Part shown: piece after piece, positions 1 to 64,000 of the stretch | Layout of the letters: every line of letters begins with the position of its first letter | Numbering within the stretch: position 1 is the stretch's first letter | DNA from: Chloroflexota bacterium | GTDB lineage: Bacteria > Chloroflexota > Dehalococcoidia > Lucifugimonadales > UBA826 | Assembly: GCA_002722155.1 (NCBI GenBank) | Contig: PBKS01000019.1 | Location: 60,687 to 124,686, forward strand | Direction of reading: 5' to 3' | DNA length: 64,000 nucleotides | Notes under the pieces: generated by a model | Told to the model about the DNA's origin: nothing | What the model saw: only the letters and a program-made list of their open reading frames with translations | The model's database searches: none | Made by a program: the position numbers and the translations under genes

Positions 1-35
1 TCCGAGCAAATATCATCTATTTTGCACCATAATTT

Positions 36-1262
36 CTAATCCGGTTTGTCAGCCAAAACGATCACCACGGTTTGAAGCTCTCCATTCCTATAGAAGCGAA
101 CTTGGACCTCAGATCCTGGGGGGTTGTCCAAAAGAAACTTTGAAAGATCTCCTGCATTTTCTATAGAAACCTCATTCAACATTACGATTACATCCTCACG
201 CTGAAGCCCTGACTTTTCAGCTGGGAACCCAGTGACCACACTCGCAATAATGACACCATCCGCAACAGGTAAATTTATCTGCTCTCTTATAGAATCGGTG
301 ACATTAAATGGAGTAATGCCCAAAAATCCACGAAGAACAGTGCCTGAGGCGAGTATCTGGTCTACAACAACATGAGCATCGTCAATATTTATAGCAAACC
401 CGATACCATTACTGTCATCGATAATCGCAGTATTAATACCTATAACTTCTCCTTTGCTATTTGCCAGTGGGCCCCCACTATTACCAGGGTTAATAGAAGC
501 ATCAGTTTGTATGAGATCTACCATAGCCCTTTGTGCATCAGTTTGTATGGTGCGCTCCAAAGCACTAACTACACCTTTACTCACAGTAGGACCTCCTTTT
601 AATCCAAGAGCATGGCCAACAGCAATCACATCCTCTCCAACTTGCAGATCGGCGGATCGTCCAATTTTTGCCGGGACCAATTTGGCTGCAGATATCTTAA
701 TAACAGCTAAATCAGTGATGTTGTCACTTCCAACTAAGGTTGCAGGATAGGAACGACCATCATTTAGAGTAACAGTGATAAGGTCTGCACCTTCCACCAC
801 GTGATTATTGGTAAGTATGTTACCCGATTTATCAATTATTATGCCTGACCCGACGCCAGTTTGAGGAATAATTTGATTATACAAACTAATGGCGGCTGTA
901 TCAGCCGATATTTGAACCACCGAAGGCCCTAATGCACGAACAGCTTCTACAGTAGTCATAACATCCTCATCCTGTGAAACTGATATTAAATCTGCGATAG
1001 GTACAGATGGGATTTCAGTGGGGATGATCACAGATGGTTGGGCTACATCTTCACCCTCCCTAGTGCTTAGCGGCTCAGCCGTACCAGACAAAACCTGAGA
1101 TTTATCCTCTGTTTTTACCTCTTTGGATGACTTTTCCAATGCTTCTGGAGTTGGGTTAAGATCAACAACAACCTTCAATTGATCATTATCGCCCCCTGTA
1201 CTACAAGCGGTAAATAACAATAGTGTCATCAATAACAAGCTGGCGGCCCTGTTTATTTTCAC
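36..1262 (-). CDS. htrA: HtrA/DegP-family serine protease with C-terminal PDZ domain, probable lipoprotein
   Basis: 408-aa ORF. Trypsin-fold triad contexts TNNHVV (His), DLAVIK (Asp), GNSGGPL (Ser). PDZ-like C-terminus. N-terminal LLLFTAC lipobox. Confidence 0.9.
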   Translation of the reverse strand: MKINRAASLLLMTLLLFTACSTGGDNDQLKVVVDLNPTPEALEKSSKEVKTEDKSQVLSGTAEPLSTREGEDVAQPSVIIPTEIPSVPIADLISVSQDEDVMTTVEAVRALGPSVVQISADTAAISLYNQIIPQTGVGSGIIIDKSGNILTNNHVVEGADLITVTLNDGRSYPATLVGSDNITDLAVIKISAAKLVPAKIGRSADLQVGEDVIAVGHALGLKGGPTVSKGVVSALERTIQTDAQRAMVDLIQTDASINPGNSGGPLANSKGEVIGINTAIIDDSNGIGFAINIDDAHVVVDQILASGTVLRGFLGITPFNVTDSIREQINLPVADGVIIASVVTGFPAEKSGLQREDVIVMLNEVSIENAGDLSKFLLDNPPGSEVQVRFYRNGELQTVVIVLADKPD

Positions 1263-1264
1263 AT

Positions 1265-2122
1265 TTACCTCTCCCTAGGGTTAAAAGCTCTACTTGAGGC
1301 TTCTCTCCATCGCAGGTGCTTAGTTTTTTCCATGAACCCTTGGTGGATTGTTGAGGAGGCAGCTATCAACCCATCAGAATAAAGTTCGGCCCTATTCCCA
1401 TGTCTATCCGTTATTAATCCGCCTGCTTCTTCAATCAATATCATTCCCGCTGCTTGATCATAGGGCTGGAGCCGATGATGAACGAAAATATCCATCCTTC
1501 CAGCCGCTACGTAAGATATCGACAAAGCAGATGACCCAATCATTCTGGCGGTCTTTAGCGAAGGCCAGATTTTTCTCAACATCTGCAATGTGTCAATGGT
1601 ACCGGAAGCAGGACCATATGCGGGGTCTGTAACCATTATCACATCTTCAAACTGTGGTACATCGCTAACTTGAATCTTTTGTTCGTTGAGGAAAGCACCT
1701 TGTCCTCTAGCCGCGTGGAACATTTCCTTGTTAATTGGGTCAAAATTAACCCCCATTACAACTTCCCCATCTTTTGCAACGGCGATTACAGTAGAGAAAC
1801 AAGGAATTCCCCAGGCATAATTTTGGGTACCATCTATAGGATCAATAATCCATGTCCATCCTGTTGTTGGATCATCACCCTTTTCTTCCTCCCCAAAAAT
1901 GCCATGCTCGGGAAAATGGGCGGCTATTTCAGCCCTGATGTGGGCTTCACATTCTCGATCTACATTTGTGACTATATTGTTTTGCCCGTTATCAGATATC
2001 TCCTTGGTCTTTGGCCACCAATCAAGTAGTATTTCTCCCGCTGAAAGGGATATTTCTCTAGCTAACTGCCACGCATTTTTACCTGATTCTGTTTCAGGTA
2101 ATTGATATTTCATTTCTCTCAA
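1265..2122 (-). CDS. Inositol monophosphatase family protein (SuhB-like)
   Basis: 285-aa ORF with IMPase motifs GEEE, WIIDPIDGTQNY and YDQAAGMILIEEAGG. Ends 2 nt before the htrA start. The ATG at 2113 is an alternative start. Confidence 0.88.
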   Translation of the reverse strand: MREMKYQLPETESGKNAWQLAREISLSAGEILLDWWPKTKEISDNGQNNIVTNVDRECEAHIRAEIAAHFPEHGIFGEEEKGDDPTTGWTWIIDPIDGTQNYAWGIPCFSTVIAVAKDGEVVMGVNFDPINKEMFHAARGQGAFLNEQKIQVSDVPQFEDVIMVTDPAYGPASGTIDTLQMLRKIWPSLKTARMIGSSALSISYVAAGRMDIFVHHRLQPYDQAAGMILIEEAGGLITDRHGNRAELYSDGLIAASSTIHQGFMEKTKHLRWREASSRAFNPRER

Positions 2123-2219
2123 ATTTTGTCCTTAACTTCAACTTCCAATTCTTTTAAGAATATCGCACTATCTTAAAATTATCCTAAGATTTTGAAAATA
2201 TATTCTGACACGATCTGAG

Positions 2220-2249
2220 TTGACACTGAATATCACTATTGACTAGAAT
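2220..2249 (+). promoter_or_regulatory. Candidate sigma-70 promoter for the metal-binding protein gene
   Basis: TTGACA (2220..2225), 18-nt spacer, TAGAAT (2244..2249), about 57 nt upstream of the ATG at 2307. TGACAC occurs three times nearby (2206, 2221, 2262). Confidence 0.4.
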
Positions 2250-2306
2250 ATAAGCACTTAATGACACTATGTCGCAATAGTTGAATGTAAAATTTGGAGA
2301 GTTCCT

Positions 2307-3461
2307 ATGCTTAATGCATCAGAGTCGCAGTATAAAAGATCCTCAGCGCTTTTTCTTGCCACTGTTTTTATGTTTTTAGCGTCGGCCTACGTAAGCGTGG
2401 GTTGCAATACAGATGAAGAGGGTTCACCTTCACCAGAATCACTCGTAGATTCCAATGCAGCAGTTGCTGTAGAAGAAAGAACAGACAAGAAGATTGATTT
2501 CCCAGTCTTCGTATCAACTAGCATAGTTGGTGACTGGGTCAGAACTATAGGAGGCGACCGAGTTGTTGTTGAAAGTCTAGCTCCTATAGGTAAAGATCCA
2601 CATACATATCAACCTACCCCAAAGCAGGTAGCTGAATTAGGTAAGTCAAAATTAGTTTTTTCAATTGGGTTAACTCTAGAAGGGAGCAACATCCGATCTC
2701 TTCTTGAAAATTCATTGAATCCAGATGCCACACATATACCTTTGGGCCCCCTCGTCAATCCAATTGAATACAAAGGGCATGACGAACACGACGAACATGA
2801 CGAAGACAAAGAGCATGACGAACACGACGAACATGACGAACACGACGAGCATGACAAACACGACGAACACGACGAACATGACGAGCATGACAAACACGAC
2901 GAACACGACGAACACGACGAACATGAGGGCCACGACCACGGAACCCATGATCCGCATTTCTGGTTAGATCCAGCTCGTGTGTCTATTGCCGTCGATGAAA
3001 TAGCAGCCCAACTTTCCCGTGTTGACCCTGATTCGGCTGCCTTCTACCAGGAAAATGCTACCGCTTACAAAGTTCAACTTTCTAACCTTGATAACCAGAT
3101 GGCTTTGGAGTTTGAACAAATTCCTGAAAAAGACCGCAAATTAGTAACTTCTCACGAAGCTCTAGGCTACCTTGGAGACAAATATGGCTTTGAGCTCATA
3201 GGGGCGGTGATTCCTTCAATGAGTACTGAGTCCGGACCAAGTGCGGCCGCCATTGCGAAACTAGTCGACGACCTCAAACATGAGCAAGTTAAAGGCATTT
3301 TTATGGAGAGCGGAGTGCATGAAAAAGTAACAATACAAATAGCGAAAGATGCAAATGTTGAAGTTATAACAGGGTTACAAGTTGAGTACATTCAAGAAGG
3401 AGAATCGTATCTTCAAATGATGACACAGCTTTCAGAATTAATTAGTGAAGGATTGAAATAA
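2307..3461 (+). CDS. znuA: ZnuA/TroA-type metal ABC transporter substrate-binding lipoprotein with a very long His/Asp/Glu loop
   Basis: 384-aa ORF. Signal peptide ending VSVGC. Cluster-9 SBP motifs (DPHTYQPTP, DPHFWLDP, HEALGYL). A central (HDE)n loop is typical of Zn-specific members. No permease or ATPase gene is adjacent. Confidence 0.85.
   Translation: MLNASESQYKRSSALFLATVFMFLASAYVSVGCNTDEEGSPSPESLVDSNAAVAVEERTDKKIDFPVFVSTSIVGDWVRTIGGDRVVVESLAPIGKDPHTYQPTPKQVAELGKSKLVFSIGLTLEGSNIRSLLENSLNPDATHIPLGPLVNPIEYKGHDEHDEHDEDKEHDEHDEHDEHDEHDKHDEHDEHDEHDKHDEHDEHDEHEGHDHGTHDPHFWLDPARVSIAVDEIAAQLSRVDPDSAAFYQENATAYKVQLSNLDNQMALEFEQIPEKDRKLVTSHEALGYLGDKYGFELIGAVIPSMSTESGPSAAAIAKLVDDLKHEQVKGIFMESGVHEKVTIQIAKDANVEVITGLQVEYIQEGESYLQMMTQLSELISEGLK
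2778..2956 (+). repeat. In-frame tandem codon repeat encoding (H-D-E/K)n inside znuA
   Basis: Repeated catgacgaa/cacgacgaa triplet-codon units. A roughly 33-36 nt higher-order unit (gagcatgacaaacacgacgaacacgacgaaca...) occurs twice. It encodes about 60 residues made almost only of H, D, E and K. Confidence 0.9.
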
Positions 3462-3482
3462 AGATCAGATATAACTATTAGA

Positions 3483-3508
3483 CTCCGCTGGGCAGGCAAT
3501 TGCTTCCA
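3483..3508 (+). repeat. 26-nt box copy 1 (ctccgctgggcaggcaattgcttcca), just 3' of the znuA stop
   Basis: 23/26 identical to 3940..3965. gctgggcagg can pair with cctgtccagc at 3534..3543 or 3555..3564. The pairing includes a G-U wobble, which is only valid in a + strand transcript. Confidence 0.6.
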
Positions 3509-3522
3509 TAAGCACCACATAC

Positions 3523-3564
3523 TAACTATATAGCCTGTCCAGCTAACTATATAGCCTGTCCAGC
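3523..3564 (+). repeat. Perfect 21-bp tandem duplication (taactatatagcctgtccagc x2)
   Basis: Units 3523..3543 and 3544..3564 are identical. Each carries a 3' arm complementary to box copy 1. Confidence 0.9.
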
Positions 3565-3714
3565 ACCCGTACTAAGGGCATTATATCAGGTTCGGTTTTA
3601 GTCAGATTTAGGAAAAACCATTCAGGTTAATTAATAAGTTTTATACGAGTTTTAAGAATCAAAAGTAAATTTAATCACGGGCAACCTAAAACACATCCTT
3701 AAGGAGGAAATGAA

Positions 3715-3900
3715 ATGAAGTTAACAGCCTACAGTGTGAAATTAAGGAAAACAGTAGAAATTTCTGAACCCAAAATAGTTACCCTGAAAAATGGCAGAAA
3801 GGCTGTTCAGGGGGTTGCGGCAGAAGATCCTACTTCAAAGGTATTTAGGATACTAGGTGACAAGGAAGTTCCCGAGGTAGAAAAGCTAATTAATAGCTAA
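3715..3900 (+). CDS. Small basic protein (61 aa), resembles a Cys-less version of a small zinc-ribbon protein family
   Basis: Strong SD (AAGGAGG, 7 nt before the ATG). The AYSVKLRKTVE...TLKNGRKAVQGV...KVFRILG layout matches my recollection of the DUF5679-type CxxC...CxxC ribbon, but with all Cys positions substituted. Confidence 0.6.
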   Translation: MKLTAYSVKLRKTVEISEPKIVTLKNGRKAVQGVAAEDPTSKVFRILGDKEVPEVEKLINS

Positions 3901-3939
3901 TTAATGCGAAATTGAAATAGATGAACCAGTAAGAAATAT

Positions 3940-3965
3940 CTCCGCTGGGCAGACAATGGCTTCTA
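3940..3965 (+). repeat. 26-nt box copy 2 (ctccgctgggcagacaatggcttcta), 3' of the small ORF stop
   Basis: 23/26 identical to 3483..3508. gctgggcagac (3944..3954) is perfectly complementary to gtctgcccagc (4055..4065), enclosing about 100 nt. Confidence 0.6.
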
Positions 3966-4513
3966 ACCAACCATTTGACCTTTAAATCAGTCAGCAACAA
4001 CGCCGTCATACCTTAGCAACGACGACGCCATACCTAACTGCATTCAACTTCTCAGTCTGCCCAGCTCCCGGAGAACAACAGCTTCATTTAATTCTGAACT
4101 CCTTAGGAAATATGCCTTGAAACCAGTAAAATCTTTAGCTCAATTCAGTCTTATTCTAAGAAAAATTAGTATAGCTGATTTAATCAGACCAAATCGTTAC
4201 TAACCCATGAATTGTGTTTCATGAACGATAATTTGGGCCTTTAATGGCTGGAAACAAATTGACGTTGAAATTCACTGTCTCCCCCCTTGCACATTAGTAA
4301 ATATGGGGTGTACAACATATATCGTAAACGATGATCAATTTTGATTGATTTTCAGGAGTGACGGAGAGATCAAAAAAGTTATTGAATTATTAAGAAAATC
4401 CTCTCCAAGAAATTTTCCGGGGTGATACCTAAAGGCTTCGATAAAAATCGAATATAGACACCGCTTCAGGTATGGGTAGGCAAAGTGTTGGCGAGTCGGA
4501 AATCTCCAGGTCT

Positions 4514-4532
4514 GCCCTTTGAAAAAAGGGGC
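4514..4532 (+). other. Hairpin in the dnaA leader
   Basis: gcccttt / aaggggc stem of 7 bp (one G-U), loop gaaaa, followed by ttt. Lies 34 nt upstream of the dnaA ATG at 4566. Confidence 0.3.
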
Positions 4533-4565
4533 TTTAACACTGTAGGCGGTTTTGTGCAAAAATTT

Positions 4566-5984
4566 ATGGACGAAGATATTACTTTAAAAGCTAACAAAAT
4601 ATGGGAATCGGTTTTGGGTAGAGTTGAGCTCAGCATTCCAAAACCCAGCTACGACACGTGGCTTCGAAATACTGCTGGAATTACGATTGCCGCAGGTGAA
4701 CTAATTGTAGAAACCCAAAATGCTTTTGCTGCTCAATATTTAGAAGACCGTATGTTAGATATGCTTGAACAAGAACTAAGTTCTTTGACAGATTCTCAAA
4801 TCAAAATCAAATTCATAGTGAAGTCTAAAACCGTAAATTCTCAACTGCAAAAAGAAAACACAGCTACAACCCCAGATGATAGCCCAGACCACTTCACTAA
4901 ATACATAGCGGCGGAAGATAGCCCATACAAGGAAACGGTTTCAGAAGCTGTATCTGGCTTACATGTAGGCTCTAATAACTTCAATTCAAAATACACGTTT
5001 GATAACTTCATAGTCGGGAATTCCAACCAACTTGCTTATGCGGGTGCAAAGGCTGTATCTGAAAATCCAGGAACAATTTTCAACCCTTTGGTTATACATT
5101 CTCCCGTTGGATTAGGAAAAACACATCTGTTGCAAGCGATCGGGCATGAAACAACACGCCGTGGTTTAATCAATCTTTACGTGACCTCTGAAGAATTTAC
5201 CAACCACTATGTTAAAGCAATTCAAAATGGCAAAACGGAGGAATTCCGAAATAAATATAGAAACGTCGATGTCTTGTTAATTGACGATATCCAATTCCTC
5301 ATCGGAAAAGAACAAACGCAGGAGGGATTCTTCCATACCTTCAACTCGCTCCATGTAGAAAACAAACAAATAGTTGTAGCTAGTGATAGGTCCATTGGTG
5401 AACTAAAAACCTTAGAGTCTCGTATTACCTCGAGACTAAGCGGAGGACTAGTAACAGACATTCAGATACCCCAATTGGAAACCAGAATGGCCATACTCAA
5501 AGGAAAGGCTCTCCAGCAAGGATATAGAATTCCAGGGGACGTCATAGAGCTGTTAGGCAACAGAATCCAATCAAACATCAGGGATCTGGAAGGTCTACTT
5601 AATCGAGTCGTTGCTTTGGCTCAATTCCGAGATGAACTTATCACGCTGGAATCAGTGAAAGAAATGGTTGGCGAGGCCGAGACCACCAACCGAAAAATCA
5701 TTCCCGACACCCTCATTATTTCAGAAGTTTCAAATTATTTTGGAATCCCCTCTGAGGAAATAATTGGCCGCCGAAGAGGAAAACCCTATTTGGTGCCTAG
5801 GCAAATCGCAATGTTCCTTCTCAGGGAAGAAACCTCTTTGAGTTTATCTGCCATAGGAAAAATACTAGGCGGAAGGGATCATTCAACTGTGATGCACGGG
5901 CATGGAAAAGTCGCTTCCTTAATTGACGCAGATAATAAACTTCGAAGTGATATCTTAGCGATCAAAAACAACCTCCTAAATTAG
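4566..5984 (+). CDS. dnaA: Chromosomal replication initiator protein DnaA
   Basis: Walker A GLGKTHLL, box VLLIDDIQF, sensor motifs, and the C-terminal DNA-binding signature (RQIAMFLLRE...IGKILGGRDHSTVMHG). I prefer the ATG at 4566 (MDEDITLKANKIWE...) over the GTG at 4485 in the ORF track. Confidence 0.95.
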   Translation: MDEDITLKANKIWESVLGRVELSIPKPSYDTWLRNTAGITIAAGELIVETQNAFAAQYLEDRMLDMLEQELSSLTDSQIKIKFIVKSKTVNSQLQKENTATTPDDSPDHFTKYIAAEDSPYKETVSEAVSGLHVGSNNFNSKYTFDNFIVGNSNQLAYAGAKAVSENPGTIFNPLVIHSPVGLGKTHLLQAIGHETTRRGLINLYVTSEEFTNHYVKAIQNGKTEEFRNKYRNVDVLLIDDIQFLIGKEQTQEGFFHTFNSLHVENKQIVVASDRSIGELKTLESRITSRLSGGLVTDIQIPQLETRMAILKGKALQQGYRIPGDVIELLGNRIQSNIRDLEGLLNRVVALAQFRDELITLESVKEMVGEAETTNRKIIPDTLIISEVSNYFGIPSEEIIGRRRGKPYLVPRQIAMFLLREETSLSLSAIGKILGGRDHSTVMHGHGKVASLIDADNKLRSDILAIKNNLLN

Positions 5985-6033
5985 TCTATCCACTTGAATT
6001 CAATGGCTTTTAGCATATCTCAAGGTTATACGT

Positions 6034-6687
6034 ATGAGACTTATTTTAATTAGACACGGTGAAACAGAAGCCAATTTACTTAACAGATGGTCAGGTTCCA
6101 AAGACCTTGACATTACTAACCTCACCGCATCTGGAAAAGCTCAGGCCCAAAAATTAGGCGATTGGTTCAGAAAAGAAAATTTCACCCCAACCCATGTTTA
6201 TGTTAGTCCACAAAAAAGAGCAAAAGACACGGCACATCTTGCAGGACACCACTGGAACCTACCTTTCATTACCCTAGAAGATCTAAAGGAAACCGGCGCT
6301 GGAATATTTGAAGGGCTCACTTGGGAAGAAATCGAATCAAAATACCCAGAACAGGCAAGGAATTTTAAAGGCAGCAGAGATTGGTCGTTTGTAGAAGAAT
6401 CAGAACAAGAAAATGACCGAAGAGACCGAGGCAATCGAATATTGGAATTGGTACTAACTCACCACTCGGATGATGACGTTGTTGTTATGTTCTGCCATGC
6501 TGGAATCATTCAACACACTATAAGCTGTATATTCGAATCTCCCAAACTATGGGGGATAATGACAAAGAACACCGCCATCTTTGAATTTCAATTACTAATA
6601 ACTAAATGGTCAGATTCTACAAGAGAGCGATTCAATCCTACCTCCTGGCGTGTTCTAAGATTTAATGAGGATCCTCATCTAAATTAG
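6034..6687 (+). CDS. Histidine phosphatase family protein (phosphoglycerate-mutase-like)
   Basis: N-terminal RLILIRHGETEAN catalytic RHG motif. 217 aa. Confidence 0.8.
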   Translation: MRLILIRHGETEANLLNRWSGSKDLDITNLTASGKAQAQKLGDWFRKENFTPTHVYVSPQKRAKDTAHLAGHHWNLPFITLEDLKETGAGIFEGLTWEEIESKYPEQARNFKGSRDWSFVEESEQENDRRDRGNRILELVLTHHSDDDVVVMFCHAGIIQHTISCIFESPKLWGIMTKNTAIFEFQLLITKWSDSTRERFNPTSWRVLRFNEDPHLN

Positions 6688-6700
6688 CGCAACGAGACTT

Positions 6701-7339
6701 TTACCTTAAATGATCGTCGTCTCCAAACTTATTTATCTGAAAGTGGTGGTGCCCAGAAGTCATAGAATTGGTGGCATCCCAGTTATCGGAATCAATCTCG
6801 AAATCAAAAATAGCCGTATTTGCTATTCGGAGATTCCAAACACGATTCGTTCCCAGGATTACTGAAATTAAATAAACTAGAAATCCACTGTGGGAATAAC
6901 CAATGACGAAATCCTGTGAATTATGCCCTTTAATTAAAAAATCCACGGCTCTCTCTGCTCTACGGCGTATTTGATATCGTGTCTCTGCCTCTGGGACTAA
7001 ATCAAAATTTCTAGATCTCCGAAATTCCTTATAAATGGCGGCAAACTCAGAGGATAATTCTTCAGATGTCTTTCCTGAAAACACACCAACATCATTTTCT
7101 CTAAGATCGGGGATTTTATGAATGGTTCTTTGCGGAAAAGATATCTCAGCGGTTTTATAAGATCTGGTTAATGGACTTGAATAAACATGAGAAGGATGCA
7201 ATGCATCTTTGATAAACCTCTCGTGTAGTCTTTGGCTTTGATTTAAACCATCATTGGAAAGATCGAAATCCATAGTCCCCTGCCAGCGACCCTGGGCGTT
7301 CGCTAAAGATTGTGCATGCCTGATTAGAATTAACCTCAT
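6701..7339 (-). CDS. Histidine phosphatase family protein (paralog, convergent)
   Basis: N-terminal MRLILIRHAQSLAN. 212 aa. Its stop is 13 nt from the stop of the preceding paralog. Confidence 0.8.
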   Translation of the reverse strand: MRLILIRHAQSLANAQGRWQGTMDFDLSNDGLNQSQRLHERFIKDALHPSHVYSSPLTRSYKTAEISFPQRTIHKIPDLRENDVGVFSGKTSEELSSEFAAIYKEFRRSRNFDLVPEAETRYQIRRRAERAVDFLIKGHNSQDFVIGYSHSGFLVYLISVILGTNRVWNLRIANTAIFDFEIDSDNWDATNSMTSGHHHFQINKFGDDDHLR

Positions 7340-7351
7340 TGTTTTTCCTGT

Positions 7352-8848
7352 TTAGCCAATTTCAGACTCGGGTCTAATAGACTGATTTCCAAATCTGCCA
7401 CGAATACCACCGAGTATAACTAATAACACTGTAAAAACCATAAGTACGGTAGAAAGTTGAAATGCTCTGGCCATTGCAGACGCATAAGCGGTACGTAAAC
7501 CAAGATCCTTAAGTTTCTCAGTGTCAGACAGATCTGCCTCGTACCCCAGTCCAGCCATGACTGACACCACTATAGCAGTCGGTATGGCTATCCCTACTAT
7601 ATGGGCTCCATTTCTAGTTAAGTTTAAAAATGCCGACACAATTCCATAGTGTTGCCTGCCGGCACTTCCCATAATTGAGCTTGTGTTCGGTGCCATAAAA
7701 ATGCTCATGCCCATACCTGACAAACCAGAAGCTATTCCTACCAACAGCAACGGAGAATTCAAGCTCACGTTAGAAAACAAATACATTGCCAAGGAACATA
7801 AAAGCATTCCTACAACTGATGGGCCAGTTGTTCCAATTCGGTCAGCAAATCGACCGCTAATTGGGCCAAAAATGGCTAATGTAATTGAACCCGGTAGTAA
7901 ATATAGTGCTGCGGAAGCAGTTGTCAGCCCAAGACCTGATACCAGAAAGAATGGCAATAGGAAAAACGAACTGGAACCAGCCGTAAAGGATAAAAACCTA
8001 GATGCCGATCCTAACGAAAATGGAAATGACTTAAACAAACCGAGAGGCAACATCGGGTTCTGTGCGGTTTTTTCTCTATAGAGAAACGCTATTAAAAGCA
8101 AAACAGAGAGCCCGGTTCCAATAATAATATAAGTAGAGAAAAAAGATAGTTTGTTAATGAACGTTATTACCAGCATTAGAGAAAGAAGAAAAGAAGCTGA
8201 AAGAAAGGTCCCGTTCCAGTCAAAATCCTTGATGGAATCTCGTTTCGTGGAACCCTTCTTTGGATCCGGCTCTAAGACCAATGCGGCAATACACAACGCA
8301 AGAATACTAAACGCGGCTATAAAAACGAAGATGGCCCTCCACCCCATATAGCTCTCAATACCCCCACCAATAACGGGACCTCCAATCGCCCCCAACCCTA
8401 CGATGGTCATATGTAAACCGAGCGCTTTACCTCTCTCTTCATCTGGAAAGGATCGTGCAATCATTGCCATACCATTTGCTTGCAGAGCTGAAGCCCCAAC
8501 ACCCATGAAAACTTTACCTACTAAAACCATCCAGAATTCTTGAGAGAGCCCCGTAAGGGCCGTAGCAAATGCAAAAACCAATAAACCCCACACCCAAATT
8601 TTTTTTCTCCCTATCGAATCGGCAATAGCGCCCGCAGGCATCATCAAAGCGCTCACGCTTAACATGTACGCAATCGCCATCCACTGTGCAGTGGGAATAT
8701 CTGCACCAAAATGTTCCGCGATGCTGGGAACTACTATCGCTGTAGCAGACTGTTCCACAATGGAAATAAAAGTACCGATTGCAACGGCGCCATAAACCCA
8801 CCACCTATAAGAGGGTTTATCTTTAATTCGCCTTGAGAAAAAATCCAT
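7352..8848 (-). CDS. MFS transporter, DHA2 (EmrB/QacA-like, about 14 TMS) family
   Basis: 498 aa, highly hydrophobic. MFS motif A-like GAIADSIGRKK and the motif PDEERGKALGL. Confidence 0.85.
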   Translation of the reverse strand: MDFFSRRIKDKPSYRWWVYGAVAIGTFISIVEQSATAIVVPSIAEHFGADIPTAQWMAIAYMLSVSALMMPAGAIADSIGRKKIWVWGLLVFAFATALTGLSQEFWMVLVGKVFMGVGASALQANGMAMIARSFPDEERGKALGLHMTIVGLGAIGGPVIGGGIESYMGWRAIFVFIAAFSILALCIAALVLEPDPKKGSTKRDSIKDFDWNGTFLSASFLLSLMLVITFINKLSFFSTYIIIGTGLSVLLLIAFLYREKTAQNPMLPLGLFKSFPFSLGSASRFLSFTAGSSSFFLLPFFLVSGLGLTTASAALYLLPGSITLAIFGPISGRFADRIGTTGPSVVGMLLCSLAMYLFSNVSLNSPLLLVGIASGLSGMGMSIFMAPNTSSIMGSAGRQHYGIVSAFLNLTRNGAHIVGIAIPTAIVVSVMAGLGYEADLSDTEKLKDLGLRTAYASAMARAFQLSTVLMVFTVLLVILGGIRGRFGNQSIRPESEIG

Positions 8849-8858
8849 CTATGTGTTT

Positions 8859-9449
8859 CTAGTGAGTCATAGTAGGATTAATGTATATTTCACCCTTATC
8901 ATTGGCAACAAATAGACTTTGAAACTCATATCCTCTACGTTCAAGTTCTTCGCTGCCTCCAGCCATTCTATCCATGATGGATAGAACCTTAACAACCTCA
9001 CATCCCTCATCTTCTACTGATTCGATGGCATGAAATAAGCTCCCGCCTGTTGTACACGTATCATCAACAACCGCAACCCTTTGCCCTTTGTAAAAATATC
9101 CTTCGATGTTTCTACCTCTTCCATGAGACTTTTTTTCCTTTCTCACAATTAGAGCGGAAACAGGTTTTCCTTCAACATAGCTCAGTGTGCTAACAGCCGA
9201 GACAATCGGATCCGCTCCCAGAGTTGGTCCAGCTAAAACCTCAGCATTACACTGGTATATGATGGGCAAAAAGCACTTGGCTGTAAGATAGGCCCCTTCG
9301 GAATTTAAAGTTAAAAGGCGACCATCAAAATAATAATTTGTGGTTCCCCCAGATGAGAGTTCAAATTCACCAAATTGGAGGGCTTTCCTCTCAATGGCTA
9401 CTTCTAATAGTCTTTCAATGTCACTCATTTCTTTAATTGGATTACCCAC
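8859..9449 (-). CDS. pyrE: Orotate phosphoribosyltransferase
   Basis: 196 aa. N-terminal ALQFGEFELSSGGTTNYYFD and PRPP-binding loop VAVVDDTCTTGGS. Confidence 0.85.
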   Translation of the reverse strand: MGNPIKEMSDIERLLEVAIERKALQFGEFELSSGGTTNYYFDGRLLTLNSEGAYLTAKCFLPIIYQCNAEVLAGPTLGADPIVSAVSTLSYVEGKPVSALIVRKEKKSHGRGRNIEGYFYKGQRVAVVDDTCTTGGSLFHAIESVEDEGCEVVKVLSIMDRMAGGSEELERRGYEFQSLFVANDKGEIYINPTMTH

Positions 9450-9464
9450 GGAAAATATTTATGT

Positions 9465-10052
9465 CTACAAATGATATAGTTTTTTCTTACGAATGTATTC
9501 ATTGACTGATTTAGGGACTAATTCTCCGACATCTAAACCTCTTAGAATTAGGTCTCTAACCTCACTAGATGATATCGAAGGGGAATTTACTTCGATCGTT
9601 CTTAATGAAAATTGTTTCTGCCTAGCCATAAATGGTTGGGATTTATCCCCTTGAAACCCTGGACGAGATAAACCGACAACCTCACATTCATAGTGAAGGG
9701 AATAGGGATCATCCCATTTATCCATTTCAATTATCGAATCCACCCCGAGAAGTACTGTAATTTCATATCCCTCTTCTTTCAATTTTTTCACGGTATCTAT
9801 CGTGTACGATGGACCGGACCGTGTCATTTCAATGTCTGAGACTTCGACAAAAGGAATTTTCTTTACAGCTAAAGTCGCCATGTTATATCTGTCCTCAGAA
9901 GATGCGATTAACCTGGATCTTTTCAAATAAGGGTCTCCCGCCGGAACCAAAACAATCCCGTCTAAACTTAGAATCCTATAGGCGGCTTTTAGGGCTTGAA
10001 TATGACCATTGTGAATAGGATCAAAAGTTCCACCAAAGAGTCCAACTTGCAC
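9465..10052 (-). CDS. nadD: Nicotinate-nucleotide adenylyltransferase
   Basis: 195 aa. GGTFDPIHNGH (HxGH) and SSSEVR (ISSTxxR-like) motifs. Confidence 0.9.
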   Translation of the reverse strand: MQVGLFGGTFDPIHNGHIQALKAAYRILSLDGIVLVPAGDPYLKRSRLIASSEDRYNMATLAVKKIPFVEVSDIEMTRSGPSYTIDTVKKLKEEGYEITVLLGVDSIIEMDKWDDPYSLHYECEVVGLSRPGFQGDKSQPFMARQKQFSLRTIEVNSPSISSSEVRDLILRGLDVGELVPKSVNEYIRKKKLYHL

Positions 10053-10183
10053 TACGAGCCTCTTACAACCTAAATTTAGTTATTTGTTTTCCATGATTAT
10101 GAAAGGATACAGGATACGAATCTAGATTCCTGATAACCTAGATTTATTTAACTTCCCACTATAGTTATGAGGCTTTTTATCTA

Positions 10184-11785
10184 ATGAAATACGATTATCT
10201 CGTAATTGGCGCGGGTTCCGCAGGAGCAATAGTGGCAACTCGCCTTTCGGAAAACCCCCAAGCATCTGTCATGCTTTTAGAGGGTGGACCCGACTATCCG
10301 AAGTTCATTGATCTTCCGGATGATGTCAAGTATGGCTACGCTACCGGAACTGATCTAGTGGTAGACGATAGCCATGATTGGGGCTATACCGGCGCTGTAA
10401 ACCATCTGACCGAAACGGAAACTCGGATGATTCGTCTTCCTAGAGGAAAATTAACAGGTGGAACAAGTGCTATAAACGGGCAAATATTCCTTCGGGGCCT
10501 TAGTCATGATTTTAAACAGTGGTCTGACATGGGGCTAACTGAATGGAATTATCAAAAGGTACTGCCTTTTTTCCAAAAACTAGAAACTGATTTAGATTTT
10601 GCCGGTGACTTCCATGGAAAAGAAGGGCCTATCGTTACAAGAAGGTTCTCCAAGGATGAATGGACTGATCCGCAAGAAGGTTTCTATAGAGCATGTTTGG
10701 AAAAAGGTTATCGTGAATCACCAGATATGAACCTTCCAGACGCCACAGGTGTGGGCCCATTTCCATGTAATAATCCCAATCGAATCCGTATCAGTACTGC
10801 TCTAGGCTACCTAACTGAGTCAAGACATCGTATGAATTTCACTTTACGGCCAAATTGCACAGTATCGAAATTAATATTAGATAAGAATAAAATTTCTGGC
10901 GTAGAAGTAGAAAGCGGAGGTGAAGAGTTCACAGTAGAAGCAGAAAATGTGATCCTCTCAGCAGGAAGTTTGGCAAATCCTAAAATATTAATGCTTTCTG
11001 GCATAGGTCCATCGAATCATTTAAATTCTATTGGTATAAAGCCACTAATAAATTTGGCCGGGGTTGGAAAAAACCTTCAAGACCATCCTCAAAATTTTGT
11101 TGATGCCGAAGTGAAGGATCTAGATTCTTTAGACATCGCATCGCCAAGATTACAAGTAGCTTTGCGATACACATCTCAAAATTCCAAATTAACTGACGAT
11201 ATGTTGATGTGGATGTGTTCTTACGCTATAAACGGAGATTACCGCGATATCTCCTATTCGCATAATCTAGAAGGGGAAATGCGACCCGAAATAACCGGAA
11301 TCCGTATAGTCACATCCTTGTATCTAGGTACAAGCAAAGGACATGTCCAACTCAAATCATCGGACCCAAAAGAAAACCCGATTGTAGATTTAAACCTGTT
11401 AGAAACCGAAAGTGACGTTAAAAGAATGGCAGAAGGTGTCCGTATCGCATCTGAGATCCTCGATAGCCCTTCGTTAAACCAAATAGTGTCACGCCGCACA
11501 AGTCCAACAACCGAGGTTTTAAATAATAGAGCCGCTCTCTACCAGTGGTTGAGAGCCATGACGACAACTGGAAACCACCTAACTAGCACCTGCTCGATGG
11601 GAAACTCATCAGATAAGTTCGCAGTCGTTGATCAAAAATGCAAAGTCTTCGGCATTGATAATTTGTATATAGCGGATGCTTCAGTAATGCCAAACTGTGT
11701 CAGGGCGAATACTAATGTTACTACTATGATGATAGGTGAAAGGTTGGCAGCGTTTTTGACCAGTGACAACGAAGTAGAAAAATAA
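10184..11785 (+). CDS. GMC-family FAD oxidoreductase (choline-dehydrogenase-like)
   Basis: 533 aa. N-terminal YDYLVIGAGSAGAIVATRLSE dinucleotide fold, GGTSAINGQIF, and C-terminal GMC signature around HLTSTCSMG. Confidence 0.88.
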   Translation: MKYDYLVIGAGSAGAIVATRLSENPQASVMLLEGGPDYPKFIDLPDDVKYGYATGTDLVVDDSHDWGYTGAVNHLTETETRMIRLPRGKLTGGTSAINGQIFLRGLSHDFKQWSDMGLTEWNYQKVLPFFQKLETDLDFAGDFHGKEGPIVTRRFSKDEWTDPQEGFYRACLEKGYRESPDMNLPDATGVGPFPCNNPNRIRISTALGYLTESRHRMNFTLRPNCTVSKLILDKNKISGVEVESGGEEFTVEAENVILSAGSLANPKILMLSGIGPSNHLNSIGIKPLINLAGVGKNLQDHPQNFVDAEVKDLDSLDIASPRLQVALRYTSQNSKLTDDMLMWMCSYAINGDYRDISYSHNLEGEMRPEITGIRIVTSLYLGTSKGHVQLKSSDPKENPIVDLNLLETESDVKRMAEGVRIASEILDSPSLNQIVSRRTSPTTEVLNNRAALYQWLRAMTTTGNHLTSTCSMGNSSDKFAVVDQKCKVFGIDNLYIADASVMPNCVRANTNVTTMMIGERLAAFLTSDNEVEK

Positions 11786-11883
11786 ATACATGTGAGATCG
11801 TGCATTTCTATCAATTTCTGCTATTCTGTAGCCCACTTTTGCAGATACAGACAAAAATTTCAAACTGGTTCGGAGTATGAAAA

Positions 11884-13281
11884 ATGGTTGTAGCTAAATC
11901 CCAAGAAGAAATCAGCTTAATGGCACATTTCATGAGACGAGCAGGTTTTGGCGCATCCAGGGAAGAAATAGAGTCAAGGTGCGAGGTTGGGTACTCAGAG
12001 ACGGTTGAAGAGTTACTTGCACCCTCAAATCAGATTCCAGTGGATATATACGAATTCATCAGATACTACCCAATGTGGTGGAAACCGGGAACAATGGGCG
12101 GTCTTGGTCAAGCTGGATGGGTGTGGACAATGATAAACACACCGGCGCCTCTGCAAGAGAAATTGTGTGTGTTCTACCACAATATTTTTGCCACTGGCGT
12201 TGCTAAAGTGGACCATTATGATGAAATTCAAGACATGATCGACATGTTTAGAGAAAAAGGACTTGGCTTCTATAAGGATATCTTGCTAGAGGTAGCCAAA
12301 AGTCCTGCCATGATTTATTGGCTTGACAACAATGAAAATCACTCCGATTCCATTAATGAAAATTGGGGCCGAGAATTGTTAGAACTATTCACCATGGGGG
12401 TTGGTAACTACACAGAGGAGGATGTTCAGGAGTGCTCTAGGGCCTTCACAGGTTGGACCCTTGAACATAAATTGCCGAGGTTTCACATGGGGAGATGGGA
12501 CTGGCATTTCAAATTTATGGAAGAAGATCATGACTATGGTGAAAAGGAATTCCTTGGACAAAAAGGCAACTTTGACGGTGAAGATATCATAGATATAATT
12601 CTTTCAAAACCTGCCACTGCCTATTTTATAGCTCGACATCTCTACAGTTTTTTTGTAGAAGATGAGCCCCAAGTACCTGCATGGTCTGTTGTACCTCCGA
12701 ACAATCCAGGGGCCGTTGAATTCTTAGCGGAAGCTCTATTAGACAGCGACTACCACATGGAAACCGTACTCAGAAAACTATTTCACAGTGATTTTTTCAA
12801 AGAATCTAGGTTCACAAGAGTCAAAAACCCAACTGAAGTCGTTATCGGAACCCTTAGATTAGTTGGTAACGGCAACTTGCCTTCTCCAGATATATTGGAT
12901 TGGACCGGCCAAATAGTCTACATGGGGCAAGACCTCATGAATCCCCCAAGTGTTGAAGGGTGGCACTCTGGAATAGAGTGGATCAACAGTGGCACGTTGA
13001 TGAAACGTACCAATTTCATGTCAGAAATGATTGGAGATTATTCTCGCCCTGGTGTAAAAAAAATAATCGATAGAGTTAGCTCGGTTTCCAGCAACCCTGA
13101 AGATGTAGTGGACTCTTGTCTAGATGTAATGGGTCCACTGACAATAACTGAAAAGACAAGAGCGGAACTTATCGAGCACGTTTCTCAACAAGGTGAATTT
13201 AACTGGCAATCCGATGGAGTTACAAGAGCATTGGAATTGCTTCAACTTATCGTGGCCACCAGAGAATTCCAATTTGCATAG
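11884..13281 (+). CDS. DUF1800-family protein
   Basis: 465 aa. HFMRRAGFGAS and PAMIYWLDN...NENWGRELLELFTMGVGNYTEEDV...AFTGWT match my recollection of DUF1800. No signal peptide seen. Confidence 0.75.
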   Translation: MVVAKSQEEISLMAHFMRRAGFGASREEIESRCEVGYSETVEELLAPSNQIPVDIYEFIRYYPMWWKPGTMGGLGQAGWVWTMINTPAPLQEKLCVFYHNIFATGVAKVDHYDEIQDMIDMFREKGLGFYKDILLEVAKSPAMIYWLDNNENHSDSINENWGRELLELFTMGVGNYTEEDVQECSRAFTGWTLEHKLPRFHMGRWDWHFKFMEEDHDYGEKEFLGQKGNFDGEDIIDIILSKPATAYFIARHLYSFFVEDEPQVPAWSVVPPNNPGAVEFLAEALLDSDYHMETVLRKLFHSDFFKESRFTRVKNPTEVVIGTLRLVGNGNLPSPDILDWTGQIVYMGQDLMNPPSVEGWHSGIEWINSGTLMKRTNFMSEMIGDYSRPGVKKIIDRVSSVSSNPEDVVDSCLDVMGPLTITEKTRAELIEHVSQQGEFNWQSDGVTRALELLQLIVATREFQFA

Positions 13282-13323
13282 ATTCCCGAAAAGGTTCAAG
13301 GTTAGGAAACAGCGAGGATATAC

Positions 13324-14472
13324 ATGAATAAGAATAGATCCAAAGATCCCGTAGTTGTGGTTGTTCAATTATCGGGAGGAAATGACTACATGAATACTGT
13401 GATCCCTCATAATAATTCTCTTTATCGAGACTACAGGCCCTCGGTAAACATAAACGAACCCGATGTTATTCAGTTAACTCCAGAAATGGGTTTCCACCCC
13501 GCCATGGCTCCATTAGCGGATATGTACCGAGAAGGGAATATTGCCGTCATTCATGGGGTTGGATATGAAAATTCACCTAGGTCTCATTTCCGATCTATGG
13601 ATATTTGGCACACCTGTGAACCAGAAACTCTCGGTACTGAAGGGTGGCTTGGGAGAGCAGTAAAACAAATCGACCCCAAGAAGGAAAATGTAGTTACAGC
13701 TGTTAGCATGGGGCCATCTCTTTTTCGAGCTTTAGTTGCCCCGGATGTTCCCGTTGCCACAGTAGAAAATTTGGACAATTACGGCCTACTTACTGATATC
13801 TCTCCTGAACAGAAGAGAGATCGTGTGTTAGATAGGTACAAAAAGATGTATTCCCCTATGATTGGATCTGGTCCTGTCATGGATTTTCTCGGCCAAACAG
13901 GACTCGATGCCATGAAAGGTGCAGATATTTTAAACGTGGCTCCAAGCATGTACTCATCAACAGTTGAATATGCCGACACTTCGATAGCAAGAAAACTAAA
14001 AGGCATAGCCCAAATACATTTGGCAAATTTGGGCACAAGAATTTTCTATTGTGACCTTGGAAGTTTCGATACCCATGCCGATCAACTTTCCACTCACAAT
14101 AAACTTTGGACTTCAGCTTCGACAGCTATAAGAGATTTTTTTGACGATTTGGAGGAACACGAGGCAGCTGACAACGTAACCATGTTCCTGTTTTCTGAGT
14201 TCGGGAGAAGAGTTTACGATAATGGTGCAGGGACGGATCATGGCGCCGCAGGCGCCTGCCTTGCGATAGGCAAAGGTGTCAGAGGGGGAGAATACGGACA
14301 GTATCCATCTATGAAAGGCGGAGATTTAGATCAAGGAGACTTGGTACCAAATATGGATTTCCGAAGTGTCTATACCACCTTGGCTGAAGACTGGATGAAA
14401 TTAGACCCGATCCCTATCGTTGGGGGACAATTCGAAAAGCCGGAATTCATGTTTCCTTCAACTAAAAATTAG
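13324..14472 (+). CDS. DUF1501-family protein (sulfatase/alkaline-phosphatase-like fold)
   Basis: 382 aa. LSGGNDYMNTVIP and SEFGRRVYDNGAGTDHGAAG motifs. No Tat or Sec signal at the N-terminus. Confidence 0.75.
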   Translation: MNKNRSKDPVVVVVQLSGGNDYMNTVIPHNNSLYRDYRPSVNINEPDVIQLTPEMGFHPAMAPLADMYREGNIAVIHGVGYENSPRSHFRSMDIWHTCEPETLGTEGWLGRAVKQIDPKKENVVTAVSMGPSLFRALVAPDVPVATVENLDNYGLLTDISPEQKRDRVLDRYKKMYSPMIGSGPVMDFLGQTGLDAMKGADILNVAPSMYSSTVEYADTSIARKLKGIAQIHLANLGTRIFYCDLGSFDTHADQLSTHNKLWTSASTAIRDFFDDLEEHEAADNVTMFLFSEFGRRVYDNGAGTDHGAAGACLAIGKGVRGGEYGQYPSMKGGDLDQGDLVPNMDFRSVYTTLAEDWMKLDPIPIVGGQFEKPEFMFPSTKN

Positions 14473-14483
14473 GTGGCGTTCGA

Positions 14484-15479
14484 ATGCTAACTACATCAGC
14501 AAAGGGCCGGGCTCTCGATTACAATCGAGTTGTTGGAGGTAGACAATTTAGGGGCATTAACTACGCTACTGCAGGTTTAAATAACGATGTTTTTATCTTG
14601 ATAAGAGAAACCTACCATTCGGACATCCTAAAAGTAAATATAGGCCCAGATATAGACGATGAAGAAGTGCTGATGTCCTTCAGCGATACATCCAAAATGG
14701 ACCTAAAACGCTCCTGGCCAAGCTGTGCCACCTTCAATGGTTTGAATCTTCTGGTTACCGATGAGCTGCAAAATAGCATACTGATATTTAGCACCGACGG
14801 CGAGTTACTGGACACCATAGGCAGTCTAGGAAAAGGAGAAACGGAATTCAATCGACCGTCCGGGATAGCCGTAGATGCAGCCAATAACATGTATGTGGCT
14901 GATACATTAAATCATCGAATTCAAAAACTTTCTCCTACAGGGTCTTTTATTGAAAGCTGGGGAAAATTTGGGGATGCTGATGGTTCTCTGAATTCTCCCT
15001 GGGGCCTCTGCATAGACAAAGATGATTTTCTCTACATTGCTGACCATAAAAATCACAGAATCCAAAAGTTCAGCCCCGATGGGAACTTTGTCATTTCATT
15101 TGGGAATATTGGAACTAGGACTGAAACATTGAACCACCCTTCAGATGTATCCGTTGACGACTCCGGAGATATTTATGTAGCTGACTGGGTCAATGACAGA
15201 ATTCAAATATATGATAGTCACGGAATATATGTAACCAGCCTAACCGGTTCAGCAGTGGCCCTGTCTAAATGGCAAGAACAGTATGTCAAAGCTAGTCCTG
15301 ATGTTTTTAAAGCACGAAGAAGAGTGCCAAGCCTGGAACCTGAAACCCTCTTTGCGCTCCCCACATGTGTTAGCTTTGACGATTCAAAATCCAGGTTGCT
15401 CGCGGTCGATTCGCAGAGATGGCGAATTCAAATTTTTAATAAAGTCAGTAATTATAGCGATCCCCAGTTCAATATTTAA
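14484..15479 (+). CDS. NHL-repeat beta-propeller protein
   Basis: 331 aa. Repeated ...YVADxxNHRIQKF... blades (NHRIQKL, NHRIQKF, NDRIQIY, WRIQIF). Starts 11 nt after the DUF1501 gene. Confidence 0.8.
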   Translation: MLTTSAKGRALDYNRVVGGRQFRGINYATAGLNNDVFILIRETYHSDILKVNIGPDIDDEEVLMSFSDTSKMDLKRSWPSCATFNGLNLLVTDELQNSILIFSTDGELLDTIGSLGKGETEFNRPSGIAVDAANNMYVADTLNHRIQKLSPTGSFIESWGKFGDADGSLNSPWGLCIDKDDFLYIADHKNHRIQKFSPDGNFVISFGNIGTRTETLNHPSDVSVDDSGDIYVADWVNDRIQIYDSHGIYVTSLTGSAVALSKWQEQYVKASPDVFKARRRVPSLEPETLFALPTCVSFDDSKSRLLAVDSQRWRIQIFNKVSNYSDPQFNI

Positions 15480-15665
15480 TTATAGAGCCCTTCGTTTGTA
15501 GGATCTGTTATCATCGTAATAGATAGTTATTATCGCGGATCATGATATTTATTTGACATTTAATGAGTTAATCTCTCGGCTATGTTCATAATATAATGTT
15601 GGCTATATGAAGTTGCGGTCATTTTGAATCGTCAACTCAAATGAATGATTGTGTGGAGGTTACCC

Positions 15666-17471
15666 ATGCGCAAGAACGGTTTGACTTATTTGTTGGTTGG
15701 TGCTATCACAGCCCTGATGCTTTCTGTAGCTGTGGGTTGTAGTTCTTCTGAAGAAGAAACCACTTCGGCTCCAGCAGCAGCTTCGGCTCCAGCAGCAGCT
15801 CCAGCTCCAGCGACAAAAGCAGCTCCGGCAGCAAAAACAACCAACGTATTTGGTCGTGAAATGCCAAGTGACGCTGCTCCAATGGCAGATCAATTTCTTA
15901 AAATTAACTATGAAAAAGAAGGTGAGGCACTAGAATTCGCTGTCAGTGTTTACAACTCTGCGGCAGGAAGCATACAGAGTGGCTTTAGCCTAGCATTATT
16001 GAGTACGGACCTATCTACCGTACCAGGTGGTGCAACAGATTGGTCGTCTTCACCAGACATGAAAACTTGGACATTTAATATCGATCCGGATCTCACGTGG
16101 AGCGATGGCGTCCCTGTCACCGCTCATGACTATGTGTATACATGGCAATACTACGCTGACCCAGATCATGCTTATGACTTTACATGGTATTTTGGAATGC
16201 TCGAAGTTGAAAACTATGGGGCTATTGAAGCTGGTGAAAAACCTTTGGATTCTCTAGGTGTCACGGCTAGTGACGATAATACCCTGGTCTTCCAGTTAGA
16301 TACCCCTGCTCCCTACGTTCCTGGTTTCATGATGTATGGTTCTCCTTTGGCAAAGCACGTGGCTGAAGAGCATGGCCCCACCTATTCAAACAAGCCTGAG
16401 ACCACAGTATCAAGCACTCCTTGGATTCTTAAAGAGTGGATCCCAAATCAGCACGCAGAATTTGAACCTAACCTTAACTACACAGGTAAGTTACTTCCTT
16501 ATATTGAAAATTTTAAGGCTGTTTACGGAGAACGTAAATTCGACGCTTATCTCGCAGGAGAACTTGACACTATCAGCGGACCCTTTACTCCCGCGGATCA
16601 AGAATTCCTGGAGAACGATGAGAAGCTCATGAGCCAGAGAGGTCTTTCACCGGGTGACTTCCGAACACACTACCTTTTCTTCGATTTCCAAAGCGAACCG
16701 TTCGATGATGTTAGAGTTAGGCAAGCTTTCGCTAAGGCTATTGATAGAGAATCAATAATCAATAACGTCGTCGGATCAGAAGGAGGGGAGCCAAGGTACG
16801 GTATCCTGATTCCTGGATTCCCAGATGCTGCAGGGCCTGACAAATTAAAGCAATACCAAGGCTTTGATGCGGCGGCAGCTCAGAAACTAATGGCTGATGC
16901 CGGATACGCAGGTGGCGAAGGATTCCCCAAGCTTGAAATGGCTTTGAGACAAGAAACCGAACTATTCCAGGCAGCAGCAGCAGCCGTTGCTCAACAGTTA
17001 AAGCAAAATATTGGTGTGGACGTAACCATCAACAATATGGACCGAAAGACTTACATGGCTGGCCTAAATGAACATGACTTGCAATTCGCAATGGTTTCAT
17101 ATGGGTTTGACTATGTAGATGCTTCCAACTTCATGGGTGTATTTAAGACTGACGGTCGCCATAACTGGAACAACAAAGAATTTGAGGATCTGAGGGTTGA
17201 AGCTGGAGCAATGGAACTTTCCGATGAAAGATCAGCGAAGATGATCAAGCTGCAGGAAATTCTTTCTGAAGATGTAGGAAGCGTGTTTTTCTGGTCTGAG
17301 ATTCAGAATCAGTTACACAAGCCTTACCTCAAAGGTGACTGGCGTGAAGAAAATCAGGCTGGGTGGGCAGGCCTTCAGTTCCCTAACTGGAACCCTGGCT
17401 TTGGGGCCCAAAACATTTATGAGGTGTATATCGGGGAAAATGTCAAAGAATATACTCGTTCGGCCTACTAA
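15666..17471 (+). CDS. ABC transporter substrate-binding lipoprotein, family 5 (peptide/nickel/opine type)
   Basis: Lipobox LSVAVGC followed by an Ala/Pro-rich tether. Family-5 SBP length and motifs (e.g. WSDGVPVTAHDYVYTW). The ATG at 15666 follows GGAGG; the ORF-track start at 15645 is less likely. Confidence 0.85.
   Translation: MRKNGLTYLLVGAITALMLSVAVGCSSSEEETTSAPAAASAPAAAPAPATKAAPAAKTTNVFGREMPSDAAPMADQFLKINYEKEGEALEFAVSVYNSAAGSIQSGFSLALLSTDLSTVPGGATDWSSSPDMKTWTFNIDPDLTWSDGVPVTAHDYVYTWQYYADPDHAYDFTWYFGMLEVENYGAIEAGEKPLDSLGVTASDDNTLVFQLDTPAPYVPGFMMYGSPLAKHVAEEHGPTYSNKPETTVSSTPWILKEWIPNQHAEFEPNLNYTGKLLPYIENFKAVYGERKFDAYLAGELDTISGPFTPADQEFLENDEKLMSQRGLSPGDFRTHYLFFDFQSEPFDDVRVRQAFAKAIDRESIINNVVGSEGGEPRYGILIPGFPDAAGPDKLKQYQGFDAAAAQKLMADAGYAGGEGFPKLEMALRQETELFQAAAAAVAQQLKQNIGVDVTINNMDRKTYMAGLNEHDLQFAMVSYGFDYVDASNFMGVFKTDGRHNWNNKEFEDLRVEAGAMELSDERSAKMIKLQEILSEDVGSVFFWSEIQNQLHKPYLKGDWREENQAGWAGLQFPNWNPGFGAQNIYEVYIGENVKEYTRSAY
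15763..15798 (+). repeat. 18-bp tandem duplication in the SBP tether region
   Basis: cttcggctccagcagcag x2 encodes the SAPAAA SAPAAA linker. Confidence 0.85.
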
Positions 17472-17522
17472 ACACATATAGGGTTTCTCTTTAAACTAGA
17501 ACCCTTGTAAAAAAAATTGAGC

Positions 17523-17564
17523 GGCCTGCTCGATACAGAACTGTATCAGGTGGGCCGTTCTTTT
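17523..17564 (+). terminator. Rho-independent terminator after the SBP gene
   Basis: Long hairpin: outer ggcctgct / aggtgggcc (with wobbles) and inner gataca / tgtatc, followed by gttctttt. Confidence 0.55.
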
Positions 17565-17583
17565 AGGGAGGGGTAAAACGGAT

Positions 17584-18735
17584 ATAAAATCAATCCGCAA
17601 ACAAATACCTGCACTCGAAAGTTGCACGTACTTCAACTGCGGTACCTTCGGACCCACACCAACGGTCGTAGCGAATGAGGCTGTAAGGTTAACCCGCCTT
17701 ATAGAAACTAAAGGACCCTACGATCGAGATGTTAACGACGAGATACTAACTTTGTTTGAAACGTCTCGGGACGGATTTGCTAACTATGTGGGGGTTTCCA
17801 CTGACGAAATAGCTCTTACTAGGAACGTATCGGATGGCATCAACATCGTTGCTTCGGGATTCGATTGGAATCCTGGTGATGAGGTGATTATTACTGACGA
17901 AGAGCACCCCAGCGGCTCCCTCCCATTTTTAAATCTATCCGAAAGGTATGGCGTCCAAGTCAAATTACTTAGATTCCAAACAAATACCAATGAAATATTA
18001 AAAGATTTAGAATCGCTGATAACCGACAAAACAAAACTGGTTTTTCTCAGCCATGTTTCAACTGTTGATGGTGCCCGATTACCCGCGAAAGCGGTTGGAG
18101 AATTCCTGAAGGCTCGAAACATACCTTTTATGCTAGATGGAGCTCATGCAATCGGCCAATTCCCTGTGTCAATAAAAGATTTAAGCTGTGATTTTTATGC
18201 CGGTTGTGGCCATAAATGGCTTTTGTGTCAGCAAGGGACAGGGTTCCTTTATGTAGCAAAGAATTGGCTAACAAGATTAAAAACAAGCTGGGTAGGTTGG
18301 GGCATGACCGATCAATATGATCTCGATTCTCTATCGTATACAAGTTTGGAAACGGCCCAGCGATTTGAATTTGGAACCCGTTATTGGGCGACGCACGCTT
18401 CAGCAGTAAAAGCTTTAGAATTTCACAACGCTATAGGTGCTGAAAATATATATGAAAGAAGCCATGACTTAGCTAGCAAGTTAAAAGCCCGGCTTTTGGA
18501 CATTCCCGGTATAACTATTAAAACACCTTTGCACAAGGCTGAAAGTACAGGTATTGTCGCCTTCTCCACTGCCGGCCTCAAGCACCCTGAACCTGGCAAT
18601 TGGCTATGGAATGAACATAGAATTTTAACTGCCCATAACCCGGACACTAAATCAATGCGTATAGCTGCGGCTTTTTATCTACTCGAAACCGAAATACATA
18701 TGCTTGCAGACAAATTATCAGAACTTGCGTCGTAG
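17584..18735 (+). CDS. Class-V aminotransferase (cysteine desulfurase / isopenicillin-N-epimerase-like); start codon unresolved
   Basis: PLP fold-type I class V features (HKWL Lys context CGHKWLLCQQGTGFLY). The conserved N-terminus DIKSIRKQIPALESCTYFNCGTFGPTP lies upstream of the first canonical start (TTG 17752). 17584 is an ATA placed 10 nt after GGGAGGGG. Confidence 0.7.
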   Translation: MKSIRKQIPALESCTYFNCGTFGPTPTVVANEAVRLTRLIETKGPYDRDVNDEILTLFETSRDGFANYVGVSTDEIALTRNVSDGINIVASGFDWNPGDEVIITDEEHPSGSLPFLNLSERYGVQVKLLRFQTNTNEILKDLESLITDKTKLVFLSHVSTVDGARLPAKAVGEFLKARNIPFMLDGAHAIGQFPVSIKDLSCDFYAGCGHKWLLCQQGTGFLYVAKNWLTRLKTSWVGWGMTDQYDLDSLSYTSLETAQRFEFGTRYWATHASAVKALEFHNAIGAENIYERSHDLASKLKARLLDIPGITIKTPLHKAESTGIVAFSTAGLKHPEPGNWLWNEHRILTAHNPDTKSMRIAAAFYLLETEIHMLADKLSELAS

Positions 18736-18759
18736 CATGAATGAAGAGAAAATCTCGGC

Positions 18760-19692
18760 ATGATTAGATATTCTCTAGGACGATTGCTCGGACTTCTGGG
18801 ATCTATTTTAATTATTTCCTTGATTCTTTTTGTAGCCGTCCGATGGTTACCCGGTACCCCTTGGAACGAAGCAGAAATCCCACTGCAAGGGGCCGCCAAA
18901 GAAAATATGATGAGAAAATATGGGCTAGATCAACCCATTCATGTTCAGTACGCTAAATATGTATGGAATCTTCTTCATCTAGATTTGGGTAATTCCTTCA
19001 TATACAGGACAGATACGGTTTGGGAAACGATCGCTCGCGGGTGGCCAGCAACAGCGAAGATTGGAGCTTTCACTCTCTTAATAGCTTTTTCTATGGGCAT
19101 TCCAGTGGGTATAATCGCAGCGCTTCGTCAAAATAGTCTACTCGACTATACAGTCACCTTTTTAGCCACAACGGGAATCACAGTCCCAAACTTTGCAGTG
19201 GCAGTCTGGTTGGTCATGTTTGTCTCAGTAAAAATGGACCTTCTCCCTACTCAAGGCTGGGGAACATGGCAGCATTTAGTTCTACCTGTGATAGCTTATT
19301 CTCTAGCCCCTACCAGCCTCATAGCGCGTTTTACAAGAGTCAGTATGTTAGAGGCTATGAGATCCGATTATATTCGCACCGCACGAGCTAAAGGATTAGC
19401 TGAACCGGTAGTAATACTACGTCATGTATTTAAAAATGCCCTAATCCCCATTATCACACTGGTAGGTCCTCTAATTCCAAACCTTATGACAGGTAGTATT
19501 TTTATAGAAAATACTTTTGGTATACCAGGGATTGGTCGACATTTTGTAACCAGTATTTTTGACAGAGATTACCCCGTGATAATGGGGGTGTTCATGTTAG
19601 TAGCCGTTCTCTTTGGCTTAACCTACTTTATAAGCGACATACTCTATACATGGGCCGACCCAAGAGTCAGATTAACGGATCGTAGACAATGA
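18760..19692 (+). CDS. ABC transporter permease (DppB/OppB-like)
   Basis: 310 aa, about 6 TMS. The N-terminal IRYSLGRLL and the EAA-loop region SDYIRTARAKGL are typical of the family. Confidence 0.88.
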   Translation: MIRYSLGRLLGLLGSILIISLILFVAVRWLPGTPWNEAEIPLQGAAKENMMRKYGLDQPIHVQYAKYVWNLLHLDLGNSFIYRTDTVWETIARGWPATAKIGAFTLLIAFSMGIPVGIIAALRQNSLLDYTVTFLATTGITVPNFAVAVWLVMFVSVKMDLLPTQGWGTWQHLVLPVIAYSLAPTSLIARFTRVSMLEAMRSDYIRTARAKGLAEPVVILRHVFKNALIPIITLVGPLIPNLMTGSIFIENTFGIPGIGRHFVTSIFDRDYPVIMGVFMLVAVLFGLTYFISDILYTWADPRVRLTDRRQ

Positions 19693-20564
19693 ACAGTCTT
19701 AACCAAATCGAAGAGAAGGGACAAAAGAGGCGGAAGGCTAATTTTATATGGCGTTTCCAACGTAATAAACTCGCGGTCATTGGCTTATGTATTGTTGTAG
19801 TCTGCTTTTTCATCGCAGCCTTTGCCAACTTTTTAGCTCCAACTTCATACGACGTCGGGAATTTAGTGGAGGCAAGGCAACCCCCCAGTTGGGGGCATGT
19901 GTTTGGTACTGATGGGGTTGGCCGAGATTATCTTAGTCGAATAATTTACGCGACTAGGACTTCCATAATGGTTGCTTTAGGCGTACAGGTTATAACCCTA
20001 ACCATAGGTATAAGCCTCGGCACTCTTGGTGGATATTTGGGTGGTTGGGTAGATCAAATAGTAGTAAGAATAATAGAAATCGCGACTGGAATTCCTGCTT
20101 TACTAATAGCCATGTTTATTATGGGATTACTCGGACATTCAATGTGGAACGTAATATTTGCTCTTGGCATTTCCGGTTGGGTGGTGGAAACACGTATTAC
20201 ACGTGGGCAATTTTTAGCATTCAAGGAAAGAGAGTTCGTCGTCGCAGCCCAGGCGATCGGAGCGAGTCAATTCAGAGTCGCATTTAGACACATATTCCCG
20301 AACATCATACCCATACTAGCGGTATTGCTCGCCTTCCAGGTACCTGCTGTGATCTTTAATGAGGCAGGACTTAGCTTTTTAGGACTCGGAATTGATGAAC
20401 CTGTTCCGAGTTTAGGAAAAATGATATCTACCAGTCTTGCTTATGTTCGAACCTACTGGCATATGGGTCTATTTCCCAGCTTGATGATAGCAATTATCAC
20501 CATGGGGTTTACATTTGTTGGCGATGGTTTGCGAGATGCTCTGGATCCTACCATGAACAGATAA
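19689..20564 (+). CDS. ABC transporter permease (DppC/OppC-like)
   Basis: 291 aa. ATGA overlap with the upstream permease. EAA-loop region EFVVAAQAIGAS. Confidence 0.88.
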   Translation: MNSLNQIEEKGQKRRKANFIWRFQRNKLAVIGLCIVVVCFFIAAFANFLAPTSYDVGNLVEARQPPSWGHVFGTDGVGRDYLSRIIYATRTSIMVALGVQVITLTIGISLGTLGGYLGGWVDQIVVRIIEIATGIPALLIAMFIMGLLGHSMWNVIFALGISGWVVETRITRGQFLAFKEREFVVAAQAIGASQFRVAFRHIFPNIIPILAVLLAFQVPAVIFNEAGLSFLGLGIDEPVPSLGKMISTSLAYVRTYWHMGLFPSLMIAIITMGFTFVGDGLRDALDPTMNR

Positions 20565-20697
20565 AAATCTTTTTGCCTCGTTATTCTTTAATTAATTTCT
20601 GCTTCACTAGTTAGTCTCGAAGGGTTATCCTTATTTCAAATAGAGCAATTAAACATCTCAAACCAAAGAGATATCAATAGGCCCAAGGTTTACCGAT

Positions 20698-21966
20698 ATG
20701 GTTCAATTCAAAAAAGAGACGATAACCAGTCAATGGAAATCTTTAGACATTGAAAAAGAATTACTTTCAGAAGCGGCCCGGGGCATAGGGGCAGGAAGTG
20801 CAACAGACGCAGGTCGGTTCTGGAGACTACCTACCGAACATCCTGATCCTATTATTTTAGCTGGTGGAATTCCCGATGATACAGCCTTGCCAACAGAAGA
20901 TTTAATTGACAGCTTCTCTAAGTCCATCAAAGACAATTTTAGTGATTCTCTCATGTACGGTGGTTGGTTTGGCTATGAAGGCCTACGTCAATTGATCGCT
21001 GACCGCCAAAACAAAATTGAGGGCACTGCTCTTCTACCTGACAACATAATAATGCATAACGGTAGTTCAGGCTGTTTAGAAAACATCTGCAAGGCTTTTG
21101 TGGAGCCAGGGGATATTGCAATCGTGGAATCTCCAAGCTACTCCGGTACGGTGAGAGCTATTCGAGGTTTTAGGGCAGAGATAGTTGAAGTCCCGATGGA
21201 TAAAGAGGGGATTAACCCTGATTCGTTTAAAGAAACTGTGGAATCTTTGACTGCTCAAGGAAGAAAAATAAAGCTTTTCTATACCATCCCTGATTATCAC
21301 AACCCGATGGGAAACGTGACATCACTGCAAATCCGACAAGAAATACTTGAGATATGTGCGAAACACAAAATTCTGATTGCTGAAGATGCCGCATACACCG
21401 AACTTTACTACGATACCCCTCCACCTCCGTCCTATTACGCCTTGTCGGATGGTCACGGGGTTATAAAAATGTGTAGTTTCAGTAAAATTTTAGCCACTGG
21501 GTTAAGATCTGGCTGGATTCAAGCCAGAGATGAATTTGCGGAACCGTTAACTAAGGTCCGATTTGACATGGGCAACAGCCCACTTGTTCATTATGCCCTG
21601 GCAAACCTAATGGAATCCGGCAAGTTGGATACCCACATTGCCTCTATGAGGGCTCTATATAAAGCCAAATGCAGGACAATGATTGATTCGCTCAAGAAAA
21701 ACTGTGGTTCTTACATAGAATTGGATGAGCCAGCGGGAGGTTATTTTCTTTGGGTTAAATGTACTCAATCAAAAGCGGTTGATTTGATTCAGGCAGCAGC
21801 AGCAGAAGGTGTCGTTTTCCCTTTAGGGTCAATCTTCTATGTTGATAGTTCTCTAGATGATTCTCACTTCAGATTGGCTTTCACACGTGCTTCGTTTGAA
21901 CATCTTGAGGAAGCGAGCAAACGAATCGGGAAAGCTTTTGAAAGGGTGTTAGATAACCAAAATTAA
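20698..21966 (+). CDS. Class-I/II PLP-dependent aminotransferase (2-aminoadipate/aromatic aminotransferase-like)
   Basis: 422 aa. SFSKILATGLRSGW PLP-lysine motif and PDYHNPMG motif. Confidence 0.8.
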   Translation: MVQFKKETITSQWKSLDIEKELLSEAARGIGAGSATDAGRFWRLPTEHPDPIILAGGIPDDTALPTEDLIDSFSKSIKDNFSDSLMYGGWFGYEGLRQLIADRQNKIEGTALLPDNIIMHNGSSGCLENICKAFVEPGDIAIVESPSYSGTVRAIRGFRAEIVEVPMDKEGINPDSFKETVESLTAQGRKIKLFYTIPDYHNPMGNVTSLQIRQEILEICAKHKILIAEDAAYTELYYDTPPPPSYYALSDGHGVIKMCSFSKILATGLRSGWIQARDEFAEPLTKVRFDMGNSPLVHYALANLMESGKLDTHIASMRALYKAKCRTMIDSLKKNCGSYIELDEPAGGYFLWVKCTQSKAVDLIQAAAAEGVVFPLGSIFYVDSSLDDSHFRLAFTRASFEHLEEASKRIGKAFERVLDNQN

Positions 21967-22008
21967 ACATTTTTAGTGTAATACCATGTGATTTGTGGAG
22001 TGTTAGGA

Positions 22009-23127
22009 TTGATAATCGGGGTTCCCAAAGAAATTAAACCTGACGAAAACAGAGTCTCTCTTCCTCCTGATAAAGTTGAGGTTTTAGTATCAGACGGCCA
22101 TAAAGTGTTGGTCGAATCTGAAGCAGGACAAGGATCTCGATTCTCTAACAATAACTATTTGTACGGGGCCGGTGCAACTATAGTGTCAGATCCGGCAGAA
22201 ATATATGGTGCGGCGGAAATTATAGTAAAGGTTAAAGAACCTCAACCAGAGGAATTTAATTTAATACAATCGGGCCAGACAATATTTACATATCTTCACC
22301 TGGCAGCTGAACCAGATTTGCTTAATTGTATGTTAGAAAAAAATGTTACTGGGGTTGCTTACGAAACTGTTGAAGACGATAAAGGCAGACTAGTACTTCT
22401 TCATCCGATGAGTGAAATTGCGGGACGCCTTGTTTCACAAGTCTCGGCCCGATTACTGACCAATATCGAAAGTGGAGTTGGCAAATTGCTCAGCGGAGTG
22501 CCGGGCTCTGGTAATTGTGAAGCCTTCATCATAGGAGGTGGCACGGTAGGTCTAAATGCAGCAATAGCACTAATGGGGGCCGGGGCCGATGTAACAGTTG
22601 CTGATATTAATTTAGATAGAATCAGGGAAATTGACACCCTTACGGGCGGGCAAGTCAAAACTATATATCCAACACCAGCGGCATTGACTGAAAAAATTAG
22701 CTCATCAGAAGTGGTTGTAGGCGCTGTATTAGTACCTGGTGCGAAAGCCCCTAGAATAGTTACTCGTGATATGGTGAAAGATATGATGCCAGGAGGCGTA
22801 ATTATCGACGTAGCCATTGACCAAGGGGGTTGCGTTGACGATATAAAACCCACTACACATCAAAACCCTACTTACATACAAAATGACGTCATACACTATG
22901 CTGTAACCAACATGCCAGGAATAGTCGGCCACACAGCCAGCATATCTCTTTCAAATGCTACTCTCCCTTATATTAGATCTATTGCATCAAATGGGGTGGC
23001 AAAAACGATCTCTGCAGATCACAACCTAGCGAAAGGTGTAAATACTTTGTGCGGACAGATAACACATCCCGCTTTAGCAGAGAGTTTGAGTATGGCCTAT
23101 GAAGATCCAAAAGAAATGCTTTCGTAA
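22009..23127 (+). CDS. ald: Alanine dehydrogenase
   Basis: MIIGVPKEIKPDENRV N-terminus and NAD fold IIGGGTVGLNAA. I prefer the TTG at 22009 (GGAG 9 nt upstream) to the GTG at 21988 in the ORF track. Confidence 0.88.
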   Translation: MIIGVPKEIKPDENRVSLPPDKVEVLVSDGHKVLVESEAGQGSRFSNNNYLYGAGATIVSDPAEIYGAAEIIVKVKEPQPEEFNLIQSGQTIFTYLHLAAEPDLLNCMLEKNVTGVAYETVEDDKGRLVLLHPMSEIAGRLVSQVSARLLTNIESGVGKLLSGVPGSGNCEAFIIGGGTVGLNAAIALMGAGADVTVADINLDRIREIDTLTGGQVKTIYPTPAALTEKISSSEVVVGAVLVPGAKAPRIVTRDMVKDMMPGGVIIDVAIDQGGCVDDIKPTTHQNPTYIQNDVIHYAVTNMPGIVGHTASISLSNATLPYIRSIASNGVAKTISADHNLAKGVNTLCGQITHPALAESLSMAYEDPKEMLS

Positions 23128-23149
23128 TTCCTACACAAACTAAGAAATA

Positions 23150-23863
23150 ATGAAAGAGGACGAGACCATGGTCTCTGCTATTGTTTCCAATATTAGACAA
23201 GAGACCCCCTCTACAAAATCCTTTGATTTGACCCCCATAACCGGCAAAGTCCATTTTCTGCCCGGTCAATGGGTCGATGTACTTGTTCAGATAAACGGTC
23301 GTACAGAAATCGGGGGCTATTCCATTACCTCAAATCCATCCCAAAAGGGGTCAATTTCGCTTGCTGTAAAAGATCTCAATAACGACTTTATGACTAGATA
23401 CATCCATGATTCTATGGTAGATGGCGATATGGTTTCCTTTAACGTTGGTGGAACTTGCACTTACAGCGAAGAAAAAAACGATGCCCTCCTATTGGCAGGA
23501 GGAATAGGCATTACTCCTTTAATGAGCATTTTCAAGAATATCGGAGAGGACACAGATCACAAAGCTTTACTTTTTCACAGCGCATCTTGTTCAAATGAGT
23601 TTCTCTTTGAAGAGGAGATTAAAACTCTTTGCCTGCAACACCCTAACCGTCTTTTCTACCGACAAACACTATCAAGAAATTCTGAACAATTAAGAAATCA
23701 AACATTTGGAAGAATTACCAAAAGCAAGTTGCAGAAATTGCCCGTATTGTGTTTTGATGCTGTTTTTCTCTGCGGTCCAGATAAATTTATAAGCGATATT
23801 TACGAGTGTTTAATTGAAATCGGTTTTGATAAAAATCATATCTATTACGAAAAATGGTGGTAG
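23150..23863 (+). CDS. FNR-like FAD/NAD(P)-binding oxidoreductase
   Basis: 237 aa. GGYSITS (RxYS-like FAD motif) and LLAGGIGITPLMS (NAD(P) motif). Confidence 0.75.
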   Translation: MKEDETMVSAIVSNIRQETPSTKSFDLTPITGKVHFLPGQWVDVLVQINGRTEIGGYSITSNPSQKGSISLAVKDLNNDFMTRYIHDSMVDGDMVSFNVGGTCTYSEEKNDALLLAGGIGITPLMSIFKNIGEDTDHKALLFHSASCSNEFLFEEEIKTLCLQHPNRLFYRQTLSRNSEQLRNQTFGRITKSKLQKLPVLCFDAVFLCGPDKFISDIYECLIEIGFDKNHIYYEKWW

Positions 23864-24118
23864 ATTCTGACCGAACACCAAGGAAGAGAATCACAGCGCT
23901 TAAAAGTTCGTGCTCTTTCGTGCTCTATTGTTTGGACCTAGGACAACACGAATGTTGAATTTCTGATTCTTCCAACGTATTCTCTTCTTCATTTTCAGAC
24001 TTTTCTTTTTTTTCCTGCGACATCCTTCCAATAAATTCGAATGCATCTGTGGGTTGTGTGGAGAATTCCTTCTCTTCTTTTGACATGGCCTGGAAAAACG
24101 CCCCTAACCGTTTGGGTA

Positions 24119-24193
24119 TGGAGCCGACGGTCAGGTTCGAACTGACGACCTGCTGTTTACAAAACAGCTGCTCTACCACTGAGCTACGTCGGC
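24119..24193 (-). tRNA. tRNA-Thr (anticodon UGU), CCA encoded
   Basis: Manual cloverleaf: acceptor gccgacg/cgtcggc, D arm gctc-agtggta-gagc, anticodon arm gctgt-TTTGTAA-acagc, T arm gtcag-ttcgaac-ctgac, discriminator U plus CCA. Confidence 0.9.
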
Positions 24194-24251
24194 ATGATGG
24201 TTTGCTATTAAAAGTCTAACTCAATAGCGACTATTTTGCTAAGAGAATCCC

Positions 24252-24282
24252 AATAAATAGTATTGATTGAATACTATTTATT
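24252..24282 (-). terminator. AT-rich perfect hairpin between obg and tRNA-Thr
   Basis: aataaatagtat / atactatttatt, a 12-bp perfect inverted repeat with a 7-nt loop and T-rich flanks. Lies downstream of the obg stop. Confidence 0.45.
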
Positions 24283-24388
24283 TTCTATTTCCTTAAATAA
24301 TCTATTTCATGTGGATTACATTACTAATATATCTTAATGGGAAGTCAAACCAAGCCTCCAGGGTTAGATGCGGTCTTAAAAAGAATGA

Positions 24389-25660
24389 CTAATCCCATTC
24401 CCACTCTACATTGCCAATCCGAACGGTATCACCTTCTGATATGCCCGCTTCCTCTAAAGCCTTTACCACCCCTGTCTTTTGCATATGTTTATAGAACTGC
24501 ATCCTTGCAAGCCAGTCTTCATAATCTATTCTCTGGGCAATTCTTTCCACTCCGGGTGCTTGTACTATGAACACTCCATTTTCATGTGAAATAGAAACAC
24601 CTCTGCGCTTCGGTTCTGGCCGCAATATGGCGATATTTTCTTCTGTTGCTTCAAAAGAAAGTTTGGATGGAATGGTGTTCGGCAATTCGGATAAGACCTG
24701 CACAACTTCATCCATCATAGGCCCAATACCCTCTCCTGACACTGCCGAAACTATATGGAACCGCCAACCAGATTGACCCATAGCATCTCTTATGTCTTCA
24801 GCTAAAATCCTAACTTCATCTAAATCGACTTTATTAATAGCCAGAATTTGTGGTTTCCCAATTAGTGCTTCATTAAACATTTCCAACTCTCTATTGATCT
24901 TCCGGAAATCTCCGCTGGGATCTTCTGACGTGCCGTCCACAAGGTGTATAAGAACCTTAGTCCTTTCAATATGCCGAAGAAATTCATGTCCAAGGCCAAC
25001 TCCTTTATGGGCGCCCTCTATTAAACCAGGAATATCTACCATGACAAAATCTTTATCTCGATGTTCCACAATTCCTAAAACAGGATCAATCGTTGTAAAT
25101 GGGTAGTTAGCGATCTTAGGACGAGCCGCAGTTAGAAAAGTTATTAGACTAGATTTACCCGCGTTTGGAACACCAATTATTCCTACGTCAGCTATTAACT
25201 TCAATTCTAACCTGAGAGACTTTTTGAGGCCTTCTTCTCCGGCTTGTGCTATTACAGGATATTGACTAGTTGAAGACGAATATTTGACATTTCCATAGCC
25301 CCCTCTTCCTCCGGGTGCACCAATATATTCCTCTCCAGTGCTTAATATATCAGCTATCACACGACCATCTTCATTTAATATTTGTGTACCTACAGGAACC
25401 CTAATAACTACATCATCTCCATTTTTTCCATGCTTCTTTGCCTTGGCACCATTTTCACCATTACCGGCCGCAAAATTCTTTTCATACCTAAAGTTAATCA
25501 ACGTGTTTTCATTGTGATCTCCGACGATCACCACATTTCCACCTCTACCTCCGTCACCTCCATCAGGCCCTCCCCGCGGAACGAACTTTTCATGACGGCC
25601 GCTGATGGCCCCGTCCCCACCTGAGCCACTTGTTATTTGAATTAGTACACTATCTATCAT
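24389..25660 (-). CDS. obg: GTPase Obg/CgtA
   Basis: 423 aa. Gly-rich Obg fold (GGDGGRGGNVV), G1 GVPNAGKSS, G3 DIPGLIEGA, G4 NKVD, and a C-terminal OCT-like domain. Confidence 0.95.
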   Translation of the reverse strand: MIDSVLIQITSGSGGDGAISGRHEKFVPRGGPDGGDGGRGGNVVIVGDHNENTLINFRYEKNFAAGNGENGAKAKKHGKNGDDVVIRVPVGTQILNEDGRVIADILSTGEEYIGAPGGRGGYGNVKYSSSTSQYPVIAQAGEEGLKKSLRLELKLIADVGIIGVPNAGKSSLITFLTAARPKIANYPFTTIDPVLGIVEHRDKDFVMVDIPGLIEGAHKGVGLGHEFLRHIERTKVLIHLVDGTSEDPSGDFRKINRELEMFNEALIGKPQILAINKVDLDEVRILAEDIRDAMGQSGWRFHIVSAVSGEGIGPMMDEVVQVLSELPNTIPSKLSFEATEENIAILRPEPKRRGVSISHENGVFIVQAPGVERIAQRIDYEDWLARMQFYKHMQKTGVVKALEEAGISEGDTVRIGNVEWEWD

Positions 25661-25678
25661 TTATCGATTCCCAATAGG

Positions 25679-25839
25679 TGTAGATAACAATCATATTAAT
25701 AAAACTGTTTGATTTGTGGAAATTTCCTCACATCAGGAGGTGGATATGACTAAATTTTATCATGATAATTAGTGGGAGCCTTGTTGATAATATTGAAAAT
25801 ATTGGGATAGACATTTGTATATGGAAACAATGTGGATAA
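25679..25839 (+). promoter_or_regulatory. Cluster of five same-orientation DnaA-box-like 9-mers
   Basis: TGTAGATAA 25679 (1 mismatch), TGTGGAAAT 25715 (2), GGTGGATAT 25739 (2), TGTTGATAA 25782 (1), TGTGGATAA 25831 (0), all scored against TGTGGATAA. Lies in the AT-rich 313-bp intergenic region. Confidence 0.5.
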
Positions 25840-25906
25840 TAAGGGTCACTTGTCACCAACATCCCCTCTTGATATTAACTAAATAGCTTTATAATTACCC
25901 TGACTG

Positions 25907-25923
25907 TCCACACTATGTGTGGA
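25907..25923. promoter_or_regulatory. Perfect palindrome tccacac-tat-gtgtgga upstream of the lyase gene
   Basis: 7-bp arms with a 3-bp spacer. Each arm contains the TCCACA DnaA-box core. Lies 51 nt upstream of the ATG at 25974. Confidence 0.4.
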
Positions 25924-25973
25924 AGATTTTATAGACCGGTAGTCTTGGAAAATTGAGGAGATAAAGGGAAGAG

Positions 25974-27320
25974 ATGGCACCTTATATTAAAAACAAAACG
26001 GAAATCAGTGAAATGTTCAATGAAACGAACATTTTTCAGTCATATTTGGATGTAGAAGCAGCATTGGCCCGAGCCCAAGCGAAACAAGAAATTATCCCAA
26101 CCATGGCAGCGGAGATAATATCTGAAAAAGCAAAACTAGAACTTTTGAACACAGAAAGGATCTATGAGGGATTGGATAAAACAGGGCACCCTTTGGTCCC
26201 GTTGATTTGGGAACTGGATAGAGTTTGCGGCGAAGAAGCAGGCGGATATATACATTGGGGAGCTACAACGCAGAACATTACCCAGACCGGAAAACTCCTG
26301 TTAATTAGAAAATGCCATAACATTTTTCTAAAGGATCTAGGAAATTTACTTCACATCCTTGGAAATTTGGCAGCAGAGACCAAAGATTATGCTATGCCGG
26401 GTAGAACGCATGGTCAGCATGCAGTTCCGGCAACTTTCGGATACAAGGTTGCAGTGTGGATAGATGAATTAATGCGACATGTTGACCGTTTGAAAGATAG
26501 CGAGGACCGTGTTTTTGTAGCCATGCTGGGGGGTGGAGCAGGAACTATGGCATCTGTAGGCATGGAAGGTCTTGAAACCCAACGATTGATAGGTGAAGAA
26601 CTTGGATTTGGTTCGATGTCAATGCCTTCCAGAGTGATTGGAGATCATCTTACAGAGTACATTATGATTCTAGCTATGTTAGCAGCTACGGCGAGCAAAA
26701 TGTCTAGAGAAATTTATACCATGATGAAACAGGAATTTGGTGAAGTAGAGGAACCCATCCCTATCGGCGCGGTTGGGTCATCAACGATGCCTCAGAAAAG
26801 GAATCCTCATTTATGTCAAGATGTTGTTGCTTGGGCAGCGGAGGTGAGAACATTTGTACCTATGTCTTTGGAAGCTATGCAAACTGAGCATGAGGCAGAT
26901 AAAACCACTAGCATCATGATAAATTCTGCCATTGACAGAACATGTATTTTGGTTGCCCAGATAACCAACGGTCTAATCGAAGTATTCTCTGACTTGAAAG
27001 TATTTCCGGAAAGGATGAGACAAAATCTAGATCTTAGTGGAGGGCTGATACTTTCCGAAAGAATCATGTTGGAATTAGGGCAGAAAATGGGCCGGCAAAA
27101 AGCCCATGATGCGGTCTATGAAGCGGCCCAAAGATCCGTTAATGAAAAAAGACCATTTACTGAAACTCTGCAAGAGGAACCAGAAGTTGCTAAACATTTA
27201 ACTAAAGAAGAAATATTAGGATTATTAGACCCTGAACAATATACAGGGCTATCTGCATATTTTGCGGAAGAATTTGCGATAAAGGCAGAACAAAAAAGCA
27301 AGGAACTTCTTGGCCGCTAA
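25974..27320 (+). CDS. Fumarate-lyase superfamily enzyme (adenylosuccinate lyase / 3-carboxymuconate cycloisomerase-like)
   Basis: 448 aa. Signature GSSTMPQKRNP and the TQNITQTG and GRTHGQHA motifs. Confidence 0.85.
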   Translation: MAPYIKNKTEISEMFNETNIFQSYLDVEAALARAQAKQEIIPTMAAEIISEKAKLELLNTERIYEGLDKTGHPLVPLIWELDRVCGEEAGGYIHWGATTQNITQTGKLLLIRKCHNIFLKDLGNLLHILGNLAAETKDYAMPGRTHGQHAVPATFGYKVAVWIDELMRHVDRLKDSEDRVFVAMLGGGAGTMASVGMEGLETQRLIGEELGFGSMSMPSRVIGDHLTEYIMILAMLAATASKMSREIYTMMKQEFGEVEEPIPIGAVGSSTMPQKRNPHLCQDVVAWAAEVRTFVPMSLEAMQTEHEADKTTSIMINSAIDRTCILVAQITNGLIEVFSDLKVFPERMRQNLDLSGGLILSERIMLELGQKMGRQKAHDAVYEAAQRSVNEKRPFTETLQEEPEVAKHLTKEEILGLLDPEQYTGLSAYFAEEFAIKAEQKSKELLGR

Positions 27321-27324
27321 AAGA

Positions 27325-28521
27325 CTAAATATTTATAGGTAAGTGCTTTGGAATGACCCCTTTTTTTCTTAATTGGTCAATTTCTTCAACTTTCAATCCT
27401 AACTCTTCTAACACTGCAACAGTATCGGCACCGAAAGTAGACGGAGAAACATCTTGCAAAGGTGTCTTCGACATAATAACTGGGTTACCAGCCCATGTAG
27501 TATTTCCCCATGAGGATTTGGAATTCTGCGAATCTGAATAATCCTTTCCCTGGATGAGACCTCGAATATGATTGTATTCATCTTCGTGTATTTCCGCCGC
27601 TGTCATATTTTTTACCAAGGGAATACCAGCGGACCTCATGATGTTCACCCAATATGCAGTGGACTCCGAAAGAAAAATCGGTTCCAATTTTTTTCGTAGC
27701 ATTACATCATTCTTAGAACGTAAGGCCTCTGTGGAGAATACTTCCATAGAGGCAATTTCTGAAAATTTAGCAAGATTGGAAAAAGATAGCCACTGCTCTG
27801 TTAACGAAGCATTTAAAAACACCCAACTATCTGAAGATTCGTATAAACCATTCAATGCACTTAATCCCCTTAGTCCTGGGCCACCAACATCCTCCCTTAC
27901 ATAGGTTTCATGAGTTATGTGATACGGGCCAGAAAATGTAGCAGATGTGTGAGATAGGGCTGCTTCGACATGTTGCCCTTTTCCTGTCTTTTCTCTTTCC
28001 AAAAGAGCCATCATTACGCCGGACGCTGCCGCTATTCCAGTTCCATAATCATTTAAAGTAAAAGTAGCTGGCCGAGGTTGACCTTTTCCGCCACTATTTC
28101 TTAGTTGTACGCCTGTGGCAGCCTGAGCGTTTTGTTCGAAACCAGGCCTAAGTTCCCAAGGTCCTGATCTACCGAAGCAATTAATTGAAGCGTATACGAT
28201 GCCCGAATTTCTGGCTCTGAGTTGTTTGTAACCTATTCCTAATCTGTCTGCTACTCCTTTCCTGAATCCTTCTAAAATGACGTCAGCGGAATCGACCAAT
28301 TTTAGGAATGTGTTTAATCCATCAGTGGTCGAAATATTCAAAACAACACTTCGTTTGCCTCTGCCTACATCCAGCCATGGTGTTAATTGAGGCGGGCGAT
28401 GCTCTGGATCAATTTTTATTACTTCAGCACCATATTGTGCCAAGGTTCTTCCGCATGTTGGTCCAGCTAGGACGATGCACAAATCTAGAACTCGGATACC
28501 CGTCAAAGGTAAGTTAGTCAT
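27325..28521 (-). CDS. Family-III CoA-transferase (CaiB/BaiF family)
   Basis: 398 aa. N-terminal LTGIRVLDLCIVLAGPTCGRTLAQYGAEVIKI and catalytic Asp context LNDYGTG. Confidence 0.85.
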   Translation of the reverse strand: MTNLPLTGIRVLDLCIVLAGPTCGRTLAQYGAEVIKIDPEHRPPQLTPWLDVGRGKRSVVLNISTTDGLNTFLKLVDSADVILEGFRKGVADRLGIGYKQLRARNSGIVYASINCFGRSGPWELRPGFEQNAQAATGVQLRNSGGKGQPRPATFTLNDYGTGIAAASGVMMALLEREKTGKGQHVEAALSHTSATFSGPYHITHETYVREDVGGPGLRGLSALNGLYESSDSWVFLNASLTEQWLSFSNLAKFSEIASMEVFSTEALRSKNDVMLRKKLEPIFLSESTAYWVNIMRSAGIPLVKNMTAAEIHEDEYNHIRGLIQGKDYSDSQNSKSSWGNTTWAGNPVIMSKTPLQDVSPSTFGADTVAVLEELGLKVEEIDQLRKKGVIPKHLPINI

Positions 28522-29666
28522 CGTGTTTCATTATTGTGATTGTTGAACCGGATTATTTTCCCGGGCTGTTTCATTCTCCCGAAGACTGGGTCATCAACAA
28601 TGATTGTAGCACCGGAAATGACAGAGTGTTTGGATTCAAGCCACTCATCGATAGTTCTGCACAAGGTGCCGGGAATTCCCAATTTAGCCATAGTATCTTC
28701 CCATTCCAAAGCAGTTTTACTTAGCCAAACTTCTGAAAACCGCCTAATCCAATTACGAAGACTAGCTTGATTGGACAACAAATTTTTAGTATCAGTCAGC
28801 GGCTCGAGCCATTCAATGTGGTCAATAGTTTCAAGAAAGGGTTTTAAAAATCTTGGTAAAGAGATATTAATGTTAATCCATCGGCCGTCTTTACATTGAT
28901 AAAACCTCTTTATAACAGGATGTCTTTCTTGGTTTCCATGAGTCCTTTTTGAATGCCTAACTAGAGCTGTACCCATACCCTGGTACATAGCATCATGGAC
29001 GGGAATAATGATTTGTTGTCCTTCGCCATGTTTTTCTCTTTGGTAGAGGGCGGCAACTACAGCGGCTGAAGCAGTTATGGCCGCAAATGTGCCGGCGTAC
29101 GGCAATCCATGGAATGAAGGTCCTTCCCCGGGAATGGGAATTTCCCCCGATGGGTTAAGGGAATAAACACCGGAAGCTGCGGCAATGATTCCCTCGTCCG
29201 GCGGTAGATCTTCATGCATATGACCCTTAGGAAAACCTGGTAAAGAAACACACACTAGACCAGGATTCCGCTTTGAAAAAGATTGATACGATAGATCAAA
29301 ACCGTCGTAATAATCGGAATGTCTGTCATAGATCACGACATCTGAAATACCGATCAGCTGCAGCAGATGGTCAATGCCAGCCTTGGCCTTTGTATCTACA
29401 TTGAGAAATTTTTTCCCACGATTCCATACAGAGTTTGCAGAGTTTTCCATTCGAGGCTCGCAATCACTAGTGGAATTGATTCTTGTGACTTCGGCCCCCT
29501 GATCGGATAGCAGCATTCCCAATATTGACCCTACAGGGTATGGACTAAATTCAATAATTTTGTAGCCAGTTAAAGGACCGATTGTATTTTCTCCTTCTAA
29601 TAAATATTTGTGTCCATTGGTATGGGTAATTGGAAAAGGGTGGCAAATATTGAGGTAATGAACCAA
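28518..29666 (-). CDS. Family-III CoA-transferase (CaiB/BaiF family), divergent paralog
   Basis: 382 aa. LTGYKIIEFSPYPVGSILGMLLSDQGAEVTRI. 4-nt overlap with the downstream paralog. Confidence 0.8.
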   Translation of the reverse strand: MVHYLNICHPFPITHTNGHKYLLEGENTIGPLTGYKIIEFSPYPVGSILGMLLSDQGAEVTRINSTSDCEPRMENSANSVWNRGKKFLNVDTKAKAGIDHLLQLIGISDVVIYDRHSDYYDGFDLSYQSFSKRNPGLVCVSLPGFPKGHMHEDLPPDEGIIAAASGVYSLNPSGEIPIPGEGPSFHGLPYAGTFAAITASAAVVAALYQREKHGEGQQIIIPVHDAMYQGMGTALVRHSKRTHGNQERHPVIKRFYQCKDGRWININISLPRFLKPFLETIDHIEWLEPLTDTKNLLSNQASLRNWIRRFSEVWLSKTALEWEDTMAKLGIPGTLCRTIDEWLESKHSVISGATIIVDDPVFGRMKQPGKIIRFNNHNNETR

Positions 29667-29769
29667 TAATTCGGAATTGGGGAATTATACAGGAGGCTAA
29701 AAGTTCCCAAATAACCTTCTTAGTCAACGTACTATATATAGCAAAAGTCCAATTGAATATAATTTGTTT

Positions 29770-30405
29770 ATGAAAAATAGGTCAAGGTCTCAAATAGATG
29801 TAGTAATCGCAACCCGAAACACAGGGAAAATGAATGAAATGAGAAAGATGCTATTCAATACTTCTTTCAGCGCCTTTTCCCTTGATGAAGTGTCTGTGCT
29901 TGAAGAAGTTGAGGAAACAGGAACCTCATTTGAGGAAAATGCTATGTTAAAGGCCGAGACTTATGGGAAATTGAGCGGTAAATTAACCATAGCTGACGAT
30001 TCTGGGATAGAAGTTGATGCATTAGGCGGGGCACCTGGAATTTATTCTGCCCGCTACGGAGGTGATGGAAAAGATGACCAGGATCGCAATAAACTGCTTC
30101 TGGAGAATGTAGAAGGAATACCTGAGCATCATTTGACAGCTAGATTTCGGTGTGTTGTTGCTTTATGGAATCCCATTGATAATACGATAGTGACATTTGA
30201 CGGTAAAATTGAGGGGAAGATTACTAGAAATGTTAGGGGAGAGAACGGATTTGGTTATGATCCGCTGTTCTTTTTTCCTGAAAAAAATAAAACTCTGGCA
30301 GAATTGACTCTAATAGAAAAAGAAAAGGTTAGCCATAGGGGAGAAGCCATGAGGAAGGCTTTAGCATACATGGAAACGAATGTGTTGAGTCTTCAAGGAG
30401 ACTAA
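29770..30405 (+). CDS. rdgB: dITP/XTP pyrophosphatase (RdgB/HAM1)
   Basis: IATRNTGKMNEM, EETGTSFEENA, DDSGIEVDALGGAPGIYSARY and FGYDPLFF motifs. ATG at 29770 (TTG 29764 is an alternative). Confidence 0.9.
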   Translation: MKNRSRSQIDVVIATRNTGKMNEMRKMLFNTSFSAFSLDEVSVLEEVEETGTSFEENAMLKAETYGKLSGKLTIADDSGIEVDALGGAPGIYSARYGGDGKDDQDRNKLLLENVEGIPEHHLTARFRCVVALWNPIDNTIVTFDGKIEGKITRNVRGENGFGYDPLFFFPEKNKTLAELTLIEKEKVSHRGEAMRKALAYMETNVLSLQGD

Positions 30406-30407
30406 AT

Positions 30408-31424
30408 TTGAAGAGCACATCAATATATGACACATTTAATCGGCCCCTACGAGATCTCAGAATCTCTGTAACAGATCGTTGTAATTTCCGGTGCCCATAC
30501 TGTATGCCTGCTGAGATTTTTGGTGACCGATATGAATTTCTTCCTAGAGCAGATTTACTGACTTTTGAAGAGATAAGCCGCATAGTAAAGATTGCCGTTC
30601 AATTAGGAGTAACGAAAGTTAGAATCACCGGCGGTGAACCGTTGGTGCGTCAAAATATAGAAGAACTGGTGCAAATGATTGCTGAAGTAGAAGGGATTGA
30701 AGATTTAGCTATGACCACCAATGCCTACCTGTTATCGGGGTATGCGCAGAAATTAAAAAAAGCAGGGTTGCACCGAATAACGGTAAGTTTAGATTCCTTA
30801 GACGATACTGTTTTCCAGAAAATGAATGGAAGAGGATTCAGTACTGCTCGAGTTTTGGATGGAATAAAAGAAGCGAAAGAAGCAGGGTTACAGCCAATTA
30901 AAATCAATGCTGTTGTGCAGAAAGGGGTTAATGATCATACTGTCATCGAATTAGCAGAGTGGTGTAAGAATAATGGACATATACCCCGGTTTATCGAATA
31001 TATGGACGTTGGCACGTTAAATGATTGGAAGCTCCAAGAAGTTGTTCCTGCGAATGAAATTGTTGACTTAATTGGACAGCGTTTCCCAGCTGACCCCATA
31101 GTACCTACTTATCAAGGGGAAGTCGCTCAAAGATATCGTTATAGGGACGGGCAAGGTGAATTTGGTGTTATCTCTTCTGTATCTCAACCATTCTGCGGAG
31201 ATTGCTCACGGATGAGACTTTCTCCTGAAGGAAAGGCTGTCACTTGTCTTTTTGCGGAGTCGGGTACTGATTTGAGGGAATGGCTAAGAAATGGGGCAAC
31301 AGATGATCAAATTAAACAAACCATTGTTGGTATATGGGGAACCAGAGAGGATCGATATTCTGAAGAACGATCTGAAGAGACGGTAAAAAGAAAGAAAGTT
31401 GAGATGTACCATATTGGCGGCTAA
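30408..31424 (+). CDS. moaA: GTP 3',8-cyclase MoaA (radical SAM)
   Basis: 338 aa. LRISVTDRCNFRCPYCMP radical-SAM cluster and a C-terminal CGDCSRMRLSPEG second cluster. Confidence 0.92.
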   Translation: MKSTSIYDTFNRPLRDLRISVTDRCNFRCPYCMPAEIFGDRYEFLPRADLLTFEEISRIVKIAVQLGVTKVRITGGEPLVRQNIEELVQMIAEVEGIEDLAMTTNAYLLSGYAQKLKKAGLHRITVSLDSLDDTVFQKMNGRGFSTARVLDGIKEAKEAGLQPIKINAVVQKGVNDHTVIELAEWCKNNGHIPRFIEYMDVGTLNDWKLQEVVPANEIVDLIGQRFPADPIVPTYQGEVAQRYRYRDGQGEFGVISSVSQPFCGDCSRMRLSPEGKAVTCLFAESGTDLREWLRNGATDDQIKQTIVGIWGTREDRYSEERSEETVKRKKVEMYHIGG

Positions 31425-31839
31425 TAAATACTCAGAGAAAGCTCCTATCGTCATATATACGGATGGTGCGTGTCTCGGGAATCCAGGCCCTGGCGGTTGG
31501 GGAGCAGTCGTTTTTGTAAACGAAAAAAAAACCATGCTCCATGGTTCACAAGAGAATACCACCAATAACAGAATGGAAATTATGGCTGTAATAGAGGCGT
31601 TAAGATTTATTCCCACAGATGCTGATGTGAAAATCTTTTCTGATTCCACGTACGTTATTAACACCATGACGAAGAATTGGAAAAGAAAAAAGAATCAAGA
31701 CTTGTGGATCATGTTGGATAATGAGGTTGCCGGTAGGAATATTGAATGGCAATGGGTAAAAGGTCATTCTGGAGATCTTTTTAATGAAGAAGCTGACAAA
31801 TTAGCATATGAAGAAGCTCAGAAGGTGTCTAAAAAATGA
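31399..31839 (+). CDS. rnhA: Ribonuclease HI
   Basis: IYTDGACLGNPGPGGWG, TNNRMEIMAVIEAL, SDSTYVIN and WVKGHSG..NEEADKLA motifs. The start is TTG 31399 or TTG 31414; both overlap the moaA 3' end. Confidence 0.9.
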   Translation: MRCTILAANKYSEKAPIVIYTDGACLGNPGPGGWGAVVFVNEKKTMLHGSQENTTNNRMEIMAVIEALRFIPTDADVKIFSDSTYVINTMTKNWKRKKNQDLWIMLDNEVAGRNIEWQWVKGHSGDLFNEEADKLAYEEAQKVSKK

Positions 31840-31871
31840 CAGCAAACTATTTCACAAAAAAGGAATAAAAA

Positions 31872-32378
31872 GTGTCTAAAGCCAAAAAATTAACCCATGT
31901 TAATGAAACCGGCACTGCTAATATGGTGGATGTAGGATCAAAACAAATCACTAAAAGAATTGCGGAAGCTAGAGCCGAAGTGTTCATGCAGGAAGAGACC
32001 ATGGCTTTAATTCGAGATAATTCTTTTGAGAAAGGAGACGTAATTGCTACGGCTCGTATTGCGGGTATCATGGCGGTTAAAGAGACGTCCAGCTTGATAC
32101 CATTGTGCCATCCTCTACCAATTAGCCAGGTAAAATTAGATTTTCAGTTAGATGAGAATAATAGGAATGTTAAGATTGCAGCCACAGTCAAAACCAATGC
32201 TAAAACTGGGGTTGAGATGGAAGCATTAACGGGAGTATCGATAGCAGCTCTCACAATCTACGATATGTGCAAAGCTGTTGATAGAAGTATGCATTTCCAC
32301 GTATGGCTTGCCTCCAAATCCGGTGGTCAGTCAGGCGATTTTGTCTTTGATCCACCTTCCGCACGTCAAGGCAGTTAA
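31872..32378 (+). CDS. moaC: Cyclic pyranopterin monophosphate synthase MoaC
   Basis: 168 aa, GTG start. LTHVNETGTANMVDV, IPLCHPL and TGVEMEALT motifs. Confidence 0.92.
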   Translation: MSKAKKLTHVNETGTANMVDVGSKQITKRIAEARAEVFMQEETMALIRDNSFEKGDVIATARIAGIMAVKETSSLIPLCHPLPISQVKLDFQLDENNRNVKIAATVKTNAKTGVEMEALTGVSIAALTIYDMCKAVDRSMHFHVWLASKSGGQSGDFVFDPPSARQGS

Positions 32379-32393
32379 TTTTTAAGGTTAAAC

Positions 32394-33656
32394 ATGGCTA
32401 GCGCTGCGGCACGGTATCACGGTTTAGACGCCCTGAGGGGAATAGCCATGGTTTTGGGAATAGTGTTGCATGCATCTCTTCCGTACATACCAGGTATTCC
32501 CCCCTCCATTTGGCCTACCGACAATAGCTCTTCCTACCCGGTAAAAATCGTTTTTGAATTTATCCACATGTGGCGGATGCCACTATTTTTCATGTTGGCG
32601 GGGTTTTTTGGTCATTTGGTAATTGCTCGTAGATCTTGGAGGTATTGGTGGAAGAACAGATTTTTAAGAATTGCCTTGCCCATTGTGGTGTTTTTTCCTG
32701 TTATGGGTATGACTCTGCCCTGGATTTGGAAATATGGACATACTGGGGATTTTCATTTTTTTTACTCCAATATGGGACAACCTTTTCACCTGTGGTTCTT
32801 ATGGCAGTTACTGATATTTATGCTACTTTCGATTGCACTTTCTCTCCCTTATAAAGGTTTCAGGTTCCTAATGCTGCAACTGAATGGTCGAGAGCCGGGA
32901 ATTCTGTCTTCAATGTTCCGGAAACTTGCGAATCTTGGACCCATAATTATTTTCAGAGCTAGAATACCAATTGGATTCATTGTGGTTTGCGGGGTTGCCA
33001 ATTTCTGGTCTGGGGGAGAATTAATGATAAATCCTTTGGGAAGTGGGATGTATTTTCTTTTTGGATTCAGCTTGTACAAGAATCCACCCCTTTTTTCTTT
33101 TTTGAAAAAGAGATGGGCATACTATCTTCTGGTTGCTTTTTTGGTTTTTTCTGTCTACGTCATTCTAGACATGAATGGGGTAGAGGATATAACTCAGGTT
33201 ATTTATCAAACTGAAATGGAAAGAAATGCAACAAAACATCTTGGTCTTCTCACTCTAACTATGTATGGTTTGGACATTATCGGGGCGGTGTTGTTTTCAA
33301 TGGGGTTTATAGGCTTGGCAGAAGCCAAATTTGGTTCATACAATGTTTTTTCCCGGTTTCTTTCTGATGGGTCTTATTGGATGTATCTTATCCATTTACC
33401 CATCGTTGCCTTGACCACCTTCTTTCTTTTCGGCTTGCCATTATTGCCAGAAATCAAATTCATCTTGGCTATAGGAGTCACGGGTGGATTCTGTCTATTA
33501 ACCTACTATTATTTTGTGCGCGCTACTTTTATAGGGGTATTTTTGAATGGCCGCCGGCACAGAGGTTTAAATCTTAAAAATGTGTGTTCGATGTGTGGCG
33601 AAATCTTTGAAAATCCTGGGGCGTTTTGTACAGAATGTGGTGGCGAATTAAATTAA
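32394..33656 (+). CDS. Acyltransferase-3 family membrane protein with C-terminal zinc-ribbon
   Basis: 420 aa. YHGLDALRGIAMVLGIVLH start motif, about 10 TMS. The C-terminus is CSMCGEIFENPGAFCTECGGEL (CxxC-x11-CxxC). Confidence 0.8.
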   Translation: MASAAARYHGLDALRGIAMVLGIVLHASLPYIPGIPPSIWPTDNSSSYPVKIVFEFIHMWRMPLFFMLAGFFGHLVIARRSWRYWWKNRFLRIALPIVVFFPVMGMTLPWIWKYGHTGDFHFFYSNMGQPFHLWFLWQLLIFMLLSIALSLPYKGFRFLMLQLNGREPGILSSMFRKLANLGPIIIFRARIPIGFIVVCGVANFWSGGELMINPLGSGMYFLFGFSLYKNPPLFSFLKKRWAYYLLVAFLVFSVYVILDMNGVEDITQVIYQTEMERNATKHLGLLTLTMYGLDIIGAVLFSMGFIGLAEAKFGSYNVFSRFLSDGSYWMYLIHLPIVALTTFFLFGLPLLPEIKFILAIGVTGGFCLLTYYYFVRATFIGVFLNGRRHRGLNLKNVCSMCGEIFENPGAFCTECGGELN

Positions 33657-33745
33657 TTAAATTTGCGTTATAAAATCTGCATATACGGTATTTCTATAGA
33701 AATTCATGAATAAAGTTGCTGAATTTAATGTTGGGAGTCGATTTA

Positions 33746-34957
33746 ATGAAAATAACTAATATAGAAACTCTAATAGTCGATGCAGGGTGGCGACCATGGA
33801 TGTTTGTAAAGGTTGAGACCGATGAAGGAATTACAGGATGGGGAGAATGCAGTGACGGAAAATCTCCCCACGGAATAGAAGGGGTTATTAGGGATCTGAA
33901 GCCAATTTTGATAGGTAAAGACCCGTGTGCGTTTGAGATGAGATTTCAGGAAATGTACATTGGAACCAGAGCTAGCAAGGGTGGTATAGCAGCGAAAGCG
34001 TTAGCAGGACTTGACTGCGCATTTATTGATATCAAAGCTAAATCTTTAAATGTATCTGTAGCTGAATTGTTTGGTGGGCCTACTAGAGAAAAAGTAAGGG
34101 TTTATTGGTCACATTGCGGTTCCAGTAGAATCCGGCATTCTGATATTTTAGGAACGCCACCCATTGAGAGTTGGGATGACGTTGATAGTTTAGGTAAGGA
34201 GGTCAAAAATAGAGGTTTTACAGCCCTTAAAACAAACGTGCTGCTTCCCGGTCAGAATGCTACTTTTGGAGGAGGTTCCTTTGGTGGTGCAGGCACTACG
34301 GATCAAATTGCCCCGAAATGGCTTATTCCCCATATTGAAACTCTCATTGGAACGTTCAGAGATGCTGTTGGGGAGAATATAGATATTAATCTAGATTTGA
34401 ATTTTCACTTCAAAACTGAGGCTTGTTTGAGAATAGCAAAAATTCTTGAGCAATTTGACATGCTATGGCTAGAAATTGATATGTATGACCCTTTAAGCTT
34501 GAGGCAAATCAAAGATTCGACAGATACACGGATCTGCACCGGGGAAAATTTGTTCTACATGAGTGATTATTTACCTTACTTTGAGAATCATTCTGCAGAT
34601 ATGTTTATGATCGATGTGCCCTGGAATGGTTTTAGCCAATCGAAAAAGGTTGGAGACCTCGCCGAAGTTTTCCAACACAACATAGCCCCTCACAATTATT
34701 ACAGTCATTTGTCTACCTTCGTAAGCGCCTCATTGTGTGCCTCCCTGCCAAATGTTCGGATAATGGAGATCGATATTGATGATATTCCTTGGAAAGATGA
34801 ATTAACTACGGCTGTCCCTGAATTAATCGACGGGTATATGACCGTTCCCAACAAACCTGGTTGGGGAGCCGACATCAATGAAGAGGTGGCCAAGGCTCAC
34901 CCTTGGGACGAGAGCAAAATAATGTCTGTTCAATCTACAGGTTACAAAGTGCTATAG
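33746..34957 (+). CDS. Enolase-superfamily enzyme (mandelate racemase / galactonate-dehydratase-like)
   Basis: MKITNIETLIV...VKVETDEGITGWGE capping domain and metal-ligand contexts (LDLNFHF, WLEID). ATG at 33746 follows GGGAG. Confidence 0.85.
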   Translation: MKITNIETLIVDAGWRPWMFVKVETDEGITGWGECSDGKSPHGIEGVIRDLKPILIGKDPCAFEMRFQEMYIGTRASKGGIAAKALAGLDCAFIDIKAKSLNVSVAELFGGPTREKVRVYWSHCGSSRIRHSDILGTPPIESWDDVDSLGKEVKNRGFTALKTNVLLPGQNATFGGGSFGGAGTTDQIAPKWLIPHIETLIGTFRDAVGENIDINLDLNFHFKTEACLRIAKILEQFDMLWLEIDMYDPLSLRQIKDSTDTRICTGENLFYMSDYLPYFENHSADMFMIDVPWNGFSQSKKVGDLAEVFQHNIAPHNYYSHLSTFVSASLCASLPNVRIMEIDIDDIPWKDELTTAVPELIDGYMTVPNKPGWGADINEEVAKAHPWDESKIMSVQSTGYKVL

Positions 34958-35120
34958 ACCATAACTAACGATATAGAATTTGTACAAAAAGATATTCTTA
35001 TTTAGGATCCCATAGATATATACTAGGTAGGGATTTGCCCATTGTGGTAGAATTTCATACTTATTATTAGAAGGAAGGGCAATTTGCTCATCCATTAGTT
35101 TAGGAGCAGGAAGAGAAGAA

Positions 35121-35372
35121 GTGAACATTTACGTTGGAAACATCTCGTATGGTACAAGCGAAGATGATTTAAGAGATTTATTCGCTAGGTACGGCGAGGT
35201 GAGCGCAGTCCGTGTCATTACTGATAGGGACACAGGAAGATCCAAGGGGTTTGGGTTTGTTGAAATGGCTGATGACGAACAGGCTAAAGAAGCCATCGGA
35301 GCTTTAGATAGTAACGATTTCATGGGCCGTGATCTTAGAGTTAATGAGGCTCGACCTAGAGAACCAAGATAA
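35121..35372 (+). CDS. RRM-type RNA-binding protein
   Basis: 83 aa, GTG start. RNP-2 IYVGNI and RNP-1 KGFGFVEM. Confidence 0.9.
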   Translation: MNIYVGNISYGTSEDDLRDLFARYGEVSAVRVITDRDTGRSKGFGFVEMADDEQAKEAIGALDSNDFMGRDLRVNEARPREPR

Positions 35373-35380
35373 GTCTTCAT

Positions 35381-35416
35381 AAGAGGGGGAGAGCAGATAC
35401 CTGCTTCCCTTCTCTT
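35381..35416 (+). terminator. Imperfect long hairpin after the RRM gene
   Basis: aagagggggagagcag / ctgcttcccttctctt, 16 positions with one mismatch and several G-U pairs, loop atac. Followed by the AT-rich atatatt. Confidence 0.45.
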
Positions 35417-35515
35417 ATATATTCCCCCGGACAATTAAAACCTTCAATAAAAACGAAGGCCGCTACAGGCTTCGTTTCTGTTGAGGTGACCAATAATTAG
35501 GAGAGGTATACGGAA

Positions 35516-36568
35516 ATGACAGATGCTAATGAGTCTGGCCTGAAAACAATAGGGACTGATCCATATGTCGGTGAAACCCCACAAGAAGCCCTTGGAAATT
35601 GGGTGACTCCGAATTCCCTCTTTTACGTGCGGTCTCAGTTTGATTATCCTGAAATTGATGAGAAGTCTTGGAAATTACAAGCTTCTGGATCAGGCGGAAA
35701 TGAAATAGCTATTAGTCTGGATGAGTTAAAACAACTGCCAAGACACACCCTAACAGTTACGTTGGAATGTGCCGGTAACAACAGAGGCGATTTAAATCCT
35801 CCAGCTCCAGGAAACCAATTTAGTAATGGTGCCGTCAGCAATGCGGTTTGGTCAGGAACCTCCCTAAGTTCAGTATTATCGAAAATGGAATTGAATAAAG
35901 ATGTCGTAGAGATTCTTTTTGAAGGTGCTGATGTTGGATCACCTTCTGCTGATAAGGAGCCAGAACCTTATTTGCGGAGTTTACCCATTGAATTGGCTAA
36001 GCACCCAGACACACTTTTGGCTTATGAAATGAATGGTGAAGCATTGCCATTGGAGCATGGTTATCCCGTAAGGCTCATTATCCCGGGTTGGTATGGCATG
36101 GCGCATGTGAAATGGGTTAATAAAATAACAGCCTTGACAGAGCCTTATTATGGCACCTTTCAGGGAGAAAAATATGTACTACGGTATCAAGATGGATCTG
36201 AAAAGCCGGTTCAGGAAATACAAGTAAAATCTGCGATAACCGCCCCAAGTGAGGATGAATCCTTAACTTGTTGCGAAGATTACAATATCGAAGGACATGC
36301 GTGGGCTGGGCGAAACGGTATTGCGAAGGTTGAAATTTCCGTAGACGGTGGAAAGGTATGGACACCTGCTGAACTTGTAGGGCCTTCCGAGCAATATGCT
36401 TGGCGTCAGTGGAATTTGCAGTGGAAACCTGAATCAAGTGGTGAGTACACTCTTTTATCCAGGGCGACAGACCAGAAAGGTAATGAACAACCGACAGAAA
36501 CGTTGTGGAACGAGTTAGGCTATGCTGTTAACGGCCAAAAAGGTGTGCACATAACGGTATCTTCTTAA
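35516..36568 (+). CDS. Sulfite-oxidase-family molybdopterin oxidoreductase
   Basis: 350 aa. FYVRSQF, the Mo-ligand Cys context TLECAGNNR, YPVRLIIPGWYG, and a C-terminal Ig-like dimerisation domain. Confidence 0.85.
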   Translation: MTDANESGLKTIGTDPYVGETPQEALGNWVTPNSLFYVRSQFDYPEIDEKSWKLQASGSGGNEIAISLDELKQLPRHTLTVTLECAGNNRGDLNPPAPGNQFSNGAVSNAVWSGTSLSSVLSKMELNKDVVEILFEGADVGSPSADKEPEPYLRSLPIELAKHPDTLLAYEMNGEALPLEHGYPVRLIIPGWYGMAHVKWVNKITALTEPYYGTFQGEKYVLRYQDGSEKPVQEIQVKSAITAPSEDESLTCCEDYNIEGHAWAGRNGIAKVEISVDGGKVWTPAELVGPSEQYAWRQWNLQWKPESSGEYTLLSRATDQKGNEQPTETLWNELGYAVNGQKGVHITVSS

Positions 36569-36602
36569 AAACAATATAGGTTTCAAATTAGGGAAGGGTT
36601 TA

Positions 36603-37154
36603 TTGGCTTGGATAGAAGAAGATTCTAGATACTCAGACGTTGCCAACGTTATTAAATGTATGTCACTTAATGAAGAGGCCATGCATGCTGTTTGGGATAT
36701 GGGGAATAAAATTACCTTTGGTTCTTCTTCATTGACTAGAGCTCAAGAAGAAATAATAGCGACAGTTGTATCCTCCATAAATCATTGCAAGTATTGAACT
36801 GTTTCTCATGGAGAGTATCTTCGTCAAGCTACAGAAGATCCTGAAATGGCGTCGATTATCATGCAGGATTATGGTAATGCAACTCTTGATCCCGAAACCT
36901 TGGCTATCGTTGAGTACGTTGAAAAATTGACTGTACGGCCATCTGAAATAACTGAAGAGGACATTCAAACACTTAGAAAGGTAGGATTGTCAGACCATCA
37001 GGTTCTATCTGTCGTAATGATTACAGCTATGTTCGCCTTCATGAACAGACTCGCTGACGGACTAGGGGTCCAAATAGAAGATTCCAAGGGTGACTTTGTC
37101 AATTCTTGGTTTCAAACAAACGGGCCGATAGGATCTTGGTTGAACGTATCCTAG
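36603..37154 (+). CDS. AhpD-like / carboxymuconolactone-decarboxylase-family peroxidase-related protein with in-frame TGA (candidate selenocysteine) at 36795..36797
   Basis: ORFs 36603..36797 and 36846..37154 share one frame. Read through, the 183-codon product has the family layout (MAWIE..., ...FMNRLADGLGV). The TGA replaces the second Cys of the C-x-Y-C-x3-H motif (INHCKY-TGA-TVSH). TTG start after AGGGAAGGG. Confidence 0.75.
36817..36839 (+). promoter_or_regulatory. Candidate bacterial SECIS hairpin
   Basis: aucuuc / gaagau 6-bp stem (plus a possible inner gu/ac pair) starting 19 nt after the UGA. Confidence 0.4.
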
Positions 37155-37184
37155 CAAAAGAAATAGCCGTTGAAGGTAGTGGTT

Positions 37185-37382
37185 TTATAATTCTATAGAA
37201 GCTGGGTCTATTTTTTTGGAACGGATCCACTCATCAATATCTGCTTTAAAAAATCTCCATTGATGTCCTACTCTATTTGCCGGAATATCTCCTGATTTTA
37301 GTAGTTTGTAAATTGTCATGCGATCCAACTGCAAATATTGTGCCAGCTCTTTGGTAGTCATAAGCCCACTGTCATTTGTCAC
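37185..37382 (-). CDS. Excisionase-family (MerR-superfamily) helix-turn-helix DNA-binding protein
   Basis: 65 aa. LMTTKELAQYLQLDRMTIYKLLKSGDIPANRVGHQWRF matches the 'DNA binding domain, excisionase family' pattern. Confidence 0.75.
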   Translation of the reverse strand: MTNDSGLMTTKELAQYLQLDRMTIYKLLKSGDIPANRVGHQWRFFKADIDEWIRSKKIDPASIEL

Positions 37383-37516
37383 CTATACACCCCCTCAATT
37401 CGACTTTTTAAATTGTCCAAAAATATGAATTATTTATCTATTATTCCTGTAGCTATTCATCATATTCATGGTAAAAATTGGAAGATACATATGTCAATCC
37501 ATATTGGAATTTCAAA

Positions 37517-39001
37517 TCAATATCCGACAATATTCGGTCTTCTTGTGGTTAGGTGCGCAAGAGATGATAGAAATTGAAGCCCAGCCATTAAAACAAACAC
37601 TGTCTGCATGCCAGATATAAAAGTCAGTAGTACCGGACTTCCTGTAGAGCTAGTCATAACTTCTTCTACATTAGAAGAGAATCCGCTGGAAAGCATTGTT
37701 CCGCTAACGATGGCTGTTGCTATAGCTATGCCTGTTACATTACCCGAGTTTCGAGAAAGATTAACCAGGGCCGAAGTAACGCCATATTTATTACCTTTTG
37801 CGGAAGAGAAGATTGCAGCACTATTGGGAGAAATGAACAGTGATGAACCAGAGCTCATGACTAATATGGAGAATATCACGTACCAAATTGGAGTTTTGTC
37901 AGTCATAAAAGACATCAGTAATAAACCACAACCTGCTAGGAACAAACCAATGGTTGTAAAGAGTTTAGTACCAAATTTATCTGAAAAATTACCACTTAAG
38001 GGACCTAAAATGATTCGGCTTATAGCATTGGGAATTAGCACCAATGAGATTTGGGCCGGAGTCAACCGTAGTGCAGCTTGAAGGTAGAAGGTAATTAAGA
38101 ATCGAAAGGAATGGACACCTAAAAATGAAAGAAAATTGGACCCTACCCCTATGGAAAACCCCCGACTGCTAAATAGTGACAAATCAAGCATAGGTGAGGA
38201 TGATTTTGATTCCCACCATATGAAAGAAAATATTGAACCTATAAAAACAAGGAATCCCACTATTATTGGTGGGGAAGACCAACCAAAGTTGCCTCCATTG
38301 GACAAAGTAAGGAGAAATATTAATAGAGCGGAAGATGACAAAGTTGCCCCGATCCAGTCATACTTCTTGTCTCTTTGGTCCGATCGAGCGAACCGCGATG
38401 AATCCAAAAGAAATAGTATGCCCAAAAATGTCATGGTGCATAGCGGCAGGTTGATCCAGAAAATCCAATGCCAGCTTAGATACGTTACTAAAACACCCCC
38501 TAAAATCGGGCCAATTATACCGCCGGCTCCAATTATGCTGCCGTGAGCTCCGAGGCTTTTTCCTCTTTCTTTTGCTGAGAATGTGGAGGTCACCATCGCC
38601 ATTCCGTTTGCCTGCGTTAAGGCTGCTCCAACTCCCTGTAAAATTCGAAACGGAATCATCAAGAGGATAGGGTAAGAAAATCCATATTTGTGTGCAATCC
38701 ATGGAGAACTACCGGATAATAAAGCCATCAGCCCAAAGAGAGTAATTCCAGAAAGATACATTGGTTTTCTACCAATAATGTCTGATAATCGACCCATTGG
38801 GAGTAACATCGCACTTAATGTTAGGGATTCAGCCAATACAACCCATTGAATTGTTGTCAAGGACACATTAAATTCTCTGGCTATTGTAGGTAGTGCAATA
38901 CTAATACTGCCGACGTGAATAACGTGTGTGATGGACCCCAAACCGATTGCCGCAAAAACAAACCATCTATAGTTTTTAGACGAATAAATTGTTTGCAGCA
39001 T
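37517..39001 (-). CDS. MFS transporter, DHA2 family
   Basis: About 14 TMS. GRLSDIIGRKP motif A and KERGKSLG. I prefer the ATG at 39001 (MLQTIYSSKNYRWFVF...) over the ORF-track start at 39070. Confidence 0.85.
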   Translation of the reverse strand: MLQTIYSSKNYRWFVFAAIGLGSITHVIHVGSISIALPTIAREFNVSLTTIQWVVLAESLTLSAMLLPMGRLSDIIGRKPMYLSGITLFGLMALLSGSSPWIAHKYGFSYPILLMIPFRILQGVGAALTQANGMAMVTSTFSAKERGKSLGAHGSIIGAGGIIGPILGGVLVTYLSWHWIFWINLPLCTMTFLGILFLLDSSRFARSDQRDKKYDWIGATLSSSALLIFLLTLSNGGNFGWSSPPIIVGFLVFIGSIFSFIWWESKSSSPMLDLSLFSSRGFSIGVGSNFLSFLGVHSFRFLITFYLQAALRLTPAQISLVLIPNAISRIILGPLSGNFSDKFGTKLFTTIGLFLAGCGLLLMSFMTDKTPIWYVIFSILVMSSGSSLFISPNSAAIFSSAKGNKYGVTSALVNLSRNSGNVTGIAIATAIVSGTMLSSGFSSNVEEVMTSSTGSPVLLTFISGMQTVFVLMAGLQFLSSLAHLTTRRPNIVGY

Positions 39002-39211
39002 AAGCGATATTTTACTCTTGGTCTCTTTAGTATGTACTTTTGAGTATATACTGCAGCGTGCATGAAACAATAAAGAATAATTATTTCAATTATCTTCATG
39101 CTGGAAACCGGTCGGACTTCGTCGGAATGCCAATTGATCAGTTTGTAACTTTTAACGTCAATCATGTATGTATACCTGTGTAAACGGATATGCAATTGGG
39201 GTGACTTGAGT

Positions 39212-39751
39212 ATGGTGGATTTCACGGTTGAACAATTCATTTCCTGTATAGAAAAAGGTGAAGACATAACAGGACTTAATTTGTCAGACTTGGACTTGTC
39301 GAATTTATCCTTAAGAAAATTGAATTTAAGAGGGGCTAATCTAACTCGGTGCAGGCTTTCGAACACTGATCTCAGTGGGACAGATTTAACCAGGGCCAAT
39401 TTGACTGAAGCTACTCTGAGTAAAGCAAAACTCTGCGGAACTATTTTAGTTAGAGCAAATTTATCGAGAGCTAATGCAAGGAAAGCAGATTTAAGATCCG
39501 CTAATTTTGAAAGTGCGAATTTAAGCGGGGCAGCCTCCAATTCTGGCCAAAGCACCGCTAGAGTAATAGGTGCTGACCTTCATATGGTGAACGCTCAAAA
39601 CACGAATTTCCACAATGCGAATCTTGTTAGAGTTAACTTCAATTCCTCCAATCTGATTGGCGCCAATTTTAGAGGCGCCAACATAACGAGAATGTCTTTG
39701 CAGGGTGCAAAGTATGATGTTGATGCGTTTGATCACTCAATTAGCGTATAA
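39212..39751 (+). CDS. Pentapeptide-repeat protein
   Basis: Long run of A(D/N)LxX repeats (ANLTRCRLSNTDLSGTDLTRANLTEATL...). ATG at 39212 preferred. Confidence 0.85.
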   Translation: MVDFTVEQFISCIEKGEDITGLNLSDLDLSNLSLRKLNLRGANLTRCRLSNTDLSGTDLTRANLTEATLSKAKLCGTILVRANLSRANARKADLRSANFESANLSGAASNSGQSTARVIGADLHMVNAQNTNFHNANLVRVNFNSSNLIGANFRGANITRMSLQGAKYDVDAFDHSISV

Positions 39752-39820
39752 AGCGTTCTTAAGCAGCTGTTAATATTGCAATGTTTAGAAATATGTTCTA
39801 TAGGTGCAGAGGAATTGAAA

Positions 39821-40396
39821 ATGGACCTGACTGATCCTCGATTGGTTATTTTAGGAATAGGTAACCCTGGACCAAAATACCAAGAAACTCGCCACAACGT
39901 TGGATTTTGGGTGATAGATCTTTTAATTGATAATTTGAACCTTGAGTTAAAAAGAAGCCATAAATCTACATTGGCGGTAGAGGGTTTTCTGGCGGACTTT
40001 GGCATAGTTGTTGCTAAACCCAGGACCTATGTTAATTTGAGTGGTGAATCTGCAGCTTATCTAATTTCTCGGTATTCCATTTCATCGGAGAAATTGCTAG
40101 TTGTGTATGATGACATTCACATCAAAGTAGGTAACATTAAATTAAGGGCCAGTGGTAGTGCAGGGGGTCACAATGGTGTGCGGTCTATAATTAATTGTCT
40201 CGGCACACAAGAATTTCCAAGGTTAAGGATTGGTGTTGGGATTCCAGAGGACAGGGAAGATCAGATCGGCCATGTATTAGGGGTACCTCCTAGGGAAGAA
40301 AAAGAAGCTATCTTGCGAAGTGTTGACGATGCAGTTGAATGTATAGAGACTTTGTTACTTGAAAATATCGCTGTTGCTATGAATCGCTTCAATTAA
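39821..40396 (+). CDS. pth: Peptidyl-tRNA hydrolase
   Basis: LVILGIGNPGPKYQETRHNVGF, GGHNGVRSI and RLRIGVG motifs. ATG at 39821 follows GAGGA. Confidence 0.92.
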   Translation: MDLTDPRLVILGIGNPGPKYQETRHNVGFWVIDLLIDNLNLELKRSHKSTLAVEGFLADFGIVVAKPRTYVNLSGESAAYLISRYSISSEKLLVVYDDIHIKVGNIKLRASGSAGGHNGVRSIINCLGTQEFPRLRIGVGIPEDREDQIGHVLGVPPREEKEAILRSVDDAVECIETLLLENIAVAMNRFN

Positions 40397-40420
40397 TAGC
40401 GTTCGTTTAGGTTAAGCTAC

Positions 40421-42280
40421 TTGTCCATGCAAAGTGCAAAAATCTCGTTAGGCTTATTCTTGTTGGTTTTTTTGGCTTTGCCCTGCTTTTCCTGCGATGT
40501 GAATAAATCTGCCTCTTCGTCAGAGGAGGAAACCAGAAATGTAGTGTCAATGACTTCTCCTATTGGAAAATGGATAGATTTTACTGAAAATCCACCAGAT
40601 AGAGATCTAAAAAATCTCGCTATCCAATATGGACTCACTCCAAATAGAAAATCTTCGTTAAATCGATTTAGTGAACAAGGTCACAGTGTGGGAAGGCTAG
40701 ATATGTTTACGGTTATCAATTTGCGAGTTCCAGAATTGTATGAAGTAGAAGCTGAGTTAGTTTATGTAACAGATAGTGCTTATTGGTATGTTGACATCGA
40801 TAAGGGCTTTGATCGAAATTCCTATGAAATGGCTGCCATAAAATGGGAGCAAATAGTTTTGGATCATTTCGCGGAACACCCTGCCATTAAGCTAACCATT
40901 CTAAATACTAGCTTACAAGGCGTTTCAGGGTATTTTAGTGATGTTGATTCATATCCTCATTGGGTTCATATTAATAGTAACGACCGCCCGATGATATACC
41001 TAGATCCCTCGAGAAATAAACCAGGATCGGACGCCTATATGTCTGTTTTGATTCATGAGTTTCATCACTTGATTCACAATATGTTAGATGAAGGAGAAGA
41101 AGCATGGGTTAACGAAGGGTTGGCTGAACTTGATGTAAGAAACTTGGGTTATGAGACACATGTGGAAAAATATTTTTTGAATGAGCCAAACACTCAGTTG
41201 AATTTTTGGCCTAGCGAACCCAAGAAAAGCCTACCGCACTATGGTGCAGCCTCCTTATTTTTTGAATTTGTCAGCGGTAGAATTTCCGACCCTCAATCTT
41301 TGAATGCCTTGATGGAAGAGTCACAAGATGGGCTTTCTGGGGTTGACAGTTGGTTGAGGAACAATGGTACTGATTTTCATGATGAGTTTGGGAAATGGAC
41401 AGTTGCTAATTATTTGGGATTGGAGAGAGGAGAATATTCATACCCATCGAGAGCGATCAAATTGAAATCAGGTATAGACCGTTTAGAGATCGGGGAAAAT
41501 AATTATCTAGTCTCCCAATATGGAACTCGGTACTTCAAGATGAAAGAAATAGAAAAAGATATTGGAATAAAGATTAAGGGAAATAGTCGGGTTGGTCGTT
41601 TCAACACTAAATGTCATACGAAATGTTGGTGGTCTAACAAGGGTGATTCTATAGATTCTTCTCTTACTTTGGACATTGATTTAACAACTCGGGAGAATCC
41701 GGAATTACGATTTGAACTCTGGCATGATATTGAGGAGGGATGGGATTATGGTTACCTATCTGTATCCACCGATCAAGGGGAAACATGGGAGACTCTTGCA
41801 GCTAAGGGAACTACTTCAAAAAACCCAGTAGGTTCCAACTATGGGTATGGTTACACTGGAGAGTCAGACTGGGTTACTAATCATGTCGGTTTAAGTGATT
41901 TTATTGGTAAAGAAATATTGGTTAAATTCCAATATGTTACGGATGCTGCAGTTCATCTTGATGGTATGCTCATTAAAGGGATTAGATTAATCGATATGAA
42001 TGTTGAAATTGCTGACGAATATTTGAAATATAATTCCTCAGGATTTGTCTTGGTCGATGATTTTGTTAAACAAAATTTTTTATTTCAGGTACTGAAAAAA
42101 TTGCCGTCAGGTAAGTATGTAGTTGATAATATTTCCTTGGATGAGTTTAATGAGGCCTTGTACCTTGTAGACAAAGAAGAAAACTTGAAAGAGGTTGCCG
42201 TTGTAGTATCCGGTATGACTGGACTTACTCAGCAGCCTGCGAAATTCACCCTATCGGTTTCAGAAGGTCTTGATAATTAA
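40421..42280 (+). CDS. Secreted gluzincin-type metallopeptidase (HExxH ... NEGxAE) with C-terminal beta-sandwich domain
   Basis: 619 aa. Signal peptide. LIHEFHHLIH followed 15 residues later by WVNEGLAE (M1-like third-ligand motif). C-terminal GYLSVSTDQGETWETL-type domain. Confidence 0.7.
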   Translation: MSMQSAKISLGLFLLVFLALPCFSCDVNKSASSSEEETRNVVSMTSPIGKWIDFTENPPDRDLKNLAIQYGLTPNRKSSLNRFSEQGHSVGRLDMFTVINLRVPELYEVEAELVYVTDSAYWYVDIDKGFDRNSYEMAAIKWEQIVLDHFAEHPAIKLTILNTSLQGVSGYFSDVDSYPHWVHINSNDRPMIYLDPSRNKPGSDAYMSVLIHEFHHLIHNMLDEGEEAWVNEGLAELDVRNLGYETHVEKYFLNEPNTQLNFWPSEPKKSLPHYGAASLFFEFVSGRISDPQSLNALMEESQDGLSGVDSWLRNNGTDFHDEFGKWTVANYLGLERGEYSYPSRAIKLKSGIDRLEIGENNYLVSQYGTRYFKMKEIEKDIGIKIKGNSRVGRFNTKCHTKCWWSNKGDSIDSSLTLDIDLTTRENPELRFELWHDIEEGWDYGYLSVSTDQGETWETLAAKGTTSKNPVGSNYGYGYTGESDWVTNHVGLSDFIGKEILVKFQYVTDAAVHLDGMLIKGIRLIDMNVEIADEYLKYNSSGFVLVDDFVKQNFLFQVLKKLPSGKYVVDNISLDEFNEALYLVDKEENLKEVAVVVSGMTGLTQQPAKFTLSVSEGLDN

Positions 42281-42293
42281 AAGTGATGTCTGA

Positions 42294-43775
42294 TTGATTT
42301 CAGAAAATAACAAATTTACCTTTACTACTCATTATAAGTGGTTCGTGTACCTATCGGTTGCATGCGGGGCATTTCTTACTGTCTCTGATCAGCAAGCAAC
42401 GAATATTGCATTGCCTAAAATCGCCGAAGACCTATCAGCTGATATCCCCACGGTGCAGTGGGTGTATCTCATTTATACCTTGTCTATCAGTGCCTTATTA
42501 TTACCTATGGGACGGTTGTCGGATTTAGTGGGAAGAAAAATTGTTTATTGTGTGGGGCTGTCGATTTTTTCAGTGGGTGCCTTCCTAGGATATATATCGG
42601 GGATATTGCCTGTTTTGTTGGTTGCAAAGGCTGTACAAGGTCTAGGTGGGGCTATGATACAGGCAAATGGTATGGCTTTGATGGTTGACGCATTTCCTAA
42701 TCAGGAAAGGGGTAAAGCACTAGGGTTGTACATGACAATTATAGGTTTAGGAGCTGCCAGTGGACCGATTCTAGGTGGTTTCATAATAGGTGCTTTTGGA
42801 TGGCGATCAATATTTGTGGCTACTATTATCTTAGGAATGATATCGGTGGTACTTTCTCTTAAAATACTGAGAAAGGAAGATCGTTCATCGGATATTAAAA
42901 GGTTATCTTTTGATTGGGTAGGGGCAACGTTATCTGCAGCAGCTTTGGCATTCTTTTTGCTGAGTTTGACCTATTCTTATAGATTGGGCTGGTCTAATCT
43001 GATTGTAATCACTGCATTTTCGTTATCCGCATCATCTTTGGTTGCTTTTATTTGGTGGGAGAGACGATACAAGAACCCACTGGTTGATTTGTCTTTATTT
43101 GCGATACCTGTATTTTCTTTGGGAATGCTAGCAAGATATCTGGCTTTTATGTCAGGATCGTCGGCTGTGTTTCTAATGCCTTTCTATTTGATTCAAATTA
43201 TTGGTTTGAAAGAATCAGATGCTGGATTGGTTATGGCAGCAAGTTCGATTATGATGGCTTTGACGAGTCCGATCAGCGGTAAGATTTCCGATAGAATTGG
43301 TACTAAATGGCCAGCCGTAACTGGATTGGTGTGCTGGGCTTCTGCAATAGCTATTTACACGACACTGTCTGTAGATTCTTCTCCTTGGGTTGTTTTCATA
43401 GGGATGTTTTTACAGGGTTCAGGTAATGGAATATTTGGTTCTCCAAACACTAGTGCTGTAATGAATGTTGTTGAAGCCAATAGATACGGTGTTGTTTCTG
43501 CCCTCCTGAACATGGTGAGGACATCGGGAAATCTAACTGGAGTCGCTATGGGAACAACCTTGGTTGTAATTACTATGTCGTCGATGAGCTACGTTCCGGA
43601 CCTTTCGACGATTGATTCTGTAGGAAACAGTGTCTCCGAGATAGGGATCAAGACAGCTTTCACTGAGGGGATGACCAAAGCATTCCTACTTGGCACTTGC
43701 ATCGTGGGACTTGCCATCTTAATTACAGTGTTTAGGTCTGAAAAAACTCCAGTGAAAAGAAAATTAACAAGATGA
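42294..43775 (+). CDS. MFS transporter, DHA2 family
   Basis: 493 aa, about 14 TMS. GRLSDLVGRK and NQERGKALGL motifs. Third paralog in the window. Confidence 0.85.
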   Translation: MISENNKFTFTTHYKWFVYLSVACGAFLTVSDQQATNIALPKIAEDLSADIPTVQWVYLIYTLSISALLLPMGRLSDLVGRKIVYCVGLSIFSVGAFLGYISGILPVLLVAKAVQGLGGAMIQANGMALMVDAFPNQERGKALGLYMTIIGLGAASGPILGGFIIGAFGWRSIFVATIILGMISVVLSLKILRKEDRSSDIKRLSFDWVGATLSAAALAFFLLSLTYSYRLGWSNLIVITAFSLSASSLVAFIWWERRYKNPLVDLSLFAIPVFSLGMLARYLAFMSGSSAVFLMPFYLIQIIGLKESDAGLVMAASSIMMALTSPISGKISDRIGTKWPAVTGLVCWASAIAIYTTLSVDSSPWVVFIGMFLQGSGNGIFGSPNTSAVMNVVEANRYGVVSALLNMVRTSGNLTGVAMGTTLVVITMSSMSYVPDLSTIDSVGNSVSEIGIKTAFTEGMTKAFLLGTCIVGLAILITVFRSEKTPVKRKLTR

Positions 43776-43856
43776 TTTCAATGCCTGTTATACTTTGGTA
43801 TCGAGATTAAAATTTTGGATTCAATGTAATAAGAAGATTGGAAGTGGGATAGAAAT

Positions 43857-44675
43857 ATGAGTGGAGCAGATTACTCGTTTACGACGTTTTCAAAAAACGA
43901 ATTCTATGCACAATTAAATGCAAGACTGGTGGATATGGCGGAGGTAGGGATGGATAGTAGGGTCGTGGACTTAGCTTGTGGCACAGGTGGTGTGACCAGG
44001 CTCATCCTAGAAAGAATTAATCGCACACGGGATACGGTGGTAATAGCACTTGATCATTCTCAGTCGGCATTGAAGGCCGCAATGGAAGAGCTCCTAGATA
44101 TTTCAGATAATGCGGTTAAATTTGTCCAAAGTGGCGTGGAAAATGTGTCAGAAGCTGTTAAAGACTCTGTCGATACCATAGTTTTTTGTAATGCCATTCA
44201 TTACCTACCTGACAAAGATAAGGTAGTTCGTGACATCGGCGAAGCTTTACGCACGGGTGGAAAATTTGCATTCAACACTTCATTTTATGAAGGTGGTCAG
44301 CACGAAGATTCATCCGCTTTTTACAGTAAATGGATGTTCAAGGCTTTTCGTATTCTTCGAAAAGAATATGGCTTAAAACCTGATAGGGCGGTAAAGGTGG
44401 AATCGAGGAGACAATTAACTCCGGGCGAGTATAGTGATTTACTGGAACGAAATGGTCTAACCATACTCAAGCAAAAGGTAGATACAGTACAAGTTCCTAT
44501 AGAAGGGTGGTTGGACATAAGTACGTTTTCGGATTTTATTGAAGGCACCATGCCTGGTGTTCCAATGAACGAGGCTAGTGAAGCCCTGCAGGAAGGGATC
44601 AGGCAAACTTACTCAGAGCTAAATGTCACCCATGTTCCAAGGAATTGGCTCGACATTATAGCTGTAAAGCGATAA
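43857..44675 (+). CDS. Class-I SAM-dependent methyltransferase
   Basis: 272 aa. Motif I VVDLACGTGG, with post-I and motif II contexts. Confidence 0.8.
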   Translation: MSGADYSFTTFSKNEFYAQLNARLVDMAEVGMDSRVVDLACGTGGVTRLILERINRTRDTVVIALDHSQSALKAAMEELLDISDNAVKFVQSGVENVSEAVKDSVDTIVFCNAIHYLPDKDKVVRDIGEALRTGGKFAFNTSFYEGGQHEDSSAFYSKWMFKAFRILRKEYGLKPDRAVKVESRRQLTPGEYSDLLERNGLTILKQKVDTVQVPIEGWLDISTFSDFIEGTMPGVPMNEASEALQEGIRQTYSELNVTHVPRNWLDIIAVKR

Positions 44676-44816
44676 TTTTAATAATTAATCCGTGGCGCTA
44701 TACTGAATGATCTTTTAGAAATATACCTCTCTGTGTGCCTACTTACTTATCTATTCACTTAATCTATAATTAATCGTTGTATTATTTTAGGTTTACTCAA
44801 AATAGCGAGAGCATTT

Positions 44817-46019
44817 ATGACTTTATCAAGTGATCTCCCAGACCAATCAGGTAGATTTGGACGGTTTGGCGGCAGATATGTTCCGGAAACATTAATGCCG
44901 GCCATAAATGAGCTTGAAGAATCTTATGCGAAAGTTCAATTGGATGATGAATTTCAGGTGGAACTCTCAGAACTACTAAGAAATTTTGTGGGAAGGCCAA
45001 CAGAACTGTATTTTGCCCCTAACCTGACAAAACGTTTTGGCGGGGCACAAGTTTTTCTTAAACGTGAAGATTTAGCTCACACCGGAGCACATAAAATCAA
45101 CAATGCGTTAGGCCAAGGTCTCCTAGCCAAGAAAATGAAAAAAACTCGAATAATAGCTGAAACAGGGGCTGGGCAACATGGGGTAGCTACCGCTACTGTC
45201 TGTGCCAAACTCGGATTAGATTGTGTCGTTTACATGGGAGAAGAAGACATAAGAAGGCAAGCGTTAAATGTATTCCGAATGAAGTTATTGGGGGCCGAAG
45301 TTATTTCAGTGAATTCAGGAAGTAAAACTCTTAAAGATGCTATTAATGAGGCAATGAGAGATTGGGTGACTAATGTAGATGATTCTTACTATTTGATCGG
45401 AAGTGTAGTAGGTCCTCATCCTTACCCCATGATAGTGCGTGATTTTCAAAGAATAATAGGACAGGAAAGCAGAAAACAAATTTTAGAACAAGTTGGGAGC
45501 TTGCCGGATTATGTAATAGCTTGTGTTGGAGGTGGTAGTAATGCAATGGGGTTGTTCTACGATTTTATTGGTGATGAGAGCGTTAATTTGATAGGAGTGG
45601 AGGCAGGGGGAGATGGTATAGAGTCTGGCAGACATTCTTCCACAATTTCCGCTGGATCAGTAGGTGTTTTGCATGGAAGTATGTCTTATCTCATTCAAAA
45701 TGAAGATGGTCAGATTATCGAGACTCATAGCATTTCGGCGGGATTAGATTACCCCGGAGTTGGCCCAGAGCATAGTTGGTTGAATGATGGTAATAGGGCC
45801 ACATACGTAAGTGTGGATGATGCCCAGGCCCTTGAAGGCTTCAAATTATTATGTGAGACAGAAGGAATAATTCCAGCACTTGAACCTGCACATGCGGTCT
45901 ATCACGTTTCTCAATTAGCGCCCACATTAAGTAAAGATAAGGTTATATTGATGGGTTTGTCTGGTCGTGGTGATAAGGATATGGAAACCGTGGCAACAGA
46001 GATGGACGTTCGGGTTTAG
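44817..46019 (+). CDS. trpB: Tryptophan synthase beta chain (TrpB1 type)
   Basis: 400 aa. [16 protein letters not shown]-lysine context HTGAHKINN, and GGGSNAMG. Confidence 0.95.
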
Positions 46020-46026
46020 TTTTGAA

Positions 46027-46425
46027 ATGTCACTAATTGCTTCTGGGGTGGCGCATGGGGTTCTATGGAGAATACCACCGCTAGTTTTGCTAATCTCCTT
46101 TTTATTTCCCTCAATGGGCGTCATGTTGGATCATCATTTTCCAGAGAGAGATCCATACCACTCTCATTTGACCCATGTATCAAAACACACGCATTTAGGT
46201 TTAGTGGAGCATACTCACCCGGAGTCAGATATTCCCTTACCCTCCACCGCGATTTTTGTGACAAAAGATGCAGGAATAGGGTCGACTGGAATCTATATTG
46301 ATTTGTTAAAAACAGAACACCGAGTCCTCAGGGCTCCCCTTGTATTGAGTAAATTGTCGATTTTAAAAATAGTCTTTTATAAAGACATAACTCAGACTGT
46401 TGAGATTCCTCCGCCAATCCTATAG
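46027..46425 (+). CDS. Hypothetical single-pass membrane protein with His-rich segment
   Basis: One predicted TM (PPLVLLISFLFPSMGVML), then DHHFPERDPYHSHLTHVSKHTHLGLVEHTHPESD (10 His in 34 aa). The ATG lies 7 nt after the trpB stop. The start is uncertain (ORF-track 45967 overlaps trpB; GTG 46048 is also possible). Confidence 0.5.
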   Translation: MSLIASGVAHGVLWRIPPLVLLISFLFPSMGVMLDHHFPERDPYHSHLTHVSKHTHLGLVEHTHPESDIPLPSTAIFVTKDAGIGSTGIYIDLLKTEHRVLRAPLVLSKLSILKIVFYKDITQTVEIPPPIL

Positions 46426-46478
46426 TGAGTACTTCTATAAATGTACCTTGCCCTTAATTAGGAAAGTGGAGAAAATAA

Positions 46479-47030
46479 ATGCTCTGGCTCCGTGCCATTA
46501 TTTTGGTATTGTCCTTACTTTTAGGACTATATATTCAATCGGTAACCTTGGTTGAAGCTAATGGTTCAATACGCTCATATGAAAAAGAAATAATTGATAA
46601 GTACATCATAGGTTTAGGTACAGCACCTCCTTCTCCAACGATCGGTGTGACTCATTTTGCTGCCTTTGTGGAAGATAAAGAAACGGGTGTGAAATATATG
46701 GACGCTCGCATAGAGTTCCTCGCTACTTTCTCAGGTCCCATTCAGCAGGAAATAGGTCCCTATCAAATGACTAATAGTCTTATGGACCCAATGTATTACG
46801 AGGTAGACACGGCCCTTGAAAGAGAAGGAATTTGGTTAGTAACATTGTCCATAGCATTAGGGGAAGAAACTCTACCCTCTGCGGTGTTTGAGATTGAAGT
46901 TAAAAAACAAAACCCGATAGTACCTATTTTGACTGTGGGAACTTTGTTATTTTTTCTAGTGATTTTGAGTTTGTCACTGCGTGCTTGGGTGAAAGAATAT
47001 ACACAGAAACGAAAAATCGGGAATGTTTAA
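46479..47030 (+). CDS. Hypothetical exported protein with N-terminal signal/anchor and C-terminal TM helix (FixH/YtkA-like beta-sandwich suspected)
   Basis: 183 aa. GGAG SD. Hydrophobic N-terminus, soluble middle ending GIWLVTLSIALGEETLPSAVFEIEV, and C-terminal TM PILTVGTLLFFLVILSLSL. Confidence 0.65.
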   Translation: MLWLRAIILVLSLLLGLYIQSVTLVEANGSIRSYEKEIIDKYIIGLGTAPPSPTIGVTHFAAFVEDKETGVKYMDARIEFLATFSGPIQQEIGPYQMTNSLMDPMYYEVDTALEREGIWLVTLSIALGEETLPSAVFEIEVKKQNPIVPILTVGTLLFFLVILSLSLRAWVKEYTQKRKIGNV

Positions 47031-47794
47031 TGAAAAATAAATTTATACTATATGTTGCTGTTTTGACTTTATTCTTTGTTTTGTCAACAGCTTGTGGCTC
47101 TTCAGAAAATGATCCATCTCCAGCCAGTACAGAATTTAATATTGTAATCAGTGGCGGGAATTTGGTGGGTGATGTTGACTCCTTAAGGATAAAGAAAAAT
47201 GAGGATGTCACTCTAAATTTTGATTCTGATTCTGAAATCACGGTTCATTTGCATGGATATGATATTGAGAAGACGATTTCAGCTGAACACACTGCTGTCA
47301 TGGAATTTAAGGCAAATGCCACCGGAAGATTTGTGGTGACCACTCATGAAGTAGAATCAGAACATCATGGAGACCGTGCATCGCATTCGGATCATGGGCA
47401 TATGGCTGTTGACAATGAGGCTCACGCAGCTTTATTTGAATCTGAGACCTTAAGTTCAGGAGATACCTATAAATATGAAATACCTACTGATTTTAGGGAG
47501 ATTATCATTCCATATCACGACCACATGAGTCATGATTCTGTCGGTCAGATAGAAGTATCAATTCATCATGGTGGTGATGGAGAAGTATCTGTCTATGTGA
47601 GAGATGGGGAACGCCAGTTCCATCCTGAACATGTGATGGTAAAACCAGGAGCTAGTGTTAAATGGATAATCGAATCAGAAGAGAAGGTCCGATTGACTAG
47701 TGGTTTACCTCCATCAAGTCACGGTGATCATTCAAATCACTCGAGTGAGGGGTCTAGTGAGAAAACCCTAATCACCTTAGAAGTATATCCGTAA
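47030..47794 (+). CDS. Hypothetical His-rich lipoprotein with cupredoxin-like segments
   Basis: TAATG coupling to the upstream gene. Signal ending LSTAC. His clusters: VHLHGYD, HEVESEHHGDRASHSDHGH, PYHDHMSHD, SIHHGG, SSHGDHSNHS. FHPEHVMVKPGASVKWI resembles a cupredoxin strand pattern. Confidence 0.65.
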   Translation: MKNKFILYVAVLTLFFVLSTACGSSENDPSPASTEFNIVISGGNLVGDVDSLRIKKNEDVTLNFDSDSEITVHLHGYDIEKTISAEHTAVMEFKANATGRFVVTTHEVESEHHGDRASHSDHGHMAVDNEAHAALFESETLSSGDTYKYEIPTDFREIIIPYHDHMSHDSVGQIEVSIHHGGDGEVSVYVRDGERQFHPEHVMVKPGASVKWIIESEEKVRLTSGLPPSSHGDHSNHSSEGSSEKTLITLEVYP

Positions 47795-47810
47795 CTCATT
47801 TCGTGAATTT

Positions 47811-49346
47811 GTGAATATTAAAATGAAAACATATATGGCACTAACCTTTTTGGGCCTTTCTACACTTTTGTTTGTTCCGGAGGTTGGTGCCCACGGCTTT
47901 GGAGAAAGATATGATTTACCCATTCCTTTAAGCTATTTTCTCCTAGGCTCAGCTCTTGCAGTGGCCTTATCTTTTGCCGTTATTGGTTGGTTTATACGCT
48001 CGAGTGCCAATAACTCTGAGTATCCAAGGTTTAATATTTTTCGATTCTTTGTGATCGAATTGGTTTGCAAAATCACTTCCAAAATATTCGGGTTGATTTC
48101 GGTTTTGATCCTCTTTTTATCGATTCACACCGGTCTTATCGGTACTTCAAATGCGATAGAAAATTTTGCGCCAGTTTTTGTCTGGATCATATGGTGGGTT
48201 GGGGTTGGGTATGTTGTGTGTCTGGTGGGGAATATATGGTTAATTATGAACCCTTGGTTAGTTATATTTAACTACTTGGAACAATTATTTGGTAAACGGA
48301 CAGGGTTTGTAGATTGGCCCAAAAAGCTAGATGCGTGGCCAGCTCTTGGATTTTTCCTTCTATTCGCTTGGATTGAAAATGTACATCCTGCCAGTTCCGA
48401 GCCGTTCAGTTTGGGGATTTTATTAATAATTTATTCTCTTTTGACATGGGGAGGGATGATTTTATTTGGGAAACATGTGTGGTTAACACACGGAGATCCT
48501 TTTTTTGTTTTATTTAATTTGTTTGCTCGCTTTTCTGCTACGGAATTAAGGGTGCATGGCAACAAAAATTGGTGTGCCTCCTGCTCTTCTGGATGTCAGG
48601 AAAACCTTCAGCTAACTGACTGTGTTGATTGTTATGAATGTTGGGAAAATGCACCTTCACAAAATAGGGAATTTTCATTAAGGCCCTGGTCAGCCGGCCT
48701 GTCTCGAGGAGATCGAGTTACCCCTGCAATAATGTTCTTCCATGTGACTGCCCTGGCTACGGTTTCCTTTGATGGGTTTTCTGAAACCCCTGCATGGGTT
48801 GAGATCCAAACTATTTTGTGGCCGCTAATTGACCCACTTCCGGGTTCTGCAGCTGCCATGGTGAAAACATTGGGAATAATTCTGGTGCCTATAATTTTTG
48901 CAGGGGTATATTTGTACGTATGTGGTTTTATATCTCGAATGTCCCATGGGCAAATGACGCCCACAGATATTAGGATGAGTTTTGTATTTTCTTTAGTCCC
49001 AATAGCCCTAGCCTATAACCTTTCCCACTATCTATCCTTTCTATTAATTACTGGACAGGAAATAATTCCTCTTGTGTCAGATCCTTATGGCTTTGGATGG
49101 AATTTGTTTGGTACGACAGACTTTAAGGTAAATATAGCCATTATTGATGCTAGGGTTGCTTGGATATTTTCAGTGATTGCTTTGGTGACAGGTCACATAA
49201 TATCTGTATTTACTGCCCACGTAATAGCTTTGAGGAAAACTAAAACGCATGCAATTGCTGTCAGAAGCCAATACCCGATGCTGTTTTTAATGGTGTTTTA
49301 TACTGCCGTGAGCTTGTGGATAATTGCTCAACCAATTGTGGAATAG
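47811..49346 (+). CDS. Hypothetical polytopic membrane protein (about 11-12 TMS) with predicted mature N-terminal His and a six-Cys loop
   Basis: 511 aa. Signal-like N-terminus with a V-G-A|H-G-F-G cleavage context (His codon 47892..47894). Loop WCASCSSGCQENLQLTDCVDCYECW (48573..48641). Start alternatives are 47823 and 47835. Confidence 0.7.
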   Translation: MNIKMKTYMALTFLGLSTLLFVPEVGAHGFGERYDLPIPLSYFLLGSALAVALSFAVIGWFIRSSANNSEYPRFNIFRFFVIELVCKITSKIFGLISVLILFLSIHTGLIGTSNAIENFAPVFVWIIWWVGVGYVVCLVGNIWLIMNPWLVIFNYLEQLFGKRTGFVDWPKKLDAWPALGFFLLFAWIENVHPASSEPFSLGILLIIYSLLTWGGMILFGKHVWLTHGDPFFVLFNLFARFSATELRVHGNKNWCASCSSGCQENLQLTDCVDCYECWENAPSQNREFSLRPWSAGLSRGDRVTPAIMFFHVTALATVSFDGFSETPAWVEIQTILWPLIDPLPGSAAAMVKTLGIILVPIIFAGVYLYVCGFISRMSHGQMTPTDIRMSFVFSLVPIALAYNLSHYLSFLLITGQEIIPLVSDPYGFGWNLFGTTDFKVNIAIIDARVAWIFSVIALVTGHIISVFTAHVIALRKTKTHAIAVRSQYPMLFLMVFYTAVSLWIIAQPIVE

Positions 49347-49410
49347 CTTTGATCTTGCTAAATTATGACGATTGCAAAATTTATATCAGCCACTAAAAAG
49401 TGAGAACAGT

Positions 49411-49635
49411 ATGTCTAGTGAACCGGAAAGTGTTAAATCTTTTACCTGCCCCAAATGCTCAAACACCTCATTCGAGACGGGAGAGATTCGAACAACTGGA
49501 TCGGGACTTTCGAGATTTCTAGATCTTCAGAATCAAAAATTTGCCCACATAACATGTGACAGCTGTGGATACACTGAGTTTTTTAAAAGGCGTGGGGGTC
49601 GGGCAGGAAACATACTTGATCTGTTTACCGGGTAG
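49411..49635 (+). CDS. Small zinc-ribbon protein
   Basis: CPKC...(33 aa)...CDSC pair of CxxC knuckles. About 74 aa from the ATG at 49411. Confidence 0.6.
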   Translation: MSSEPESVKSFTCPKCSNTSFETGEIRTTGSGLSRFLDLQNQKFAHITCDSCGYTEFFKRRGGRAGNILDLFTG

Positions 49636-49847
49636 GATTTCCTATCACTATAAGCGTCATGGGATCGATAATGTAACCTAGGAAGGTCACAATATTAGGT
49701 GCCAATATGGTATTGGCTGTCTCGTAATGCATTTCTCTTTCACTGATTTGAAGGATAATCTTCGAACCGGTATCTAGTAGCGGAGAGGACTATAAAATTT
49801 AATTCTTGGCTAAATTTTAGAAATGACTCTGTTTGGTGCCGTTCAGT

Positions 49848-49877
49848 TTGACCCTCAATTATACTGGGCAGTATAAT
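49848..49877 (+). promoter_or_regulatory. Candidate sigma-70 promoter of the pur operon
   Basis: TTGACC (49848..49853), 18-nt spacer, TATAAT (49872..49877). Implies a leader of about 148 nt before the purF ATG. Confidence 0.45.
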
Positions 49878-50031
49878 CGGGAGGCAGTAGTAGTTTGGAT
49901 TGAGATGAGCTTTGGTTAGACACCGTAATTCCTGTGGAGTAAAGGCGATCAAACAGGACGGCCGGTCCAGCTTCCATACCGAGGTTAACCCCTTAAATTC
50001 GAAGGAATTCCCTTCGGTGGGTGACGACACC

Positions 50032-51417
50032 ATGAAAGAAGCGTGTGGAGTAGTGGGTGTGTATGCGAGGGAGGAGGATGTGGCTCGATCGGTATTTTTT
50101 GGTTTGTATGCCTTGCAGCATAGAGGCCAAGAGAGCGCAGGGATAGCTGCCAGTGATGGGCGTAGAACTAGGCTACATACTGAAATGGGTCTGGTCTCAC
50201 AAGCTTTTCAGGAAAACGATCTATCTCATTTGTCTGGCCATATTGGAATTGGACACACAAGATATTCAACCACTGGTTCCAGCAATATCAATAATGCGCA
50301 ACCTATACTTTGCACCGGAAGCAGTGTTGAAATTTCCCTTGCCCACAATGGGAATGTCATTAATGCTGTGGATCTTAGAGAGGAATTACTGGATTGGGGT
50401 ATCCAATTCCAATCTTCAGGAGACTCAGAAATTATAGCCCATTTAATTGCCAATGCACCTGCGGAGAATTGGACCGAACGCATTGCATACACGATGAGAA
50501 GGCTGCAAGGGGCTTACTCTTTGGTTGTTATGACAAACCGAGAACTGTTAGGGGTTAGGGATCCTTTGGGGGTTAGGCCTCTCTGCATCGGTAAATTAAA
50601 TTCAGGCTGGGTCTTAGCATCAGAATCATGTGCACTTGATCATATAGGTGCTGAATTTGTGAGAGAGGTGAAACCCGGAGAGGCGGTCTTGATTGATGAT
50701 AATGGCATTACATCAATTTATCAGAAGCCAAAGGACGGTGTCTTTGGAAGGTGCATATTTGAACAAATTTATTTTTCTAGACCAGATTCATTATTGGATG
50801 GACAATTGGTTTATAGCTCTAGAATGGCCATGGGAGCTCAGTTGGCAAAGGAATATCCAGTCGAGGCAGACTTGGTAATAGGTGTCCCTGATTCCGCGAC
50901 GGCCTCAGCAGTTGGTTATTCACAGGAGTCAGGAATCCCGTTCACAGAAGGATTGGTAAAGAATCGCTATGTTGGAAGAACCTTTATTTTGCCGGATCAA
51001 CGGCTAAGAGAGCTTGGGGTTCGAAGAAAATTGAATCTGCTTCCCCAAATCCTTGAAGGAAAAAAAGTGGTTGTAGTTGATGACAGTATAGTTAGAGGAA
51101 CTACCACTCCCCATGTAGTAAATCTTTTGAGGAAAGGTGGAGCTAAAGAAATCCATCTTCGTATTTGTGCACCCCCGATTGTTTCCCCTTGCCATTTCGG
51201 AGTAGATATGGCTACCAAGTCGGAATTATTGGCAAGTACAAATTCGGTCGATGAAATACGAGACTTAATTGGTGCTGATTCTCTAGGTTTTTTAAGCCAG
51301 GAAGGCCTACTAGAATCAGTTTCTGGTAATCGAAGCGAATACTGTATGGGATGTTTCACTGGTACATATCCGATACCAGTTCAACTTGAAATGGATAAAT
51401 TAGTTTTAGAAACTTAA
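50032..51417 (+). CDS. purF: Amidophosphoribosyltransferase
   Basis: MKEACGVVGVY (Ntn Cys after a short propeptide), PRPP loop VVVVDDSIVRGTT, and C-terminal Cys ligands (CHFG, CMGCFTG) for a 4Fe-4S cluster. The ORF-track start 49912 extends into the leader. Confidence 0.93.
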   Translation: MKEACGVVGVYAREEDVARSVFFGLYALQHRGQESAGIAASDGRRTRLHTEMGLVSQAFQENDLSHLSGHIGIGHTRYSTTGSSNINNAQPILCTGSSVEISLAHNGNVINAVDLREELLDWGIQFQSSGDSEIIAHLIANAPAENWTERIAYTMRRLQGAYSLVVMTNRELLGVRDPLGVRPLCIGKLNSGWVLASESCALDHIGAEFVREVKPGEAVLIDDNGITSIYQKPKDGVFGRCIFEQIYFSRPDSLLDGQLVYSSRMAMGAQLAKEYPVEADLVIGVPDSATASAVGYSQESGIPFTEGLVKNRYVGRTFILPDQRLRELGVRRKLNLLPQILEGKKVVVVDDSIVRGTTTPHVVNLLRKGGAKEIHLRICAPPIVSPCHFGVDMATKSELLASTNSVDEIRDLIGADSLGFLSQEGLLESVSGNRSEYCMGCFTGTYPIPVQLEMDKLVLET

Positions 51418-51433
51418 TAATAGGTGCCGATCA

Positions 51434-52072
51434 TTGAGCGATTTGGGTGCTGAAAGCATCTCACTGGGAATTTTAGCCTCTCATGGCGGAACCAATTTAC
51501 AGGCCATTATTGACGCGTGTGAAAATGGCTTTTTGGATGCTAATGTATCTGTTGTCGTCAGCAATAATTCGAAATCTTATTCTTTACAGCGGGCTAGGAA
51601 CTCAGGTATTCCGGCGTTCCATTTGAGTCCTCGAACGCATCCCAAAGAGAAAGATTTAGATTTAGCCATTGAAGGTGTTTTTAAAAAATATAAAGTGGAT
51701 TTAATAATATTGGCTGGATATATGAAACATATAGGGCCATCAGTGTTAAAAACTTTCCATAATAGAGTGATCAATAGCCATCCAGCTTTACTTCCGAAAT
51801 ATGGGGGAAAGGGCATGTATGGAGATCACGTGCATGAAGCAGTTGTGAAAGATAAATCAAATGAAAGCGGGATCACGATACACTTGGTAGATGAAAATTA
51901 TGACAATGGGGCGATAGTAAGCCAGAAAATTGTTGCTATTGATCATTTAGGGGGAGTCGATTCTGTGAGAGATGAGATTCAGCGTCATGAACATAACTTC
52001 TGGATAGAAACTCTAAATAAGATTCAAAAGGGGGAAATTGATTTGGACAAGGTTGGTGTTCAAACCAGGTAG
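51434..52072 (+). CDS. purN: Phosphoribosylglycinamide formyltransferase
   Basis: ILASHGGTNLQAII, LAGYMKHI and NSHPALLPKYGG motifs. TTG start. Confidence 0.9.
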   Translation: MSDLGAESISLGILASHGGTNLQAIIDACENGFLDANVSVVVSNNSKSYSLQRARNSGIPAFHLSPRTHPKEKDLDLAIEGVFKKYKVDLIILAGYMKHIGPSVLKTFHNRVINSHPALLPKYGGKGMYGDHVHEAVVKDKSNESGITIHLVDENYDNGAIVSQKIVAIDHLGGVDSVRDEIQRHEHNFWIETLNKIQKGEIDLDKVGVQTR

Positions 52073-52097
52073 ATTACCAATTAAGTCAAACTAAGCT

Positions 52098-53132
52098 ATG
52101 GACAACAAAAAAATTACCTATGAATCGGCCGGTGTTAATTTACAATCATCGGAAAAGATCAAAAACAAGATAAAAGATTTAGCCAGGGAGACCTACAATC
52201 CTAAAGTAATTGGTGGTGTTGGTGGATTTGGTGCGATGTATAAAATTTCTGGTTATCGAGAACCTATATTGGTAAGTAGTACCGATCCAGTAGGCACAAA
52301 ATTAATGTTAGCTGGAATGATGGGAAACTATTCCCACATAGGCGAAGATTTAGTCAATGCTTGTATAAACGATCTGATTGTAGTGGGTGCTGAACCGCTG
52401 TTTTTTCTTGATTACATAGCTACATCTGAAATGATTCCAAGTGTGGTGGAAACAATCGTGAGGGGTATTTCCGAAGCATGCAAAAATGTAGGTTGTGCTC
52501 TTATTGGGGGAGAAACTTCAGAGATGCCTGGAGTTTTCAATGGATCTAATTTTGATATATCTGGGTTTGTTGTTGGTGCAGTAGAGGCCGACAAAATGCT
52601 TGATCCAATTAATACTAGCAGGCCAGGTGATCTTCTCATAGGATTACCATCAAATGGTCTCCATACAAATGGATATTCTCTAGTGCGGCATGTTTTCAAT
52701 CTACCGAATAACTTGGACACCCTAGGGAATAGAATAGATAAATCAGATGAAACGCTTGGTGAAGCACTTTTGAAACCGCATCCCTCCTATTACGAAGATT
52801 TGAAACAAGTTTTTCCTTTTTGTAAAGGCATCGCCCATATTACTGGTGGTGGATTGTTCGAAAATATGCCTCGGATTTTATCTAATGATATCCACGCTGA
52901 ATTTGACGCTTCCCTATGGGATATACCTCCCATATTCCAAGTTATTAAGGAAACTGGGAACATTGATTCTGATGAGATGTATAGAGTTTTCAATATGGGT
53001 TTGGGAATGGTTATTATCTCTTCACCAGAAAATACTCCTAAGGTTTTAGAAAATATTCCTCACTCAAACATAGTGGGTAAATTACAGCCTAAAGTTTCTG
53101 ACAACAGAGTAAGTATAAAAAACAAAAAATAA
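52098..53132 (+). CDS. purM: Phosphoribosylformylglycinamidine cyclo-ligase (AIR synthetase)
   Basis: YESAGVN, GGFGAMY, STDPVGTKL, DYIA and GLHTNGYSL motifs. Confidence 0.93.
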   Translation: MDNKKITYESAGVNLQSSEKIKNKIKDLARETYNPKVIGGVGGFGAMYKISGYREPILVSSTDPVGTKLMLAGMMGNYSHIGEDLVNACINDLIVVGAEPLFFLDYIATSEMIPSVVETIVRGISEACKNVGCALIGGETSEMPGVFNGSNFDISGFVVGAVEADKMLDPINTSRPGDLLIGLPSNGLHTNGYSLVRHVFNLPNNLDTLGNRIDKSDETLGEALLKPHPSYYEDLKQVFPFCKGIAHITGGGLFENMPRILSNDIHAEFDASLWDIPPIFQVIKETGNIDSDEMYRVFNMGLGMVIISSPENTPKVLENIPHSNIVGKLQPKVSDNRVSIKNKK

Positions 53133-53154
53133 TTACCAACATTGGAACAACCCT

Positions 53155-54675
53155 ATGAAAGCCTTATTGAGCGTCTATAACAAAGATAATATAGAACATA
53201 TCGGAACTTCTCTTAGTGAGGCAGGGTATGAAATTATAAGTACCGGAGGGACCTATAATTCTTTAAAAAAAGCTGGTATTTCAGTAAGACAAGTTTCGGA
53301 ATTAACAGGGTTTCCTGAAATACTAGATGGTCGTGTTAAAACGTTGCACCCAAAAGTTCATGGAGGAATCCTTGGGCGGCGTGATATTCCTGAACATAAA
53401 AAGGAAATGGAATCTAATGACATATCTGCAATAGATGTGGTGGTAGTTAATTTATATCCGTTTGTCGATACGGTTCAAAAAGATAAGGTTTCTCTAGCTG
53501 AGGTGTTGGAAAATATAGATATTGGTGGCCCTACAATGATCCGGTCTGCTGCGAAAAATTTTTCGCACGTTTTGGTTGTTGTGGATCCTCTAGATTATGA
53601 ATGGATTGCTCAAAAAATTGCCTCTGGAGAAACGGTGAGCGAAGTTGAAAGAAAAAAATTAGCTCAAAAAGCTTTCCAGCATGTCGCAGTTTATGATACT
53701 GCAATATCAACCTGGTTGAATGAGGCTCCCCTAAAGTCGGATGAATTATCTATTGGGCTTGATAAAGTTGATACTCTTCGTTATGGGGAAAACCCCCATC
53801 AGGAGGCAGTAGTTTATAAAAACACTCTGGGTAAGGGTGGAATAGTAGAAGCTGACCAATTACATGGTTTGCCTATGTCCTACACAAATTATCTCGATGC
53901 GGATGCTGCATGGACGACGGTAACTAGTTTTGATCAGAATGCTTGTGTGGTGGTGAAACATACTAACCCTTGTGGTATTGCTTTGAATAATGAACAATCG
54001 GTGGCTTATGAGGCAGCATTGCAAGGTGATTCAATTTCTGCATATGGTGGCATTGTTGGGTTCAATAATATTGTGACCACAAAGACAGCTGAAACAATGC
54101 GAGGGGTCTTGTTTGACATAATTGTAGCGCCAGGCTATGAACCGGAAGCCCTAGAAATTTTAAAAAAACGTAAAAGGACAAGACTTCTTAAGGTAAACTC
54201 TGCATTTGGATCATGGTCGAATTTAAAGGCGTTGACAATATCAGGAGGTATGTTAGTTCAAACAGTAGATGATATTAAAGAGGATCCGAATGATTGGAAA
54301 GTGGTTACTGAGAGGTTACCCACAGCGCAAGAATATGCAGACCTTGAGTTTGCATGGAACTGTTTACGACATATTAAGTCCAATACAATTGTTTTAGCAA
54401 AAGACAACACTTTGGTAGGAATGGGAGCCGGACAACCCAATAGGCTTGTAAGCGTACATTTGGCATTGCGAATTGCAGGTGATAAATCAATTGGCTCTTC
54501 TCTTGCTTCCGACGCCTTCATGCCGTTTGCTGATAATGTGGAGTTAGCAGTGGGAGGAGGGGTCACAGCTATTATTCAGCCTGGTGGATCCATTAGAGAT
54601 AAAGAAGTCATTGAGGCTGCAAATGAGCATTCCATCACGATGATGTTTACAGGTACAAGGCATTTCAACCACTGA
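53155..54675 (+). CDS. purH: Bifunctional AICAR transformylase / IMP cyclohydrolase
   Basis: ALLSVYNK, GRVKTLHPKVHGGIL, VVNLYPF, and the C-terminal QPGGSIRD...TGTRHFNH. Confidence 0.95.
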   Translation: MKALLSVYNKDNIEHIGTSLSEAGYEIISTGGTYNSLKKAGISVRQVSELTGFPEILDGRVKTLHPKVHGGILGRRDIPEHKKEMESNDISAIDVVVVNLYPFVDTVQKDKVSLAEVLENIDIGGPTMIRSAAKNFSHVLVVVDPLDYEWIAQKIASGETVSEVERKKLAQKAFQHVAVYDTAISTWLNEAPLKSDELSIGLDKVDTLRYGENPHQEAVVYKNTLGKGGIVEADQLHGLPMSYTNYLDADAAWTTVTSFDQNACVVVKHTNPCGIALNNEQSVAYEAALQGDSISAYGGIVGFNNIVTTKTAETMRGVLFDIIVAPGYEPEALEILKKRKRTRLLKVNSAFGSWSNLKALTISGGMLVQTVDDIKEDPNDWKVVTERLPTAQEYADLEFAWNCLRHIKSNTIVLAKDNTLVGMGAGQPNRLVSVHLALRIAGDKSIGSSLASDAFMPFADNVELAVGGGVTAIIQPGGSIRDKEVIEAANEHSITMMFTGTRHFNH

Positions 54676-54684
54676 CAATTTATC

Positions 54685-55452
54685 TTGGGGAATATTTTGA
54701 TTGATTCGTCAAATTCTTTGGACATAGTTCTTCCTGTCCTTAATGAAGAAAAAGTATTAGAGAGTAGTGTTGAAACTTTAATATCTTTTTGTAATGAAAA
54801 CATTAGAGCCTATGATTGGCTTATTACAGTGGCCGATAATGGGTCAACAGATAGAACTCTTCGGATTGCTCAGGCGTTATCCGAAAAATATTCGAAAGTT
54901 CGATATATTCGTCTTCAAGAGAGAGGTAGAGGTCGGGCATTAAAGAAGGCCTGGTCGCAAAGTGGATCAAAAATACTAGCTTATATGGACGTGGATCTCT
55001 CCACGGACCTCAGAGCTCTACCTGATTGCTTAAAAGCGGTGAACGAATCAAAAATTCAAATTGCGGTGGGATCTAGGTTAATAGCGGGTTCTAATGTGAT
55101 TGGTAGATCGTTTAATCGGGAATTCATTTCCCGTAGTTACAGTCTACTGTTTAGAATGATGTTCATGGTTTCCTTCAGAGACGCCCAATGTGGATTTAAG
55201 GTTGTGTCTAGAAAAGTAGTTGAAGAGGTTGTTCCATTGGTAAAAAACGACAATTGGTTTTTTGACACTGAACTTTTAATGCTGGCTGAAAAAAACGGGT
55301 ATCCTATTGCGGAAATCCCTATAACATGGGTGGATGATCCGTCATCTAAGGTCAATATAATGAGAACTGCATTTGAAGATATTAAAGGGCTTTTGAGACT
55401 CAGATTTCGAGATGTAGCCAGATCTCGAAAGCTACTGAAATATTGTGAGTAG
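54685..55452 (+). CDS. Family-2 glycosyltransferase (polyprenyl-phosphate glycosyltransferase-like)
   Basis: VLPVLNEE, DNGSTDRT, YMDVDLS (DxD) and QCGFK motifs. The start is ambiguous (TTG 54685 or 54697). Confidence 0.8.
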   Translation: MGNILIDSSNSLDIVLPVLNEEKVLESSVETLISFCNENIRAYDWLITVADNGSTDRTLRIAQALSEKYSKVRYIRLQERGRGRALKKAWSQSGSKILAYMDVDLSTDLRALPDCLKAVNESKIQIAVGSRLIAGSNVIGRSFNREFISRSYSLLFRMMFMVSFRDAQCGFKVVSRKVVEEVVPLVKNDNWFFDTELLMLAEKNGYPIAEIPITWVDDPSSKVNIMRTAFEDIKGLLRLRFRDVARSRKLLKYCE

Positions 55453-55564
55453 TTGGCTTCATTGCCATGCTAGCTTTACGATAGTACAATTAGGAGCCCA
55501 CTAATTCCGTAACTAATGAATACAGGTAAATTATAGGATCTAGACAGAAGAAAACTTTCTTACT

Positions 55565-56614
55565 GTGCCATGGGCCTGCTTAATGACAACTCCTCAATTT
55601 GATATAAGACCGTCCTTAATAAAAGGTGATCCTGCTGATGCATACCTGCATTGGACTAAGGAAGTAATGCGGTTAGAGTCACTTAACCCTAAAGTGTTAA
55701 TGGATTTTTCAGCTTCTAGGGCTGGTGTCCTATGTGGAGTAGAAGAGGCGAAGGCCCTTTTACTAAATGTTCTTCCCAAAGTGGAGCATGACAGTCAGGC
55801 AAACAATGGTAGCGATTTCGTTCAAGTATGGGCAATGGAAGAAGGCGAAAAATTCGAAGCTGGAGAACCTGTATTGCGTGTGATATCAAAATACGCTTCT
55901 TTTGGGCTCTATGAAACCAGCATATTGGGCATGCTTTCTTCGTCAACAGGATGGGCTACAGCCGCTAGTGAATGTGTCGAGTCTGCCGGCGAAACGACTG
56001 TTATAGCTTATGGGGCTAGGCACATACATCCGAATGTGGCGCACATACTTGATTATGCTTCTGTAATTGGAGGATGTTCATCAGTATCTACGATTTTAGG
56101 TTCTAAGCATGCTGGGAGGAATCCGCTGGGTAATATGCCTCATAGTTTGCCGTTGTTATTTGGTGATACTGTCGCCGCGGCTCAGGCTTTCGATAAGCAT
56201 ATTGGTATGGAAACTCAGAGAATAGTAGTGGTCGATACTTTTAAAGATGAGGCTGAAGAATCCTTAAATGTGGCGGAGGTTCTAAGAGATCGACTTAGAG
56301 GAATAAGATTGGATACCCCTGCCGAAAGAGGAGGTGTTACTCCTATGTTGGTAAGGGAAATTCGGAACCGACTTGACCATATGAATTTCAAACACGTGGA
56401 AATATATGTCAGTGGTGGATTCAGTCCTGAGAAAATCAGAGAGTTTAGAGAATATGAAGCGCCGGTAAATGGATACTTAGTTGGTAGCTATATTTCATCT
56501 GCCGTTCCAAATGAGTTTAGAGCTGATATTCTGGAAATAGAAGATAAACCAGTTGCGAAAAGAGGACGTGTGCCTGGCCGTCTTGACGGTAATCGGTTGG
56601 ATAGAATTCTCTGA
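55565..56614 (+). CDS. Nicotinate phosphoribosyltransferase family protein
   Basis: About 343-349 aa. VVDTFKDE and GIRLDTP motifs, with the type-II PRTase barrel layout. The ATG at 55583 is an alternative start. Confidence 0.7.
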   Translation: MPWACLMTTPQFDIRPSLIKGDPADAYLHWTKEVMRLESLNPKVLMDFSASRAGVLCGVEEAKALLLNVLPKVEHDSQANNGSDFVQVWAMEEGEKFEAGEPVLRVISKYASFGLYETSILGMLSSSTGWATAASECVESAGETTVIAYGARHIHPNVAHILDYASVIGGCSSVSTILGSKHAGRNPLGNMPHSLPLLFGDTVAAAQAFDKHIGMETQRIVVVDTFKDEAEESLNVAEVLRDRLRGIRLDTPAERGGVTPMLVREIRNRLDHMNFKHVEIYVSGGFSPEKIREFREYEAPVNGYLVGSYISSAVPNEFRADILEIEDKPVAKRGRVPGRLDGNRLDRIL

Positions 56615-56616
56615 TA

Positions 56617-58071
56617 TTAGGGGGTTCTAGGGTTGAAAACGATTCGCAGTACACGGTTATGTTTTGGAGGTGTTGCCCACTCCGCTATTCTCAGCCCTAC
56701 CACAGCTGCAATACCCTTATTAGAAACTATTAGAGGAACTAAATCACGATCTCGACGTGGTATTTTAGAATCTACCATAAAATCCTGTAGTTTCTTAGAG
56801 TTGGTCATTCCTGAAGGTTGAAAGATATCCCCAGGATTTCGATAACGTACCCATAAAGGCTCATTGCTTAGATTCATGTTGAGCGATGCCATTAAGCTAT
56901 CTGTTCCAACGTCTTTTATATGAGAACAATCATTTTCAGTCTGTAAGAATGCTGATATTTTCCAGCGTTCGGTAAAAGTGGATCCTGGAATTTTAATTAA
57001 GGTTGTGTTGTTTAAATTTGTGATCTTTGAGGGAGCATCAGTTGGCATAAAAATCAAAAGTTCTTCGTACACTTTTGTGACAATAAAACCTCCAGGAAGG
57101 TCAATAGATCTTCCTGTTGTTCCTTCGGTTATATCCAGCATCGATTCGATATGTTTATAAAAAACGTCTTGTTGCTCTCCGGTAGCCGTTTTGGCGGCTT
57201 TTTGCAATATTCTCCATTTCAATGATGGATGTAGTTTGCTCAAGGGATTTAATTTAATTCTGATTTCATCGTCCATTATAGTTGCTATAGAAGGCCAAAT
57301 CTCTTCTACTTTTGCACTTATATAGTTGTAATCCCGCTTTGCGGAATGTCCTAATTTATCTATAGATTTATATATTCCAGAATTGTACTTTTTCAGAAAT
57401 GGTAACAACTCTAATCGAACTGAATTTCGGGTGTATTCTGTGGAGGTGTTAGTTTGGTCTGATCGCCAAGGAATGTTATTAACACTGCAGTATTCGAGGA
57501 TTGAGTCTTTACTTAAAGTAAGCATTGGCCTAAAAATATTTATACCCAGATTGCCAATAGTTTGATGTGACATTTCGGCCATTCCTTGAAGTCCATTCAA
57601 ACCAGAGCCTCTAATGATATGCATTAATATTGTTTCGACTTGATCTTCGAAGTTATGACCTAGTATGAGGATAGATTTGTTATTTTTTTCATGAATGTGG
57701 GATGCGAAAAATTCGTATCGTGCTGATCTAGCTGCGTCTTCTAATGAGATTTTGTGTTTTTTAGATAGCTCGACTACGTTTTTCTCTGAGGCATATGTTG
57801 CTATACCTAAAGAATCAAAATAAGTTTGAACAAAAACTGAATCAGACTTGGCAGCCTCTCCCCTGATCTGATGGTTAAAGTGTAGGACTTCAACATTTGA
57901 ACTTATTTCGTTTTTAATCTTAATCAATGCATGTGCCATGGCCATAGAATCAGGCCCACCAGAGACGGCTAGTGAAAGATTTTGACCTTTAACGCCATGG
58001 GTGTTAGCTATATTTAGAATGGTTTTTTCGATGGAGAGAGCTTTCATATGAATATTTAAGGCTTTAATCAA
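56617..58071 (-). CDS. tilS: tRNA(Ile)-lysidine synthase
   Basis: PP-loop LAVSGGPDSMAM, LGHNFEDQVETILM, and a C-terminal TilS substrate-binding domain. TTG at 58071 or ATG at 58047. Confidence 0.9.
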   Translation of the reverse strand: MIKALNIHMKALSIEKTILNIANTHGVKGQNLSLAVSGGPDSMAMAHALIKIKNEISSNVEVLHFNHQIRGEAAKSDSVFVQTYFDSLGIATYASEKNVVELSKKHKISLEDAARSARYEFFASHIHEKNNKSILILGHNFEDQVETILMHIIRGSGLNGLQGMAEMSHQTIGNLGINIFRPMLTLSKDSILEYCSVNNIPWRSDQTNTSTEYTRNSVRLELLPFLKKYNSGIYKSIDKLGHSAKRDYNYISAKVEEIWPSIATIMDDEIRIKLNPLSKLHPSLKWRILQKAAKTATGEQQDVFYKHIESMLDITEGTTGRSIDLPGGFIVTKVYEELLIFMPTDAPSKITNLNNTTLIKIPGSTFTERWKISAFLQTENDCSHIKDVGTDSLMASLNMNLSNEPLWVRYRNPGDIFQPSGMTNSKKLQDFMVDSKIPRRDRDLVPLIVSNKGIAAVVGLRIAEWATPPKHNRVLRIVFNPRTP

Positions 58072-58673
58072 TACGAGGGTGTTTCATTCATAGTTAGAAG
58101 ACGGTATGAGTCTTTTTGTATTTCAATAGATGAGATTGAACCTAAATTTATATCAAGTTTATCGAAATGATTTGAATGTATACCTAACACGTTGCAAAGG
58201 ATGCCCTGGATTGGAAAAAGGTGAGCTACCACAGCTACCAAGTCTTCATCATAGTCATTGAAAATTTTCAAAATGGCTTTCCAAGCTCTTTCATGTACTT
58301 CACCGAGGGTTTCTCCTCCTGGTGGTCTAGCTGTGGAATGATCTCGTCTCCATCTTGCCATATATTCTGGATATTTATTATTCATTTCAGAGGCTTTAAT
58401 CCCTTCCATTTCACCTGAATCCATTTCCTTCAGTCCATCCAAATAAATTGGATCGAGATCAGTGAGTTTTGAAATATATCCGGCAGTCTCCTTAGCCCTA
58501 AAATAAGGGCTAGAGAACAAAAGAGTAGGATGATATTTCATAGAAGATATTTTTTGCGCTGCACCATCAGCTTGGCGTCTTCCTAAATCAGTTAATGCTA
58601 CATCACTGGTACCCAGAACCAACTGGTTCTTGTTAGCTATTGTTTCACCATGTCTAATTAGTAAAATTTTCAT
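58068..58673 (-). CDS. Histidine phosphatase family protein (third paralog)
   Basis: MKILLIRHGETIAN. 201 aa. The TGA stop overlaps the tilS TTG. Confidence 0.8.
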   Translation of the reverse strand: MKILLIRHGETIANKNQLVLGTSDVALTDLGRRQADGAAQKISSMKYHPTLLFSSPYFRAKETAGYISKLTDLDPIYLDGLKEMDSGEMEGIKASEMNNKYPEYMARWRRDHSTARPPGGETLGEVHERAWKAILKIFNDYDEDLVAVVAHLFPIQGILCNVLGIHSNHFDKLDINLGSISSIEIQKDSYRLLTMNETPSY

Positions 58674-59979
58674 CGTTAATGTTGTTTGATTCCGAATGTG
58701 CAGAAGTGTTTTCTGTGTTTGAATCTCGTGTGATTAGTAGGGACTCAATCTTAAATCGGTCCATTTCTAACACACGGAATGTCAAATCCTTGTATTCAAA
58801 TTCATCATTTAAATTTGGAATTTCTCCTATTTGATCTAAAACGAAACCTGCTATTGTTTCATATTCACCTTCCGGAAGGTCTAAATCCATTTCATTGTTA
58901 GCTTCCACTATGTCCATGCTTCCTTCAATCTGGAAAACGTTAGGCATGATGTTTTCATACTCAGATTCCGGTGATTCGCCCTCTTCCCCGACTCTGCCTA
59001 CTATTAGCTCTGTTAGTCTTTTAAGGGTCACTAACCCTGCTAATCCGCCGTATTCATCTAAACAAATCGCCATTTGATTACCAGCATGTCGGAGCTCTTC
59101 AAAAAGCTCAGAGGCCCATTTCGTTTCAGGTACAAAATGGGCATCCCGAATGACATCTGTAACGGAATCATTTTCATTTATTCCTTTCGTCGATAACATT
59201 CTCAGTACATCTTTAGCGGAGATTATTCCCACAATATTTTCATTAGTGTCCTTGTAGATGGGAAATCGTGTGTGAGAATGTTCTGAATATATAGAAAGGA
59301 AGTTACCAAAGGTTGTGCCACGCTCCATCACAATAATTTCGGTTCTAGGAGTCATTATTTCCCTAACTTGAGTATCTCCAAAACGGAATACGTTTTCTAG
59401 CATTTCTGCTTCGCTTGGTTCGACGGTACCCTCTGCTTCACCGAGATCTATCATCGACAAAATTTCACCTTCGGTTACTCCATCTTCCGATTCTTGTTCC
59501 TGCCCAAAGATAGATTGAGACGTCCTTGATAGCCATTGCAAAAATAAGATTAAAGGGTATAAGGATAGTTCAACTATTTTGAGTGGTCGGGCGTATAAAA
59601 ATGAAACTTTTTCTGATTTTTTGACGGCTAAACTCTTAGGTATTATTTCCCCAAAAATTAATAATAGTCCTGTTCCTACGATGGTGGCGGCGGCTACTGC
59701 GAGGGGACCTTCTTTCAACCATTTGACGGCCAAAGCAGTTACAACCGCGGTGAAGGCTACATTCACCAAGTTGTTACCCAACAAGATTGTTGAAAGCAAT
59801 CTTTCGGTGTTCGCGACCATGTTATGAACACGCTGGGCACCTGGTATGTGGTTGTTCACCAGATAATTTAGCCGTGTTCTTTGGAGGGAAAGGAATGCTG
59901 CTTCTGAACTTGAAAAAAAGGCCGACAGAAGAAGAAATATCCCTATTAGTACTATGCTAACAGTAGTGTCGTTTGACAA
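58654..59979 (-). CDS. CNNM/CorC-family membrane protein (DUF21 + CBS pair + CorC_HlyC)
   Basis: 441 aa. N-terminal 4-TM DUF21, the CBS pair region REIMTPRTEI..., and the C-terminal transporter-associated domain. Confidence 0.85.
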   Translation of the reverse strand: MSNDTTVSIVLIGIFLLLSAFFSSSEAAFLSLQRTRLNYLVNNHIPGAQRVHNMVANTERLLSTILLGNNLVNVAFTAVVTALAVKWLKEGPLAVAAATIVGTGLLLIFGEIIPKSLAVKKSEKVSFLYARPLKIVELSLYPLILFLQWLSRTSQSIFGQEQESEDGVTEGEILSMIDLGEAEGTVEPSEAEMLENVFRFGDTQVREIMTPRTEIIVMERGTTFGNFLSIYSEHSHTRFPIYKDTNENIVGIISAKDVLRMLSTKGINENDSVTDVIRDAHFVPETKWASELFEELRHAGNQMAICLDEYGGLAGLVTLKRLTELIVGRVGEEGESPESEYENIMPNVFQIEGSMDIVEANNEMDLDLPEGEYETIAGFVLDQIGEIPNLNDEFEYKDLTFRVLEMDRFKIESLLITRDSNTENTSAHSESNNINDENFTN

Positions 59980-60026
59980 TTACCACACCTCCCATACCTA
60001 GAAAACTTGGCAAATATTGGAGGTAA

Positions 60027-60599
60027 TTATAGATTGATTGTGTCGATTGTGTTATTAAATTCTGACTGATTTAATTCCCATCCTTGTCGGATGGCTGTTT
60101 TAGATACTGAGAAACTGAATCCTCTTCTTTGTAAATGTCCTTCTAATTTTTTATAAAATTGTTCTTTTTCTAAACCTGTCATAGATCTGATTTTTTTCTT
60201 GACGCATACAAATGCATTTTCAAGGTCATAAATATCTGAAACCGCTTGTTCTGCAGTGTGTTCAGAAATTCCCTTTGAAAGTAATTCTTGTTTGATAGCT
60301 CTTTTACTTTTTGGTCGGGATTGCTGTCTACTATCTACCCACATCTCAGCAAAACGAGAATCATCCAGTAACCCTTCTCTATACATCTGAGCAATCGATT
60401 TAGAAGTGATTTCAGACGAGAATGTTTTTAGTAATCTTTTTCGTAATTCTGATTCACTTCTAGGTCTGTAGGCTATGAATCGCCGGGCGACCGTATTTGC
60501 TTTTTCTGTTTCTTCATCGCTATCAAAAGCTTCGGCCAACTTTTTGTTTGGTTTGTAACCTGAATTAGTCGAAGCTTTTGGGATTTTTATGATTTTCAA
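60027..60599 (-). CDS. recX: Recombination regulator RecX
   Basis: 190 aa, basic helical-repeat protein immediately downstream of recA. GLLDDSRFAEMWVDSR is typical of the family. Confidence 0.75.
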   Translation of the reverse strand: MKIIKIPKASTNSGYKPNKKLAEAFDSDEETEKANTVARRFIAYRPRSESELRKRLLKTFSSEITSKSIAQMYREGLLDDSRFAEMWVDSRQQSRPKSKRAIKQELLSKGISEHTAEQAVSDIYDLENAFVCVKKKIRSMTGLEKEQFYKKLEGHLQRRGFSFSVSKTAIRQGWELNQSEFNNTIDTINL

Positions 60600-60613
60600 G
60601 AAGGTGAACCTGT

Positions 60614-61675
60614 TTAAATTGCTTTGTTCGCTTCTTCATCTGTTTCTATATTGTCGTCTAGAGGTACAATCAGATCATCCATTGGCTCAGGATTTAAGGC
60701 AACCTTCACCATTTCGTTTATTTCGTCAGTCAAAACAGGATTTTCTTTAAGGAATGTTTTAGCACTTTCCCTGCCTCGTCCGATTTGGATTTCTCCAAAA
60801 GAATAAAAGGCCCCGCTCTTTTTTACGATCGAATGCTCGACGGCTAAATCTAGTAGGTCGCCTTCCATGCTAATGCCTTCGTTAAACATAATGTCAAATT
60901 CGGCTGTTTTGAATGGAGCCGCTAATTTATTTTTTACGACTCTGGCTCTTACACGGTTTCCTATAATGTCGGTTCCTTGTTTTAAAGATTCAATTTTTCG
61001 AAGGTCGATTCTTACGGAGCTATAGAATTTGAGTGCTCTTCCACCAGGTGTTGTTTCAGGACTTCCCCAGAATACTCCGACTTTTTCTCTGATTTGGTTT
61101 ATAAATACCACGGCGGTATTGGATTTGCTGATGGAAGAAGTTAGTTTACGAAGACCTTGAGACATCAAGCGAGCTTGTAATCCAATGTGAGAATCGCCCA
61201 TATCTCCTTCCAGTTCGGCTTTAGGAACCATCGCTGCTACGCTGTCGACAACGACAACATCGACCGCACTGCTTCGTACAAGGTATTCACATATCTCGAG
61301 AGCTTGCTCGGCGGTATCAGGTTGAGAGACTAAGAGATTTTCAGTATCGACACCGCAGCGAGCAGCATAGCTAGGGTCTAATGCATGTTCTGCATCGATG
61401 TAAGCTGCGGTTCCTCCATCTCTTTGACTTGACGCCATTACATGATATGTGAGGGTTGATTTGCCAGAGGACTCAGCGCCGAAAATCTCAGTAACTCTTC
61501 CCTTGGGTATTCCACCCATGCCAAGGCCGGCGTCCAGCGAAGGCGATCCGGTTGAAATGGAATCCACCTTAACGTCCTGAGCGTCCCCTAATTTCATGAC
61601 GGCGCCCTTACCAAAATGTTTATCTATTTGCCCAAGTGCGAGCTCAAGGGCTTTTGTTTTCTCGTTTTTGTCCAT
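60614..61675 (-). CDS. recA: Recombinase RecA
   Basis: [18 protein letters not shown], Walker [10 protein letters not shown], and the L1/L2 loop contexts. 353 aa. Confidence 0.97.
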
Positions 61676-61713
61676 GGGAAATCTCCTGAAGGTCTTTTCC
61701 GAATAAAGAATTA

Positions 61714-61740
61714 TGTGCTAATTACACGAAGATTAGCACA
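61714..61740. promoter_or_regulatory. Perfect 9-bp inverted repeat upstream of recA
   Basis: tgtgctaat-N9-attagcaca, 39-65 nt upstream of the recA start. A second inverted repeat, atgttct-N18-agaacat, lies at 61764..61795. It is an operator or the sucD terminator. Confidence 0.35.
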
Positions 61741-61809
61741 CGAATTGGGCAAAGTAAAGACAAATGTTCTAAAAAAATAGCGAGGATTAGAACATGGGTG
61801 TTGATTGGA

Positions 61810-62685
61810 TTAAGAGATTAGCTCCCGCAGTGTTTCACCGATTGAACCAGGTCCAGGAATAACAGAGACGCCGGCGCTGGAAAGAGTTTTTATCTTTTCT
61901 TCGGCCTTTCCTGCGGAACCGGTGATAATGGCACCGGCATGGCCCATGCGTTTTCCTGGAGGTGCACTTTGACCGACGATTAAAGCCGCAATGGGCTTGG
62001 TAAAGTCGCTTTTTATATACTCGGCGGCTTCCTGCTCTTTTGTTCCACCAATTTCTCCGATCATGACAACGTTGTCGGTATAGGGATCGTTTTCGAATTT
62101 TTCTAGGATGTCTACGAAGGTAACCCCAGAAACAGGATCCCCCCCGATCCCTACGCAGGTTGACTGGCCAATATTAAGGTCAGTTAACTGGCCAACTGCT
62201 TCGTAGGTTAATGTGCCACTTCTAGAGACTACTCCTGTTCTGCCGGGCAAATGTATGTGACCAGGCATTATTCCCATTTTGAAATTCTCTCCTGGAGAAA
62301 TGATACCTGGGCAGTTTGGACCGATTAGAGTGACATCTTTATCCTTGAGGTACCTGACTACCTTTATAGTGTCTTGCACAGGTATTCCTTCAGTTATACA
62401 AGCTATTACATTGATTCCAGCATCTATGGATTCTACTATTGCGTCTGCAGCAAAGGCCGGGGGAACAAATATTAAGGATGCATTTGCAGATGTTTCGTCC
62501 ACAGCTTGTTGAACCGTATCGTAGATAGGAATTGTGCCGTCAAAAGATTGACCTCCCTTGCCAGGAGTGACTCCTGCTACTAAGTTTGCACCGTACTCCG
62601 CTGATCGTTGAGCGTGATAACTACCTTCTTTGCCGGTAATACCCTGTACTAATAGCTTTGTCGATTTGTCTACAAGAATACTCAT
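61810..62685 (-). CDS. sucD: Succinyl-CoA synthetase alpha subunit
   Basis: [19 protein letters not shown], and the phosphohistidine loop MGHAGAII. Confidence 0.95.
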
Positions 62686-62735
62686 CTATTTAATCCCATC
62701 AATTGTTTTAAGTATTTATGTTGTGAGCCGTTAAT

Positions 62736-63893
62736 TTAAGCTAGTTTTTTGATCTCGTTTGCGGCTTCCCCAAGGGTGTCAACTAGAATGATATCTAGAT
62801 TAGATTGGGCAAGAATCTCCCTCCCCTCATCAGAATTTGTTCCCAGCATTCTTACAACCATAGGCCTGATTCTGTCCGGTTGTTGCTCTGCAGCTAGCAA
62901 GAAGCCTCTTGCAGCTATATCACATCATAATATTCCTCCAAATAGATTTACTAAAACTGCCTTTACGCTGTCATCGGATAGGACTATATTGAGAGCTTTT
63001 GCCACCTTTTCTTCATTAGCTCCTCCACCGATATCCAAGAAGTTAGAAGGTGAAGCCCCAGCAGAACTTGTTACATCCATCGTAGCCATAGCTAGACCGG
63101 CACCATTTACTATACATCCGATAGTTCCATCTAATTTCACGTAGTTTATATCTGCAGATCGAGCTTCCACTTCAAGAGGATCCTCTTGAGAAAGATCTGT
63201 CATTTCTTGTATGTCCGGTTGCCTAAAAACGGCATCGTCGTCAATATCTAATTTCGCGTCAGCAGCTAAAACTTTCCCGTCCTTAGTAATTACTAAGGGG
63301 TTTATTTCCACTAATGAAGCATCTGTTTCGATGAATGCTCTATACAAGTTTTGGATCAGACTTGTGACGGCACGGATATATTCCTGTCCAAGATTGAGAC
63401 CGTAGGCTATTTTTCTACCTTGGAAAGGTTGTAGGCCCAATACTGGGTCGATTGGAATTTGGATTATCTTTTCTGGTGTCATTTCCGCCACTTCTTCTAT
63501 ATTCATCCCACCTGCCTCACTCGCGATTATGACTACTCCTTTGGAAGCCCCGTCTATAGCCATACCTAGATACAGTTCTTTCTCTATATCGATACCTTCT
63601 TCGATAAGCACAGAGTTAACAGGAACTCCTCCTGGACCAGTCTGAAAAGTGACAAGATTTGTTCCGATTAGAGATTCCGCGGCTTTTTGGGCAGATCCCG
63701 GAGATTCCACAATTTTAACCCCACCTCCTTTTCCTCTGCCTCCAGCATGTACTTGTGCCTTAACTACGACAGTGCCACCCATATCAAATGCCGCCGCCGC
63801 CGCCTGGCTTCCAGTTTTGGCTAATTGACCCTTTGGGATGGGAATCCCGTATTTTCCAAGTATTCCTTTTGCTTGGTATTCATGCAGTTTCAT
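62736..63893 (-). CDS. sucC: Succinyl-CoA synthetase beta subunit, interrupted by an in-frame TGA at 62925..62927 (recoding, mutation or sequence error)
   Basis: MKLHEYQAKGILGKYGIP ATP-grasp N-terminus, 322 aa up to ...VNLFGGIL. After the TGA the same frame continues for 62 codons: CDIAARGF...PMVVRMLGTNSDEGREIL...KKLA, then TAA at 62736..62738. This gives the canonical 385-codon length. Confidence 0.9.
62892..62916 (-). promoter_or_regulatory. Bulged hairpin 9-33 nt downstream of the sucC UGA (SECIS-like)
   Basis: mRNA AGCU-GCAAGA-[GGCU]-UCUUGC-U-AGCU. The stem is 6 bp upper plus 4 bp lower, with a single bulged U and a GG-initiated tetraloop. Confidence 0.35.
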
Positions 63894-63937
63894 TCTTATC
63901 TTTCCTAATTAACACTCATTAAATAAAGATATAAAAG

Positions 63938-64000
63938 TGGCGGAGGGTGTGGGATTCGAACCCACGATACCCGTTAGGATATGCCAGTTTTCAAGACTGG
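63938..64000 (-). tRNA. tRNA-Ser (anticodon UGA), 5' part cut by the window edge
   Basis: 3' end ...gtgggttcgaatcccacaccctccgcca (T arm, acceptor and CCA), long variable arm, anticodon loop CUUGAAA. Confidence 0.85.

Follow-up and report, generated by a model that had tools for sequence, protein, structure and literature searches.

A 10-TM membrane protein family with a near-invariant histidine behind a predicted signal peptide, proposed as transition-metal permeases in SAR202 and other prokaryotes

The closest mechanistic precedents for the membrane protein described here are NikM/CbiM, the HupE/UreJ anglerase fusions and Ftr1/EfeU, and the protein is a member of none of them. In the structure of TtNikM2, the S-component of an ECF Ni/Co transporter, the free amino group binds the transported ion together with a loop histidine and a histidine of the membrane domain (PMC3945884). 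The anglerases (Ang-1/Ang-2) fused to HupE/UreJ have a signal peptide followed by a 100%-conserved His-1, which together with an O-donor (Asn41 in RbAng-1a) binds Cu(II) with nanomolar affinity and has been proposed to capture metal for uptake (PMC12537917). CopC-CopD and YcnJ-YcnI pair a polytopic membrane protein with a periplasmic one that begins with a histidine and binds Cu(II) (PMC12362106, PMC8424229). Moreover, the known systems that use a Cup domain, P19 or DyP all have an Ftr1-type permease (PMC9174327; PMC11966278).

The gene under study lies in a 64,000-nucleotide stretch of contig PBKS01000019.1 of a Chloroflexota bacterium, the whole of which we call the window. The open reading frame at 47811..49346, flagged by an earlier sequence-only reading of the window, is real and encodes 511 residues from a GTG start, with an in-frame ATG at 47823. 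We tentatively propose, as the leading reading, that it represents an undescribed family of 10-TM transition-metal permeases working with a Cys-less cupredoxin-like lipoprotein encoded directly upstream. The gene and its parts are the following.

47811..49346, + strand: flagged gene, encoding a 10-TM membrane protein whose family has no annotation; proposed metal permease
47811..47891, + strand: Sec/SPase I signal peptide predicted from sequence statistics, residues 1-27 (...PEVGA)
47892..47927, + strand: conserved extracytoplasmic N-terminal segment H28-G-F-G-E-R-Y-D-L-P-I-P
47892..47894, + strand: His28, codon CAC, predicted residue 1 of the mature protein (397/398 sequences)
48375..48377, + strand: Glu189, outer end of TM4 (398/404 sequences)
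48573..48641, + strand: six-Cys loop CASCSSGCQENLQLTDCVDCYEC, a subfamily-specific insertion at the tip of a cytoplasmic β-hairpin
48771..48773, + strand: Asp321, outer end of TM6, proposed partner of His28 in an outer site (401/403 sequences)
49014..49028, + strand: Tyr402 to His406 in TM8, proposed intramembrane site (Y402 397/399, H406 398/398)
49194..49220, + strand: His462 to His470 in TM9, proposed intramembrane site (H462 393/394, H470 392/394)

At 50% identity the family falls into at least 6200 clusters. It occurs in more than 550 GTDB species, distributed over SAR202/Dehalococcoidia, Patescibacteria, Proteobacteria, Actinomycetota, Deinococcota, Methylomirabilota and haloarchaea. In Pfam and NCBIfam scans neither the protein nor 26 diverse members matched any family over the core, and a sequence search of the PDB with the protein gave no match. 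The family is previously undescribed and unnamed, and has no solved relative. A literature search on "fenitrothion hydrolase", a possible lead, yielded nothing useful. One source labels a member "polyferredoxin".

Positive-inside counts and AlphaFold (pTM 0.91) give 10 TM helices with the N- and C-termini outside, in addition to two short amphipathic helices. The protein is polytopic, as stated in the sequence-only reading, but the count of about 11-12 TM segments given there was too high for the mature protein, the predicted signal peptide being an eleventh hydrophobic segment. Foldseek search of the PDB with both AlphaFold models revealed no similar solved structure (best E 0.16, TM <0.2), and no internal 5+5 repeat was detected (hhalign probability 0.6%). 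Across the sampled family, His406, His462, His470, Tyr402, Glu189 and Asp321 are as fixed as His28. Tyr402, His406, His462 and His470 are invariant in all plasmid-borne members, and these four together with Glu189 are kept where haloarchaeal members lose His28. The conserved core contains neither Met nor Cys. In addition, some members have a family-5 solute-binding-like domain fused at the C-terminus, which is consistent with an outside C-terminus and with uptake.

The signal-peptidase-I-like V-x-A site noticed in the earlier reading, and the histidine at codon 47892..47894 behind it, are both borne out. His28 comes straight after ...LLFVPEVGA (V-G-A, then H), and across 120 homologues the N-terminus is built like an SPase I signal peptide, with an n-region of about +1.9, an h-region averaging 13.5 uncharged residues and a c-region of 5 residues. 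Residue -1 is Ala in 363 of 374 homologues and residue -3 is Ala or Val in 323 of 374, and the motif begins at residue 20-34 in 323 of 375 sequences. In the family alignment, the onset of conservation sits precisely at the -1/+1 boundary; of the full-length members aligned, 397 of 398 carry His28 right behind an A/V-x-A site, and F30, G31, Y34, L36, P37 and P39 of the following segment are each at least 90% conserved. These statistics strongly favour SPase I cleavage between Ala27 and His28. Taken together, the near-invariant histidine at the predicted cleavage site and the copper- and metal-rich gene neighbourhood make an N-terminal-His metal site a reasonable reading.

The suggestion of a histidine-brace copper site stands in part: the histidine is near-invariant and lies in a metal-gene context, but the fold is not the β-sandwich that carries a classical two-His brace. 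His28 is placed 12 residues before TM1 of an all-α 10-TM protein, not on a soluble β-sandwich or cupredoxin-like domain. In the AlphaFold model, residues 1-4 of the mature protein are undocked (pLDDT <50), and they stayed below 50 when the mature protein was re-predicted, although the model as a whole improved to pLDDT 91.9. His28, Asp321 and Trp125 are lost jointly in 6 of 6 Haloferax-type haloarchaeal members, Asp321 being replaced by Ser in exactly those six. This co-loss points to Asp321, rather than a second histidine, as the candidate partner of His28.

Similar to the anglerase fusions, the protein has a predicted signal peptide followed by a conserved His-1 on a proposed metal permease. 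However, the anglerase histidine belongs to a separate β-sandwich domain and the gene neighbourhoods differ; no Pfam match to HupE/UreJ (PF04955, PF13795) was found in the 26 diverse members. Like NikM/CbiM, and by analogy only, the protein has an extracytoplasmic N-terminus with a short conserved loop directly before TM1. Compared to NikM/CbiM, it has 10 instead of 7 TM helices, the proposed ligand histidine at position 1 instead of Met1-His2, and a cupredoxin-like partner instead of CbiN/Q/O partner genes; there is no sequence or fold similarity to NikM/CbiM (PF01891), and no Pfam match at E <= 1 in the 26 diverse members. The sequence-only reading knew of no characterised protein that combines a brace-like N-terminus, a Cys cluster and a transporter-sized membrane domain, yet precedents for an N-terminal ligand on a permease exist in NikM/CbiM (PMC3945884) and the HupE/UreJ anglerases (PMC12537917).

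Actinobacterial members have no signal peptide and the Haloferax type has no His28, which indicates that a free His-1 is not obligatory for the family core. Such members, together with the undocked N-terminus in AlphaFold and the family-5 SBP-like domain of some members, an SBP family that binds mainly peptides, would fit a histidine that forms no free N-terminus or binds no metal; the N-terminal motif would then be structural, for example a plug or gate, and the substrate a non-metal or a metallophore complex. We consider this quite improbable, since 397 of 398 sequences have the histidine precisely behind a canonical cleavage site, His28 is lost jointly with Asp321, and the gene context is consistently metal-related in bacteria and archaea.

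The six Cys (C255, C258, C262, C271, C274 and C277) are present in the stretch 48573..48641 as first reported, and at least 6 Cys are kept in 77 of 84 closely related loci. Of the 404 sampled members, 209 have zero Cys and 163 have 6-7 Cys, and the loop is missing from 16 of 26 diverse members. The Cys loop is an insertion specific to one subfamily, not a family feature; in the alignment of homologues, near-invariance holds for His-1 but not for the six Cys. The side of the membrane, left to prediction by the sequence-only reading, is cytoplasmic as judged from K/R-rich flanks (positive-inside), so that the loop cannot share one site with the periplasmic His28. Among the 84 related loci the second triad, C[IVL][DN]CxxC[FW], is fixed, whereas the spacing of the first triad is variable. 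In the AlphaFold model, strands 244-248 and 286-290 flank the two CxxC pairs, C255xxC258 and C271xxC274, and the loop has no Pfam match. Of the CxxCxxCxxxCP motif of 4Fe-4S ferredoxins it has a CxxCxxC triad only, with no fourth Cys-Pro and no Pfam Fer4 match.

Neighbouring genes were counted in the 84 closely related loci. Three genes on the same strand precede the proposed permease gene.

46027..46425, + strand: small membrane-anchored His-rich protein, motif DHHF(P/A)ERxPxHxH; same-position homologue in 46/84 loci
46479..47030, + strand: secreted β-sandwich protein in which ANG... follows the signal peptide, anchored by a C-terminal TM segment; kept in 67/84 loci
47030..47794, + strand: Cys-less cupredoxin-like lipoprotein, proposed permease partner; directly upstream on the same strand in 68/84 loci

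The His-rich protein, whose mechanical ORF spans 45967..46425 with the Met at 46027 as likely start, has no Pfam or NCBIfam match. The β-sandwich protein looks YtkA-like or copper-resistance-like, its family profile weakly matching PDB 9ll2, "Copper resistance protein" (E 9.5e-4). The cupredoxin-like lipoprotein (mechanical ORF start at 46985) has an invariant D..HLHGYD and a C-terminal EVxP strand, giving the family motif HLHGY…EVxPR, in addition to His-rich and acidic inserts. Its profile matches CuA domains, NirK, nitrosocyanin and multicopper oxidases, and its match to Pfam Cupredoxin_1 (E 8.8e-6) falls just under the cutoff. The same partner of ~130 residues is found in Patescibacteria, Alpha- and Gammaproteobacteria, Trueperaceae and Actinomycetota, and its gene lies directly upstream of the permease gene in six phyla. 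A downstream Zn_ribbon_13 gene was rejected as a conserved partner, being present in only 7 of the 84 loci, and neighbour clusters 14, 16 and 19 proved to be spurious alternative-frame ORFs within GC-rich genes.

In 17 of the 84 loci, a CopC-CopD-YtkA-cytochrome c fusion adjoins the permease gene, and a PCu(A)C gene adjoins a family member in Sulfitobacter. The adjoining CopC domain shares with our protein the design of a signal peptide ending in Ala directly before His, which is also that of CopC-CopD and YcnJ-YcnI with their polytopic membrane component (PMC12362106, PMC8424229); here, however, the membrane protein itself bears the N-terminal histidine. An hhalign comparison with the neighbouring CopC-CopD fusion showed no homology (probability 0.5%), and no Pfam match to CopD (PF05425) was found.

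Heavy-metal P-type ATPase and P19-type genes adjoin family members in haloarchaea. In 9 of 10 haloarchaeal loci examined, one of them assigned by position and size only, the homologue lies beside genes for a P19-type "iron transporter" (PF10634) and/or Tat DyP-like proteins, and no REXXE-bearing Ftr1-like gene is nearby. These resemble the surroundings of the OFeT permeases Ftr1/EfeU/FetM (EfeUOB, FetMP, P19-cFtr1, FtrABCD; PMC9174327, PMC11966278): the neighbour kinds in common are a Cys-less cupredoxin (EfeO Cup, FtrB), P19 and a Tat DyP peroxidase, the protein is likewise a polytopic membrane component, and its ferredoxin-like Cys motif recalls FtrD. The main rival is an iron permease that replaces Ftr1/EfeU/FetM in copper-dependent, oxidase-type Fe(II) uptake. 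The cupredoxin-like partner (cf. EfeO Cup, FtrB), P19 or DyP would oxidise or hand over iron, the N-terminal histidine would hold a Cu cofactor or Fe(II), and the six-Cys loop would be an electron sink like the FtrD polyferredoxin. Besides the haloarchaeal loci, the resemblance of the bacterial partner to Cupredoxin_1, a Pfam family that includes EfeO-type Cup domains, and the "polyferredoxin" label of one member speak for iron. We nevertheless regard this rival as unlikely. Unlike OFeT permeases, the protein has 10 rather than 7 TM helices and neither REXXE (RE..E) nor an FTR1 match (PF03239; Pfam, 26 diverse members), and its conserved ligands are His-rich, N-terminal histidine included, which is atypical for Fe(III) transport. 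Moreover, half of the family has no Cys loop, the bacterial neighbours CopCD, PCu(A)C and YtkA-like are copper genes, and DyP/Tat genes occur in copper-trafficking operons too, such as sco-ecuc-SLI_4212-dtpA (PMC4736821).

The neighbours also include redox proteins, namely a cytochrome c domain on the CopCD fusion, HiPIP, cupredoxin-like and DyP proteins. Together with three invariant TM His plus Tyr and Glu, the fixed CxxCxxC triad in a cytoplasmic loop and a fold that resembles no solved transporter, they could suit a membrane redox enzyme or electron conduit rather than a transporter, such as an oxidase that depends on copper or a reductase of cupric or ferric ions. Its intramembrane His would bind copper or haem, and a cytoplasmic CxxCxxC Fe-S cluster would trade electrons with the cupredoxin-like partner. 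This appears improbable: the Cys loop is absent in half of the family, which excludes cytoplasmic electron entry as the core function, three conserved TM His are insufficient for two bis-His haems, no Fer4 or other redox Pfam match was found, and the solute-binding-like-domain fusions indicate transport.

PmoB has an N-terminal histidine after signal-peptide cleavage, and PmoC an intramembrane site of Asp and two His. By likeness of an outer site to PmoB and LPMOs and of an intramembrane site to PmoC, the protein might be a single-polypeptide membrane copper enzyme instead of a carrier, with an N-terminal-His copper site outside and a His/Tyr/Glu site within the membrane; electrons would come through the cytoplasmic Fe-S loop in the SAR202/Methylomirabilota subfamily, and a small substrate or metal would be oxidised or reduced at the membrane surface. 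This reading is highly improbable. Unlike PmoB/AmoB/PmoC, the protein is one polypeptide chain, its gene has no pmoA-like or pmoC-like neighbours, no sequence or fold relation was found, and, unlike copper membrane monooxygenases, the family is also present in tiny Patescibacteria genomes.

We return to the transition-metal permease, for which copper is the most likely substrate and import the preferred direction. SPase I would cut after Ala27 to make His28 residue 1. Its amino group and imidazole would join Asp321, at the outer end of TM6, in capturing metal on the outer side, much as the anglerase "mono-histidine brace" or the N-terminal loop of NikM does. The cupredoxin-like lipoprotein would load this outer site with Cu(II) from its HLH site, and the ion would pass via an intramembrane site of His406/Tyr402 (TM8), His462/His470 (TM9) and Glu189 (TM4) to the cytoplasm, where in the six-Cys subfamily the loop might act as ion receiver or as a sensor or redox module. 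Consistent with this proposal, the 12-residue segment before TM1 is conserved, as in NikM (PMC3945884), and His28, Asp321 and Trp125 are lost jointly while the intramembrane set stays. The neighbouring cupredoxin-like gene, CopC-CopD fusions, PCu(A)C, P19 and P-type ATPases, the C-terminal solute-binding-like fusion and the published Cu(II)-binding N-terminal-His permease domains (PMC12537917) also argue for it. On the other side, neither sequence or fold kinship to any transporter nor an internal repeat was found, mature residues 1-4 are undocked, and the actinobacterial and Haloferax-type members show that the core function can dispense with a free N-terminal histidine. A core without Met or Cys is unusual for Cu(I) transport, the P19 and DyP neighbours in haloarchaea are classical iron-permease partners, and a CopCD importer in the same operon could mean that the protein has another role.

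Homologues in the genetically tractable Haloferax volcanii (HVO_RS04650), Variovorax paradoxus, Rhizobium etli, Sulfitobacter and Mycolicibacterium make the permease hypothesis directly testable. If it is true, the family would be an undescribed class of transition-metal permeases, a further membrane component, beside OFeT and CopD, for uptake systems that centre on a cupredoxin, P19 or CopC chaperone. The N-terminal-histidine principle of metal binding, known from soluble domains, would then also extend to the body of a polytopic membrane protein, and the family would help to explain the acquisition of copper or iron in the abundant SAR202 bacteria of the deep ocean.

The features of the target gene, all of which had been named in the sequence-only reading, are confirmed as follows:

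47811..49346, forward strand: target ORF, whose translated product has 511 residues
47892..47894, within this ORF: codon CAC of His28, directly after ...LLFVPEVGA
48573..48641, within this ORF: six-Cys loop (C255, C258, C262, C271, C274 and C277)

Hydropathy (Kyte-Doolittle) and both AlphaFold2 runs (full-length: pLDDT 84.8, pTM 0.82; mature: pLDDT 91.9, pTM 0.91) concur that ten long transmembrane (TM) helices come after a signal-peptide-like helix in the product, in addition to two short amphipathic helices (residues 148-160 and 327-340). Counting Lys and Arg residues per loop over 120 homologues gave high values for 63-81 (3.4), 142-175 (4.1), 220-243 (3.2), 281-304 (3.9) and 475-487 (3.4), and low values for 111-118 (0.4), 191-197 (0.3), 324-346 (0.5) and 415-446 (0.8), as well as for the mature N-terminus and the C-terminus. 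This alternation therefore indicates ten TM helices with both termini outside, slightly fewer than the 11-12 segments originally proposed. The outside position of the C-terminus is independently supported by Methylomirabilota-type members, because their extra C-terminal domain of ~400 residues has a family-5 solute-binding protein as its relative (7fi3_A, E 1e-7) and must be extracytoplasmic. Since the GC content around the locus is flat, we regard the gene as native.

Searches with the target revealed 1912 matches among the scored candidates of a 90%-identity collection, none of them with a name beyond "hypothetical". At 50% identity there were 6200 representatives with E <= 1e-3, of which 1394 reached E <= 1e-30. 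A single C-terminal motif led to 553 or more confirmed places in the genomes of GTDB species. The nearest relatives belong to SAR202/Dehalococcoidia, which assigns the window to a marine member of the Chloroflexota, and remoter ones to Methylomirabilota/Rokubacteria, Trueperaceae, Gammaproteobacteria, Patescibacteria and Alphaproteobacteria. Plasmids or chromids of cultured Variovorax, Rhizobium, Neorhizobium, Sulfitobacter, Sagittula, Ralstonia, Mycolicibacterium, Rhodococcus, Pseudonocardia and many haloarchaea also carry members.

Among 404 near-full-length members, the His28 column holds His in 397 of the 398 aligned sequences, as the proposal of an N-terminal His had called for. Ala occupies position -1 in 97% of members and either Ala or Val position -3 in 86%, and the N-terminal motif starts at residue 20-34 in 86%. 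In 120 homologues, the preceding segment has an n-region of about +1.9 charge, an h-region of ~13.5 uncharged residues and a five-residue c-region. Upstream of the site the sequence is variable, whereas downstream it follows the conserved pattern H-[GA]-F-G-x-R-Y-D-L-P-x-P-L and leads directly into TM1. Given the site composition, the region anatomy and this switch in conservation, signal peptidase I very probably cleaves here to leave His28 as residue 1. We give little weight to a reading in which this His would not serve as a metal ligand with a free N-terminus; the sequence statistics and gene context speak for the ligand, but the Haloferax/Haloarcula-type members have no such His, and actinobacterial members keep "A-H-G-x-G..DLPxP" in ORFs that open only 5-12 codons upstream, without a signal peptide. 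Examples of the latter (L091:5986-7347, L097:4995-6296 and L099:4983-6341) overlap the gene of a cupredoxin-like protein. At the Variovorax paradoxus locus L087 (CP063167.1, 6950-8398), the deposited start codon is a GTG located 3' of the AHGFGQRFDLPLPL motif; upstream, the ORF continues through a stretch that resembles a signal peptide and offers no canonical start codon (ATG, GTG or TTG), and either mis-annotation or a non-canonical start is probable.

Several other residues are conserved to a comparable extent, namely Pro148 (404/404), Glu189 (398/404), Asp321 (401/403), Tyr402 (397/399), His406 (398/398), His462 (393/394) and His470 (392/394). All six His28-less Haloferax-type sequences carry Asp321 to Ser and Trp125 to Phe substitutions, and the three residues are kept in each of the 11 other plasmid-borne members and in the metagenomic set. 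Such joint loss argues that His28 and Asp321 form one functional unit at the outer surface, of which Trp125 is perhaps a part. Glu189, Tyr402, His406, His462 and His470 are unchanged in both groups, and the His/Tyr/Glu set of TM4, TM8 and TM9 would make up a separate, universal core site. The AlphaFold model is neutral on the docking of His28, as the first four mature residues were not placed (pLDDT < 50).

The six-Cys loop sits at the tip of a β-hairpin (strands 244-248 and 286-290), which the Lys and Arg counts place in the cytoplasm; it therefore cannot share a site with His28. The Cys residues are not invariant: 163 of the 404 members have 6-7 Cys at this position, whereas 209 have none and a seven-residue linker instead. 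The loop is also missing in 16 of 26 diverse members, and the first triad has been lost in some close relatives. The loop-bearing subfamily comprises Chloroflexota, Methylomirabilota, Trueperaceae and Gammaproteobacteria MAGs, with a fixed second triad (C[IVL][DN]CxxC[FW]) and a first triad of varying spacing. Thus the suggested metal feature, for which Zn, an Fe-S cluster or Cu(I) would be possible occupants in the cytoplasm, is an accessory insertion rather than a family-wide one.

In 84 related loci, mostly from Dehalococcoidia, the target is the last gene of a conserved cluster with the following members:

Small His-rich membrane protein with DHHFAERxPxHxH: 46/84 loci
Secreted β-sandwich protein with a C-terminal anchor: 67/84 loci
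47030..47794, forward strand: Cys-less cupredoxin-like lipoprotein, immediately before the target: 68/84 loci

The β-sandwich protein weakly matches a "copper resistance protein" structure (E 9.5e-4), and 17/84 loci have a CopC-CopD-YtkA-cytochrome c fusion inserted directly upstream. The cupredoxin-like partner has an invariant D..HLHGY motif and an invariant C-terminal EVxP(R/K) strand; its profile matches CuA domains, NirK, nitrosocyanin and multicopper oxidases, with HLH aligned to the first copper-ligand His position. In Patescibacteria, Alpha- and Gammaproteobacteria, Trueperaceae, an unclassified MAG and Actinomycetota, the permease directly follows a minimal partner of ~130 residues, commonly with a few-base gene overlap. 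Because the pair recurs across these lineages, often overlapping, we consider it the conserved core of the system. In Sulfitobacter, a divergent PCu(A)C chaperone gene lies upstream of the homologue.

The His-rich member in the window is a membrane-anchored peptide (DHHFPERDPYHSHLTHVSKHTHLGLVEHTHPE) encoded by a small ORF at 45967..46425 that overlaps the trpB 3' end; its family is without annotation, and it probably serves the cluster as an accessory that binds metal. Where the CopC-CopD-YtkA-cytochrome c fusion is present, the locus also encodes a 265-residue, secreted and C-terminally anchored protein (L003:4840-5637), which has another predicted N-terminal His ("HEHRNVHEY" right behind the signal peptide) and an acidic Glu/Asp/His-rich insert, and which matches no Pfam family. 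The Methylomirabilota/Rokubacteria versions with the extra domain (L058:6878-9667 and L074:6923-9646; also P0125 and P0160) are without the cupredoxin-like partner at their loci, and are preceded by a secreted protein of 384-439 residues with "GHELPxYPSYYPHEI" after its signal peptide. A small Zn_ribbon_13 (DUF2082) gene follows the permease after 25 nt (49372..49635) and probably does not belong to the system, as it takes this position in only 7/84 loci. The window further encodes an unrelated 619-residue secreted protein (40421..42280) in which an InhA-like MAM domain (PF20773, E 2e-24) is accompanied by a HEFHH metalloprotease-like motif.

On balance, the target is somewhat more likely than not to be a transition-metal permease of some kind; that it is a redox enzyme seems quite improbable. 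Copper import is the best explanation, albeit a tentative one, favored because of the N-terminal-His chemistry, the CopC-CopD, YtkA-like and PCu(A)C neighbors and the cupredoxin-like partner. An iron version of the permease is less likely. It draws on an analogy with EfeO/FtrB and on haloarchaea, where the homologue adjoins genes of a P19-type "iron transporter" and/or Tat DyP-like protein in nine of ten loci examined, one of the nine assigned by position and size only; Pfam verified P19 (PF10634 and DUF7350) for three genes and DyP (DUF7405/Dyp_perox_C) for two. P19, however, is a copper protein in its own right, and DyP genes are also members of copper-trafficking operons, for example sco-ecuc-SLI_4212-dtpA (PMC4736821). 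The haloarchaeal loci often also contain heavy-metal P-type ATPase and HiPIP genes, and have no Ftr1-like gene with REXXE motifs near the homologue. On haloarchaeal megaplasmids, a recurrent metal island (L090, Haloferax volcanii pHV4 618050-631126; L094, L095, L100 and L101) combines a P19-like protein (PF10634 and DUF7350), an 85-88-residue protein (weak DUF7410), the His28-less homologue, a heavy-metal P-type ATPase, a HiPIP and a Tat DyP-like protein (DUF7405), with no Ftr1-type permease annotated in these five.

The anatomy suits a permease to which extracytoplasmic chaperones would feed a transition metal. The outside N-terminus has a conserved loop with the putative ligand, to which the outer acidic residue would be coupled, and a His column runs through TM8 and TM9; the cytoplasmic Cys-rich loop would be the exit in one subfamily, another has a fused solute-binding-like domain, and the periplasmic metalloprotein-like partner is tightly linked.

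NikM/CbiM and the HupE/UreJ-anglerase fusions are precedents, and the view that nothing comparable is known must be qualified accordingly. In NikM, Ni(II) is liganded by the free amino group, His2 and His67 (PMC3945884). In anglerases, the domain joined to HupE/UreJ permeases carries a His-1 with 100% conservation, and this His together with an O-donor binds Cu(II) at nanomolar affinity (PMC12537917). In EfeUOB, FetMP, P19-cFtr1 and FtrABCD, an Ftr1-type permease is served by Cup-domain or FtrB cupredoxins, P19 and DyP (PMC9174327, PMC11966278). The target family belongs to none of these systems, but by analogy may work in a similar way. The sequence-only observation holds, with its interpretation partly supported. 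Altogether, the comparison suggests chaperone-fed metal uptake with an N-terminal ligand, a kind of system already known, in a widespread and unannotated family with no relatives detectable by sequence or among solved structures. As tractable bacteria and Haloferax volcanii carry homologues, the family is well suited to experiments.

Follow-up and report, generated by a model that had tools for sequence, protein, structure and literature searches.

An in-frame TGA upstream of a SECIS-like hairpin in a marine SAR202 sucC gene is very probably a private base change

The sucC gene in a 64,000-nt stretch of DNA from a SAR202/Dehalococcoidia population, referred to here as the window, is interrupted by an in-frame TGA, and a stable hairpin with a GG-initial loop follows shortly after it in the predicted mRNA. 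The locus raises the question of whether this UGA is recoded, as was proposed in a preliminary description that suggested a selenocysteine-cysteine (Sec-Cys) dyad in SucC and a new selenoprotein family, or whether it is an accident of this one assembly. Comparison with other assemblies of the same population argues strongly for the second answer, and the TGA is very probably a non-programmed C-to-T change, from CGA (Arg), that occurs in this assembly only and involves no recoding. The result is a negative one, in that an in-frame TGA with a textbook-looking hairpin in a Sec-using lineage turns out to look like a one-off base change once population contigs are compared, and it illustrates that population-level comparison is a cheap way to tell candidate Sec codons from singleton stops. 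For SucC itself no new biology follows, and we do not regard the TGA as a real recoding feature. The features discussed are listed in Table 1.

Table 1. Coordinates of the features discussed, as positions in the 64,000-nt window.
Feature	Position	Strand	Remarks
sucC, ADP-forming succinyl-CoA synthetase beta subunit	62736..63893	-	385 codons, broken at codon 323 solely in the window
322-aa ORF of sucC	62925..63893	-	C-terminal end ...NLFGGIL
In-frame TGA, sucC codon 323	62925..62927	-	Population allele is CGA (Arg)
Private single-base difference	62927..62927		Window A on + strand (mRNA T); 7/7 contigs G (mRNA C)
Hairpin AGCUGCAAGA-GGCU-UCUUGC-U-AGCU	62892..62916	-	Within the codons for (I)AARGFLLA
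sucD, alpha subunit	61810..62685	-	Intact; 50 nt downstream of sucC
tRNA-Ser, 3' part, cut by the window edge	63941..64000	-	Anticodon UGA, reads UCA
AhpD-like / CMD-family gene	36603..37154	+	PF02627, E = 3.9e-10; 26 kb from sucC
In-frame TGA of the AhpD-like gene	36795..36797	+	In the HCKY-U-TVSH (CxxU) motif
Private SNV	1784		Synonymous, ATT to ATC in gene 1265..2122
Private SNV	49331		Synonymous, CAG to CAA in gene 47811..49346
Private SNV	51298		Glu-463 to Gln in the amidophosphoribosyltransferase-like gene 49912..51417
Length variant	~2805..2813		9 nt, window versus population contigs
Length variant	3522..3542		21-nt stretch in the window only, absent from population contigs
Length variant	~15763		In gene 15645..17471; 18-nt unit gained in three population contigs, lost in one
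Gene with strong hairpin	10184..11785		Hairpin at codon ~49
Gene with strong hairpin	11884..13281		Hairpin at codon ~438
Gene with strong hairpin	55565..56614		Hairpin at codons 52-56
Gene with strong hairpin	58654..59979		Hairpin at codons 65-67
purH-like gene	53155..54675	+	
Glycosyltransferase ORF	54685..55452	+	Same frame as the purH-like gene
dnaA homologue	4485..5984	+	Population gene calls with Pfam DnaA_N, Bac_DnaA and Bac_DnaA_C

In the ORF reading, the sucC frame opens on the minus strand with an ATG at 63893 and runs for 322 codons (...AVLVNLFGGIL) to the TGA, after which it stays open for a further 62 sense codons (CDIAARGFLLAAEQQ...KKLA; complete translation CDIAARGFLLAAEQQPDRIRPMVVRMLGTNSDEGREILAQSNLDIILVDTLGEAANEIKKLA) and closes with a TAA at 62736-62738. 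The preliminary description had this structure right (322 codons, TGA, 62 codons and TAA, for a total of 385), with all of its coordinates correct, and the sucD gene downstream is intact, as it also stated. Its assignment of the gene as sucC is upheld by Pfam domains and by structure matches: homologues with 85–91% identity are 385 aa long and contain PF08442 and PF00549 (ATP-grasp_2 and Ligase_CoA), and the window SucC matches the E. coli SucC structures (1cqi_B, and the 1jkj_B group that includes 1scu and 2scu) with E = 1.5e-116. A 385-aa query with an X at the stop matched ADP-forming succinyl-CoA synthetase beta subunits in their thousands; the best 120 of these matches share 72–91% identity with it, are nearly all exactly 385 aa, and derive from marine SAR202 and Dehalococcoidia metagenome bins and Tara Oceans assemblies. 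The gene has the attributes expected of a sucC, namely the ATP-grasp and CoA-ligase domains, a length of ~385–390 aa and an adjacent sucD, and it resembles its E. coli counterpart (PDB 1cqi, 1jkj, 1scu, 2scu) in length, in domain order, in the GGI-x-R-CD motif and in having sucD immediately downstream. The E. coli beta-subunit residue aligned with codon 323 is Arg-324, in the motif GGIV-R-C325-D, and it is at this equivalent position that the window copy differs from E. coli SucC in having a premature stop, whereas the population allele has none.

At position 62927 the window disagrees with all seven of the distinct contig sources that cover it, which are Tara/JGI assemblies of the same SAR202/Dehalococcoidia population. 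Three full-length copies of sucC, from independent Tara/JGI assemblies, share 1157 of 1158 nt with the window, and a fourth shares 1156; all four have CGA in place of the window TGA, which is the one difference common to them, and a fifth, partial copy also has CGA. The Tara Oceans runs that yielded population contigs are ERR594337, ERR599157, ERR598956, ERR594319, ERR599117 and ERR594323. The Arg-323 form of the exact window SucC is present in 22 contigs from NCBI, JGI, Tara, ENA and Logan (e.g. HCE77168.1). A protein identical to the window SucD occurs in 42 blocks of the public assembly collection (24 contigs read), and every contig listed with both this exact SucD and a whole sucC has an uninterrupted 385-aa sucC upstream. 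In more distant relatives the codon is CGT at 84–86% nucleotide identity and CGT or AGG at ~69%. Arg occupies the corresponding position (GGIL-R-CD) in all of the best 120 SucC homologues among the thousands matched, in agreement with the earlier recognition of the site as the Arg/Lys position of GGI-x-R-CD.

Neither the 322-aa SucC product nor the possible C-terminal fragments were found in a collection of ~15 billion proteins. Exact-string scans of genome and metagenome contig collections for the TGA form of sucC returned no match, a result of low power since the CGA population contigs were missed too; with the codon left open, the same string scans of contigs recovered only four more distant contigs, all with CGT. 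Reading this codon in relatives was a check that the preliminary description had itself proposed, with Arg codons counting against Sec, and CGA in seven of seven population contigs gives that outcome. The proposal of a Sec-Cys dyad and a new selenoprotein family is contradicted at three depths of comparison, by CGA in near-identical contigs, CGT or AGG in relatives, and Arg in 120/120 homologues; the caveat attached to it, a single CGA-to-TGA change, matches the data exactly. At the level of assembled sequence these comparisons establish that the TGA is a singleton, that all relatives compared have Arg, and, as described below, that the hairpin is independent of the TGA. As read from these contigs, the natural SAR202 population encodes an ordinary SucC of 385 aa, in which residue 323 is Arg.

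The degree to which the change is isolated is evident from the remainder of the window, which was tiled with near-identical contigs from 20 contig sources so as to cover 63,892 of its 64,000 nt. There are 145 polymorphic sites at which the window agrees with at least one tiling contig, and only four point positions in 63.9 kb at which it disagrees with every contig covering them, the sucC CGA-to-TGA change being the fourth of these. Apart from these point changes, what is private to the window consists of in-frame length variants (9, 18 or 21 nt), and no private frameshifts were found relative to the tiling contigs. With only four private SNVs over this length, the sucC change is an isolated event in an otherwise near-identical genotype, and we infer that the window is a clean assembly of a slightly distinct genotype with the sucC stop among its very few unique bases. 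The change is a single transition, CGA to TGA, in a codon that accounts for 141 of the 18,363 codons in the window genes, and it has the defining properties of a singleton, a one-base difference from otherwise identical population sequences that is absent from all other assemblies compared. We note that the length polymorphisms listed in Table 1 look like repeat-number variation in variable regions.

Judged from the assembled sequence, the chances that the TGA originated as a real nonsense allele or as a sequencing or consensus error are about even. Given the absence of private frameshifts and the biological look of the other private differences, which include synonymous SNVs and in-frame length variants, a plain sequencing error has no obvious advantage over a real allele as an explanation. 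Should the base be real in the cell, translation would end at codon 323; the truncated SucC, deprived of the last 62 residues of the CoA-ligase domain and with them of the end of the GGI-x-R-CD helix, would almost certainly have no activity save for trace near-cognate readthrough. Otherwise the base would stem from an error in base calling or in the consensus, or from a minority variant among the reads that the assembler took up. Knockouts of sucCD are viable in E. coli, so that the term essential, originally applied to sucC, is too strong, and such an allele could persist in a cell for some time. In kind, the sucC case does not differ from the ordinary CGA-to-TGA nonsense changes or consensus errors of metagenome-derived or single-cell assemblies; its sole oddity by comparison is that chance has placed it just upstream of a strong hairpin, in a lineage that decodes Sec.

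The hairpin has 10 bp with one bulged U and a GGCU loop, and a predicted folding energy of -12.8 kcal/mol for a 29-nt piece. Its fold was correctly described at the outset (10 bp, bulged U and GG loop); its spacing was not, as the stem begins after 8 nt rather than nine, the ninth nucleotide past the UGA being the first base of the stem. The distance from the UGA to the loop is 18 nt. Compared with shuffled sequences the hairpin is only modestly more stable, with z = -2.2 when taken alone (equalled by 8/200 shuffles) and z = -1.1 within a 60-nt context (27/200), yet it is a strong structure locally: just 14 distinct 29-nt sites, counting both strands of the window (41% GC), fold as well as this one. 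In bacterial SECIS elements the apical loop lies 16–37 nt from the UGA (PMC10778597) and contains a conserved G (PMC1976440, figure legend), and the sucC hairpin conforms to this loose geometry by its spacing and by having G in the first two loop positions. The proportion of sense codons in the window genes with a downstream hairpin of such loose geometry is 1.08%, and that with an equally strong hairpin downstream in SECIS-like geometry is ~0.07%. An Rfam search of the sucC region, at the gathering threshold and in evalue mode, returned nothing relevant. Hairpins as strong or stronger (up to 15 bp, -17.9 kcal/mol), with G-containing loops and no TGA, lie inside four other genes of the window, from which it is apparent that SECIS-like hairpins occur in ordinary coding sequence here.

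The CGA-bearing population contigs have a hairpin sequence identical to that of the window, and the hairpin must therefore be older than the TGA and not dependent on it. Relatives at ~85% nucleotide identity keep nine of the ten pairs, with one G-C changed to G-U, the outer A-U lost and the loop altered from GGCU to GGUU, and those at ~69% have five of ten pairs left; the minimum free energy, -12.8 kcal/mol in the window, weakens with divergence, lying first between -8.6 and -11.1 and further out between -4.6 and -8.1 kcal/mol. No compensatory double changes were found in the hairpin pairs among the relatives compared. Covariation in support of the hairpin was another check proposed at the outset, and there is none; the fold is unchanged where the codon is CGA, and in sucC it is neither kept nor co-varying together with a TGA. 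We infer that the hairpin is a by-product of codon choice for the conserved peptide AARGFLLA, and coincidental. The counter-point is that the TGA sits upstream of the loop of an unusually strong GG-loop hairpin in an organism that probably has Sec machinery, and this is a real coincidence, though one spotted post hoc.

The closest parallel is the E. coli fdhF-type SECIS, with which sucC shares an in-frame UGA followed by a hairpin inside the ORF, a GG-initial loop and a bulged U. The fdhF element has its bulged U (U17) on the 5' strand of the stem and a GGUC loop, whereas the sucC hairpin has a GGCU loop and carries its bulged U six pairs below this loop on the 3' strand. The sucC site further differs from fdhF-type elements in that its UGA is not conserved and aligns with Arg, and in that its hairpin exists without the UGA and shows no covariation. 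The sucC TGA and hairpin are like a bacterial SECIS in geometry only.

A stable hairpin shortly past a stop codon can in principle promote readthrough, and the sucC hairpin is so placed with respect to the TGA. It is very unlikely, nevertheless, that the TGA is a real allele kept functional by UGA readthrough, with a near-cognate tRNA inserting Trp, Arg or Cys. The downstream sucC frame is fully intact over its 62 codons, as such readthrough would require, but a very recent change or an error would leave the frame intact in any case, as outside this codon the gene does not differ from the population allele. None of the relatives compared has the TGA, and since the Arg that it replaces is invariant, most of the insertions would amount to missense changes at a site under constraint.

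The insertion of Sec at codon 323, with SelB binding the pre-existing hairpin as an accidental SECIS in a nascent selenoprotein or in a Sec-mediated nonsense rescue, is extremely improbable. We give equally little credence to the version in which the T allele is real and the newborn UGA, by chance at a suitable distance from the older hairpin, is read as Sec, forming a Sec-Cys dyad with Cys-325 at the CoA-thiol site. In favor of Sec are the fit of the hairpin to the loose published geometry, with its GG loop start and a loop distance within the published range (PMC10778597), and the very likely ability of the organism to decode Sec, as judged from an AhpD-like CxxU TGA in the population and from the selenoprotein richness of Dehalococcoidia (PMC13326102). 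Set against these are the presence of the sucC TGA in one assembly only, with CGA in all seven population contigs, and the identity of the residue it replaces, an Arg invariant in 120/120 homologues and not Cys. Selenoprotein criteria call for Sec/Cys pairing and for a conserved TGA in at least two different sequences, single sequences being possible sequencing errors (PMC1976440), and sucC has neither, since the TGA is not kept in a second homologous sequence and the site aligns with an invariant Arg outside of any redox motif. The hairpin, present without the TGA and with no covariation, and with its bulged U on the opposite side from that of fdhF and a GGCU rather than a GGUC loop, also tells against a SECIS role, and no SucC selenoprotein family is described in the literature searched. 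We favor instead the private C-to-T change.

The AhpD-like gene provides a control for this conclusion. Its in-frame TGA is present in 5/5 covering population contigs, which at ~100% identity to the window reflect sharing across samples and not deep conservation, and gene callers split the gene into 64 and 102 aa. The known selenoproteins of bacteria include an AhpD-like family (PMC1976440, PMC13326102). Dehalococcoidia, including marine ones, are among the most selenoprotein-rich bacteria (PMC13326102). The window gene is probably a genuine member of this family, and the earlier premise that the organism decodes Sec is probably right. The AhpD-like gene has a CxxU redox motif and a population-wide TGA, whereas the sucC TGA has no Cys counterpart, no redox motif and no sharing; that the AhpD-like TGA is seen in 5/5 contigs means that the same comparison does detect shared in-frame TGAs in this population. 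The UGA of the AhpD-like gene is followed, 17 nt downstream, by a weak 7-bp candidate hairpin with a GUA loop (-3.7 kcal/mol), in a region not more stable than shuffles; its spacing, nearly the same as that in sucC, is a further point in favor of a Sec reading of sucC.

No tRNA-Sec was found in the 64-kb window. The truncated tRNA adjoining sucC was considered as a candidate tRNA-Sec and rejected, as the piece scores 33 bits against an Rfam gathering score of 47, and the full copy, in contig L001 (1659..1748, located with ARAGORN immediately upstream of sucC), is a 90-nt tRNA-Ser with a long variable arm. This tRNA-Ser scores 59.6 bits with the general tRNA model and has the anticodon loop CUUGAAA.

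The two remaining explanations are weaker still. Genome-wide use of UGA as a sense codon (genetic code 4 or 25) has a negligible probability, being suggested by nothing but the sucC in-frame TGA itself and refuted by the long genes of the window, most of which have zero in-frame TGAs, by several genes that end in TGA (e.g. 55565..56614, 58068..58673 and 31399..31839), and by relatives that encode Arg at the site and not Trp or Gly. It is likewise vanishingly unlikely that sucC is a functional split gene made up of the 322-aa N-terminal piece and a 54-aa C-terminal piece starting at TTG 62900: this 54-aa ORF exists and has an SD-like AAGAGG 4 nt upstream of its TTG, but AAGAGG-TTG encodes R-G-F-L and for that reason is shared by every unsplit CGA relative, the arrangement would delete CDIAARGF from the conserved GGI-x-R-CD helix, the C-terminal fragment is absent from the ~15 billion proteins, and no split-gene relatives were found.

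Two other observations concern the window at large. The purH-like gene and the glycosyltransferase ORF that follows it are in the same frame, with a TGA and 9 nt between them, and this looks like simple adjacency and not readthrough, as the second gene (251 aa) has a start of its own in the population gene calls. The window also contains a dnaA homologue, from which we note that it may lie near the chromosomal replication origin.
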